Origin: Lytechinus pictus
Lineage: Eukaryota
Reading direction: 5' to 3'
NCBI RefSeq assembly: GCF_037042905.1
Contig: NC_087251.1
Coordinates: forward strand, 28,088,001-28,152,000
Length of the DNA: 64,000 nucleotides
This document shows, piece after piece, positions 1 through 64,000 of this stretch (position 1 is its first letter; every line of letters begins with the position of its first letter). The position numbers were made by a program, and so were the translations under genes. A model generated the notes under the pieces. It was not told where the DNA came from and made no database searches. It was given only the letters and a program-made list of their open reading frames with translations.

Positions 1-772
1 TATCTCCAACATTTATAGTTAATATTGTTCAAAGTAGTATTTACAAATTTAATGTTTACAATTAATATTTACATACAATCATAAATATTGTTCAAAGCAA
101 TGTTACTAAACATTTTCTTGTTTTATGATAATGTTAATGATGATAACGATAGTTCGAATATTATTATTTGCAAAATTTTACTTCTGATTCTCATGATAAT
201 GATATTAGGAGTTTGAAAATTATGTATGATGGTGACAATACTAGTAATTAAGAGAATAATTAATGATTATTATGAAAACAGTTATAGTATGAAATCATGG
301 TTTCCATAGAAGTGCCCTTTTAACTGAAATTCTTAGTGGTTTCATGAACACCTGTCCAGATCTTGATCCATTTATGTTGCAATTTTTTATGAAACTACCT
401 TACTTCACCACGTCTCAGTGTATAAATGTATCATAAATCTGTACAATGTTTTTCTTTATATGTCTTGTATGATAGATGTGAATCCGTATTGCAGTCCAGG
501 ATTAAGGTGTCGTCCATCCGAGCCAAGCAAATCATGGCATACCTCAACCACAGCTTTGATGAACAAATGACAGGGTCCAGGTGACCAGGTTCTCCTTCTA
601 TGATAAACGTATAACAGATGACATGGTCAGGTTAACCTTTGATCATGACCAGGTTTGCCTTCTGCTGTGATGAAAGGGTGACTGGTTTGGTTGACCTTTG
701 ACTTTTGATCATGGGGTATCACTACTACGTTGAATAGATGACTTAGTCAGGTTGACCTTTGATCATGACCAG

Positions 773-897
773 GGGCCCGTAACTCAAAGCATAGCGATCA
801 TCGTATAATTTTTTTAGATTGATTGCATTGACTACGGTGTACAATCAATCGTTAATATCAGGCGGAAGATTAATTGCTAACTTTTGTGTTAGGGACC
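773..897. mobile_element. Small MITE (Harbinger-like)
   Basis: Imperfect TIRs gggcccgtaactcaaag ... ttttgtgttagggacc; interrupts the minisatellite. Confidence 0.55.
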
Positions 898-1004
898 CGG
901 GCTCACCCACAGCTATGATGAACTGATGATGTGGTTAGGTTGACTTTTAATCATGTGTTCATCACTGCTACAATGAACAAATGACAGGATCAAAGTGACT
1001 TCTA

Positions 1005-1878
1005 GGCCCAAATTCACAAAGGTGGTTTTAAAAACCCATGGTTGAATCCATGGTTTATGCAGAACAATGACGTGTATTTGACGTGTACATACTCCTGCAT
1101 TATTCTACAAGTACGATGATACACCAACCTGGTGGACTGTACTTAAACGGATGATGATTTGAATCAGAATTTATTTTTATTTGGTTGCCCTGACGCTCAA
1201 TACTCTACTGTAAACCGTTATATTCTTTACGCTAAATATTTTATTTTTTCGACATGTTGTAAGGGTGATCGGTTGTGTTTTAGCTCTTTTAAGATCATAT
1301 TGAAACGCTATTGTGAAATTGAAAGGGTTCTCAGTCAAAACCATCATAATTTTGTGTTATCATTAGATAATAGTACGCATGTACAGTTGTTGTAAACATG
1401 TTCGCTTCATGATTTTTCTGTAAATTGAATTGCTTTCGTGTTTGATTTTGAATAAAATCTCTATAAAAGAAAAAAAAAGATTTCCTGTATAAATTATGCT
1501 TAATTTAGCGCGTATCGGGCGTGTGTATAAAAAAATTCCAATGCTGATGCGCGGTGTATAAAAAAATTCCAATGCTGATGCGCGCTTTTGTCACAGTGCG
1601 CCAAATCGACGCATGTTACCATGGTTAGATACGCTATTTTATTCATGAGTCCATTGTTTGAAGAGTGGACTCATGAATTGAAAACAGTGAACTCATGAAT
1701 AAAATAGCACGGATAACCACGGCAACAGGCTTCAATTTGGCGCACTGTGACAAAAGCGCGCATCAGCTTTGGACATTTTTTATTATACGCGGTAAAATAA
1801 GCTTAATTTATACAGAAAATCTGCATAAACCATGGGCTCAACCGTGGGTTTTCAAAACCACCTTTGTGAATTCGGGCA
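1005..1878. mobile_element. PIF/Harbinger-like MITE carrying a nested LINE fragment
   Basis: Long TIRs ggcccaaattcacaaaggtggttt... / ...aaaccacctttgtgaattcgggca; 3-bp TSD CTA at 1002-1004 and 1879-1881. Confidence 0.85.
1064..1480 (+). mobile_element. 5'-truncated non-LTR retrotransposon (L1/Tx1-like) 3' end
   Basis: Splits the MITE left arm exactly (gtttatgcaga|...|tttcctgtataaatt; the right arm is uninterrupted). Ends in AATAAA plus an A-tail. ORF 1159-1395 (NRYILYAKYFIF...FKIILKRYCEIER) resembles the C-terminus of L1/Tx1 ORF2. Confidence 0.7.
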
Positions 1879-3132
1879 CTAATGTTTGATCAAGACTAGG
1901 TTCACCTACTACTATGATGACCAGATGACAGGGTTAGGTTGACCTTTGACACTTAATACTGACATATTACTGCCTCATTGAGAAGGCTGACAGGGTTTAG
2001 ATGACCTTTGACCAGTGTCCACCAGAGCTTTGATACGCATATAACACAGTTGAGATGGTCTTTGATCATGGCTTATACCAACATTTGTATTGAACAAATG
2101 ACAGGGTAAAGGAAACCTGTGATGTTGGATTATATGTACCATGGCTTCAATGAGCAGATAACACAATCAAGCCTAAGTTCCAATCTTCACTCAAAATCGA
2201 GTGGCCATAATGATGACCTTACATAACAGCCGTATACATTAAGTCATAGTTAATCATTTGCTAAAAGGAAATAATGGATCGTTTGCCGAAACTAGCTTAG
2301 ATTAATTTCATGGAAGTACATGTATGCAAATTGATTATGGATTCAGCACCCTCATTTCATAATGTTTAATTTGGAAACAATCATGTGTATTTGAAGAAAA
2401 ATACGTTTGTTCAATTATTTCAAAATATTAAATGGTTAGGGAACATTTCCTTTCACCACTTCTATCTTATGCACTCAAAAGGTCTATCTTAAAGCCAACA
2501 TATGACACCAACCTTTAACAGAATCATGTCAAGACCAAAACTGCCCATATAGTTCCTGGATCATTACCCAGGATGCATCATTTTGATCATGTAGTTTTGT
2601 GATTGCCTGTTTGAATTATGAATAATTTTCCACTACTCATCTATACAACAATATTTGCCATCCCTAAGCTTTGACAGAATTTTACTTTTATGAATACAAA
2701 AACATAACCCAATGAGAAATAAGATCTCAATAGCTACAGTGAGAAAAACATTTAATTTATGCGAAGGTTGACTTTATGGATAATTGAAGACCTGATTTAT
2801 ATTTTCCAAAATCACTTGGATTTTTAAGTTTTATCACTCACAAGTAGACTTTGCAAATATGTCATCAAGGTTTATAGCCATGTGCCAAAATATGACAACA
2901 TTTGGAGGTCCATTGAAGTGTTTTTAATGGTTCTCATTTTATATTATTCGGAAAGTGGTTTAAAAGTTTGAATTAATGACCACTACATGATTCTTGTTTT
3001 TATATTTGTATGACTATGACTTACATTAATCAAAATCTCTTAAAACCAGTCTAAAGCTCTTATAAAGGGTCAGATATGTGAATTAGACTTGAGTATCATC
3101 TAACATTCCAATGTTACAAAAAGTCTAATATC

Positions 3133-3600
3133 GCCTTTTCACACAGTAAAAAAATCGTAATTTGAATGATGATTCCAGTGAAAAATATGGCTTTAGCGAA
3201 TTTATAGCACGTGTGAAACCAAACTAGAACATGATTAGAATAAAAAATGCTAATCACAATAACTAATTTCACTCTGGAGGTGATTCCAGTTAAGTTTCAC
3301 TAAAATTACAGTACAAATTTTGCGTGTAAAAGGCTTAACCTCCAAAACATCTTTTAGGGGGCATAGCTTACGTGACCTTTTAAGCACTTCCATAGATAAT
3401 ACAATTGTCATGCACTCATCGTAGTTTGTATTTGCGATGCAGTGCTTTGATTGACTAATCACCAAGGCGCATTCCGCCTTCGCTCGGGAATTCAAATTCA
3501 AATCACAGTTTTCGAGTGAGCGTGTGAAAGGTCCAATGATTCTAAAGAAGAATTGCAATCATCATTACATCGATGATTCAAGATACACGTGTGAAAAGGC
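3133..3600. mobile_element. Degenerate MITE
   Basis: 12-bp TIR GCCTTTTCACAC / GTGTGAAAAGGC with internal cgtgtgaaa repeats. Confidence 0.6.
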
Positions 3601-4829
3601 CCATAGTCATTGGATGTATTTTCAGCTGTTAGAATATAAATTTGGCCTTATAAGCATCACCCTCTCTCTGCAATCTTTTGTTATTTTAACTTAAAAATAG
3701 CCCTTAAAGCACTTACTTTAAAGATTTAGTAATTGGATATTTAAAAAATTAGAGACAAAGATTATATCTCGAAATTTTCTGCCAATTTCATGATTGTGAA
3801 GGGGGTTTAGAAAAGCAAGACATAAATATGCAGATATTTTATTTTGGTCGGTACCCAATCACAATGAATTTTAACTTAAAATCTCTAAATTAAACCAATA
3901 AAACACATTTTAAGTATATATCCTTCAAATCCTAATTGTTTTAGGGCATATGTGTTGATGTGATCTCGTAATGAATTGGAATAGTGATATGCATTTTCTC
4001 AAGGATATACCACAACTAAAGATGGGCCTCAAGACGAGAGTATATATCATTTTATACCAAATGAAATACAAGTTGTATGCAGCCACAGTTCAACAACTAA
4101 ATTCATGTACTTCTCACTGTGTCTTTAATGGAATCAGAAATCTTGATAAGTGTCGTAGCATGATGATATAAATTAGAGGAGATAGATTAAAACAATTTAT
4201 TTGCCTTTAGTTTATATCCAATTAGAATATTTATGTAAAGAAAAGTAAGAAGTAAATTACAGGCTACAAATACAATAAAAAGTAAATTGTGTTCAGAAAA
4301 GCACCCCCTTTTTTTTTGGGGGGGGGGGACATTTTTGTTAAATTGTTTTTACATTGTGTACCAAAGTTAAGCCCTTTTATGTCAATGTTATTTTCATTTA
4401 TCAAAATTGCAAAGCGATCGGATGTCATGTGGTTATATTTATTTGTTTTGCTTGTTTGTCATTTTGTATTGTTGGGTATTCAGTTCTTCCCCTCATGTCA
4501 TCCAGTGTGTGCTACTAAAAGGAATGTGCAATTTTCATATTAGTATCAAAATATGATGTACTCATGTAAAGCAATAAAAAGATATGCCTTATATGAAAAA
4601 AGATGTAACTGGAATATTATATTTAGTGCAAAAGTGTGAACTTACCATTATCTTTCATGATGATATGTGCATGAACTCCAGAGAACCTTATCTAGTTTTG
4701 ACGTGCATTCTGATTTTCATCCCTTCTATGAATGGTCTGGCATTTGCTGTCAATCTTGATTCTGGTGTAAAACTTCTGGCTCGGGGTGGCTGTAACCAGG
4801 GTATCATGGGCTATTTTTGAGGACGAAGA

Positions 4830-4990
4830 GTGACGATGGTGATGACGCTAGTAATGATGGTATTGGTGATGATGATGGTGGTGGTACTGGTAATGATTGT
4901 GGTAATGGACTTAATGAATGGTATTGACAATGGCGATGGTGAAAAGAGTGGTGGTTATACAGGGATGGTGGTGGTGATGGTGGTGAAATC
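4830..4990. repeat. (GAT/GGT)n low-complexity tract
   Basis: Degenerate trinucleotide repeat. Confidence 0.8.
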
Positions 4991-5549
4991 ACCAGAGCAG
5001 ATTGTTAGTGGCTATCTAAAGAAGGGGGGATGGGGGTTATGTTGGTCTGCCTGGTATAACACGCAAGGAAAGGTGGACTAATACGCAAGAATTTGCTAAG
5101 GGGAGGGGGAGCAGGGGTCAAAATAATTTCATCCACATTTCCTCCGGTCGGCACTCAAAGAGCTAATTTTTTTTCTTCTTTTTTTGGGGGGGTTGAGCGT
5201 AGTTGGATCCACCTCTATCTTACGTTTTCCCTTTCTAATCTATCTGGTAATTGGTACAAGAAGAATGTCCTTAATTACGTGCACATGGGGGCCATGGCCT
5301 TCAAAATGTTTCACGACGAAGAAAAAAGGAGAAGGAAAGACTGAAATATTAGTTTATAGTTTTTGAATTTTATGTTATAATCTATAAAAAAATAGATCTT
5401 TGTATTGAAAAGGTCAACATTTTTGCTCCATCCACCGTATCTGACCCCCTAATATATTTTTTTCATTATGCCACTGAAAGGAGACAAGGGCTTTTAGGCT
5501 CCTAGATTAAAAATGTGGAAAAATTAACCACAAAATTCGTCCTTGACAA

Positions 5550-5925
5550 ACTCTTTCTTTTTTGTCTCTTTCTATTTTTTTACGCTCTCCTCTCTCTAAT
5601 TCCTTTCTCTAATTCCTTTCCATTCTTTTCCATTCATAATCTCTCCTTCTCTCTTTCCCTTCTTTTGTTTATATTTTTCTTTGATCTCCCATGTTTCATC
5701 TATCCCTTTTCATTCTTCTTTCCTCTTTCCTTCCCCTTCATTTGTTTCTGTCTTCCTTCTTTCTCTCTCTCTCTTTCCCCTTCTTTTGCTTTCCCATTTC
5801 CTTTCTTTTCCTTTTCTTATTCTCTCTTTGCCCTCTTCCCTTTCACTCTGATCTCATTTTCTTTCCCTCTTCTCTTTTTCTCTCTCTTTTCTCCTTCCCC
5901 TTATATCAACTCCATTCTCTCTCTC
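5550..5925. repeat. CT-rich polypyrimidine tract
   Basis: Almost entirely C/T; source of spurious F/L/S ORFs. Confidence 0.85.
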
Positions 5926-6417
5926 AGGCCCCTTCGCCTCCCATGGATCCGCGTCTGTAAATAACAACTGGAAATGGACCATTTTGGCTTGTCACTGTAG
6001 TCAGGGCATCGGAGGGAACCGGAGACAACGCGAAACAAAAGTGCGCCAAAAGTAATTTTGGGCAATTTCAGATTTTTTATTTTTTTCCTGCCCAGCTGAA
6101 AGACAACACTTTGAAAAATACTTCAGCAAAATATTTCATTCAGGAATGTGCATAAAGGTTGTTAATTTCCTATGAGTACCTCAAATCGTAAAATGTGACA
6201 TTTTGCGAAATATAACACGGAATATAATTTGGGCGCACTTTCAACTCATTCTGGCCCACTGTGCGGCGTCGTGATATTCCGATGGGATATTTGTTATATT
6301 ATTATTATTTTTATTTATTTATCTTTTTTACAAAGCATTAATCAACCTTAAAAATCATGTTCACAAGGGTTAAGTACGGAAGTGATACAAACACCACACA
6401 GTATAATTATGGCCATT

Positions 6418-6554
6418 AGAGGCGGATCCAGAATTTTCAAGGGGGGAGGCATATACTTGAGTAAAAACGGCATATTTACATTACAAATTGTTATTATGCC
6501 TCTCAAAGGGGGGGGGGGGGTACACGGGCCGGATGTGCCCCCTGGATCCGCCAG
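6418..6554. mobile_element. Short MITE
   Basis: TIR GGCGGATCCAG / CTGGATCCGCC with poly-G/poly-C subterminal tracts. Confidence 0.7.
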
Positions 6555-6640
6555 TTTCCCCATCCATGTTTAGTGATGATCAATAATAACAAATGAATGG
6601 TACATCTGTCTACAACAGCAATGCACAAAGCTATAGCCAA

Positions 6641-6786
6641 CATTGGCGGCGGCCAGCCAAAATATTTAGGGGGGGACCACAAACAAAATTTATAAACTAA
6701 AATCTTAGGGGGGATCGTCCCCCCACCTCAAATTTAGGGACGGACAGGTCCCCCCCCCCCCATCCCCCCTGCTTCCGCCGCCTATA
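6641..6786. mobile_element. Short MITE with 8-9 bp TSD
   Basis: Ends cattggcggcgg / ccgccgcctata; direct repeat tatagccaa at 6632-6640 and 6787-6795. Confidence 0.7.
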
Positions 6787-7984
6787 TATAGCCAACATTA
6801 CTATTTTCAATCAAATTACTTTTCGATGTAATGTGAATGGTAAGTTAGTATTAGAGACCATACACGAACCATCATATCAGTGGCACGTGTTCAATTATTT
6901 GACTCGAATTGTCAACACGAGCAGAAACTGGAGGAATATTGATAAGGAATGTTCTAATAACGCGCCGGAGCGATGTTGATGGAGGTCGTCGAATTGTCAA
7001 AAGTAGGACATGAGACCCGCTGCACAGAAATAACATTATATTAATATACTAACTGTCAAAGTAGGGGGGGGGTTACAAAATCGAACAGCCAGTTCTGATT
7101 TTAAAAGGACATTCAAGGAGGAGGGAAAAATAAGAAGATATATAGACTCTAAGATAGAAAGTGACAAAATGAAAGAGAGAGAGAGGGGGGGGGGGAGGGG
7201 GGAGACGGGGAGAGAGAATAGGGGGGGCTGTTGGTTACGATTGGTCTCGATTACTTGGTCCATCTGTCACTGATATCACCCACAAACAGTTCTCCTTCAC
7301 TGGATTCTTATCTGAATCAACTTAAAGCGATCAATAAGAATCCATACAATCAATACATCTCTCTATTATATTTAGGATGGCTACGCCTCAGTGCCTTCAG
7401 GTCCTCTTCAGGTGCAGAGATATGCTTAATGGCCGTTATACAGCATCAACTTGTAATCGTCTCATATTCCAATGTGAAGACAACACTTGAGTGCAGTAAT
7501 AAACTGTTTCTAAATAACTATTCATCAAACTGTGTGCTCGATCTTTTGACGTCTTTTTAAGGCACGTATTCAACCAATTATTCGAATTATATAATGTTAC
7601 CAAATTATAGATCATGTCAGATTATGATGTGAAATTTGCGGGTAGGCCTACCCACATATTTTTTTTTTAATTCATTGATGTCACGATGAAAAAGTACACC
7701 ATTAATTGCTGGTTCAATTTCATGTATTTAGTTTTTATTATTTTTATTTGTTTTATCTTTGGCAAATGTGTTTAGTTTTACTTTCCATTTGATTTTTCAT
7801 GAACAACCAGCTCTAAACAATGAATTTGCCCATTTATTTTGCTCAAAGGTTGGCTCTCCACCTCTTTCGCTCCCTCGTTTATTTCTTAATCTTTTCCGTC
7901 CAGCTAAGGGGATCGAGGTAAGATTTGGTTGAAGTCTGTAAAATACCAGTAAATATGACTTCCGCCACGATATTAGTTTGGGCA

Positions 7985-8060
7985 AATGTGATTGGTCAAA
8001 AGTTTGTAAAAAGGGGCGTGGAAACCTGTTTATATAAAAGATTTCCGGGTTTTCTGACGT
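7985..8060 (+). promoter_or_regulatory. Candidate RNA Pol II core promoter of the DNRLRE-domain gene
   Basis: Reverse CCAAT (attgg at 7991), GC box ggggcgtgg (~8013) and TATATAAAAG (8031-8040) in canonical order, inside a locally CpG-rich region. Confidence 0.6.
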
Positions 8061-8295
8061 AGAATCTCGATTGCGCAAGCTGAAGTCACATGTGGAACAC
8101 AGTGATGTTTACACACACATATCGCGAGCTCGCCCTGTAAATCCTCACTGCATGCTTCGCAACTAACAAATTAGAGCTCAGACGGATCTCTATTGGCAAG
8201 TTTAAAGCCACTTTGTCTTTGAAAGATGATAATTGGATTCTTAAAGTACTCCGAAGAAGGAAAGGTTGAGATGAATATTTCTTGATTAAAGGTAG
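8060..8295 (+). other. Candidate first non-coding exon
   Basis: Lies downstream of the TATA box and ends at overlapping donors AAAG|GTAGGT (after 8291) and TAG|GTAAGC (after 8295); start coordinate approximate. Confidence 0.45.
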
Positions 8296-9092
8296 GTAAG
8301 CTTAGCTTTCTAAATTTGTAAGCTAATGAGCCGCGAGAGCTGTCGTGGTACTAGTCAACAGGAGTCTCGGGCCAGAGCGGGGAGAGTTTATATGGGTAGC
8401 TGATCGCAAAAGAACGGGAGATGTGCAGCAGGCACCTGCCATTGGCTTTTGTCCAACGTTTGTCGCCTGTGTGAATTCAGAAACTTTTTACAGGAAGTTT
8501 TTCCTGTCATGGCAGTAGCCTATTGTGATTAAATGAAGAGTTTTAATATTGGCAAATATTCAAAACTTGTCACTGTGTTTTTTTTGAAAAATAAGCAAAA
8601 ATTCAAAATGTCATAACTTTCTTATTTTACATCTGATATTATTGAAATTTCCATTGTTATGCTTGTATATTTTCTATTTTTATCCAAACCACATTTTGTT
8701 GGGGGTGGACTTGACCTTTGACAATTCATTCTCATAGGTGGCTATGCATACAAGTCGTGCCAGAATTCACTACTATGATCATAGATGGGCTACATACTTC
8801 CAGCCTCAAGCTATAGGCCACTGTTCTTTTATGAAATGACAGCAATTTCACAAATGAAGTGATTGCTTTGCTGTGAATAGTAGGTCATCGTTGCATAAAA
8901 CATTCTACAAATTAAGCTACAGTTACATTGTATAAGCTGATGAAATAGTATTAATTGATTGGTGTGAGATTATTGATAAAGCTATAGTGTTATAAGCTGC
9001 TGAAATAGTTAAACTTGATTGGTTTGCAATTTTATTGGCTGAGAATTTTTATAATTTATATAATATTAATGTTAATACATATGGTTTATAAG

Positions 9093-9660
9093 CCCGGGGG
9101 GCCACTTCCATTTACGAGTGGATACCATGCGTGACCATGAGATCTCAAAAAGCACCCTAAACACGTATTTTCCATATTCTGAAAATGCACCCCTTAACAA
9201 GTATTGGCGTGTGAAACCCTACCCTTAACAAGTATGGGAAACAAAACGATACTATTGGCAAGTATTCCCTGAATTGAACCCCTAAACAAGTACAGCGATA
9301 TGTCAATGTTATGTCACGGCCGTCGGTTGTCGGTTGTCGGTTTTACCTTTACCTACATCATTGGGTTTAGTACAGCCGCACTCGCGTAAATCATACTCCA
9401 AACACGTAGTGTTGACTCCTGGGGCAAAATGTATATCCTTCATAAAAAATTTAGTCTTGATTTTTTATACCCATGCAAATTTGACCCTAAACACGTAGCT
9501 TTCCTAGCGAAATAGATACCCTTTTTTCATTATTTTAGTGTTTTTGACACCCTTATTACGTAACGTGCCCTATCCTGAAAAAGACATCCTTTTTACATGT
9601 TTTTTTGGTCACGCATGGTATCCACTCGTCAATGTAAGTAGCCCCCCCCCCCCCCCTGGA
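9093..9660. mobile_element. Non-autonomous DNA transposon, 8-bp TSD
   Basis: ~45-bp TIRs (cccggggggccacttccatttacgagtggataccatgcgtgacca and its inverse); TSD TTTATAAG at 9085-9092 and 9661-9668. Confidence 0.85.
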
Positions 9661-12600
9661 TTTATAAGGCCCCAGACCCACTCTGTAGAATGCCCAATGT
9701 GCAATGAAAGAAGTATGAATACAGCAAGAAGAATGGGATTGGTGCTCTTCAGGAAATAGGTGAATGATATTGATAAGATGCTGGATGTACATGTAACAGT
9801 AGTTAAGAAGAGCTAGTAGTATGGATAGTGTATTCCCCTTATTTTGAATTACACTATGTTTAAAGGTTAAATAGTTAATATGGCAAACTTTAAGGATCAA
9901 TAGGTTTCCAGTCATTCTTTCCACTAATTTGAATACCAGAACCATTTGAAGGGTTTTAGCAGAGAGCTGAGGCTAGGGGTGTACTGTACTCTTGTACCGA
10001 ACTCATCTGCAAACTCCTTAGCACAGAACAGATATCAATGAAGCTTAATATTTTTTCTTCCCTTGCAAAATATAGCACTATTACAGTCAATGAAAGGGGA
10101 AAAAAGAAATAGAGAGAAAATAATAGATATTTGACAATTGATAAGGAAACTATTCATTGAATCACAGTAGGTTACAGCAATGGGGGTTCCGCATTGTCAG
10201 TGAGCAATCAAACTTCATTTCACATTACAATGAGTAGCATTGTTTCATATTTCATATACCGGTAATGAATACAAAAAAAAAATTATTGGGTTAATTATGT
10301 CATTGATTCCCCTATGCCAACCAGGGTGTGCTTGTAAATTGAGTAAATTCTTAAAGATATTTAATCAGCACTACTCGTGCATTTTTTATTCAACAAATTT
10401 ATTATTCATGTATTTCTTTTGTGTTTAAAACTATATATTGTACAATCTTATTTTGATTATTTTCTCTTGCCAAATTTACTTTAATAGTTGAAACAAGGAT
10501 TTATCCTATTTATTATTCAAGTTGCTTTTGAACAAAGTCAGTGACAAAATTTCCTACTTACGCGTTCTTAGTAAACACTATTTTCTTTGAATTGTTTCAT
10601 CATTTCTTTCCCACTACCATGGCAATAGTGGATTAACCTTAACAAAGCAAGATAAAGTTGTATATTTTTGTCTACTCACCATTTACTCTTCGGCTTAGAT
10701 GACTCGAAGTTTAGATGTGTTCCTGACAGTGCATAAGTCAGAGGCAATTTACACCTTTACTGGAGATATACTGAACAGCTGTTATTCAGTTTCAATGAAA
10801 CAAAATCAAGAGAGAAAATGTAGGTGTCTGATATTTTTGTATCTGTTTTATTATTTTGTGTATGACAATGCTCTTTTGGACTTAATCATGTCTTGGGTAG
10901 ATCAATGAAATGTAGTTTGTATTTAGATGAAAATTGATATGAAAATTTGAGGAAACTTATCACTGTAAAGGAAGTGTAGTCAACATGACAGCATTTGCTA
11001 TACTAGTAGACTTCAGTTGAATTTCATACCTGCATTTATTGACCACTCAAAAACATAGAGAACATTTTCAAGTGTTGTAAAGTTCTTAATGTAAATATTG
11101 TACAGTATGAACAACATTTTGAGTGCAATAGTATATGATACTGAAGCACTTGGTAAAACCTTGCATAGTGCCATTGTTCTTCCCAATCTTTTACAGATAA
11201 CAGTGATTGGATCATTAACATTGCAGGAGTTAAAGGGGAGATATGATTTGAAGGTAGATGTTCAATTGATTGAAGACTGAAGATTGCTTGATTGCTCAAA
11301 ATAAATCCACCCCAATCACCTATTCAACATAAAACATACTTGAAGCAGGATGAAAGAAGCATATAAAATGTCTCTCTAAAAGAGGTTAAAGTTTGAATTG
11401 CGTGGGTTTGTGGAATGAATGTTATGAACATTTTTTCACACATCCTTTGGGAAAATCATATTGGCACTTATGAATATCTGCTTTAATTGATCACTATGAA
11501 AATGTTTTCACATGGAGAGCAAAACCAACATTTAGAGATCATGGCTCAGTGTCAGTATAGAGAATGCTGCATTCAACCAATATTCTTTGTTGCTGTAAAA
11601 TCATGAAAGATGTTTAGTTCAACCCAAGGTAGAGTTCTAAAATCGTTAAAAAAACCCTCAAAAAGTGAATAGGAAATGATGGTGCATTTGGAAAGGATTT
11701 TCTGATAACCATGGGCATTCAGTTGAATACAATGGAAATACCTATCATGATTTCACAATGGCCTTTTCCATATCTCTCTAGTCAAGATTTTCAGCAAGAG
11801 CATACATATGGATGGGGGCAGGGGAAGGGCAGAGTGCCCCTGGACAGACTTTTCCTGACCCTTTTTTAGTTTTCAGAAAAGTTTCGACAGGAGTGACAAG
11901 TGCTTCCTGAAACGAGGGTGACCTCTGACCTATTTTGCTTCTGGAATTGGCAATAACATTTGAGCTTTTTTATTTTTTAGCTTTCAATTTTTTTTTTTTT
12001 GGGGGGCCCTTTCTGACAAGATTTTCAAGGTATACCACTGCTCTGCATTCTGCACTACAGTACCCAGTTGCCTGGCTTGAAGAGAGAGAGAACTTGTGTT
12101 GATGAAAAACCACTTGAATGCTATCCAGCAGTTACTACAGTTATATTTTGTGTTGTATATAGTGATTTGTGATGTATGCTTATGATTCTAATAATTGATT
12201 TAACACATCATAATTCATATATCCACAAAAGTAAGTCAAATTAAAAAAAACTGAGAATATAGGTGGAAGTGTTTGGTACATCTACCTATGTCCCAAATTG
12301 AGATAATGTTGTTAAATGCTCAAAAGTGTAGGGATTCACACAAGGATTTCTCTACCCAATTGGATAGATCTCTACATGCATCATTTGAAAACTCCTGTGG
12401 ATTATTATTCAAATGTATCAACCTTCATAATTGTAAAAATACAAATTCAACGTGGATGAATTAGTGTCTTTAGCATTGTGTGACCCATATGAACATTGCA
12501 ATGTTACTCTTGTGTGAAAACACTCAAATTTGTAAAGTATTATGTTGTGAACATTCTTTTCAATATGTCTGGGAATGTAACCTTGACATTGTAAAAAAAT

Positions 12601-13129
12601 AACTCTCTGTCTCTCTCTTCTCTTCTCTGTCCCCCTCCATCCTCTTTCAAACCAATAAATACTAGCTGCTATTATTTTGCATGGGAGGAAGAAAAATGTC
12701 ATGATTTCTCTCCTTTGGAAGGGTGGTATGATATGTTATTATGCATTCACTCTGTGGAAAAATCAGTTTCTATAGCAACTGACTTTTTGAGACTTACTGA
12801 GCAGTCAATTTCATTTGATCATAAAATACCTACCTGTTAGTTTGTTTTTATTTATTTCAATGCAGTATTATGATCAGAAATCAGATTTTTTCCAGTAGGA
12901 AGGATGCCATTTTTGTTTCTAGCCTTTTAGGGTGTACAGGATATATTACCTCATCCTCCATTAGGTGTTATATGGTCACTTTCATTTTCAAGCTGATGGA
13001 GTGAAAACAACCTAATGTCCAAGGGAAGGGAAAACATAGAGTGAATGGCTGATGTGATAGAATATAGAGAGGGAAGTGTACATGTAGGTTGAGGGTGGAT
13101 TGCATTGTGGGATTGGAAAATGAAAAATA

Positions 13130-13350
13130 AAACTGATAGAGAGAAAGAGGGAAGTAACGGAGAGGAGGAGATAGAAGCAGAGAGAGAGAGAGAGGGGGGG
13201 GGAGAAGAGAGGGGGGAGAAGAGAGGGGGGGGGGGAGAAGAGAGGGGGCAGATGAGATGCCTACAGAGAAAAGAAAAAAATTGAAGAGAGAGAGAGAGAG
13301 AGATAATGGACTAGAGCTTGAAGGTATCTATAAGGGAGGGGAGGGGGGGG
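13130..13350. repeat. GA/G-rich simple repeat
   Basis: (GA)n and poly-G runs. Confidence 0.8.
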
Positions 13351-13984
13351 GGGTAAAGTGGCGAGATCATATTTGGAATAAGGGGCCGGGGTGGGCGGGC
13401 AGGCTAACATTTATTTTCAAAAACAGAGCAAGAGGTAGTAAGGGCGAAGGAAATAAAGAAATGGCTGTGTGAAGGACATAGTGTAGGCAAATAGTAACTG
13501 TGAGTGTATGAGAGAGATAAAGAGAGAGAGAGAAAGAAAGCTTGAGGTTAAGAGAGATGGAAAGAGGGATAAAAAGTAAGTAAGCGAGATCTACCATTTT
13601 AGAGGTGTGACCCACATTTGGGTATAGATGGTTCATTAGCAGGTGTACTTATGATTATCCATGAGGCCCTGAGGTCCAATTCCTTCAATTAGGATACAAA
13701 TGACTTAATGCACTGGCTCTTGGCGCTGCTGTGGGTAACAACTTCCCTTTAATACTGTAAATTTAAATATTTGCATTACCTCTCCAAATAATGAATGTGT
13801 GATTCTTGCTGTTCAACCTCTACAATATGCAAGCCCATACTGTACACAAATATGTATTGGAGAAGTAACAGGAGATTGGAATGATTGTCTCATTTTGTAC
13901 ACCTCCACTCATGGTTAAAACCTGTATTGTTTTATTGAAGGTTAAGATTTATAGGCATTTATTAAAACAGACAGGATAATAATG

Positions 13985-14220
13985 ATAATGATGATGATGA
14001 ATATTAAAAAGTCTTCACTATAAATACATGTGTATCTTTTTTTTTTCAAATCCAAATTTGATTAATCAGGAAATGATTTGATACTTGGAAATGCTGACAT
14101 TTTATGTCAGTAGTGATGATGATGAATGTCTTTAAAAATCTCTGTATAATTATATTGTTTTTTTTTCATCCACATTTTATTAATTAGGAAATGATTTGAT
14201 ACTTGGAAATGCTGACATTG
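13985..14220. repeat. Tandem duplication, ~118-bp period
   Basis: aggaaatgatttgatacttggaaatgctgacatt occurs at 14068 and 14186. Confidence 0.75.
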
Positions 14221-14444
14221 CACATTCCTTGTCAAATTTACCTCATCGGCTTCTTGCACTGTTACAATTTATTTTTTTTTATTAATAACTGGCATGTGTC
14301 TTAATTGCCTTTGACATTTAGTTGATTTATATTCATTAATAAATACCTGGAGTGCTAGGCATACAAGTATTCTCTTTGACTTTTATTTCCAGTGACGATT
14401 TATTCATTTTGATACAGCATCTTTGATTTGTTTATTCTCTGCAG

Positions 14445-14512
14445 GTTCCTGAACTCTTCATCGTATTTGGCTGATGATGAAGATACACACGGAGTAGAAT
14501 GGATACTGACAG
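14445..14512 (+). other. Candidate 68-nt 5'-UTR exon
   Basis: Acceptor tttattctctgcag| and donor ACAG|gtaaga. Confidence 0.6.
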
Positions 14513-14897
14513 GTAAGAGGTTGCCATGCAAGTCGGCCGTCGTTTGAGTCGGAGGAGTGCAAAGGGGATTAATACTTCTCTCTCATTCTGTCACAAGAAT
14601 ACTCTTGAGATCTCACCCCTGTGGTCGTCAGTTGGTCGAAGCAAAAAGCATGTCATAGTTTGCCACCACCGTCTTGGCTTAGAGCTGGGTACAAGCATGT
14701 GTCTGCACTTCCTTTGATCATTTGTGACTCAGTCTGAAGAAGGATCTTGGATGTTTGATGTCACTCACAAGGCTAACTTTTTTTTTGCAGTGGCAAGCAG
14801 CTGCTATTCTAGTGTTTGATTGCGCTCCTAATGCTCTAGCTACCTGCCAATGAATTTGTGTTGAGCAGTTTCTAATTAAATCAATTTAATTGTCAAC

Positions 14898-15657
14898 ATG
14901 GTTGCGCTGGAAACGTCACATCCCTTTGTTTTCATACTCATGTGGAAACTATTAACTTATTTTGTGGACACCGGACAGGGTTTAGAAGTGGTCGAGCGGG
15001 ATTATGAAATACCAATTAGTGCGGATACATTCTTGCATGGACCTCTTGTTGATTGGGGTATGAATGATTACCTGGAAATTGGCCAGAGAGCTGATGGGAT
15101 CGAAAGTCGCTCATTGTTAACATTTGATATCGGCCAGTTCATGTTGGAAAGCCAGTGGGGCCAGGAAGATAGATATCCAAATATAAACCGAAGCACAATC
15201 CTCAGAACTTCCCTCAGTCTTAGCTGCATCAACATCGAAAATGCCGGAAGTACCGATCCTTTCGAACGAAACTTTCAAGACACCCTCCATGTTGGCCGTA
15301 TCTTGGTTCCATGGGAGGAGGATGTAGCAACTTCCATTGTGCGTGCAAATGGTGGTCAGTTTTGGGAAGTGGAAAATGTAGGAATGGATGGAACCGATGC
15401 AACAGCTTCGGTTGCAAGTGCCTCTGTGGATATCACCTATGCAGCCTGCCAGGAAGGCGCGTCTGTTTCATTTGATATTACAGATACGCTCTTGTCATGG
15501 ATCAATGGGTCAAGTCCTAACTACGGTCTTGTGATTTGGGCCGAGGATGCCATACTTACAAGAAAGTGGATTAAGTTTGTATCTAGTGGTAGCCACGATG
15601 TCGTCAATCATCCAGTACTTGCAGTTACCATTCAAGATACACTAGTCACAACACCAG
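14898..15657 (+). CDS. First coding exon of a secreted or membrane protein: probable signal peptide plus DNRLRE (CBM96/disaggregatase-related)-like domain; the gene continues after a phase-1 intron
   Basis: Strong acceptor ctaactttttttttgcag| at 14790; start context aacATGG; N-terminal hydrophobic stretch ending G-Q-G; motifs ADTFL, DWG..DYLEIG, RSLLTFDI, WEE..AT, SFDITD.L.SW.NG..PNYGLVI, F.SS......P.L.VT; donor CCAG|GTGAGT after 15657. Confidence 0.85.
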
Positions 15658-18429
15658 GTGAGTACTCATTTCATAACAATATATTTGTAAACTTCCATAA
15701 GATAAATGTTCGTCCAAGTTGAAGCATTTTTTTAGACCAAATTATGCGAAACAAGTTATTTTTTCCTATAAAGTTGAACAGGTTTTTATGGTCTCAAAGA
15801 TTTGACTTAGCTAAATTACCTGTATATTACAGATATATTTGGATGTACTTGTAACAGCTTTTCAGTGCACCAAGACTGAGTACAATAGATTCTCGTTTCT
15901 TTCAGAGAGGATTTCTTATATGCATTGTATTGAAATTCCATAATTTGTATTGTTGATGGAATTGTAAAACAATCGTTTAACTTTGGAGGCATACAAATGT
16001 TACTGCAGAACATGCTTGCAGTTATCAAGGGTGTATTTATCACTGAGAATTTTCAACTACAACTTTAATCAGATTCATTCATGGTCAGTGTGCACCATAT
16101 CCATTTAATATGGCTATAAGAATATTGGCCCTAATCACGGCCAAAAAAGGACAAAAATGTGACTTAGCTGTTACATATAGCTCAACATACAATCCAATGA
16201 AAGTTGAATGAATGAAGAATGAATGAATGACCAAATGAATGACCAAACATATATATCATATACATTTATCACTGTAAAGTACATTAACATAAGTTTATAT
16301 AATAACATAGATGGTCTTTAGGACCCCGAGAGAAGCTAGGCTTGTGATAGGGGCCCTGTCCAAATAAAGATTCTGGGCGCAGTCATAGCTGAAGAAACAA
16401 GCACGAAATCTGGAACTTGGTGGCATAATGGGCAACTTACATAATGGACAACTTACTAATAATACAAGAAAAGAAAGTTCAATATAATTCATATACATTC
16501 TTACATGTGTGCAATTACAAAATATGATCCATTGCAATATTTCACCACATTGCACCTCATTTTGCTGTTACTGCCTTACCACTATATAACCAATTTGTCA
16601 ATGATTTCATTCAAATGGCCTACACCAAATCAGATATGATCTGATGCGATCCATCCTATCACCTGTATGTACATGTAGCAAACCTTGTCATAATTATTCT
16701 GAATTTATAGAAAAATCATTTGAATTTCAATCATCCCCAGTGCTTCTTATAATTTATGATTTTCCTATTTTCCTAATACTGCACACCCTTGTGAAAAATA
16801 ACTTGTTTTGTCTGTTCGGATGGTTGGAGGTACATATCTCCAATATAGTATATTTTATTGATCTTTTATCCTTGATATGTAGGCTAATAACCATTTGGTC
16901 TGCTTTTTCAATATGACCTAGTCTTTAATGGATCTTTCATCCATTGAAGTTTCAATTTGTCTATAACTTTCCAGTAGTTCTACGTACAGTTTCTATATTT
17001 GTTTAAGGCCCATTGAATTGTTTGCAATGCTCCAGATAGTTATTATTCAATCATATAAAACATGAAAATCAGAAGAATTACACTTATTGTGACAGATATA
17101 GACTTAAGTAATATGACACTGTATGCAGATGAACCATCACGAGTGGGAGATCTCATATTTTATCATGCATATGAATATATACATGTGTATCTATTAGGAT
17201 GGATAAATTCAGCAATTATCATGTTACATTTTTTGCACTTTCGAAAGCAAGTCAGGGTCGGTGAGAAGCAGGGGGTTCAGAGATAGCTGTCAACTAGTTT
17301 GTATTTCCTGAGGAGATAAGTGATTCAGATTTGATCTTTTAATTAGCACTCTTGTTGGGATCTCACTGCTCTAATGAGAGTCTGAAGTGCCAAGTACACA
17401 GTGGAGTAATCACAACCAACAGATAAATGTCAAACTTAAAGTGGCTTCGGTCGTCCTTGTCAGGTCAAGTCCTGACCCTTATTTCTCCCAGGTTTTATGA
17501 ATGGTCCCCCTACTATCCTATGTTTGTTTGCCACTCAACTGCTTCTCTTCTGAAGTGTGCACTAATTGACTTTTGAGGATTATGAAGGTTTTAAGAACAA
17601 ATCTATCTTGTTAGCATTCTGTCATGTCTCGTACTTTTGTTACTACTAACGATAGCATATAAACTTTTTACAAAATTTTGCTTTATGCATCATTTTTTAA
17701 TTTCAATTTTGTCTAAGTTTAATTATTCATCCTTTAATTTTGAAACACCTTTTGTGCTTTGATAAGGAGAAAATGTGACAGTCAGAAACATAACTGCATA
17801 ATGCTTATGAAATACCAATACCTGCACTTTAACAAGCATTGATAAAACATTTTATATCAGCTGTGAAGAGTTTTGTGTCAGTGGCTTGTTGGAGATGTAT
17901 GTAGATTGAGGTGTAACTCAAAAAGTCAAATGCAGTATGATCTTCAACATCTCAAAATCATGCATTTTTTAAACCAAAATTTAATTTTTGAGTTATGTTC
18001 ATATATATGCAATGTTTTCTACTGTGACCACACACCACTTCAAGCTAGTGCAGAATCCTAGTAGTTCAAATAACAATGCTCAAAGCTCTTATACTGAAAT
18101 TCAGTTTCACCGCAGTCCTTGTCAAGTGATTCATATTTGCCATCTTGGTAATCACATTTGAAAGAGATGATCAAAGAGTAATCCTTATGAGCTGTGTAGG
18201 ATTTTCTATGAACATGTACATCATTTGATAAAGTGAGGTATCACATGAAATGATGAAAATTCGAATTTGTTCAGTTGTACATCTGGATTTGGGAACATCT
18301 GGAAGGGAAAAGGCAATTAAGATTAATGTATCTGTTGAGTGGGTGTTAAAGTTGAATTAAGAAGGGGGTGAGTTTCCATAAATATAGGTTCTACATACAA
18401 TATATAGTATATATAAGTTGTTCAAACAC

Positions 18430-19760
18430 ATAGCATGTCACAATAATCCTCTGCCTTCTCGATATTTTGCTTTGAAAGTCTATGAAATTAGCCACCTGTC
18501 AGAGCCCGAGAGACGAGTGTACAGAAAAGTCACTCGGAGTGTGACGTCACCGGGGGGAATTTAGTATAAGAGGTGCCTGAATGTCATACAGAAATGCTAT
18601 GCAGAGAGAGAAAGATATTTTACAAATTTTTTTCAAAGCAACTCAAATCAAACAAATAGGACTGATATGTACAAATCTTTACTTTCCCTGTATAAAAAAC
18701 AGTATGAATAACCACCATGAACTCTTCAATCATGATGTAAGATAGCAAACAGTGAGTTATTGAATGATATTTTCACTATTTCTCATTTATTTTATCACGA
18801 TGTTCAATCAAGTGAGTAGCTGGAAAGTAATTCCGGAGGCTAGCTCAGCGCGCGCTGAACGCATAATACTTGTACACACAACACCCAGGCATTGAGTGTA
18901 CTGTTATGGTCTGGTATGTCGACTTAGTTCATGGCCGTGCAGCGATCCCCTGGCGTTTTTTCTTCTTTTCTTTTGTCTTTGACTCCACTTTTATATCCTC
19001 TGGATCATTTCCACTCATAGCTCATTCCACAGAACAATCTTGAACCAAAGGCGTAAAGTATTCTTTCTCGGCCTTCTGAGTTGTTTTCTATATTTAATTA
19101 CGCTAGGGGTCACCGTCACACATACAAACGCAATTCGGAAGTGAGTTGAAGACAGAAAGATATATAGTAATTAGTATACATCTCTATGGTTGAAGACAAC
19201 AAGAACGGTACGGTAGCTCGACAGCTAGCTGCGCCGGAGCGGGCGGCCGGTCGGCACAAAGCAATTCCGCAACTAACTGTGTTTTTTTGCAAGAGCCGCG
19301 TCACACGCGGATAAATATGTCATAATAACACGTCTGCTACGTTATCGACTGGTGAGAAGATCTCGATCAAATTTCATATTATTCACCTTGAAATTATCCC
19401 TTTAGGGTCTATGGTATCATTCTGAGGGAATTCACATATTTGGAATAATAGTACGGCCACAAATATTTTAATCATTTCCTCTTTGCAAGTTCTATGGCTC
19501 GCAGATACAACTTCAACTGCAGTTATTCCATATGAAGGAGTACGTGCATAGTACACAAAACGGCACTGCCTTGTTTACAACACCGGGACCGAATACCCCC
19601 CGGTGACGTCACACTCAAAGAACACCCGTCTCGGTAGGCATTGCAGGAGCGAACTCAGGGAAAATGGGTAGGGATAAATCGTTCAAATTCACTATTTTGA
19701 AAAAAGAAAATGGGGGGTCGAATCACCTATTAGTGTTTGGGGGGTTGTAAGGTTGCTATT
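18430..19760. mobile_element. Probable non-autonomous DNA element; ends uncertain
   Basis: Perfect 21-bp inverted repeat GAGTGTGACGTCACCGGGGGG at 18537-18557 and 19596-19616; interior is CpG-rich relative to the flanks. Confidence 0.5.
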
Positions 19761-19859
19761 AATGTAAATATCTCAATATTTGGAATCGTCTTCTTAATTC
19801 AACTTTAAGTTGGACACTGACTAGTTTTGTCCATGCTGTCAACAATTTTGTTATAATGA

Positions 19860-20820
19860 TTTTAAAAATGATATCAATGAATTCTACATTGAAGCATGAA
19901 TTGCCACTAAATATAAATAATGCAAAACTAAAAAAAATATATAAATAGTGAAGTAGATATTTTATCATGTAACAAATAATAATTGTTATTTATGATATAA
20001 TGGAAAACTTGAATATTATTTATAAATAATCTCCAACTGTGGACAATTATTTATGAATAAAGAAATGTAAAATGTCAGCATTAATAAGTGATTATTATTC
20101 ATAAATAACATAAAGCACAGATAAATAATAATAAAAAATCATTATTGATAAATTATGATTGTTTGTAAACAATGGCGCACTTGAAACAAAATATTTATAA
20201 ATAATGAAGTAGAAATTTTCATTATACAACAAATTATTATTTTTGAATAATGGAAAACTCAGAAATTATTTATGAATAAAGAATTATGAACTGTAATATA
20301 ACTGATGGATATATATTATTTACAAATAATAGAAAACTAGACAAAATGAAAAAAAAAATTATTTAGAAATAATGGATAAGTGAATTGAAATGATTTATAA
20401 ATAAAGAAGTATGCAATGCCATTATTTATAAATAGGGAAACATTATTTACAAATAATGGAAAAGTGAATTGCAATTATTTATGAATAATGAAGTATGTTG
20501 TGTCATTATTCATAAATGATGAAAATAAAGAAAGATCATCATTGATAAATAAAGGAATATAATAATAATAATAATAATAAACAGTTCTTGTATAGCGCAT
20601 ATCACAATTATGAATAATGTCTCTATGCGCTTCCAAAGGACTTGGATATTATTACCCCAGTGAATATTGAACTACTATTATTTAAAAACAATGAAGTATT
20701 AATTGAAATATATACAAATACCGGGTAGTGAAAATTCTTATATTATATAATCATAATTATCTATGTAAATTATATGTTAATTATTATTAGATATATAATG
20801 ATTATATAACAAATAATTGG
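19860..20820. repeat. AT-rich degenerate tandem repeat (attatttataaataat core)
   Basis: Many recurrences of the quasi-palindromic core. Confidence 0.7.
20560..20660 (-). mobile_element. 5'-truncated SINE 3' end
   Basis: Reverse complement reads ctggggtaataatat...gcgctatacaagaactgtt(tta)n, similar to the tail of the SINE at 52759-53038. Confidence 0.6.
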
Positions 20821-21701
20821 TCTATATAATTTTGGTACAAATGGCGCCTCATATAATCCTGGATCTGCTGCTGCTGTGTATACAGCTACATGTATTTTGT
20901 ACATATGCATAAAGAATGATAGAATATTTATTGATCTGAACATTGATTTCCATGATCAATGATATGCCACAGAATTTATGATTTTGATTTGGATTACAGA
21001 AATGGGGAAAAAATACAGTATGAGAAATCAATTATTTTCACAATTTAGTGATCAATCTGCAAATTGTGTAAAAAGTAATTTATTTCCAATAATCCTCCAA
21101 TCATATGTATACACATAAATAAAAACACAATTTACATTATTATATTTAATTCAATCAATCTTTATGACTTTATTTTGGGGTGCAGAGCAAATGATGTGGA
21201 AGCTTGTATGTAATATTCCAGAGCAGATTTGATGATGTGAGCTTGATTAATTATGAATTTCTTTATTTTTTTTTTGTTTAATCTTTTATCCACCTATGCA
21301 TTCATCTATTAAATCAATTGTATGTTAGGATTATAAGATTTGACATAAGACATTTGCAGATTTTGTAAATATTAGTGTTAAATTATCAATTTATAACCTT
21401 TTACTGCATTGAAAAGTAGAATAGTGGCTGATTAAAGTGGGTGCAAAGCCATTAGGAACCCACCCCACACTCTTTAATTAAGCCTGATTGATGGGTGATA
21501 TACAAGAAGAATTATTGCTCACCTGCACTTCTCTTCTGTTGTCCCATTTTAATTTTGCTTATGTATAACTGCCACTTCTAAAAATCTTTTTACCTTTTCA
21601 TACTTGATCTACTTTCTGCTAATTTTTAGAATCACATCTGACTAATTGTGTATTTAAAGTTTTACTTTTTCTTCAATTTGATTAAACTGAAAAAAACCCT
21701 A

Positions 21702-22677
21702 TTTTTGTCTCACCTGCATAGCAGAGTGAGACTATAGGCGCCGCTTTTCCGACGGCGACGGCGACGGTGGCGGCGACGGCGGCGGCGGCGTCAACACCAA
21801 ATCTTAACCTGAGGTTAAGTTTTTGAAATGACAGCATAACTTAGAAAGTATATGGACCTAGTTCATGAAACTTGGCCATAAGGTTAATCAAGTATTACTG
21901 AACATCCTGCCTGAGTTTCATGTCACATGACCAAGGTCAAAGGTCATTTAGGGTCAATGAACTTAGACCATGTTGGGGGAATCAACATCAAAATCTTAAC
22001 CTAAGGTTAAGTTTTTGAAATGTCATCATAACTTAGAAAATATATGGACCTAGTTCATGAAACTTATACATAAGGTTAATCAAGTGTCACTGAACATCCT
22101 GCTTGAGTTTCACATCACATGACCAAGGTCAAAGGTCATTTAGGGTCAATGAACTTTGGCCGAATTGGGGGTATCTGTTGAATTACCATCATAACTTTGA
22201 TAGTTTATGGATCTGATTCATGAAACTTGGACATAATAATAATCAAGTATTACTGAACATCCTGTGCAAGTTTCAGGTCACATGATCAAGGTCAAAGGTC
22301 ATTTAGGGTCAATGAACTTTGGCCAAATTGGGGTATTTGTTGAATTACAGCCATAAATTTGAAAGTGTGTTGGTCTAGTTCATAAAACTTGGACATAATA
22401 GTAATCAAGTATCACTGAACATCCTGTGCGAGTTTCAGGTCACATGATCAAGGTCAAAGGTCATGTAAGGTCAAAGATCTTTGGCCACGTTGGGGGTATT
22501 TGTTGAATTGCCATCATATCTCTATAAGTGTATTGGTCTAGTTCATAAAACGTGGAAATAAGAGTAACCAAGTATCACTGAACATCTTGTGCGAGTTATA
22601 GTAGTTTTCAAAATCAGCACTGCTGCTATATTGAATCGCGTGATGCAGGTGAGACGGCCAGAGGCATTCCACTTGTT
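21702..22677 (+). mobile_element. Helentron-associated non-autonomous element (HINE/DINE-1/Tsp-like) with internal tandem repeats
   Basis: T-run start; 13-bp subterminal IR GTCTCACCTGCAT (21707-21719) / ATGCAGGTGAGAC (22643-22655); partial IR gtgagac next to the 5' copy; (GGC/GAC)n microsatellite; 4-5 tandem units with periods 192, 163 and 162 bp; short 3' tail ending cttgtt. Confidence 0.8.
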
Positions 22678-23448
22678 ATTTTAAAGATATAAATTGAAAG
22701 TTGAAGCAAATGTGGGCATTGCAATAGCTTGCAATAAAATAAGGGTTTATTATCAGATGCAAGCATACAGATTTCACCATTATGGACACTTACAAGAGCT
22801 CTTGAGATTTAATTTCCATCTAGTCCTAAACTTTGGTTAATATTCTACCAGCTACTCAAACTTCCAAACCCACGCATCAATGAAAGTGTTAGTGCAAGGC
22901 GACACATCTGAGTGTTTACTTGAAATCCTCTCAGAATTCTTTTGATGCAGGGGAAATTCTTTAATCATCTGTCCGTCAACCGTCATAAAATCAAAGTTAT
23001 TTTCATCTTATTTCATTGCCCTTTTGTTCATTTTAATTCCAATTTGTGCTTGGCTGTTTGCTTTATGATAGAGTACTTCTGTTGAAATTAGTAATAATTT
23101 GTTTTTAACTTTTTCCAATTATAAGTCAGTTACCTACAGGCACAGTATAATATGCTTGTAATATGAATCCCTCACGATTTACCAGTTGAAATTCATTGGA
23201 ACATTTGATGCATCAAAGGCCTATAAGAATCATGATTTAGCAAGGAAAGGGAACATACTTTGGATGGACAATCTGAAGAAATTGTTTGAAGAGAGAGGAG
23301 TAGTAAAATCTACGGTCAGAGAGAGCGCGAGGAACCATTTATAGGCCTACTCCTACAGCTGAAAGAGAGAGGGAGAGAGAAAGAAAGAGGAAAACACAGA
23401 GACCCAGAAATTGAGTTTTCACGTGGTGCTCTTTCTTATTTAGTTATA

Positions 23449-24273
23449 CAGTGCGTCCCAGAAAAAACGAAACCGAGATTAAGCAATGATTTATCATAAC
23501 TTAATCACAAATACAATAGATAAATGACCTACCAATGTAAAGCTTGGAATCTCTTCTTTCATTTGATATTACTTAGATTATTCCCCATTCATGCATGAGT
23601 GAGCAAAAACAATTTGAAGAAAGGATACCAAAAACTCATTTGGCGGGGGGTATCTGAATTTAAAAAAGAAAATCACATGCCTAAAAAGTTCAATATCTGC
23701 TCTTTTATTTGATATCTTAATCACAAAAAATGGTCAAGAAGTAAAAAAGTTATATTCCCTCGAAACAATGCTTGTATTTCCATAATTTCATTAAATAAAC
23801 GTGTTTTCACCGGTCTCCCACAGAAGCTATCGCATGGTTAACAAAAGACTTAATGCATGGCTGATCGTCAACAAAACGGAGTGTCAAGTGAGTTTGAACG
23901 CTAGCCTGTAGAACCCCTTAATTTTATGAAATTATTGAAATTTAAGCCTTATTTCAAATAACCAGAACTTTGTTATTTCTTGACAATTTTCTGTAATTGA
24001 GGTATCAAACTGAAGAGCAGATATTGAACTTTTCAAAAATGTGGTTTTCTTTTTGAAACCCAGATACAGCCCGCCAAATGACTTTTCTGTATCCCCTCTT
24101 CAAATTGTTTTTGCTCACTCATGCGTGAATGAAAAATAATCTAAGTAATTTCAGATGAAAGAGGAGATTCTAAGCTTTACAATGGTAGGTCATTTGTCTA
24201 TTGTAATGTATGTGTGATTAAGTTATGATAGATCATCGATAAATCTCGGTTTCGTTTTTTGTGGGACGCACTG
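23449..24273. mobile_element. Tc1/mariner-type MITE (825 bp)
   Basis: TA|CAGTGCGTCCCA...TGGGACGCACTG|TA; long (>200 bp) imperfect TIRs. Confidence 0.9.
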
Positions 24274-25214
24274 TATATGAAGCAATTTTAAATCAAATAG
24301 CTTCTAAAAGAATATGAAATGGCAAACGAGAGGTTGTTATTGACATATTTTGCTCTTTGTATGTCTCTGTAATTGAGTTTTTTTTTTCAAAATAAAACTA
24401 GTTGGAATTTAGAAAATGTGGGAAAGAGATTTACTGTTGGAGTTGTACACTTTGAAATTGTAATACTTTTATTGCTTGTATAGATTTGCAATATTTTCAA
24501 CTCAGAACATGTTTCCTCTATCCAAGATTTGTCCCATGAATGATTTGTAGGTCTTGGGCTGATGTACAGGAGATGCCATAAAACCCACGCATTAAAAATT
24601 GCTTACAAGAGTTTCCATGGCAACCAAAGGAAACAGCAGCTGATGTGTATTTTACGTTTGTGATGTTATGCTTGGGTCAGAGACCTGAGAAAATGAAAGT
24701 TGAACACTGTCAGAATTTTAGGACGATGATAACATTATTGTTTGGGTAATTGGTTTGTTTTTTCACAAGAAGTGACAATAATTACTGTAGTACCCATGTC
24801 TGTACCAATCAATTATTACATCAACAGAATGAAAACAAACTCCAAACAAACAAGCTCAGAATCACCTTAAAACCGTTTCACATTGATCTAATGATGAACT
24901 TTAACATTGATTCACTGCTGAGTTCTCAAAGGTTTGCTGTCTCTCTTAAAGTCTCGTGATTCACAATATTTTGTAGGAAGGAGGATTCAGCCATGAGAGG
25001 ATTTGGATGAATCCTGCATTTCTGTTCATATAGGGACCTGTGGTCTGAATTTTTAGGTGCATATCAAGTAGTTCTTGGATTAAACCTAATCCAGATTTGA
25101 TTTGTTTTTGACGACCTATGTGAAAGTGATACAAACTACTTGGCAAGGGATAGGAAAAAAAGTTTAAAAAACTTTGAATTTGTATTCAACACAAATATTG
25201 AACTTTTGAAAAGC

Positions 25215-25460
25215 ATGGTCTCTGCTTGTGGTTCTGACTCTTGGCTTTCATTGGAAAGGTCATGGGGGTAGAATCCCAGCCTTGGTATTAGTTTTCTTCA
25301 GCAAGGAATTCTTCCATATTGTGCTGCACTCAACCCAGGTGGAGTAACTGGGTAAGGATATTCATTCCTTGAAAGACTTGTGCGCCAGGGTGAACAGGCA
25401 GGCAAATTTTAATGCCAATAAGGCTTTCATGAACATAGCAAGCATTATTATAAGTATGGA
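25215..25460 (+). mobile_element. Degenerate tRNA-derived SINE
   Basis: Shares aatcccagcc.tgg and attgtgctgcactc.acccaggtg with the SINE at 52759; boundaries approximate. Confidence 0.6.
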
Positions 25461-25671
25461 TGAGTCAGCAATGTCTTATTTGAAGATATTTGAAAAAACC
25501 TTGGATTGGGGCCCAGTATTTATTCTTGTACAGGATGCCCTGCCTGTCAGCTTTGGTAATTAGGATTCTCATGGGGGGAAGCTGTTGCTTCAGTTTTAGA
25601 GTTATTCAAAATTTTGTAATGTGTATAACCCAGAATGTTCACAGTTAGAAATATTGTGATAGAGATACATG

Positions 25672-25837
25672 CAGGGGCCGCGGAACGGTTTTCAAAGTGG
25701 GGGGGGGGGGGCTGACCATGCAAAAATCACAATCATATGGTAATTTTTACGTTTTCGTACACGGTTTTGCAAAAAATTGGGGGGGGGGCTGAAGCAACCC
25801 CAGCCCCCCCCCCCTCCCCCCGCTTCCACGGCCCCTG
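25672..25837. mobile_element. Short MITE
   Basis: TIR CAGGGGCCGCGGAA / TTCCACGGCCCCTG; acatg on both flanks. Confidence 0.75.
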
Positions 25838-26136
25838 ACATGTACACTGAGTATGTAATGGAAATGTTAGAGAATAGCTGAGGGGTAAGAGTGAAAATGA
25901 TGGGTAGGAGATATATATGAAAGGAAAGGTAATGGTTTTTTTTCATATATAACTGAGTGAGATAGAGAGAGATTGGGGATGGGGGATTTGACGAGTTGGA
26001 TGACTGATGAGGGTTTTTATTTTTTGTATTTCATGAGAGAGAGAGAGAATGGGGATGTGGATGTGGAGGGGGAGTGGGGACGTGGGGTAGTGTTGGGGGA
26101 ATGGAGAGTAAAAAGGAAGAGTTCAATGTACTCTAA

Positions 26137-26561
26137 GACACCCTTCTCATTATACTTTCTAAAACTAGTTTACTGGAAATCAGTTCAGGAAACCGCAGTT
26201 TGGAAGATCGCTTTGCTAGCGTTCCCATCTGATCAGCCGAAAGCGATTTTCAAAACCACTTCACATAAAGTGGTCTTGTTGCAATTGCAATGGAAACACT
26301 CTAAGTGGGGTGACATGAAATTCAAAACTGCAGCATTGGCATTCTACAAACAGTGTGTGGAGTAGCGCGCTCAAAATGTGCAAAGATCGCTTCCTGAAGA
26401 ACGGTTGTGTCCTCATTTATGCTAAAACCAGTTTTAACGAGACAAAGCGATCTTGGAGGTGGTTTTATGAACTGGTTTGGAAGATTGCTTCCAAGATCGC
26501 TTCGACCGTTCTCATTACACGTTAAACTAGTTTCCACTAGAACTGTAGTGAGAACAGTGTC
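26137..26561. mobile_element. PIF/Harbinger-like MITE
   Basis: TAA|gacacccttctcatta ... tagtgagaacagtgtc|TAA; internal aagatcgctt repeats in both orientations. Confidence 0.7.
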
Positions 26562-28519
26562 TAATTGTCTGGGCAACCTGAATGAATAGCAGAATATTAT
26601 TGATGGAGTATCAGGGTGCCATGAGCCTAATTACATCAGGAGGGCTAAAGATATTCGTTCGACCCAACCCGAATTTGTTTCAATTTGATATTGCTGATTG
26701 ACAAAAGTGTATGAATATGATACAAAATATAACACTGATTCTAGAAATGGTAAGTAATGAACTTTGCCCAAATTGGGAAGATATATCAATGATTTGGAAC
26801 TATTTTTTGACTGGTGGAAGAATTGGGGCTATTTTACTATTTCAGTTGATGAATTTGATCCTATCATAGTTATCTTCATAAATGGCGATTTATTTTTAAA
26901 ATGAGCTGGCTACGATACCCTTCTCTGGTCAGATATGGAATGTCAGATATATATCCTATCCAAAGGTAGTAAACATTCGACCCTCTAATTTCACATTTAT
27001 TTTTTATGAATTTTTCAAAAGTGCCATTTTAACACACAAGTCTATTGGGAATGTTTTACGCGCTTGACACCTCAGGCTGATCACCATCTGATGTTTAGAT
27101 CAATGTGATAAAAGCAGTCTCGTGTGTTCAGTTACCTATTTTAAATGAAAGATTTACAGAATTGGACAAAAGTATATGCTTCTTTGTAAAATAACAGAAG
27201 TTTCTCAATTAAAGGTATCGTGCATTTTTGTTTGAAAAGTTCAATTCAAAATGACAAAATTAAATGTAGTTTGGAGTTTTTACCCATTTCTAGACATTGT
27301 TATCATATTTCAGATGATACCCAATTTGCAGGCACAAACACTGGGTTGCCTCAACAAATAGGAGTCTATATCTTTCAGACTAGGAATTTGTGTATACTGT
27401 TTCAATTTGGCATGGCAATTTGAACTCATGCTAGACTTCTGTGAAGGCCCACTTGTTGATTATTGTGTCTCTCATGGTCTGTGCCTGCAGACTATAGATG
27501 ACAATAATATGAGAATAGTTTGATTTCAAATTTATCAATCCATGAGGAAGAGAACATGTCCACCATCTGCCCCATCATGTAGGGCATGCATTCTCCTTTG
27601 ATAACAGATGAGGACAACATCCAGAAGTAATATATCTGTCTGGAACCTTTACTGATTGGAAGCTAGTGGAGTGGTGAAGGGAATGATAAGTGGATCGTTA
27701 GGCTTTCATCCCCTTAATTTGGTTTGAAGGATCATTGATTTAGTGCCGTGGATAGTGCACTTCATACTATGGGCTTAAAGGGGGGGGGGGGGTAACCCAA
27801 TAGAACTTACATGATACTGAAATAACTTCCCTTCCTTTCTTAAAGGGATGGTCTGGGCTGAAAATATTTATATCTAAATAAATAGAGTAAAATTCACAGA
27901 GCAAAATGCTGAAAATTTCATCAAAATTGGATAACAAATACCAAGGTTATTGAATTTTATAATTTAGCAATATTTTGTGAAAAAGGTTATATGCACATTG
28001 TCATGAATATTCATTAGGCATGATGTAATGCATTCTATTGAATTGAAATATGTAGAATTTGCATGATTTTTATTAGAACATAGTCAAATAAAAATCAGAC
28101 TTCCCACAAATAACGTAAAAGTGATGAAAAAGAAAAAGCTGTAGATACTAGAAATAATTCTGATAAGAATCCCTTCTTGTAAAGTTTACATGTGGAATCG
28201 ATTCCCTATTCCAAAGAAGTAGAAATTGAGGTCAAACATAAAGATTTTTAAGTATCATTATTCGATCTACATTTGAGATTAAAAAGAAAAAACATATTTT
28301 ATACATCTTAATTATGTAGGAGTTCTTTATTGAGGTTCAATGATGGACAAGAAATGTCCCGTATACTATTCAGATATTCCTTTCGTTTTCTGAAAATGCT
28401 TTTTAGTTTAATGGCTCATCAATGGTGGTCTGAGAGCTGGCAGGTGCGAACATGAAATCTACTAATAATTAACAACTTCATCACCCTTTCAGTCCCCATC
28501 CCCCTGTGAACTAAAAGCA

Positions 28520-28780
28520 ATGTATGGAACACCATGCAGTTGCTGTAATGTCTCAGAATTTATGGAGTCATACATTTTTGTCAAAATCCCCCAGTGGTGC
28601 TGACGATAATGTAGCTCAGAAGCATGGAATAGTTTCCGTCATTGCGGTAGAGAAAAATAAGACCGGTTATGTATGGAACACCATGCAGTTGCTCTCATTT
28701 CTCTAAATTTATTGCTTCATGAAAATTTTGTCAAATCCCCCATCAGTACTTAGCTTAGTAGAAGCATGGAATATGTTGCA
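28520..28780. repeat. Degenerate tandem duplication (~149-bp period)
   Basis: tatggaacaccatgcagttgct at ~28523 and ~28672; ttttgtcaaa.tcccc and agaagcatggaata also repeated. Confidence 0.65.
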
Positions 28781-29298
28781 GGAATGGGTTCTTCTCCATC
28801 AGCCAGAATTGGCAAGTAATTTTCTGCGATTTCTGAAATGGCAATTCATTCCATATTATTTGTACACTGGAGACACAGATTTATCCATAGTCACATGTTT
28901 CTCCATTTTTTCCCCTTTTTTTTTTTTGGGGGGGGGGTGAAATAGTCATCTATTAGGTGTTTCACAAATGAATATGCAATCTGGTTTTAACTCGAATGGA
29001 TCCTATTCAAACAAGGCCAAAAATACAGGTGCCTTATCAACCCAAGGTCACATTCCATGTTCAAGCGAGAATGTGGTTCTTCCATCTTGAGATTAATATC
29101 AGTTCAGGCTAATGGAGCGATTCCCTCATCCCCTCTTCATATCATATCAATCATTTATCAAACTGTGATTTGTTTAGAATTATGTTTGCTTTGTTTTAAT
29201 AAAAACTGCATTATTTGTAAAATATTGAGTTTGAGCAAACCTAGACTGATGGAGGATCTACCTATGGTTGTAGAGAAATGAATGCCAATTGATGTTAG

Positions 29299-29895
29299 AG
29301 GTCAAGTCCACCCAAGGAAAATACTGACTTGAATAAATAGAGAAAAGTCAAAATAGCATAGTGCTGAAAATGTCATCAAAATCGGATGTAAAATAAGAAA
29401 GTTATGACATTTTAAAGTTTCGTTTATTTTTCACAAAACAGTGATATGCACAACTAGGTGAGTCAGTCGATGATGTCCATCACTTACTATTTCTTTTGTT
29501 TTTATTGTTTGAATTATACAATATTTCATACGTTATAGATTTGACATTAAGGACCAACTTGACTGAACCATATTGTATTAAACAATGCTAATTCCACATG
29601 TTCAGGGAGGAATTAATCATTGTATTACTTGATAATGAGGAGAAAATTAGAATATTTCATATAATAAAATACAAAAGAAATAGTGAGTGGATGATGTCAT
29701 AGCCTCCGCATTTGCATACCAGCCAGGATGTACATATAACTGTTTTGTGAAATTAAGCGAAAGTTTAAAATGTTTCTTATTTATATGATTACTTTCTTAT
29801 TTTACATCCGATTTTGATGAAATTTTCAGTGTTATGCTTGTTTGATTTTTCTCTTTTTATTTCAAATCAGCTTTTTGTTGGGGTGGACTTGTCCT
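29299..29895. mobile_element. Kolobok-like MITE, family A
   Basis: ttag|AGGTCAAGTCCACCC...GGGTGGACTTGTCCT|TTAA; homologous to 58772-59356; a further fragment at ~8590-8720. Confidence 0.85.
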
Positions 29896-32800
29896 TTAAT
29901 GTTTCAGAAGTCTGGTTATTAATTTATGTTAATATTGCTTTTCTTTGGACTCAAATAGCCAAAATTTTTATTTCCACAAGAACTGTTTTTAGTTGTTCAA
30001 TGAAATATAACATTGGCATTGCGTGTTTAAATATGTAGCTTACACAAAGAGAGATAATTCAAATCATATATTTTAAAAACAAGGGTGGAAGGGGTAAATC
30101 ACAATTTAAAAGGGTTAAGGAGTGACAGTGTTTTTTAATAAGGGTAAAAAATGCTGTTCTCAGCCCTTTTCAAACTTTTTTGCCTTTTGTGTCTTTAAAG
30201 TGTTTGTTTATAATTAGGAATTTAGTTGTTGGCTATTCAGGAAATTAAAAGTAGTTAAATTCATATGGTATGCAGAATGCGTAATAATTGTTCAGAAATA
30301 AATCGTAATGAATCAAATTAATATAAATTTGTATTTCATTATTCACTCTCATGTAGACATGTAGAGAAGGGTGCAATTGGATATAATCTACATATTTATA
30401 ATACATACAATTAAATAACAACCAGGGAATGAATACACGTACATGTAGTTGCTGTCTTCATTAATTAGCTGTTTTCCTAATTATCATATCATGATCATTC
30501 AGCTATTTGTGAGTGATGGGTATGTGTCATTTCAACATGATATTCACAGTTTTCACGGATTCCGCAATTTGTTAATCCCCTTAATAAGTCAGACCTTCTA
30601 ACATGTAAATGTATAGCCACCCAAATTAAAATCGAAATGAAGCAAAGAGGTTTACCTTGTATTACAGTGGCTATGTTCACATGACATCCTTATAGTATTA
30701 ACTTTTCAGTGTAATAATAATATCCAGTTCCTGTATATATACGTAATGCCATATTTGGAAGAAAAATGTTTGATTTCAGTAAATAGCTAGCATTTCTTTA
30801 AAATTTAAAGTCTATGATACAGATTTTAATCTAACAAAATCTGTGATTTCTCAGATTTTGTGGGGCAGGTAGTTCCATAATTTTGGTACCATAACAAAAT
30901 GAATTTTTATGAAATCTTGACTATCAAATGTCTCGTATTTTACACATATCTGAGAAAACATCCTGTGATCATGAATGAAGAAATTTCTAAATGGGATTGA
31001 TAGTGACATTTCAGCTATACTCACTTATATGAAAATAGTGAAATGCACATTCATAGTGTACTATTAAAAATCAGAGCAACTGCAAGTAAATTGCTTTAAT
31101 TGTGGTCAATTTTTTCGAAAATAACGTTGAGATATTTGTTTTCTATCCTGTATCTGTTAAAAAAATGATCCCATGAACCAATCCGATTCTATTTGATAAG
31201 CTCCCATGTTAACATTACAAACATAACATAAACAACTGAAATATATTGGAAAGTAATTGGTAGTCATGTGAACACAGCTATCATAATGTGTTACAGCGTA
31301 GGCAGATGTATAACCCTCCTCGGTAATCAGCGCTATCAAATTATGAAATGTATTAGAGGTCACGGCGGCATGTTGACATAAAGATGATTGTATACTTCCT
31401 GTATTAACAAGGGGGAGAAAAGGTTCTGCTCCTTAGATCAATGACAGATAAATGTTTTATTTGTAGCAAATGGTATTAAAATATTGTCGTGTTAAGATGT
31501 TTTACATGTACGTGATGGTGAATCAAATAAATGGGTGTTCTGATGTGATGGTTATTGATGAAAATAGACGATGACACAAAAGGGGTCAGTAATTGATAAG
31601 ACTTGGATTTCACTTGAGTAATTGTCTGCTATTTGAATTGTGGATTGAAGAGCAATTGATAGTATTTCTGTAATTATGCATCGTAATGTTATTATTGATT
31701 CATTTTTTTGGCGTATTACTCAAATTGCTGTTGAAATTGAGAAGAGAAAGATGTAATAGATGATGCATATTTTTGTGTGACACTGCATGACTACAGATTT
31801 GATTTCTAAAATTCATTTCTTTCTAAGTCTTTGTAACCATTTCCTCCTATACACTTTGGTAGAAAATCCTATATAAAAAAATGAAAGCGAGTGGAATTGA
31901 GGGGAGGGGGAGGGGATGAAAAGTTTTGTTTAAATCCCTATAAAGTTTATCATCCAAAGTTTGATTAAAAAGATTGACATTCAATTCTATGTTTTGTTCG
32001 TTTTTCGTCTATCATTTCGATTTAAAGTATTTCATAATCAAGCTCATGTTAGCTCCAATCTAGACAGAGGAGCATTTATACAAAGATCTTGCATAGTATC
32101 AGTAGTTTAGAGTTGAATGAATTGGGGGACTAGAAATTACCTCTTGAAAGTGATTTGAATTTACCCGCAACCTTTACCATTCTGATAACACAACACAAAC
32201 ATAATGTGCATCATTATAACACCACCAATCAGATTGCAGCATACAAATAAATCACACACTCTGTCAGAAAACGTTCATGTTACTCCTGAATAAAATACTG
32301 TATGTCAGTTCACTTTTGCACTTACACAAAAAATATATGCAACATAAAAAAGCTATCATTCAAATTTTGTCAATTGATGCTTCAAGCACCTTTTTGAAAG
32401 TTCAAACTATTCTTGGACCTTAATCTCCAGAGGAAAGTAATCAATCAAAGCACACCTGAGACTTCAATCTAATTATCAAGCCAAAAGAAAGAAAGAAAGA
32501 AAAAAAGAAATTGAATTTCTAGGCTGCTCTCCAAGCAATGCCTCTGGTTGATCCTATGTGATGTACCCTGCATTCACATTAGTGTCCGAAGGGTAGGGAA
32601 TTCCATGTACTAAGCTTACCATGTACCTTTAACTCTTATCCAACTGGCCTATTTGAGAGCCAAATGAGCAATGACACACTGGTTAACAAAATAAATTCAG
32701 TAAAATATTTTAATGTTGCCCAATCTGGCCTTATGATATACCAAAATAAAGCTAATTCTTTTGACACAAATTATTTTGAATAATTTGCATATATTATAAT

Positions 32801-33737
32801 ATCATATGCAAATTAGCACTTCTGCATATTCATGCAAAGACAGGTATTTTGGGCAAAAATCATATTTGATCATATAATTGAAAGGGAAATATAACTCAAA
32901 ATATAGTCAAACTTGCATGGAATATTCTTTGAAGTATGTAGAGTAAAAATAGGGGTCATTTTGTATATAAACATTATTGATGAGTTGTGAAGTAGGACAT
33001 ATTACATAATATTCAAATACGGGTAAAATTTTGTAAAAAATGCCTATACCAAAGTAGCTCACAAAAAAAATATTTAAAAATAAATGAATGATTTCTGCTC
33101 TTAGTAAGATGCTTTTTATGACAATAGGTATCTTTAGATAAAGGAAGAATGCTATATAGTAATTAAAAAAATCACAATATCAGATATTTTATGCAAATTA
33201 CTTCTTATGAATATTGATGAACGCATTGTTCAGGTGAAACAAAGTCTTTTCCTTCAAAGGGGAGTATGCAAAAAAAATATCCAAACCTCATGAGAATGAA
33301 GTATGAGTTATATTTTCAAATTATGAAATATCATATTTGTTTGTTATTTCCTTATTTATGATTCAAAGGTTTGTGAAATATGACACTTTACATGATATTC
33401 AAATACATAAGTGTGAATTCCGTTCAAGAAAATACATGTACATAACTACATATACACCAAAGTTGAATAAACAAAAAAATACATAGAAAAAGAAAACAAG
33501 TGATTCCTGCCTCATACATGATAGATAAATGTTTCTTCTGTACTTTTTTTAAACAAATGTTACAAAATTTGCGTATGTAATGTCATGAATATTGATGAGC
33601 TTGCGTAAAATAACATGTACCCACGAATAATTGTTTGTACAGTACAATAAAAAGATATAAATTATGGCAATGAGCCTTGCAAAATATCACATGTGTTTGG
33701 TGCAGTCTTTATTACAAGTGACTCAGATGGATGTCAA

Positions 33738-33794
33738 ACTGTCTTTCAGTCTCTATTTCACACTGTCTTTCAGTCTCTATTTCACACTGTCTTT
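33738..33794. repeat. 24-bp tandem repeat (about 2.4 copies) spanning the transposase stop codon
   Basis: actgtctttcagtctctatttcac twice, then actgtcttt. Confidence 0.9.
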
Positions 33795-35406
33795 GAAGGA
33801 GGGATCTGTGTGAAAAGTATAATAGCAGTTTCTCTTCTTGTTCATACAGAGATGGACATCACACCTCAAACATCGTACATATGATTTGTAGGCATTTTTC
33901 TTCATTGTTTTTGCACACACTTTGCAATCTAGTCTGTCTACACTGTCCTCTGGAAGGTGGAAGAATTCCGGGTCATTTGCTGGTACAGGAACAGCCGCTG
34001 CCTGTGGTGCTACAGGGCGATACAGAGGTACTGGATCGTCGTCATTGATTCCACCCAGCTGTCTGCAAAGCTCTTCGCGAAAATTGCGAGGATCATATCT
34101 TGATGGCCGATGCAGGGCCTCCACATTTGCATGCTTTCCCCTCCAATCTTGGAATAAGATGAAGGAATTTATGATCGCGATGTCTACAAAGTGAAAAAAC
34201 AAGGTCTTCCAATACTTCACAGTTTTCCGAAGAATGTCATAGTTAGACAGCAACTGGTCAGACCGGTCGACACCGCCCATGTAACTGTTGTAGTCGCGAA
34301 CAGCCATAGGTTGACGCACTAACTTCCGGTGGAATTGACCTCTTTCCTTCACTCTGCGTCGGCAATACTCGAAGTCATTTGCATCGTGAAAGGAGGAGAT
34401 CATGCTGATCGCTTTGTTGTCCTTCCACTGCTGGACGAGGTTCCCATCACTCCTGACCCATCTCATGTTCCCGCGCGATGCATTTCTGGACCAGTCCTTT
34501 ATAGTGGTTTTGAATTCCACTGGGAATCCTCTCCGATTACTATTAGCTGTCCCACATGCCCAAACCTGGTTTCTCTTTAAATCGGTCAACAGTTTCATCG
34601 ATGTGTAAAAATTATCGATATAAAGTTTGTAGCCTTGGTGCAACAAGTTTTCACAGAGACTGAAAACCACATCGTAGCTCAGCCCATTCTCGGAAGCTTG
34701 TTCTCGTCGTCCAATGTACACGTCAAAGTCAAACGTGTATCCGGTTTTAGAGTCCGCCACCACCCAAAGCTTGAAGCCCCATTTCGTTGGCTTATCGCGA
34801 ATGTACTGCCTTATTGAGAAGCGTCCTTTTGACCGCACCATTCGCTCATCAATAGCGATATGTTCATGGGGCTGATACAATGCCTGGCACGTCTGCTTCA
34901 TGTGGTCAAGAAGAAAACGAACTTTGCGTAACACATCATTGGGATCCTCTGTGTCAGGATCAACGACATGAAGAAAACTCATAATCGCCTTGTACCGATC
35001 CCTGGACATGAACGATCGCGACCATGAACCATGGTATAGCGTCGCTGTCGACCAGTAGCTCTCTATGTCTGGAAAGCGTGCAAGACCCATGTAGATAAGT
35101 AGTCCGATCAAGCTCCACATCTCATCAACTGTCACTGGATTCCAGGTCCCATCACTAGAGGCATAGGTTGAGTTATTGGCTATGTGGGCATTTGCGTATT
35201 TATTTGTATAATCACAAATTTGTTGGATTACTTCGATGGTGAAGAAGAGCTTGAAATAATCTTGTGCAGTCGTCATTGTGGCAGCACCCTGTCTTGTCCT
35301 CACATTCTCCAACTGTGCTCCTGAAGGTCGATTAGACCTGAACTTCAATTCTCGCTTGGCAGGGCCATTGCCATCTCGGTCATCATAGGACTTGTACTGG
35401 ACTCTC
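33777..35406 (-). CDS. piggyBac (PGBD4-like, DDE_Tnp_1_7) transposase, exon 2
   Basis: Catalytic motifs IAIDERMV, YIDNFYTS, GGVDRSDQ; KPTKWGFKLW; C-terminal Cys-rich domain CKVC...CLRCDVHLC...CYYTFH; acceptor ctttcttttttcgttatttcatcacag| (phase 2); AATAAA on the - strand at 33708-33713. Confidence 0.95.
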
Positions 35407-36136
35407 CTGTGATGAAATAACGAAAAAAGAAAGCTTACATTAGACCTCAACTGCATAGGCTTATAAAAAAATGGAATACATCAGGCCTAGAATTATACAC
35501 GGAAAATAAGATGAAAATAAAATGAAATGAAAAAAAAAAAAATAAAGAGAAATCTACATATTATCAAATGATGCAATAATGGGACCGCAATAATATATCC
35601 TTTTTTTTTTAAACTAGAATTTTTGATAAAGGAGGGGTGAGGTTTTTGGTGCCCCCTGTAAAAAAAAAATGAAGAAAAACAACAATGAGAGTGAGAGTGG
35701 GTGACAATTTTTTTATCTTGGGGGGGGGGGGGATTGCAGTTCATCAGTCATCAGGATGCAAACCAAAGAACCTTTTTTTTTTTTTTTTTTGCTGGAAAGA
35801 CCATTGTTAGTCCTTATTTTGGCAGTGTCTTTATTTGTTCTCATCATTTCAGTCTAAAAACTCCCGTATAACACTTTGTAATGCTAATATTCATATGTTT
35901 TAGCTACCATTCCCAAATAAACATCCAACCGGAAGTTGAAAATTTAAATGTCTGTGCACTTCCGGTTTCGAAAATGATCGGGACAGGTGACAGTTTTATC
36001 AATAGTAAACCATAATTAGGCCGGTATTTCCCAATAAAACATAATATTTCACAAAAATATTAACTTTTACACGGAATATTAGCTTCCACTAGTGTTTTTA
36101 TTGAAATAAAATGATAAAATAAGGAGGTAAACTTAC

Positions 36137-36357
36137 TGAGTTTGTCTTGCAGCAGTAGCTCTCCTTCCGCCTCGCTGACGGCCACGTACGGCCCTTCGTG
36201 GTGCCTGCACACGGGATGTTGAAGGAGCATCATTATCGGATGAATTATCATCCGAAATGTCAGTATAATCTGAAGAATCATCACTCAAACCCCTGTTCAG
36301 GTCTGACTCTTCCCCTGAATCCAAGACTGAAACCATTTCAACATCGCTATCATCCAT
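36137..36357 (-). CDS. piggyBac transposase, exon 1 (acidic/Ser-rich, then basic N-terminus)
   Basis: MDDSDVEMVS...DDSSDYTDISDD...RGRQRGGRR; donor CA|GTAAGT (phase 2) joins exon 2 in frame, giving 616 aa. Confidence 0.85.
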
Positions 36358-36959
36358 TTTGAACGATTTTTCTTCGGAGGGACAATGATCAAAATCAGCG
36401 AGTCGCGAACGTAAACATGCACCGCGATGCCCACGAGCTGAAGCTAGCAGGGACCTGCCTGAATGAAAAAGACGTCTCTTATTTCAGTTGTCCGGAAAAT
36501 ACCGATCGTTTCCGGAAATGTCCATATTTGGATATCATCGTAAAGCAGAGAATTCGCCCTATCTTTTGAGGTATATTTCGAGGATATACGATGTTTTACG
36601 GAGATTCTACGAACGGGGAAAGTTTGTTGACACGGAGCTCCGGTCATATATGACCGGGATTTCGTGGCACCGTTGGATAAGAGTTAAAGAGAATTCTCCT
36701 CCAGTCCTGTATTCTGGACAGTCATAAAAAAACTCTTTCGCTCTTGTTTTAAGGAGTTCATGAACAAATTTTGGAGGAGAGAGCACCCTTGGGTGCGAAA
36801 GTTATGGGGTACAGCTGTTTTCATGTAACATGTAAGGTGGTTGCAATATAAGGTATGGATGTCATGCCATTCATGCCTATATGTTATATATAACGTGAAT
36901 TCTCTCTGTCTGAACCCCAGAGACATGCAGGTGTCATCAAGTAGCATTTGAAAAAAAAT

Positions 36960-37345
36960 AAGATAAGGCGGTGCTGCACCAGCCCGAGTTTGCTTAATCT
37001 CGAGATTTTAGCCCCATCGGCCCTCTTCATGATTAATCTCGAGATTAATGAAACCCCATCTCCACCAGCGCAATTCGTGCTCGAGCGAGGCTTCAATGCA
37101 TTATGGTCTGACGCCGTGAATAAATAATCCTGAGTGTGTCTGCACCTGCGAATTAGCAGGATAATTTGTAAATAGCGCTCTATTTTGCAAATAATCCTAA
37201 GTTGACTTAGGATTCCAATCTCGAGATTAATCCAGCGAACTATCCCGATGATTGCGTCTCCATTACAAATAATCTCGAGATTGTTCAGATTGGGATAATT
37301 TGGCGAATCAGAAATAGCGCGATTATTTGAAAACTCGAGAGACCA
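36960..37345. repeat. Probable MITE remnant with palindromic AATCTCGAGATT repeats
   Basis: Four copies of aatctcgagatt within ~300 bp; termini not resolved. Confidence 0.5.
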
Positions 37346-39436
37346 CTTCTTCCCTTCAGATACCTGGTATCAGCGATGTCCAAAGATGCATTACAATTCT
37401 TTCAGTGATTTTCTATGATTAATATTCCCATGTCCAGTCAGATGCAAGGATTTCAGTAGCTTATAGCATTTACTTTGATTTTCATTGTTATCTTTTCATG
37501 AAATACTTTTCAGATTATCTAAATAATTAGGAAGATGAGTCAGAAGTAAACAAGCATTTTTACTACAGATATTTTTACCCAGTACACTCTCAGTACTAGT
37601 ATACATATAACCTATGGTCTACATGCCTCCTAATAAGACCTATGCTGTACCCAAAGGGCAATTGATATTTTCTCTTGGAGAGAAAATAATTCATAACTTC
37701 TATTTCAGAAAGGTAATGACTTCTATTAGTCATTATGATTACAACTGTCACATAGTTCATCCATAAAACGGCAATAACCAAGCAATACTTGTCACAATGT
37801 TATTGTAGCTTGGTTATAAATTATCCACAGATGTGAACTTTATGAAACATATTTCATGTCATTTTATACGTAGATCCATTTATTGTTAAAAGGAAAACAA
37901 ACAGATTAATAATTGGTATACAGACCAGTGGGTAACAAAGGTATTCTTGATATTACAATTTACTATTAAATTTTGTACATGGTTATCATTGTATTTACAG
38001 TTATGCTTGTTTAGTTTATGAATTATTGATTAAGTAATTATACTATGTACATGTAGATCTTCCCATGAGCAACGCGACCAAGATCTGTGATGCCATATAC
38101 ATACAACTTCCCTATTTACTTAACCTAAATTTATTGTTTTTAAATCTTTAAAATCAGATTAATTACTTTGTGATTTTATTAGAACAAACTCTTCGTACAG
38201 ACTTGTATTTAATTCCTTCATGACAGGGGTATAGCATGACTCCTGTATATGAACAAGCCTTGAGATTCCACGATGGAATAAAATGTCCATGGATGTGGTA
38301 CAAACGGAGATCATCGACGTTGAAACCACTATTATCTCTGACGTAAGATGTCTCCATCCATTAATACAAGAGCAAAGATGTTCTTCATTTTGTTGCGGCT
38401 CCTGTAATCTTCCAATCCTTTCACAATTTGGCAATTTTTGTCCAACGCCGCCGCAGGGCTGAGGTTTACTTTGCTTGACATGATTCAGCGCATCTTCTGC
38501 CATTATAGGATATCATTATTATGAGCTTTGGTAAGAGATCCATTAGGAAATCAATATCTTGAGCATTTTCATATCTCCCATTTTCCCTGTTCCTGTTTTT
38601 CAACCTCCTTTAAAAAAAATCTTTTTGTATTCATCAAAAGCCTATAGTCACAAGGGGTCCGGGGGTTTGATCGAACCCCCTAAAATTGTCAAAGCCAAGA
38701 GAAAATAGGAGAAGGGAAGAGAAAAAATCAAACACCCTAAATGAAAACCTGGCTCCAGGGCTGCATTCCATTTATTTGTTTGAAGTCACGTTTCCTCTTT
38801 TGTTTTCTCTATCACTTAGCTTTCACTTCATCTGCCTCTTTACTCCTTTATTTCTTTGTTTTTGCTTTACTTATATGCCTGAAATTTCTTATTAATATAC
38901 CCCTCTTTCTCTTTCTTTCCTTTCTTCCTTCCTCAATTCATCTCTCTCCTAGCCTTCACTACTCTCTTTCCTCCTTATAGAAATTGATTATTTTCAGATT
39001 TTTTAGACTGAGATGAGATTTTGGTCACTATTCAATTTTTTCAATTTCCATCATTTTTTATTGATCTCTGTACTACAGTAGGCTGCAATGAAGTGATAAT
39101 TGTCCTCTTAACAAGCCTTCAAAAATATTTCCATGGAAGTTGTGTCTCGGGAAAAGAATACTTAATTGAGGTCATTATGTACGTGTATTGGCCCTTATGT
39201 ATGTGTGGGTGATCGCTTTGATATTGAGTGGTTATTAAAAATGATCCCCCGTTATGCAACATTTGATTCCTCGTCTTCTTTATTATCTAATTATGGAAAC
39301 TCAATGTCAATTGAACTGATGTAATGGAGCTAAGAAAACCATTGGAACATAATTCCTATCAAGACACATACAAGTCACTTGCTATTAATGAGGTCAGAAA
39401 TGGGGGGCTCTTGTTCTAGGAAATTAGACATATTAA

Positions 39437-40019
39437 AGGAGAATGAAACCCTTGAAACCAGCTGAATCCATATCAAAGAGAAAAATCAAAGAAACATATT
39501 GTTCAAAGTTTGAGGAAGGTTGAATGAATAATAAGAAAGTTATGAGCATTTGAATATTGAGATCACTAGTGCCATGTAGATCCTCCTATCGGCAATGCGA
39601 CCAAGATCTGTGATATAACAAACGTACAACTCCCTCATTACTTTAGTACTTATTTCACTTATATTCTCATTTTTATAGAGTCTATCACAAGGTGAGGTGT
39701 TCTCTTTATGAGATGACAAGTACAGAGGTTTCACAACATTATATCATTGATGAATCGTTTGTCATATGATTAGAATGAGCAAAAAGAGATGTTTTGGGGT
39801 ATATTTTCAGTGTCCAAATGGGAGAGTTGTACGCGTGTGACATCACAGATCTTGGTCGCATTGCCAATGGGAGGATCTCCATAGCATTAGTGATCTCGAC
39901 ATTCAAATGCTCATAACTCTTTTATTGCTAGTCCTATTTTACTCAAAGTTTTGTTGATCTTATTCTTTGATTTTTCTGCTTTCACAAAAGCTAACTTGCT
40001 CCAAGAGTTTCATTCTCCT
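39437..40019 (+). mobile_element. Kolobok-like MITE, family B, copy 1
   Basis: TTAA|AGGAGAATGAAAC...GTTTCATTCTCCT|TTAA. Confidence 0.9.
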
Positions 40020-40824
40020 TTAATGTAAGGAAAGTTGCAGTATATCATATTGTGAATGCATGGTGAAGGATTCATCATCTAGACTTCGTTATACTTGTAG
40101 TTGAAAACAAGGTCTTGATGGCTTTTAAATATTCTTGTAAATCTTGCTCCAAACTAATGTTTACTTCAAGCACAGCAGTGTGCAGCATTCAGCTTGTCAA
40201 TGACCCCCCAACAAAGCTATTGCATATTTCAATAGATTATAATACTGTGTTTGCATAGCCACTGTTGTGATTTCCTTTAATGATTAATTCAGTGACCTTT
40301 ATGAAAATTGTAAACTAAGGTAGAATTTGCAGGACAAGTGTTCGAGTAAATACTCCAAATCCATGTCAAGCAGTGTTCCTATGTAATTATATAGGCCTAT
40401 AGCCCTCTAGGGTCGGAAACAGAAGGGTGTTTAGGCCTATAAGCAGAAATTGAGGAAGCATTTTATGGAGTTTCACCCGTTCTTATTTAGGATTGTTAAA
40501 AAATTGTGTATATTTTTTTCTTAAATTGTATTTCTCAACCTCCTTTTCTTTTCTTTTCATTTCTTCTCTTCTTTATCCAGCCTTCATCTTAATCAACAAA
40601 TTGTCTTATTCATTTCTCCCCTTCTTTTTTATAGTTTATTATTATAATCATAAATACTATCATTATTATTGTTTTAAATTTATTTCTGTAATTAGTTTTA
40701 TTATTACCTATATCGATCATCATTACTTTCTTTTCATGATTTATATTTCCATCATAATCCTCATCATCATCATTGTTTTTATCAGATTTGTCAAATTTGG
40801 CATTACAGCATGAATATTTGTTAA

Positions 40825-41408
40825 AGGAGAATGAAACTCTTGGAGCAAGTTAGCTTTTGTGAAAGCAGAAAAATCAAAGAATAAGATCAACAAAAGTTTG
40901 AGTAAAATAGGACTAGCAATAGAAGAGTTATGAGCATTTGAATGTCGAGATCACTAATGCTATGGAGATCCTCCCATTGGCAATGCGACCAAGATCTATG
41001 ATGTCACAGATGAACAACTCTCCCCTTTTGGACACTGAAAATATACCCCAAAACATCTCTTTTTGCTCATTCTAATCATATGACAAACGATTCATCAATG
41101 ATATAATGTTGTGAAACCTCTGTACTTGTCCTCTCATAAAGAGAACACCTCACCTTGTGATAGACTCTATAAAAGTGAGAATATAAGTGAAATAAGTACT
41201 AGAGTAATGAGGGAGTTGTACGTGTGTGACATCACAGATCTTGGTCGCATTGCCAATGGGAGGATCTACATGGCATTAGTGATCTCAATATTCAAATGCT
41301 CATAACTTTCTTATTATTCATACAATCTTCCTCAAACTTTCAACAATATGTTTTTTTGATTTTTCTCTTTGATATGGATTCAGCTGGTTTCAAGGGTTTC
41401 ATTCTCCT
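40825..41408 (-). mobile_element. Kolobok-like MITE, family B, copy 2 (inverted relative to copy 1)
   Basis: Same TIR and TTAA TSD; interior is the near-identical reverse complement of 39437-40019. Confidence 0.9.
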
Positions 41409-42953
41409 TTAATAGTAGTAGACATCATGCAGTAGAAGTGGCAGCAGCTTCATTGATATATTTTTTTTTACTTTCTAACAATTGTGTAAAATCAAATTGA
41501 TCATCAAATTTGCTGTAAATATGTCTCTTAGTCTTGTATGGTTCAGGTTGCTAATTACTTACAAGAATATGCCTTCTTTGTTAAATGCTGCAAAACAAAA
41601 TAACCAAGGTCTTAGTTTTCTATTTTTACATAAGGAGGTTACTAACATTTTGAATTTTAATAAGAAGTTTTTTATCCACATGCATGGCAAGTGGTTGTTG
41701 AAGCTTAAAGAGAGCAATTGAAAAACAATTTCAATATCAAAGTAATTATCTCTTGCAGTGATGCAGGTGAAATCTCTATTACTGACTGGTAGGGAGATAA
41801 ATCTTTTCCCAGTAATTAGAACAATAATGGGAGATTACATACACTTGATTGGTTGTACGTGACTGAAAATATCTGATTTATTAGACATCTGATAGATTGT
41901 AATCTAGGACCCAACGATAAATCAAAATTTCAATTTCTTCAAGTGTGTATTATCATTTCAGGTAAATGATATGTGTTTGCAATATTTTTTTTTCTCTTTT
42001 GTCTTGTCAAAATGTGAACAGTAATGACATATATAAAAATAAAATAAAAAATAAGATGTAGAGAGAGGGCAAGAGAGAAAGGGAGAGCGAGCGAGGAGGT
42101 ATAGGAGTATATATAGTCTGCAAACTAGCACAGACTCAAATTTGACACTTCAACAAATCATACCATGTCTAGAGAGAAGACTAGCCTCCATACTCTCTGT
42201 CTTTGTCAGCAGCCATGTGGTGCATGAGGAACATGTAGTCTCACACCTTCAGACTGCATGATGCACTATATGAAAACAGGAGGTCTGTGCGTGCAGATTA
42301 GTATGTGAGAGTTAAGAAGCTTCTGCCTCGTTTAGTTGCATTGATCAACATGATGTGAAGTGAAACCAATTCTGTCTTATCAAAGTACAACTTATTTACA
42401 TAATACACAATGTATTGCAGTTACAATCGAATAAATACTTTGTTTGCTAGACCATTCTTGTTGCTTCCCCTTCTCACAAGCAAATATTTACCGGAGTAAC
42501 ATTGCTGAATTTAGAAGGCTTGACCTCGTCTGATAGCATGAAGGGAGTAATGTGGAAGAAATCACTCTAAAATGATGCATCAATCATTGCTCACTTGCAA
42601 TTTTAATTGTTGAGATGTGCTAGATTCCAAAAGTAGATGATCATGTTAATACATCTATTTTAGTGGTATTCTTGGTATTCACTGCAATGAAGAGTGCAGT
42701 CCAATTTCTGAGATGCCATACAGGCAAAATGAAAAATATAAGACTGGTAATATTATTCAAGTTACGACAAGCACAGAGATGAGGAAGCAAGGCATATCAT
42801 AACTCATTTTATTTATCTTTACTTATTCTATTTCGTTTAAGTTCAATTTTCTCCCTGTTGTTTCATTCATACCATGTTAATTGGATATCAATCAAATAAT
42901 ATCCTTCAGTTTGTTGTTTGCACAATGCATACAAGATTGATACGCTTTCATAA

Positions 42954-43429
42954 GGTGGTTTTAAACTGCCTCAATCACAAGAATCCCAGTTAAAATTACA
43001 AGAACTTTTCAGGCTAAAAAATACCCTTTAATTATTTCTGATTTCACACGGCCCTAAAACAAACCCCCTGAGATAAGTTCCTAAAGCTACCAGCATGCGC
43101 ATTATGGTCTGATAAGCAAGCTAGGCAAGAGATTCAAAATCGCTAGCTCAGCAGCCACCCACGACGCCCGCGCCCAACTACAAGCTGGGCTGAAAATTCC
43201 TGTAATTTGCTTTCACACTGCCAAAATACCTGCAACCTTAGAAAAATCCTAGCGACAGTTCTCATAATTTTGACAAGTACCTACTATTAAGCGGGTATTT
43301 TCTTTCTGGGAGATTACGTGTAATTTGCTTTCACACTGCCAAAATTACCTGGTATTTTCTTAATGGGGGTGAATTTCCAGATCAGAAAATACCTGGAACT
43401 GACGAACTTCGAGGCGGTCTGAAACCACC
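42954..43429. mobile_element. Harbinger-like MITE
   Basis: TIR ggtggttttaaactgcctc / gaggcggtctgaaaccacc; internal repeat tgtaatttgctttcacactgccaaaat. Confidence 0.65.
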
Positions 43430-44321
43430 TCGAGTGAAACTTCCCCATTTCAAAAATGTCAATCATAGAATTAGTCATTGGTAAAAAAAAAATCATGGCA
43501 GGGACCAGCCAGAAAGAATGAAAATGATGCCTGCACAAAAAATGGAGTGTCCGAAAAGCGGTGTCCGGGATGTCAGATTAAGTGGGGTCATGTTTTGGAA
43601 ACACCATTGACATTCATGCAACACATATTTTGATAAGATTCATAAGATCACAATCCAGATGCCTCGACATTGTTTTCTTTTGTCTTTTTTCTTATTAGCT
43701 CTTTCATGTTCATATTTTGAGCCAATGGCAAGACATTTCATTTAAGAAAAAAGCTCTGTCGACAGACTATTGATTTCCTCTCCTAGAGCATATACAAACA
43801 TTAAATGTTCAAACAAAATACCAACGTGGCCTGCATGTTTGCCTAGTAGAATTGAAAATGAAATTGACTCTTGTCTGAAGTCAGAAAGAGGCATTTTAGC
43901 TATACTCTTACTTCTGATAATTACAAAAAATTGATTTAAACAGCTGATGTGCTCATGGTCAATCGATAACCTTGTAGATATTGCTGGTATTTTGAATGAA
44001 GTGTCAGAATTTAAATTTTCAAAGAAAAGAGTATTATTTTGAAGCCCTATATCTTTAAACTCGCATTATCAGTAACAAATATGAGAATTCAATGACAAAT
44101 TCACTCCTAACTAACCAAATTGCAGCATTTCACTAGCTTACAACAAAAGCTTTTTAAGTTTCTATTAATAACTAATCCTATGAATAGTATCCCACTGCTG
44201 CCACATGTTTTGTAGACCCTCAAAGAGAATCAATAATACAATCCATGTGATCCCATTAGTTTTATCTAGATTACTTCAAAGTGTTCTTGATGTTGATGAG
44301 CAAGTATGACTTGTAATTAGG

Positions 44322-44439
44322 CTGGGGAGCATTTCATGAAAAGTTTTTCACGGACGAATTTGCTCTCAGCCAATCAGAATCAAGGATTTTCAATAGCTCA
44401 TAACAAATCAATGAACATGTTTCATGAAATGCTCCCCAG
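44322..44439. mobile_element. Small MITE
   Basis: Perfect 20-bp inverted ends CTGGGGAGCATTTCATGAAA; related copy at ~52690-53120. Confidence 0.8.
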
Positions 44440-45366
44440 TTGTTACCTGGCCGATCTTTCATTAGAATGTGACTAGCCAAGCATTACAGGTTTACAAAAA
44501 TGTTGATCAAACCATGTTGTATTTTATTTCATTTTTTTGTTGATTGTAAGAATAATCTTTTAATTGTACAACATAAAATGTTGTTAAAGTAGTGTTTGCA
44601 GTAAATCAGGGAGTAAACCATGATATGTACCATGGAGTTAAAAAGGGATGGTTGTAATTATTGCATGTCCTTCACAAGTGTGAATGCAGAGGCTTGCAGT
44701 TAAAGCTGCAGCCTGCAGATACCTGTATTACATAATCCAGACATTATCATGTAACATCTGGGGTTATGATGTAGTATATATTTCAGTTGTACTTTTTAAA
44801 CTGATAATTGGCTTGGCATTTGATATTTCCCTCTCAGTCTTTCATCCTTTGTGTAAGAAAGTGCTCTTTCATTTCCCTTATTGTGACAATGCAATCAATC
44901 GACCCCCCCCCCTTATGAAGTTTGAAGTGGATGTTTTTTGCGAATCTCTTTGAAAAAAGTGAAGGTAATAAAATTTCACTGAGCAACATAAAACAGTGAT
45001 TTGTTTTTTTTTACATGTAGACCTTGGCTGTTTTATATTTGATTCCCCCAACATGGTCTAATTCAGGGGTAGTGTTTTGCAAAAAGATGCAAGTTATTTA
45101 TACCTGACTTATGCAACAATATTATATAACAATGAAGTGATAACAGAAATAACACTAGCCCTGTAAATATTAATTTCCTGTAAGTATCATATATCAAGGA
45201 ATAGGGCCTACAGTGGTTGGTTGGGGCATGCAAACGCTGAAATTCTTTTAGCAAATGATGCCAGTGTAAGCATTATTTGAATTGTGCCTAATCCAACTTT
45301 CAACCTCATCAGGTCTTTGGATTTTCATGAATTTAACATTTTCAAGTCTGGCTTTTTGTACTATAA

Positions 45367-46127
45367 GGGTGCGTTTATCCGCCACTTTATTACCCTAGAA
45401 TCATGATCTGAATCATGATTCTGCAGAATCACGATTGCGTTTAGTCGAAATTGAATATAATCATGATTAGAATCACAAACATGAAACGCGAAAAAGGGGC
45501 GTTTGGAAAGACGTTTCTGCAGAATCACGTACGAAAATGTTCGAATAAACAATATCGTGATTACAATCATGATTCTATGACGTCCATCATTGTGTCGGGC
45601 TACTTTAGGTTTGACTCTTGCCAAGCGCAAGACGTGCTATGCTCAGTGTATTTATACATAATATGATATGCATGCATTCTGTGTTGGGCATCGCATCGTC
45701 CACTTCTTTTCATCTTTTTTTTGGTCATGTCTTCAACTTCAAGTAAACTAGTAAATGAACTAACTGAACAGACAATGATATCAATTGTTGTTGAGTTAAC
45801 AAGTGTCAATATGAAATTGGATCTACGCTAAAATTTACATCCGAACACAATATTCGATAAACCGACAAGAAGAATAATAAGTAAACAAATTATAATAGAC
45901 TGAATTCGTAAGGTACAGGATTGATTTTTCGAGAGCCAAAACACGTGCGAAAAAAGTTGACCTATCTTCCTCTGTCAAACTGCGCACTGGATCGGTCCGA
46001 ATCCGAGGAAAAACAGCTTTAAAATGAAGGTCATCTGAACGCTGATTCTGTGGTATTGTGATTCATGTTTGTGTTTTGAATCATGATTCAAATCATGATT
46101 CTGGCTTGAGGTCGCATAAACGCAGCC
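45367..46127. mobile_element. Harbinger-like MITE
   Basis: TAA|gggtgcgtttat...ataaacgcagcc|TAA; subterminal aatcatgatt palindromes. Confidence 0.75.
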
Positions 46128-46327
46128 TAAGCATAACACACATTTTCGATAGACCCACTGTGATGCGCACTGGATCGGTCCGAATCCGAGGAAAAACAGC
46201 TTTAAAATGAAGGTCGTCTGAACGCTGATTCTGTGGTATTGTGATTCATGTTTGTGTTTTGAATCATGATTCTGGCTTGAGGTCGCATAAACGCAGCCTA
46301 AGTATAACACACATTTTCGATAGACCC
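45981..46327. repeat. Tandem duplication (183-bp period) of the MITE right end plus flank
   Basis: tgcgcactggatcggtccgaatcc...cattttcgatagaccc begins at 45981 and 46164. Confidence 0.9.
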
Positions 46328-49043
46328 CAACCAATGTGTAGGGTGGCCTAGTCTCCAGTGGGTCAAACTTCCCATCAACTTTTCTACGCCCCCAATGGAA
46401 GTGATGCCCTGGGAGTGACCCCCTTAACCCCCCCCCCCCTACAGCAATTGATTCCTGTGAGATGAAAAGAGACACCCATTATCACTCTGTTTATGTACCT
46501 CTCTTGTAAATGATCCTAACAACAGTGATAACAGAAGAAAGTTTCACTTTTCAGTTTCAAAACTTTTTGGAATAGGATATATTTCATTGTTTTTAAATGG
46601 AACAAACGTGATAAAAGGTATATGGGTCAATTTCCATGCACCCAGGTCTTATCACTGCATAATCCACATATGATATGATATCAAAGATGTTATTTTCTTA
46701 ATTTGACATTAAGCTAATAATTAAATAAACTTTGATTGTTCTTCATTATTGAATAACAAGTTCATTAACATGATAGGAGCACCCCCCCAAAAAAGGGAAG
46801 TGGAGTTTTGTATAAGGGAAGTCCACATGATATCTTGATAATAGAAGGACAACATGAGAAGGCACAAGAACAGGTCAATGCCATTTGAGCAAAGCATAGG
46901 CCTATTTACTTTAAAAAATGTTTGTTTAAAATAATTGAACACAAAGTGAATTGATATATATTTCTTGTGTATGCTTACAAAGAATTTTGATGAATTTGAA
47001 ATGATCTTTACCCTTTTTTCCTCTTGAATTTCCATTTATTGAAGTCTTATTTCTCACTTTCAGTTTCATTTCTATACAGGCCTATTAAGAATGTTCATAA
47101 TTCATCAATTTTATTTACCTTCTACAAAATTTTCAGCTGTTTCAGGAGTAGAGATAGGCCTACATGTACGTGTAGTTTCCCTTAAATCTAAACATATAAT
47201 GTACCTTCAGTCCTTTGGGAAATCAAGGTATGCTAGACCCAAGACAATGATTTGATTTATGATGACTGTTTGGAGATGTGAAATATCTCTCATCTATGAT
47301 CCTATAACCTTCTTTCCCTTGACATTTAAAGTGGGCGGAAAAAAAAACCCTCCTTCTCATTGCTCTTGATTTGTGAGCGGATTAAATAAAAGTAAGAACT
47401 GTGTTTTGTACAATCTCCCAGTCCTTTGGATAAAAAATGTTTTTGAGATACTAAATTAAGCCATATGCTGAGCCTCCATAAGACCAGAAAAGCATTTCTC
47501 CAAATTTTTCTTCATAGATTTATTGTCATTCAATTTTTCTGTTTCATTAGCTATAAAAATGATTCTGCTGAATATAGAAACATATTTACCTCTACAATCA
47601 GTATTAAGGAGGAACATTGATTATGATTCAAAATTTGTTAAAGGAGAAAATTCAGTCGAAGTGAATGAAAAAAATTATATTTTAGCATTCAAAGTTATGC
47701 TTTTTCCCTCCCCAGTGATTGAATATAGCTTCACGATGTCATAAGTCCATTTTCCTTTTCTGTCTTATTTTTCTGTGAGAAATCACAAATATTCTGAATA
47801 TCAGCTCCAATAATGTAAAACATATAGTAAGGCTTTACATGAAATATGTCAATTATAATCGTAAGATATTTTTAAACAATGGAGGGAATTTTATTCATAT
47901 ACGAAAGAAAAAAAAATCTTTAATTCATATTGAATTGTAGATATACACATTGAAATTAATTTAATGGAATTATGAGTTCTATTATTTGCATATATTATTG
48001 TTATTATTATTTGTAACAAACATATGCCAATACAGCAATACATCATGTACCCTGACTACTCCACATTGATTCATTCTTCACCATGGAAACCTTAGAAGTT
48101 AGTCATTTGAAATTTAAAAAATTTATGAAATTTTAAATGCTTTATAAAGACCTATGTTAAATGAATAATCCAAAGTAATAAAGCACAGCGTGTCATTTGT
48201 TCAGCTAGACCCTACCCCCATGTTTGAAAGACCTTTTGAAGCCCCTGGATTGTATCTTTTTTTTATTGGTAAGATATTGACAACCAAGATTCTCTTGAGA
48301 GTTCCTAGGTTAAGCAGTTTAATGTGATGAGATTTCCGGTGAAGTCAGTCCCTCTACTGAATACAATGGTCTGACCCCAGTCAGAGTTCAAGTTTCCCTT
48401 ACAATTCTCTTCTACCTGAAAAAAAAAATCAACTTTCACTTGTCAAAGATAAGAGATTACAAAGTTCAAAGTCCTTTGATATTGCCCAGAATGTATTTCT
48501 TGAAACCTGAGAGAGAACAGGGCATAGCAGATTGTTTTGTCTTAATAGCGTTGATTAGATATCTGTTGTTAAAATTTCTGTAAGCATTGATGAAAAAGTT
48601 TTCAGTGAAAGAGATTTCATACATTTATTTATGGATAACCCTGGTTTATTTGGTGTATAAAGGCAAGTATTAGATTATAAGCTGTGCCTCCAGTGGCTTT
48701 TACATAGTAATCATGAGTGTTTTCACCAAATCCATTACCAAACTGAATTATGAGAGTAGACTCTTAAAGGATTTTAAAATTTCATCACTGTAAAAAAAAT
48801 GTTCTAATGCTCTGAATTTCTAATTGAGGAACAGGGAGGTCCTTTGAAAGGAAAGCAGATCTCGGATATTGGAGTATTGTACAGTTTCCTGAAAATATCA
48901 GAATATATCCCTAAGAGGAAAGTATTATCGGAAATGTGGATCAATAGAGGAAGTCTGACATGATTGGTCTGTAATATGGATAGATTGAATGGGTGGGATA
49001 AGTAGGGTGCATAAACCACAGATCCCCAGGTCTCTGTGACTAG

Positions 49044-49596
49044 TACCCTTTTTACACAGGATTTTCTTAGCCCCGGACTATCGCTAACCCCGTACTATCC
49101 TTAACCCCGTACTATTTTTTTTCCTTTTTACACATGCCACATTATTATTGCTAACCCCGGATAAGGAATGCTTGCTTTTCACACACAAAACTCGCTAACC
49201 CCGGACTAGTGGTTTTTGTCGATCATTCGTAGTACAAGTACTTCACTCGTACCTTTTTACACACGCTACAATTTCCTTAACCCCGTACTATAGGTGGGGC
49301 CAAATTGCCATTTAGCCCCACCTATAGTACGGGGTTAAGCTTAGCCCACTTTCGTTTTACACTAGCGATCTTAACCCCGTACTATCGCTCTTAGCACCGC
49401 AATTGCTGGGATAACCCTGCTTTTTTGCAGGGCCAAATAATCCCGTACTAAAGGTGGGGTTAGCCCACTTTGCAAAAATGCTGTGTAAAAAGAAAGTGGG
49501 CTAAGCTTAACCCCGTACTATAGGTGGGGCTAAATGGCAATTTAGCCCCACCTATAGTACGGGGTTAAGGAAATTTTAGCGTGTGTAAAAAGGGTA
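49044..49596. mobile_element. Harbinger-like MITE with internal palindromes
   Basis: TAG|TACCCTTTTTACAC...GTGTAAAAAGGGTA|TAG; many aaccccgtactat repeats in both orientations. Confidence 0.85.
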
Positions 49597-49639
49597 TAGG
49601 GGTGTTTAACATGAAGTTGTTTTATATGCTTGACTGAAC

Positions 49640-50481
49640 CATGGACCTATTACGAATGGACATTCAACGAATCCCCTCCTTTGACACAGAGACCGTCGCC
49701 GCTAATCCTTTTATAAACAGAGCGCTGGCAGCTGACACCCATCAAGCCGGTCGTAAAACACGCTCTCACTGATTGACCGCGGAAATCAATTGTACGCTGC
49801 TCCTACCCATTGCGATGTTGTTCGTTCACTTTATCAAAAGCAACGCACAGCAGCGAACGTTAGCGCTATGAAAATGATAGCAGAAACAAGAAAACAGGCG
49901 TGCATAAACGTATTTTTTACGTACATCGCTAACAACCGGAAATGAAATGCATTGACATCACCTTGCAGATCCGTATATCTACGGCAAAAAAGCAGTTGAA
50001 ATTCGACGAAAAAATCTGCGGAAAAACGTTAAAATCTCAGCTTTTTCGGACAGTATCGATGTCGATAGTAGCGCTTACCTTCGGTCAGAAGTTGATTTTC
50101 ATTTGGGCATAAAATTCCACAGGATTGATGAAATTTAACGGGATTTTTTTTGATGGACAGACGACAATCGCACATTATAGAGAGCCTAAAATAATGTACT
50201 GAAAAACCGGATATGAATTGCGCATTGCATTCTAGGTAATGTAAGGACTTTCCCTATTGGCAATCGGGGCTACAACATGACCGTCTTTGGTCGAAAGAGG
50301 GCCAGTGATCGATCGGTGACGATCATCGGGCGAAAGGAGCTTGTGTAAACAATCACCCCGGACGGTCGTTGTAAAAACCGCGTAAAGAGAAAGTTAAGGG
50401 TTAGACAGCAATTTTGACAGCTGGAAACAGGTGGTGGTCATAAAATGCTCTCGTTGAATGTCCATTCGTAATAGGTCCATG
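49640..50481. mobile_element. P-element-like non-autonomous transposon (842 bp)
   Basis: Perfect 31-bp TIR CATGGACCTATTACGAATGGACATTCAACGA; 7-bp TSD ACTGAAC at 49633-49639 and 50482-50488. Confidence 0.85.
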
Positions 50482-51868
50482 ACTGAACAAACCACTGGAA
50501 TTTGAACGCAAAGTGTTTGTCAAAGATTTAACAAATTTTGAAATTAAATCATTATTTTGAATTGTTGCAAAGTATAGATTTCAAATAAAAAATGATGATA
50601 TTTATACAATAAGTTTGGTCAATCCCCTTACCCCATCCCCTCCAGTTTCTAAATTCTCTAGTTCCCTTGGACTGGAATCAACTGGTAAATATTTGCAACA
50701 TCAAGTTTGATATTAAGAAGGATCCTACGATAGTCAAATTTCAAAATGTCAGTGAACTTTCTGCAAAAAGCACTGTCACAATATCTTCCAATGGATTTAA
50801 GGAAGAACCTACAAAAGGATGCTGCAGGAATTTTTTAAAAACTATAGCCACAAGCCTCATGTCAAGTTTAAAAATTGATTTTTTTTTTTTGTTCTGAGGT
50901 GAAATTTTTAATGAACTGTTTATGAAATTACTCTGATCATATTACACCTGTATCTTCCCGTGAAAAAGCTCAATTCATATTATAGTTGCATACCATGGTC
51001 TAAAATCAGACAAAAAGTCTTACATGGATTTTTTCTGTATACCAAACATGTACTTTGATATGATCTTGTTTGTTTTAAAGCATGCATACCACTGGCAACT
51101 CTGTTTGAGGTTCCATCAGTTTGGCCGGAAATGTCTCTCATCTTTGGCAAACAGCATGCAAGACAGTCATTCACCTCTCAGTACTGTTGGCATAAATATG
51201 GCAGCTACTTGTACTGCAATTATATCAAGTGCCAAATCATCGTCTGGCAATTGACAAGGTGTTTGAAGACCCTCTTCATTTGAAAATTTGATCATCCATG
51301 TGTTAATCCTTTTACAATAACTGGGAGAGAGAAAGAGGGGGGGGGGGTGTAATGAACAAATCAAAAATTCAAATCTAAAGCTCTGTTTTCATTTAGCTGA
51401 AACTAAGAATTCTGGAAATCTTTCTAACACTCAAAAATGAATTTGAAATCATCCTTTGTCTAGTGTAATTTTTTTAAACAAATGAAAAATTAAACTCCTC
51501 TTTTGTATTTTGTGCAAGGAGCTTTGTCCATGCAAATTAAACATATAATGTTTATTTTCTCTCGTTTTTGTGGGTTGAACTGAATACTTAATAACTCATT
51601 TTCACAAATTGCAGTAGATTTGATAATGCAAAGTTGTTGTTTTTTTCACCTAGAGTTTTTCAATAACAAGGTTATGGCAAATTTGCTGTTGGCAAACTTG
51701 AAAAAAAAAATGAGTGTTTCAAAATAGTGCCAATGTTTATCATGTTTCCTGTCTCAATGATCTAAAACTACCATTTACTTGTACACATTTTTCTGACCAT
51801 GCAATGTATAGATAGGTGGCATCCCCTTTGTACATTCTATGTGTAAGTATATCTGGACATCTGACCAT

Positions 51869-52058
51869 TGGTGTAAATGGCATTGCAGGAGATATGATCA
51901 CTAGAGTAAATGACACAGTGCAGAAAGGACTAGTCTTCGCACTGAGAATCAAAATTATAAAAGTCTCTGGTGTAAATGTCATTGCATGAGATATGATCGC
52001 TAGAGTAAATGACACAGTGCAGAAAGGACTAGTCTTGCACTGAGAATCGAAATTATAA
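51869..52058. repeat. Tandem duplication (99-bp period)
   Basis: tggtgtaaatg.cattgca.gagatatgatc.ctagagtaaatgacacagtgcagaaaggactagtctt at 51869 and 51968. Confidence 0.9.
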
Positions 52059-52758
52059 CTTAAGTTTCTCTCATCAACTGGAAATTCTCTTCTAATTCTC
52101 GCTAGTTTATTTTATAATGTCCAAACAAATATTGATTTTTCTCTTCAACCTTTTTCATGTTTTACATTAGTAACCAGATATTTGAGTTAATAATTTAGGC
52201 TAGAGTTTGTAGTTCAAGCAACATATTCAATATTAGTACAGACATGTTCACACATGGCTTGGTTAATTAGTCTTTAAATCATTGATATTAAACAAGATAT
52301 TTTGATTAGGGTAGGTTTCAATTATTATGGCCATCAAAAAAAATTGTAGCAGTGTGCCTTACTCTTTTTTAAATAAAAGGAAAATTTAGGATTTGAACAA
52401 GGTGGCATGCATCATGCTTAATAATCTCAAAGTACAGTTCATAGCATGCTTTCTAGAGTATTAAAAATGAAATTGCCCCTGAAGATTGCTGAAGCGGATT
52501 GCGAATGTGGCTTAATTAGGGTCATTTGGTTTTATGAATAGTAATGGGTCTAGAATGAGGTTGAGTCAGAGGAATGATAGATGCTAAGTGTGATCTTAAA
52601 TAAACATGAAATCAGTCTTTGGACTGCAGACTGTCTCGGGTAGATGTGAAAACAGCCTTCCATTTTCTACTTAAAGGTAAAGTACTATTCAGGGGAGCAT
52701 TTTTCATGAAACAAAATGGTCAGTGACTGTCACTAACTTATTATATGAGCTACTACAA

Positions 52759-53038
52759 CGTGGAGCGTTGTGGCCCAGTGGATTAGTCTCCGGACTTTGA
52801 AACAGAGGGTTGTGGGTTCAAATCCCAGTCATGGCGTAATTTATCTACATTGTGCTGCACTCGACCCAGGTGAGGTGAATGGGTACATGGTAGGATTTAT
52901 TCCTTGAACGCTTCAGCGCCTATTAATACGGCAGCTCAGCTACAGCCTGGGTAATAATATGATACCAAGTATCAAAGCACAGTTGAGTATATGCACATAG
53001 TAACTGCGATATATAAATGGACATATTAGTATTATTAT
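52759..53038 (+). mobile_element. tRNA-derived SINE inserted in a small MITE
   Basis: A box TGGCCCAGTGG, B box GGTTCAAATCC, (TTA)n tail, TSD TACTACAA at 52751-52758 and 53039-53046. Confidence 0.85.
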
Positions 53039-56000
53039 TACTACAAATCTTGCATCCGATTGGCTGAGGGCCAATTAGTGGGTGAAAATAACTGACAAAT
53101 CTTTACATGAAACACTTCCCTCATTACATGGATTTTCAGCTTAGACAAAACTAATTAATAATCAATCAATAAATAACCATAGATTATGAAAATCTCTTCT
53201 GGAAGTTGCCCAAGAATACCTGATGATTTATTATGCACATAGGCCTATAATACACCTGCCTGAGGTGGATTTCTGGTAGTTAGAGTGTGCAGCAATACAT
53301 TTTGCATTCCTAAAATAAAGGATTTTTTTTTTGGGGGGGGGGGGGGGCTAAGTGTCTTATCAAAAATCAATTTTTTTTTCTATACAAAACAGTATTTTCA
53401 ACTAATCATGTTGCAATCATATAGTTATAAGCTGTGAAATTGTTACTTGAATTCAACAATATACTTGTACTTCATTGCTACTTTTCTGATTACCATACTT
53501 TTGAAAATGAAATCACATTACCAGAATTCTACTGTATCTTTAAGAATGATGTATGATTCTGAATACGCAGCTTAAGTATGTTTCAACAGACCTTGTTTGG
53601 TGAATAAACATTGCAGTATATGAATGTTACCAGTTCTGTCTCCCATTCTCATCACAGTCATACTCTCTTAAGTCTAAGTAATCATAAGAAACTTCAATTT
53701 CACATTTTTTTTCTTTTGCAGTGGCTTGAATATCTCTTGAAATTCAATTGCCGAGTTTGAAGGATTGTTGTAATCCATACCTCTAAACAAATATTCTTTT
53801 AAACCCTGTTTCATAAAATGTGTTATCTATTATGACATGTTGCGAACTGCTGTTATAAGCTACTGATATTTTACCTCTAAATTGGCTGAGACCAACTTTG
53901 TCAGCTACTTGATTAACATGTTTTTTTATTGCCCTGGGTATCGTTTCATTAAACTTCTCATAACAAACTTTCTGTACTGATATTGTTGCAAACGATGTGT
54001 TGATTTTTGTCATAATTTGTTAATTTTTCTGTCATATTTGTCTCATTTTTTGTTGATAATAGGTTATATCAAATGAGACCCAGATGTGCTCCCAGATCAC
54101 TAGTAATATCATGGTAACATTGTTGACCAGTCAGTTAAAAGCATGATTTGGAGATTCCATTGATGGAAAAAAAATTACCCGTAACGATTTATTTGAGTTA
54201 AGTTTGAAGAATAATTAGGTTTATTTTTAATTTACTATATTTAGAGAGTGTGACTGTGTATGTTCTCAAGACTGTAGACTTGTGATCATGTTCTAGGGCC
54301 AGTTAGAGAAATGTATGCATTAAAACGCAACTAAAAAACCAAGCTCAACTCCCTATTACACACATTTAATTGGTTGAAGTCAAGTTGTGTTTGATCATAT
54401 CTCTTAAGGACGCTGGAAATCCTATAACCTAAGAAAGGATCATACCCATTAAGAAATCTGCCTCTGTGTATTGTAGAGCATAATTTTGTTGGAGAATGAG
54501 AAGTGAGTTATTAGCAGTTTGATCAATAATGGCAGAAATAGGCTAAATGTACTCCTTGAGATGGTAAGAAGAATGAACACATATGGGTGAAAAGGAATGG
54601 GAGTTGATAAAAGAGGAGGAAGATAACGAAAGAAGGGGAGTGGAAGATAGACAAATTTAAAGATATTTTAAAGGTGCATGCAGAGGAAAAGAAGTAGAAG
54701 AGGTAGGAGGAGGGGGAGAAGAAGATGAAGATTATGGTGATGATGGTGATGCAAAAGAACATTATGAAAGGAGGGAGAAAGAGAAGAATGTAGAAGAGGG
54801 GAAAGAGCAGGAGGAATAGGAAGAGGAAGTGAAAAGGTGACTAGGGAGGATATGTGAAGGATAGATGCCACAAAGTAGATGTAAATTGTAAACAGTCTGC
54901 AAGTTCAGAATATTACTTACACAGTATTAGTTTGCATTCAAGATGGCTATAAATGTAGATCCAGATATTTTCTGAGAAAAAAAATGATTAAAAAAAGAAC
55001 CACAAGGAAACAAACCAAACTGAATTCCTGAAACAACATCAAAGTTGAAATAGTCATTGCACTTTATGAAATTCTTTAACAGCTAGATCTCAGATATTTA
55101 TCTTCCTAGCATTATAGGTGGAAGTAATTAATAAGATGTATCAGCATTGATTTTCTGTGCATCCAGATATATCCCCTTGCCCTTTATCAAGGCTTCTACC
55201 ATTCCAGGTTCACTGTGTCAGTTAGTATTGATTTCTATATGAAAGATAGACAGGTCAGAGAGGGTTTGCATGTCTCAGCTACTATTCTATGCAGACAGAA
55301 TTTTCATATATTTACTTTTCTATTTATTATTTTTTTCTTATTATGATTTAGAATTTAGAATATGTATTTATTCATTTTATCATTTATTGATTTATTGACA
55401 TATTACTGTATTGATTTATTTCTTTATTTGTTTATTCATTAATATGTTTATTTATAGATTCATTTTTGTTTGTTTGATTTATTTAATTGTTCTCATTTAT
55501 TGACCTATGCCACTGTTTTGTGCAAAAAGTAGTATTTGATTTTCCATTTAAGGTGCATCCATTCGTGGTATTCCCTTAAGCCATGAATTAGTTCATCCAA
55601 CTGCATCATATCATCATCTCGTCTCTGTATTCTGTAAACAACGCACCTGCCTCCCCATGAGAGTACTTTGTATACAGAATCCACCATTCGATATGAATTA
55701 AAAGACGGCTAATCCTGTTTCTATTGATGAATGAAGCAAGGCTCTCACCTTGCATAACAAACCTTGGCCAAGAATGAAAAAAGCCTGACCTTGTTTGGCT
55801 AAAAAGGAAGAGATGCCTGCCTTAAGATGTTTAAAGGGAGGACCATTGTGAAGTGAAGTTTGTATTTACACAAGCAGAAAATTATAGTCCAATCACAAGT
55901 TAACAAAGAATGTTATCAGTATTTTGATTTGAATTAAATTTCCAAATACCTTTCATAGGAAAAATTAAATGCATCTGTTGTAGGGCAGTTCGCCATGGTG

Positions 56001-57689
56001 TTTAGTTTGTTTTGAACTAAAAATGACGGGAACAGGATTAAAACAGAAGAAACTTACATAATAATTAATATTTGATTTTAATTCACGATTTCAAAAATCT
56101 GAAATTTTGTATATTGCATTTAATATCCTACTCACAACCTATCCCGTTTGGCCTATCTTTGCTGAAAACAAAAATTAGAAGTTTACAGTAGTTTCCACCC
56201 TTTTTGGTTGTGTCTTTTAATATCCTGAATGAAATTATTTCCATTTGAGATAAAAACTTGAAAATTGAAAGATGAAGTTCATGACCTAATTTTTAATATC
56301 TACATATTTATCTGAATTGAATTCAAATAAATACTGTCGCCTATAATATTTACTCTGTGTACAATAGCATGCATATATACAATGCATACCAGACATAATA
56401 ACCATAGGTCTAGTGTGACAATATCCATCAGGGATCAAAAGGTTCAATTGTTAGTCATAAATTTATTTGCCATACAGGGGAGGGATCACCCATTTGATGG
56501 CCATTTGTTCCAACGTGATGATATGTTTTCTTATTTTTATTTTTTATTTGTATTTGGTTTAAAACATAGATGGAGGTATTCATGTTTCTCCTGTTAGAGT
56601 ACATTTATTAGGAGGGTGAAGTGGAGTGGGGGCGAGGGGAGGGGGTCATGACTAATTTACATTTTACTCAAGTCCTACTACATTTCCTGAATGTCACAAT
56701 GACACTAAACCTAACCATACTCTCCTTCTCCAGCAATGGAATGTCAAAGCTCATTGATGCTGTTGGGTCCTGTAACAAAAGATACAACCAATTGTACATT
56801 AGATTTTGATTTCAAAACGATAACAAGCATTGAAGGAGTAAAAAGTACACAAATAAAATTATTGAAAATCTAGTTGTGTCATCATGTCTTACCAGCAAAA
56901 GCTAACCCTTTAAAAATAAATTTGTATGGTCCTACTTGTGTGCGCCTGGCCCCTCCCTTCCGGGAGTAAATGTCCTTATGTTCAATTCTTTTAATGAATC
57001 AAATAAGATTGTTTTGACAGATGCACTCCTTATGCTTGATAATTACAAGGAATTAATTTTGTACAAATATAGGGAAATAACACACACAAAGGAACAGTGC
57101 ATTGGGAAATGTGCTGAGAGGGTTAACAAGATTCTGATATGAGGTGGTTTTCTTGATCCCTAAGCTAAGGTCTCACTGCATATCCAACCAAGGCACATGT
57201 CATGTGACCAGGCAATATCTGAAGTTAATGAGTACCTCGAGCATGGTTTCTACCTTCATGTATGAATGAACGGCCTTTCACATTAATGTTCACTTTGGTG
57301 CATGACTTGCTCTCAAACTCAATTTGGAGCCAAAAATTCATTTAAAATAATTTACAAGAAATTATGACTTCAACGGAGTATAAAAATTGAGAGTGCATCA
57401 GGGTCAGGGGCTGAGAAGAATCAATATAATCAATAATAAGGGGAACAAGTAAATTATTTTTCTGAAATAATTCAGATATCCTTTTGCTCATACATGGAAA
57501 ACCATATCAAGTTGGATGTCCATGCACTACTATAGTATACATTTAGTGCTTTGAAAAATTAATTTCTATTTTCTTGAATTTTTTTGAATGTGTGGAAATT
57601 GTTATTGTTTAATCTTCTTTTTGATTTCCTTTTCTTCTTGTGCTCTTTCTTTATTTTTCCTTACATCCTTCATATCTTGGTAAATTGCT

Positions 57690-58060
57690 GATTCATCCAC
57701 CGCCAACTTGTCCACTCACCACATGGTCTACCTTCATTTAGTCTAATGCCATTCCATCCATCAACATTTCGTCTATCAACCATTTGGTCTAGTCATCACT
57801 CCGTCTAATCACCATTTTGTCTATTACATTTTCGTCTAATAAGCAGTTGGTCTAACACCCATTTTCTTTTCATTCATTTTGCACAATTAAGAATTTAGTT
57901 TAATTAGACCAAATGGTATATGGACTAAATGGCTATTGGACCAACTGGTTATTAGACGGAATGGCATTAGACTAAAGAAAAGACCATGTGGTGAGTAGAC
58001 GAACTGATGATAGACCAATTGGTAGTAGACGAGTGTGGCAGTTGGACGAATTGGAAATAA
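57690..58060. mobile_element. Fold-back MITE with gtcta/tagac repeats
   Basis: Left half has repeated gtcta and right half repeated tagac; actcaccacatggtct is mirrored by agaccatgtggtgagt. Confidence 0.7.
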
Positions 58061-58229
58061 ACCCATATCTTCCCCACCTCCCTTTCTTTCTCTCTTGCTC
58101 ACTATTCACTTCTACCCATCTCATTATCACTGTTTGTTCTCAACCTCCTCCCTTAACTTTTTAATAGATTTTTGCTTTCCTTGCTTCAACTGTATGGAAG
58201 ATTCGTTAAATCAATGATCAAGTAAAAAA

Positions 58230-58720
58230 AAATGAAGGAAAATAGAAAGTCAAAAGGATTGAAAGAAATGGACAAGACAGAAACATATGAAAGGAGAGAG
58301 ATGAAGAAAAAGAGACGATGAAGAAATGAAAGACATAAAGACATGTGAAAGAAAAAAAAAGATAGGGGAAGAGAGATTAGTAAGTGGCAATATATTTGAA
58401 AAATTATGAGATGGAAAGGAAAGAAAGGGAGAGAGAAAGAGAGGGGGTGTGAGATGCGAATAGACAGGACAAGAAGATAAATGAGGAGAGAGGAATAAGA
58501 CAAAGTGATCAGACAAAGTAATATAAGAGACTGAATATTCAAGTGAGAGGTGATAAACGAGAGAAATAGAACACGGTATAAGGGAAGAGAGAGATGGAGA
58601 GAGAAGGATCGAGTTAGGAGTTGTATAGAAGAGTGGCATACAAGAAAAAAAAGAGGAAGAAAATCAGAGATGAAAAAACAGAGGAAGGGAAAAGAGTAAT
58701 CAGGGAGAAAAAAAGAACCA
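58230..58720. repeat. GA-rich low-complexity tract (a similar tract lies at ~54600-54860)
   Basis: Polypurine composition. Confidence 0.8.
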
Positions 58721-58771
58721 GGGGGCCGGAACACAAAACTTAGCAATTTGGTCATAATTGATTGCACTTAA

Positions 58772-59356
58772 AGGTCAAGTCCACCCCAGAAAAATGTTGA
58801 TTTGAATAAATAGAGAAAATCAACCTAGCAGAACGCTGAAAATTTCATCAAAATCGGATGTAAAATAAGAAAGTTATGACATTTTAAAGTTTCGCTTATT
58901 TAAAAAAAAAACAGTGACATGCAAATGAGACAGTCGATGATGTCCTTCACTCACTATTTCTTTTGTTTTTTATTGTTTGAATTATACAATATTTCATTTT
59001 TTACAAATTTGACAATATGGACCAACTTGACTGAACCATATAGTATTAAACAATGCTAATTCCATATGCTCAGGGAGGAATTATTGTTGTTTCACTTGAC
59101 TATGAGGAGAAAATTACAATATTTCATATTTCATATAATAAAATAAAAAAGAAATAGTGAGTGGATGATGTCATCAGTCTTCTCATTTGATTACCGACCA
59201 GGATGTGCATATAATTGTTTTGTGAAATTAAGCGAAACTTTAAAATGTCATAACTTTCTTATTTTACATCCGATTTTGATGAAATTTTCAGTGTTATGTT
59301 TGTTGGATTTGTCTCTTTTTATGCAAATAAACTTTTTGTTGGTGTGGACTTGTCCT
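58772..59356. mobile_element. Kolobok-like MITE, family A
   Basis: TTAA|AGGTCAAGTCCAC...GTGGACTTGTCCT|TTAA. Confidence 0.9.
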
Positions 59357-60168
59357 TTAATGATCCTTGTTATCAAGGATAAAAATCAGCTCTATGATCA
59401 ACCTTTGTGTTACATAGCCTCGGAAGAAGACAGGCAAAGTCCATGATGTTGTCCAATGACAAAAGGAAGCAACTCTTTGAAATTAGTTTCTTAGTAAAGG
59501 AGGAAATTTTGTCATTATTTCATGTTGAAATATTTAGTTACTTTTATTTTGGAACATCTATACATTTCAGATATTGGGGGCTAAATGAGCATACAAGAAA
59601 TATCACAAATCAAGAAAAAAAAAATCATTTTTTAAGAAGGTGCAAGTTGCTTCCTTTTGTCATTGGACTGCAGCGTGGCTTATAAAATTTTACAGAAAGA
59701 TGGAAACATTTGTTGCATTCTATTTATTCTCATGATTTAAAAAAAACCCACATAAAACATGAGAACAGAGATTTAGAAAAGAAAGCAAGTTTATTGGCAC
59801 AAATATGTGAACAAAACACTTAATTGTATTACATAATATTTGGAGGATAATACTTTTATGGTTTACATCAGGGACACAATTATAACTGTTATCTCTATTT
59901 ACCAGTCGTAAGTTAGTCAATAATCTAGACAAAGGCTGCAGCTATACTTGTATCTTTGCTGTTATGCTTAAACAAGAGTGAGCGCAAAGCAACCACCGCC
60001 TATACCTGCTTGTCTTGCTTTGGTTGATGTTTTCTTATTATCAACTAATGTACGAAAAACCTGCACCAATTCTTTGTCGATAAAATTATAATGACTAAAG
60101 CAAGACTAGAGGGTATAAGCTTTATCAGTTGTAGGCATTGATTACATTTAGTGTAACAGCAAAGATAT

Positions 60169-60366
60169 CCCCAACAGAAATTTTAGCCTGCTGCAAGCTA
60201 GTCACTAACTAGTGGTGTACTTAAAATGCGATTGGAAGGTAGCAAACAGTACATGCTCGCTAAATGATCACTTATTTCTCTGGATGCCTATAAGCTTGTA
60301 AGGTTATCCTTTTGGTAGTCACTAGCTTGCTGCTAGCGAATGACTATCTTGACATTTCTGTAAGGG
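60169..60366. mobile_element. Small MITE, possibly nested in an older inverted-repeat element (~59935-60378)
   Basis: at|ccccaacagaaat...atttctgtaaggg|at; outer IR tatctttgctgtta / taacagcaaagata. Confidence 0.5.
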
Positions 60367-61725
60367 ATAGCTTGCAGTCACTGCCTAGATTATAGGCTAG
60401 TCCTAGGTACATTGAATCACAATTTAATATCATGACAGTAAACATCATAATTGAATACTACAGTTCATTGCTCTTTGAACACCACACTAAAAAGAGTATG
60501 ACTTTCACAAATTGTAACATATTATCAAAATTATTCTTATGATTCATTGAACATAGAGATTCAGTTGATTTTTAGTTGTGTTTGATTGCAGCTCTTGAGT
60601 TCCAGATGCAGCAAGCTTTGGTTAGGTTAGATACTGACCACAAACTGCCAATAATCTACATCACCAAGCTCAGATCATTAATGGCAATAAAATCTACATT
60701 TGGGTAATGACAGTGAGATTTTAACAACCTACGCAGTCCATGAATAGCCTGGTTATCAAAAATTATTTTGAACGTGTTTCAACCACCAAAGATTTGTGCA
60801 TGCCAGTACTCTGAATTTATACTTCTTTTGAATTTGGTACTTGACTGATTTAATCTAAACTTTGTATAGCTTCTGATAGCGAATGTGCCCCGATATGCTG
60901 TGTGCACTACACTTCATCTTATAATATAAAGACAAAGTATGCATCTCATACTACCTGTATAATGTTGATTTCACAATATCAGGAACAAGACTCAAACACA
61001 AAATTCTACTTTGTCTACTGGTTTGCCTCTTACTCTTTATATTTTTGTTATGGACAATAGATGACAATACAATTTGTTGCATTACTAGTTTGGTATTTTT
61101 GATTTTTTAATCAGGCAAAAATGGAAATAATTGTTATAATTAACCAAGGAAGATGTGCGTGCTTGAGATGTTGTTTTGTTTTAAGTATATTGGAGATTGG
61201 GGCAGTAAATAATGGCGTTGTGTTTTATTGCTCTATGTACAATTTTTTGGATGGGATCTAGTTTCCAAAGTTTTACATATACCCACTAGACATTTTTCAT
61301 TTGGCAATTATTTATTTTACATGCCTGTTAATGATGATGAGTTCTCTTTTTCTTCTTTGGAGATTTGAGCTGTAAAAATACAAAATACTATTTCCAAATC
61401 GGCAAAATAAAGTCACAAATTCACCTCTCACTTGCTTCAGTTAGATTTCTAAACAATAATCACTCGGCACCAAAATATATGCCACTGCTTGACAATTTAA
61501 GGTATGATAAGCAAACGTACAATATATGAGACGGAAGCACAAATAATTAAATGAATACTAAATTCAAAACCAATGCAAATTATGGAGTTGCTGTTTAAAA
61601 ATGATTTTAATCTACAATGGTATATTATACATTTGAGCAACCAATGGAGGGCGGTGATAGATGAAAGCAGGGGTTAGATGTAGAAAAGGGAGAATAATTT
61701 GCAAATATGCGGATGCTGGTGATGA

Positions 61726-62647
61726 TTACTGTGGTTGTTGATTTGGATTGACCATATCTTGGTTTGGAACGCCATGGTAGCCTTCAGGAGGTCCTTGCCT
61801 TGGAATGGGCGCTCCCATCGCCCCATTGGTAGGTCGTTCCTGGATGTTCTCCTGGTTCATGTGTGGTGAGACTGCATAGTGGGGAGCAGAAGTATTGACT
61901 GAAGGTGGAGGATGAGCCACTTCTGCAGGGGGTGGTGCCACTGGGGCAATGCTCTCGGGAAGTGGGTCTGGAACAGCGGCTTGGGTAGGAGGAGGAACCA
62001 CTACAGAAGTAGGAGCAGAGGTTCCACTAGGACCAGGCGCGGCAGTATCCATCTCATTTCCGTCATCTTCGTCATCATCCAGACCTTCATCCTCATCTTC
62101 GTCACCTTCATCATCCACAGCTCTTCCTTTGCCACTCTTGGAGTCGTACAACAGCTCTATCTTCTTCACCCAGTATTCCTTCTGGAGAGCCATGATATCT
62201 CTTTCTGTTTTCAAGTTCTGCATCTTTGTTTTATGCTCTGTGTTAAGGAGATTCATCCTCTTCTTGTGCTCAATAATATGAAGATTGAGGATTTCCTGTT
62301 GGATCGCATCAGTAAGAGCGTTTCCTCCGGCTGCCATTTGATAATTAGAGGTTTGGTATACTTCCTCCTGCTGTTCTGCTTTGCGTTTCCGAGCCTTCTT
62401 TTCCTGCTCCACTTTCTTTGCTTGGGCAGCTTGAGCTCTGGCTGATGTTCGGGTAGGTGTTTTGCCAGAGCTTCTCCCAGATGATGACCTGCGGCCGCGT
62501 TTCCTGGGAGTCTTTCTTGCTGATGGTGCATAATCCTCATCCTTTTCATCATCTGGAAGTTCAGGTTCAGAATCGCTTCTCATTTCACCTTCAAAGCTAC
62601 CTTCTTCGTCATAGTCACCAGGGTTGTCCTCCATGGCTAGAGTGTTG
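61726..62647 (-). CDS. Terminal exon of a Myb/SANT-like (MSANTD-type) nuclear protein: acidic and basic tracts, coiled coil, Pro-rich tail
   Basis: Acceptor cattttcctctcttccag| (phase 2) in frame with the upstream exon; RKTPRKRGRR; heptads EHKKRMNLLNTEHKTKMQNLKTE..MALQKEYW. Confidence 0.85.
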
Positions 62648-62981
62648 CTGGAAGAGAGGAAAATGAATTTCAATTTATTTTTTTCCCACCACTTTAAGCA
62701 ATTAAGCAAAACTTTTAAATGTAATAACCTCTTTATTTTGAATTTTCTGTGTTTTGTAATGACGATTTCATTTTTCTTAATTTATTGAAATAAAATTTTT
62801 GTTGGGGTAGATTTCGATCTTCAGCATAGATGTAGAGTTTGCTTGTGAATTTATGGACTGATGAAATCTGTGCTTGACTTGCCACCTTGATGCACCCCTC
62901 TCTGCTGGATGTATGTACAGAATTATGGAACCATTTGTGAATAGTCATCATCCTGTTAAATTATCAGATTGATGAACTTAC

Positions 62982-63311
62982 TCATACACTCCTTGCTGGT
63001 ATTCTTCATTGATTCTCCTAGCAGTCTCCTTGAGTTCCTGGCACAGTTCAGGCTGGTACCTGAACTCCGGATGATCCTCTGTCCAGTCATTTTCCTCATT
63101 GTCCTGGTCACCAAGCCCATCGTCCAGGTCAATGGACATCAGTCGACAGATCTTCCTGGAGAGGAGTGTCATGTTGTGACGTTTGCCTACCATCTTGGCT
63201 TCCATGTACTGTTTGTATTCCTTCCGAGCGGCCTGGACCAAGTTCTTCCACTGGGTGCGGCATTTCTCACCACCCTTCCCCCTCACAAGGTGCTCTTCAA
63301 GAGGACCAAAT
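62982..63311 (-). CDS. Internal exon encoding the C-terminal helix of a Myb/SANT-like (trihelix/MADF-type) domain
   Basis: Acceptor ttcttctcattcag| and donor GA|GTAAGT, both phase 2; R....EKCRTQWKNLVQAARKEY; the 5' exons were not found in the window. Confidence 0.8.
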
Positions 63312-63644
63312 CTGAATGAGAAGAATGAACATTGTTGACAGTCCACTCATGGGGGGGGGGGTGGATGGGCATGAATTACCCTTTGAATTTCAAATTATAT
63401 AACGCAACCTATGAAAAAGGGTTCCCCCCTCCCATTGTGCATGAGTTGCTCTCGGATGGAAATGCCAAAGGCATTTTCTCTCTGTTTATGGAAATTGGCA
63501 AATTTCTAACTTCAAAGTTAATCCTATTTCTTTCAGGTAAAAAACTTGAAGAAAAAAAAATACAGTATTGAATAGAAAAAATGCTGTTGCCAATTTGAAG
63601 ACTAAAAGCTGATCAAATGTGACTTCAAATATTCCATTTGTTAA

Positions 63645-64000
63645 CCCTTATTAAAAGGGGGGGGTCAATTTGACCCTCCCCCCCTTGACAAATTTTGTCA
63701 CTACATTACGCTGTCGCATGAAACTTTTTGACTGCTCCACTTGCTGACTTTTTACTTTCAAGTCTTGCGCATCTTTTGAGACCAAATTTGCGACGCCCAG
63801 GTATGCGGCACCGAAATCACGCAACAGTTTTTAAGTGCATGTCAGAGGCAAAAACATACACAAAAAAACAATCTAGGGCAAAATTTATACGCTTATTTGC
63901 ATAATTAATAAAAAATATAAACAATAAATTTTTTGAAAATTTTACTGTAGTCTTGCAGTTTACATCCGGCTCTACGCGCCGCATACATTCATAATTTCGA
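63645..64000. mobile_element. Left end of a probable piggyBac-type non-autonomous element
   Basis: TTAA|CCCT terminus followed by the palindrome ggggtcaatttgaccc; the other end is not in the window. Confidence 0.45.

Follow-up and report, generated by a model that had tools for sequence, protein, structure and literature searches.

Element ends and transposase gene

The stretch of Lytechinus pictus DNA analyzed here (contig NC_087251.1, 64,000 nucleotides; hereafter the window) contains a piggyBac element of 4,059 bp (32629..36687) whose transposase is encoded on the minus strand. Its features are collected in Table 1. An earlier note, made from the sequence alone, had described TTAA target-site duplications (TSDs) and perfect terminal inverted repeats (TIRs) of 12 bp; both were located at the ends that it gave. 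Among 28,038 pairs of TTAA words spaced 1–10 kb apart in the window, only three, the element included, are bordered inward by inverted sequences that match perfectly over at least nine bases; by extrapolation from counts that drop ~3.5-fold per base, ~0.01 matches of 12 bases would be expected by chance. Elsewhere in the window, no further copy or MITE of the element was found. A CDC14-like host gene (DSPn match at 45978-46478) was considered and rejected, as the match falls below the Pfam cut-off and within a locally duplicated stretch.

Table 1. Features of the piggyBac element, listed in the direction of transposase transcription (positions in the window).
Feature	Position	Strand	Remarks
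5' TTAA target-site duplication	36684..36687	.	
5' TIR, perfect, 12 bp	36672..36683	-	CTCTTATCCAAC
Perfect 18-bp subterminal palindrome	36640..36657	.	Within a 42-bp imperfect hairpin (36628-36669)
Coding exon 1	36137..36357	-	ATG at 36357; 221 nt (73 codons + 2 nt); phase 2
Phase-2 GT-AG intron, 730 nt	35407..36136	-	Splicing predicted from sequence
Coding exon 2	33777..35406	-	piggyBac catalytic core and Cys/His-rich C-terminal domain; stop at 33777
24-bp tandem repeat, 2.5 copies	33734..33794	.	Spans the stop codon
AATAAA poly(A) signal	33708..33713	-	64 nt past the stop
Degenerate direct repeats, ~386-bp spacing, with inverted TAATTTGCATA words	32783..33406	.	AT-rich 3' subterminal region
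3' TIR, 12 bp, perfect match to 5' TIR	32633..32644	+	
3' TTAA target-site duplication	32629..32632	.	Contigs from runs X1 and X5 end exactly here

A published definition of piggyBac-like elements (PBLEs) comprises a TTAA TSD, two TIRs of ~12–19 bp opening C[C/A/T][C/A/T][T/G/A][T/A/G][T/G/A], residues equivalent to D268, D346, D447 and D450, together with a cysteine-rich domain at the C-terminus (PMC5381638). All four are present in this element. The earlier note had singled out the CTCT start of the TIRs as a departure from the usual CCCT. We find it ordinary: CTCTTA fits the published motif (PMC5381638), and CTCT also opens the TIRs in four of the five related loci that have paired TIRs. 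The 18-bp subterminal palindrome is a possible transposase-binding site.

The anatomy of a transposase gene split by a 730-nt intron, with matching phase-2 junctions and a joined frame of 616 aa, was reproduced from the sequence, as was the poly(A) signal. The predicted intron has a CA/GTAAG donor and a pyrimidine tract followed by a CACAG/G acceptor, and its GC content is 32%, vs. 48% and 46% for the exons. The CTAAT word at 35443-35439 resembles a branch point. Five pyrimidine-rich acceptors occur in the intron; only that at 35407 restores the long frame, the other four giving 74–127 aa. Two AATAAA words also lie there (36102, 35835), and we rejected them as a premature polyadenylation switch because a 730-nt stretch of this GC content should contain about one by chance. 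Exon 1 encodes an acidic stretch followed by an Arg-rich one, as the N-terminal region of the transposase. It holds four S/T-x-x-D/E sites, which fit the CK2 consensus.

As had been proposed, the 559-aa open reading frame (P0001) starts inside the intron, and the reading that retains the intron meets a TAA at once and yields a 74-aa peptide. This immediate stop arises because the donor is a phase-2 GTAAG. Any phase-2 G/TAAG or G/TGAG donor produces one, and 18 of 21 split relatives have one on retention. We thus rejected it as a sign of regulation; it is a by-product of the phase and the donor consensus. The spliced joint (36137/35406) was not found in the ~6% of each of four sequencing runs that was read for it, where RNA coverage was scant: the element drew hardly any reads from X10, and exon 1 drew none from X12.

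The transposase and its relatives

The protein matches Pfam DDE_Tnp_1_7 (PF13843) with E=3e-88. Its catalytic residues, numbered on the spliced product, are D260, D338 and D454, plus D457; the corresponding columns hold D in 118, 117, 119 and 119 of 119 homologs. In the C-terminal domain, C568, C571, C586, C589, C594 and C601 are accompanied by H557, H592 and H606, and five of the Cys columns are kept in 111–112 of the 119. The uninterrupted DDD triad and Cys-rich domain claimed earlier are thus in place. Structural counterparts were piggyBat (PDB 9c0f, E=8e-53) and a transposase of T. ni length (6x67, E=5e-33), and the D residues aligned to both.

The nearest named homologs are Lytechinus proteins annotated “piggyBac transposable element-derived protein 4-like”: XP_041460062.1 and XP_041474413.1 from L. 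variegatus and XP_054750142.1 from L. pictus, with 56–61% identity over the core. The element groups with them with a support of 0.998 (FastTree, 44 rows). These proteins are automatic gene models and were compared by protein only; they belong to the same clade, with core identities of 56% and 61%, and have a homologous acidic N-terminus. When exon 1 was compared with two Lytechinus transposase N-termini by BLASTP among 121 proteins, it matched P0004 (44% over 48 aa, E=3e-6) and P0003 (37% over 73 aa, E=4e-5), with both matches falling in acidic, low-complexity sequence. A profile of the N-terminal motif built from homologs scored exon 1 at only E=0.44.

Does an N-terminal intron set this element apart, as the earlier note implied? 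Among 79 related loci, 26 have the N-terminal motif; it occupies a separate exon in 21 of these, and every donor is a phase-2 GT. As predicted from these sequences, an N-terminal intron is the rule in the aquatic clade annotated as PGBD4-like, and the layout is not unusual. Six near-identical contig pairs differ by an exact GT..AG segment upstream of the core (five distinct segments, 90–588 nt). These come from 15 gap rows, 10 of which end GT..AG in a search whose script rewarded such ends; the rows counted were those upstream of the core whose flanks matched at 11/12 or more on each side, and the excluded ones comprised two for a single 164-nt coding-region loss, two that matched poorly and five with other ends. 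In the relatives L018 and L028, one intron is missing while a second is still present. Copies of one split relative whose TIRs open with CTCT sit at different TTAA flanks (L021, L022, L039). The present intron lies ~55 codons past the N-terminal motif, vs. a few codons for the donors of most relatives; given this difference in distance, common descent of the introns does not follow.

A precedent for a mobile, intron-bearing member of the superfamily is Pokey of Daphnia; its transposase needs removal of a spliceosomal intron, and the splicing was confirmed by RT-PCR (PMC3849761). The Pokey intron is 68–84 bp long, lengthens the frame from 487 aa to 668 aa and lies far from the N-terminus (PMC3849761), whereas the 730-nt intron here sets apart only the N-terminal 74 codons. 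Pokey also targets rDNA, which is not suggested by the left flank of our element, as the RNA runs gave this flank no depth and X1 gave it that of unique sequence. The papers on Teratorn and the coral CMITE yielded nothing on transposase introns. T. ni piggyBac and piggyBat of Myotis lucifugus share with the element the TTAA TSD, a motif-fitting 12-bp TIR, the D-D-D(+D) core, the C-terminal Cys-rich domain and the acidic N-terminus. T. ni piggyBac has, as the earlier note stated, a single uninterrupted ORF, within 2,475 bp (PMC5381638); our element differs in its length of 4,059 bp, its intron and its 1.1-kb 3' region.

Copies and reads

Runs X1 and X5, which come from different studies, yielded contigs ~99.7% identical to the element in the window, from which they depart across 4 kb by ~9 substitutions with good support and by a handful of small indels. 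Both runs include a contig whose end falls exactly on the TTAA. The depth in X1 was 74–84 across most of the element vs. 12.8 in the left flank (~6-fold), which gives no firm copy number, as X1, a run of unrecorded type, may itself be the source sample; the type of X5 is uncertain. A junction contig had half the flank depth. No empty-site joint was listed in the runs examined. Near-identical copies in two studies and contig ends at TTAA are as expected of a young multi-copy family. Together with the intact ends and frame and the depth in X1, they support the earlier proposal of a young, possibly mobile element. Run X9, which carries another organism’s label, shares 0.28 of words, and we do not count this as evidence of transfer.

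Explanations for the split transposase

We consider it probable that this is an autonomous PBLE of the aquatic PGBD4-like-annotated clade, from a young multi-copy family, with an ordinary intron that is most likely spliced constitutively. Transcription would start near the element’s 5' end on the minus strand. Judging from the sequence and its relatives, the spliceosome would then remove the phase-2 intron, so that the N-terminal exon, acidic and disordered, is joined to the core. The resulting 616-aa DDD transposase, by analogy with the family, would bind the TIRs and subterminal repeats, cut, and reinsert at TTAA. The intron would be a normal, host-like feature of the clade, most likely removed whenever the element is transcribed, and expression appears to be low in the two RNA samples.

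One alternative, which we deem unlikely, is that the family was recently amplified and is now largely dead or non-autonomous, the present copy being intact through youth and the commonest allele damaged. Position 223 is V in the majority contigs of X1 and X5; in the 119 homologs this column holds D 102 times, N 15 times and H twice, and it aligns with D227/D228 of T. ni. Near silence in the two RNA runs, and the lower depth and 30-base gap at the element’s 5' end in some contigs, point the same way. However, the window copy has an intact frame and triad, neither is broken in the contigs compared with it, D is the allele in four X12 reads, and residue 223 is not of the triad; we found no mutant data for T. 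ni D227/D228, or for 223, in the literature. In addition, residue 124 of the window copy is Y, against F in 108 of 119 homologs. In light of this residue and the V223 majority allele, the family cannot be assumed to be active at present.

Could splicing instead be the regulated step? Under this account, the intron would stay in the transcript in somatic tissue or under piRNA control and be spliced out in the germline, limiting transposition. The Drosophila P element, another DNA transposon, offers a precedent, in which retention of IVS3 leads to a truncated product (PMC7776569). Retention here would leave only 74 aa, the X1 and X5 contigs and some X12 reads carry the intron unspliced, L018 and L028 retain one of their introns, and all 21 split relatives share phase 2. 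Yet the contigs with the intron may derive from DNA or from read-through pre-mRNA, the splice sites and branch-point-like word are near consensus, and the immediate stop has the simpler origin given above. The X12 reads, moreover, are mostly first-mate-minus, i.e., antisense to the transposase under the usual stranded protocol (strandedness is not on record). The P transposase is unrelated, with IVS3 regulation demonstrated; the 74-aa product would lack the DNA-binding core, unlike the 66-kDa P repressor. We therefore hold regulated splicing to be improbable. Were it true, piggyBac would have its own equivalent of IVS3 control, of which we found no description in the literature. Comparably doubtful is a broader conjecture: that a phase-2 intron dividing an acidic regulatory N-terminus from the core was preserved repeatedly in this widespread clade, such that splicing, retention or entry at the acceptor would select a full-length, phosphorylation-restrained enzyme, none, or an N-terminally truncated one of different activity, acting as a splicing dial on mobility.

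Still less probable is that the acceptor at 35407 acts as an exon trap or alternative entry, whereby host exons or an intronic ATG would give an N-terminally replaced or truncated transposase of altered activity. A 3' splice site just ahead of the catalytic exon with AATAAA behind it is the described layout of piggyBac exon traps (PMC2268245, PMC5381638), as in PGBD3 and CSB-PGBD3. Unlike these, the element carries its own donor and a homologous first exon, and no host fusion was seen. No minus-strand host exon was recognized nearby, with no Pfam family at the cut-off among the 263 short frames scanned (of 344 listed; 81 lay outside both scans), and no joint into 35406 was listed at an RNA coverage of almost nil. 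With regard to truncation, T. ni transposase without its 74 N-terminal residues is more active (bioRxiv 2022.09.26.509586), and exon 1 spans ~74 codons; in another study, however, removal of 100 residues lowered activity (PMC9499001). Because T. ni activity rises without the first 74 residues, exon 1 need not be an on-switch. Finally, a domesticated single-copy PGBD gene is very improbable and largely refuted: introns in piggyBac-derived genes have been described mainly for the domesticated PGBD5, PGM and TPB2 (PMC5381638), but here both TIRs and TSDs are perfect, and the TTAA contig ends, the X1 depth and the half-depth junction contig are signs of multiple copies.

As a single element, the autonomous, constitutively spliced PBLE that we favor is one more intact piggyBac. 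Because the family is young, comes from an echinoderm-like host and has its transposase and ends fully defined, it is directly testable as a vector. Since mobile piggyBacs of aquatic hosts commonly have N-terminal introns, surveys based on the longest ORF will select proteins that are truncated or start within an intron, and will misjudge both activity and domestication; P0001 and several of the homologs examined here appear to be such cases.

Structure and coding capacity of the element

The element is a real, well-formed piggyBac-like element (PBLE), and every feature recorded in the earlier note (TTAA, perfect terminal inverted repeats (TIRs), intron, 616-aa frame, catalytic D residues, Cys/His tail) was found in place. 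Just inside the TTAA at both ends lies a perfect 12-bp inverted repeat, CTCTTATCCAAC. Among the 28,038 pairs of TTAA lying 1–10 kb apart in the window, three had an inner inverted match of at least 9 bases; extrapolation from the fall-off in these counts gives a chance expectation of about 0.01 for a 12-base match.

Features of the element in the window
Feature	Position	Strand	Remarks
piggyBac-like element	32629-36687	minus	
Exon 1	ATG 36357 to 36137	minus	phase 2
Intron	36136-35407	minus	730 nt; GTAAG donor; pyrimidine tract up to CACAG
Exon 2	end at 33777	minus	

The transposase core encoded by exon 2 matched PF13843 (E = 3e-88), piggyBat (9c0f; E = 8e-53) and the 594-aa transposase of 6x67 (E = 5e-33). 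Aspartate is conserved in 117–119 of 119 homologs at D260, D338, D454 and D457, and the Cys/His tail is intact. Joined exons encode 616 aa and a retained intron 74 aa; four other pyrimidine-rich acceptors would yield products of 74–127 aa. The intron also holds a CTAAT word that we take to be branch-point-like. Four ATGs lie 5' of the proposed start (36418-36647; 7–67 codons) and are potential upstream ORFs, depending on where transcription starts.

With exon 2 as the query, 1,291 relatives were retrieved, and the best 120 of them were examined. The closest among the matches listed was an unnamed protein (72%), followed by Lytechinus models (56% and 61%); together with the element these form one group with a support of 0.998 (FastTree, 44 rows). 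Judging by such relatives, the element's host is probably a sea urchin. Sequence comparison shows exon 1 to be homologous to the N-termini of relatives: in a 121-protein set it matched the start of two Lytechinus models, one at 44% along 48 aa (E = 3e-6) and the other at 37% along 73 aa (E = 4e-5), both matches falling in acidic sequence. A profile built from seven homolog N-termini scored exon 1 at only E = 0.44, yet this was its sole match in the window. Several plain-ORF homologs open with an F/I/Y-rich stretch right before the conserved core, as does P0001, the 559-aa collection protein that starts inside the intron; we infer that these starts are translated intron ends.

Split N-terminal frames among relatives

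Metagenome contigs supplied 79 related loci, and an N-terminal motif (cut-off E ≤ 0.001) was found in 26 of them. It occupies a separate frame 0.7–1.9 kb ahead of the core in 21 of the 26 and is contiguous in five. A phase-2 GT donor directly follows the motif in all 21 split loci and itself makes the stop in 18, although some of these loci are near-identical copies, and they cannot be counted as 21 independent events. An exact GT..AG segment 5' of the core (five distinct segments, 90–588 nt) distinguishes the members of six contig pairs, counted from 6 of 15 gap rows. The shorter forms are either spliced transcripts or intron-lost copies; either way, the boundaries act as splice sites.

Among the split relatives are complete elements that have TTAA and TIRs starting CTCT; of these, L014 encodes 732 aa via a single phase-2 intron, and L021, L022 and L039 have different flanks. 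By these sequence criteria, mobile piggyBacs that are split by an intron and have CTCT ends are therefore common in the element's clade. Two features held to be unusual in the earlier note, the CTCT start and the intron, thus prove ordinary: CTCT lies within the piggyBac TIR motif in the available text of PMC5381638 and recurs in the complete split relatives, and the N-terminal frame is split off in most motif-bearing loci. The element's intron lies farther from the motif than in most split relatives, so a single shared ancestral intron is not established. In the related contigs L018 and L028, one N-terminal intron has been removed while a second is still present; should these contigs be transcripts, such transposase RNAs are often incompletely spliced.

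The same portion of PMC5381638 reports introns solely for domesticated PGBD5, PGM and TPB2, and the accessible parts of PMC10175614, PMC5601938, PMC5822658, PMC2872659 and PMC2533014 contain nothing on transposase introns. Pokey has an intron of 68–84 bp, spliced according to RT-PCR (PMC3849761, in part), whereas that of the present element measures 730 nt. In the accessible literature, no account was found of mobile piggyBacs sharing an N-terminal intron across a clade; Repbase entries or supplements may list such elements. The clade-wide phase-2 N-terminal intron, a modest feature that seems to be under-described, is relevant to the mining of piggyBac transposases.

Copies, alleles and plausible activity

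Transposition would begin with transcription from the element's 5' end, after which the host spliceosome would excise the intron; the transposase would then bind the TIRs and subterminal repeats and effect cut-and-paste into TTAA. That the intron is ordinary and constitutively spliced is the reading we consider probable.

Four runs were compared with the element. Contigs of X1 (type not on record) are identical to the window across 674 bp of flank, so X1 is possibly its source sample. In X1 the left flank had a depth of 12.8 and the contig across the flank–TIR junction one of 6.4; within the element, depth was 74–84 along the 3' three quarters and ~42–50 in the 5' part. Should X1 be genomic DNA, these depths point to roughly a dozen haploid copies, contig depth not being a copy number. 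In both X1 and X5 (a separate study, presumably of RNA) a contig stops at precisely 32629, the pattern that differing flanks beyond the TTAA would give. The main X1/X5 contigs are near-identical to the window copy: over 4 kb they show about nine well-supported substitutions, plus a few small indels. Run X9, which bears a second organism label, contains 0.28 of the sampled words; a related species or transfer is a lead only.

At residue 124 (35257) the window copy has Y, against F in the main X1/X5 contigs and in 108 of 119 homologs; at residue 223 (34960) it has D and those contigs V, homologs (n = 119) having D, N or H only. The two alleles depart oppositely from the family consensus. With these departures, and with no empty-site joint listed among the four runs examined, present activity is no more than plausible. 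The proposal that the element is young and possibly mobile is supported by the near-identical copies and the contig end at the TTAA, with the missing joint counting against it. A young but failing family, a reading that overlaps that of the ordinary intron, seems unlikely.

Expression, splicing alternatives and neighboring units

Each raw run was sampled at about 6%. The spliced joint was absent from the four runs. Of the RNA runs, X10 had hardly any reads on the element; X12 reached a depth of 6 in places, with zero on exon 1 and some reads within the intron, most of its reads being oriented as is usual for antisense to the transposase. Expression of the element is low in these samples, which are silent on splicing. 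At 36966-37470, 280 bp from its 5' end, a very high-copy repeat with palindromic AATCTCGAGATT words has a contig depth in the thousands and absorbs nearly all RNA reads mapped.

Does the intron serve as a switch? Control through IVS3 is described for the P element (PMC7776569, in part). The immediate TAA had been offered as a sign of regulation; it is uninformative, since any GTAAG donor in phase 2 yields a stop codon, and we hold regulated retention to be improbable. Less probable still is an exon-trap or truncated transposase form. Its appeal is that exon 1 spans the region that restrains the T. ni transposase, but no such transcripts were seen in the four runs, with their scant RNA coverage of the element. 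As far as the available portions go, PMC2268245 describes exon trapping by piggyBac, bioRxiv 2022.09.26.509586 finds N-terminal phosphorylation inhibitory and integration raised by a 74-residue deletion, and PMC9499001 finds activity lowered by a 100-residue deletion. Domestication of the element is very unlikely.

The 280-codon frame at 14880-15722 (+) resembles a single large host exon and has a weak Pfam match, below the cut-off, to the disaggregatase repeat; it suggests a plus-strand host gene, to which the element may therefore be antisense. A TTAA-bounded 1.98-kb unit (39433-41412) has inverted arms of ~590 bp, 96% alike and starting AGG, with relatives at 29295-29901, 58768-59362 and 8568-8723; its TTAA and purine-purine ends recall, we assume, non-autonomous Kolobok elements. 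Another TTAA-bounded unit, at 18346-19808, has a perfect 15-bp inverted end starting AG and is a probable non-autonomous element. Finally, an acidic, coiled-coil-like frame of 351 codons at 61726-62781 (-), with no Pfam match, presumably resembles Harbinger/MSANTD-type accessory proteins.
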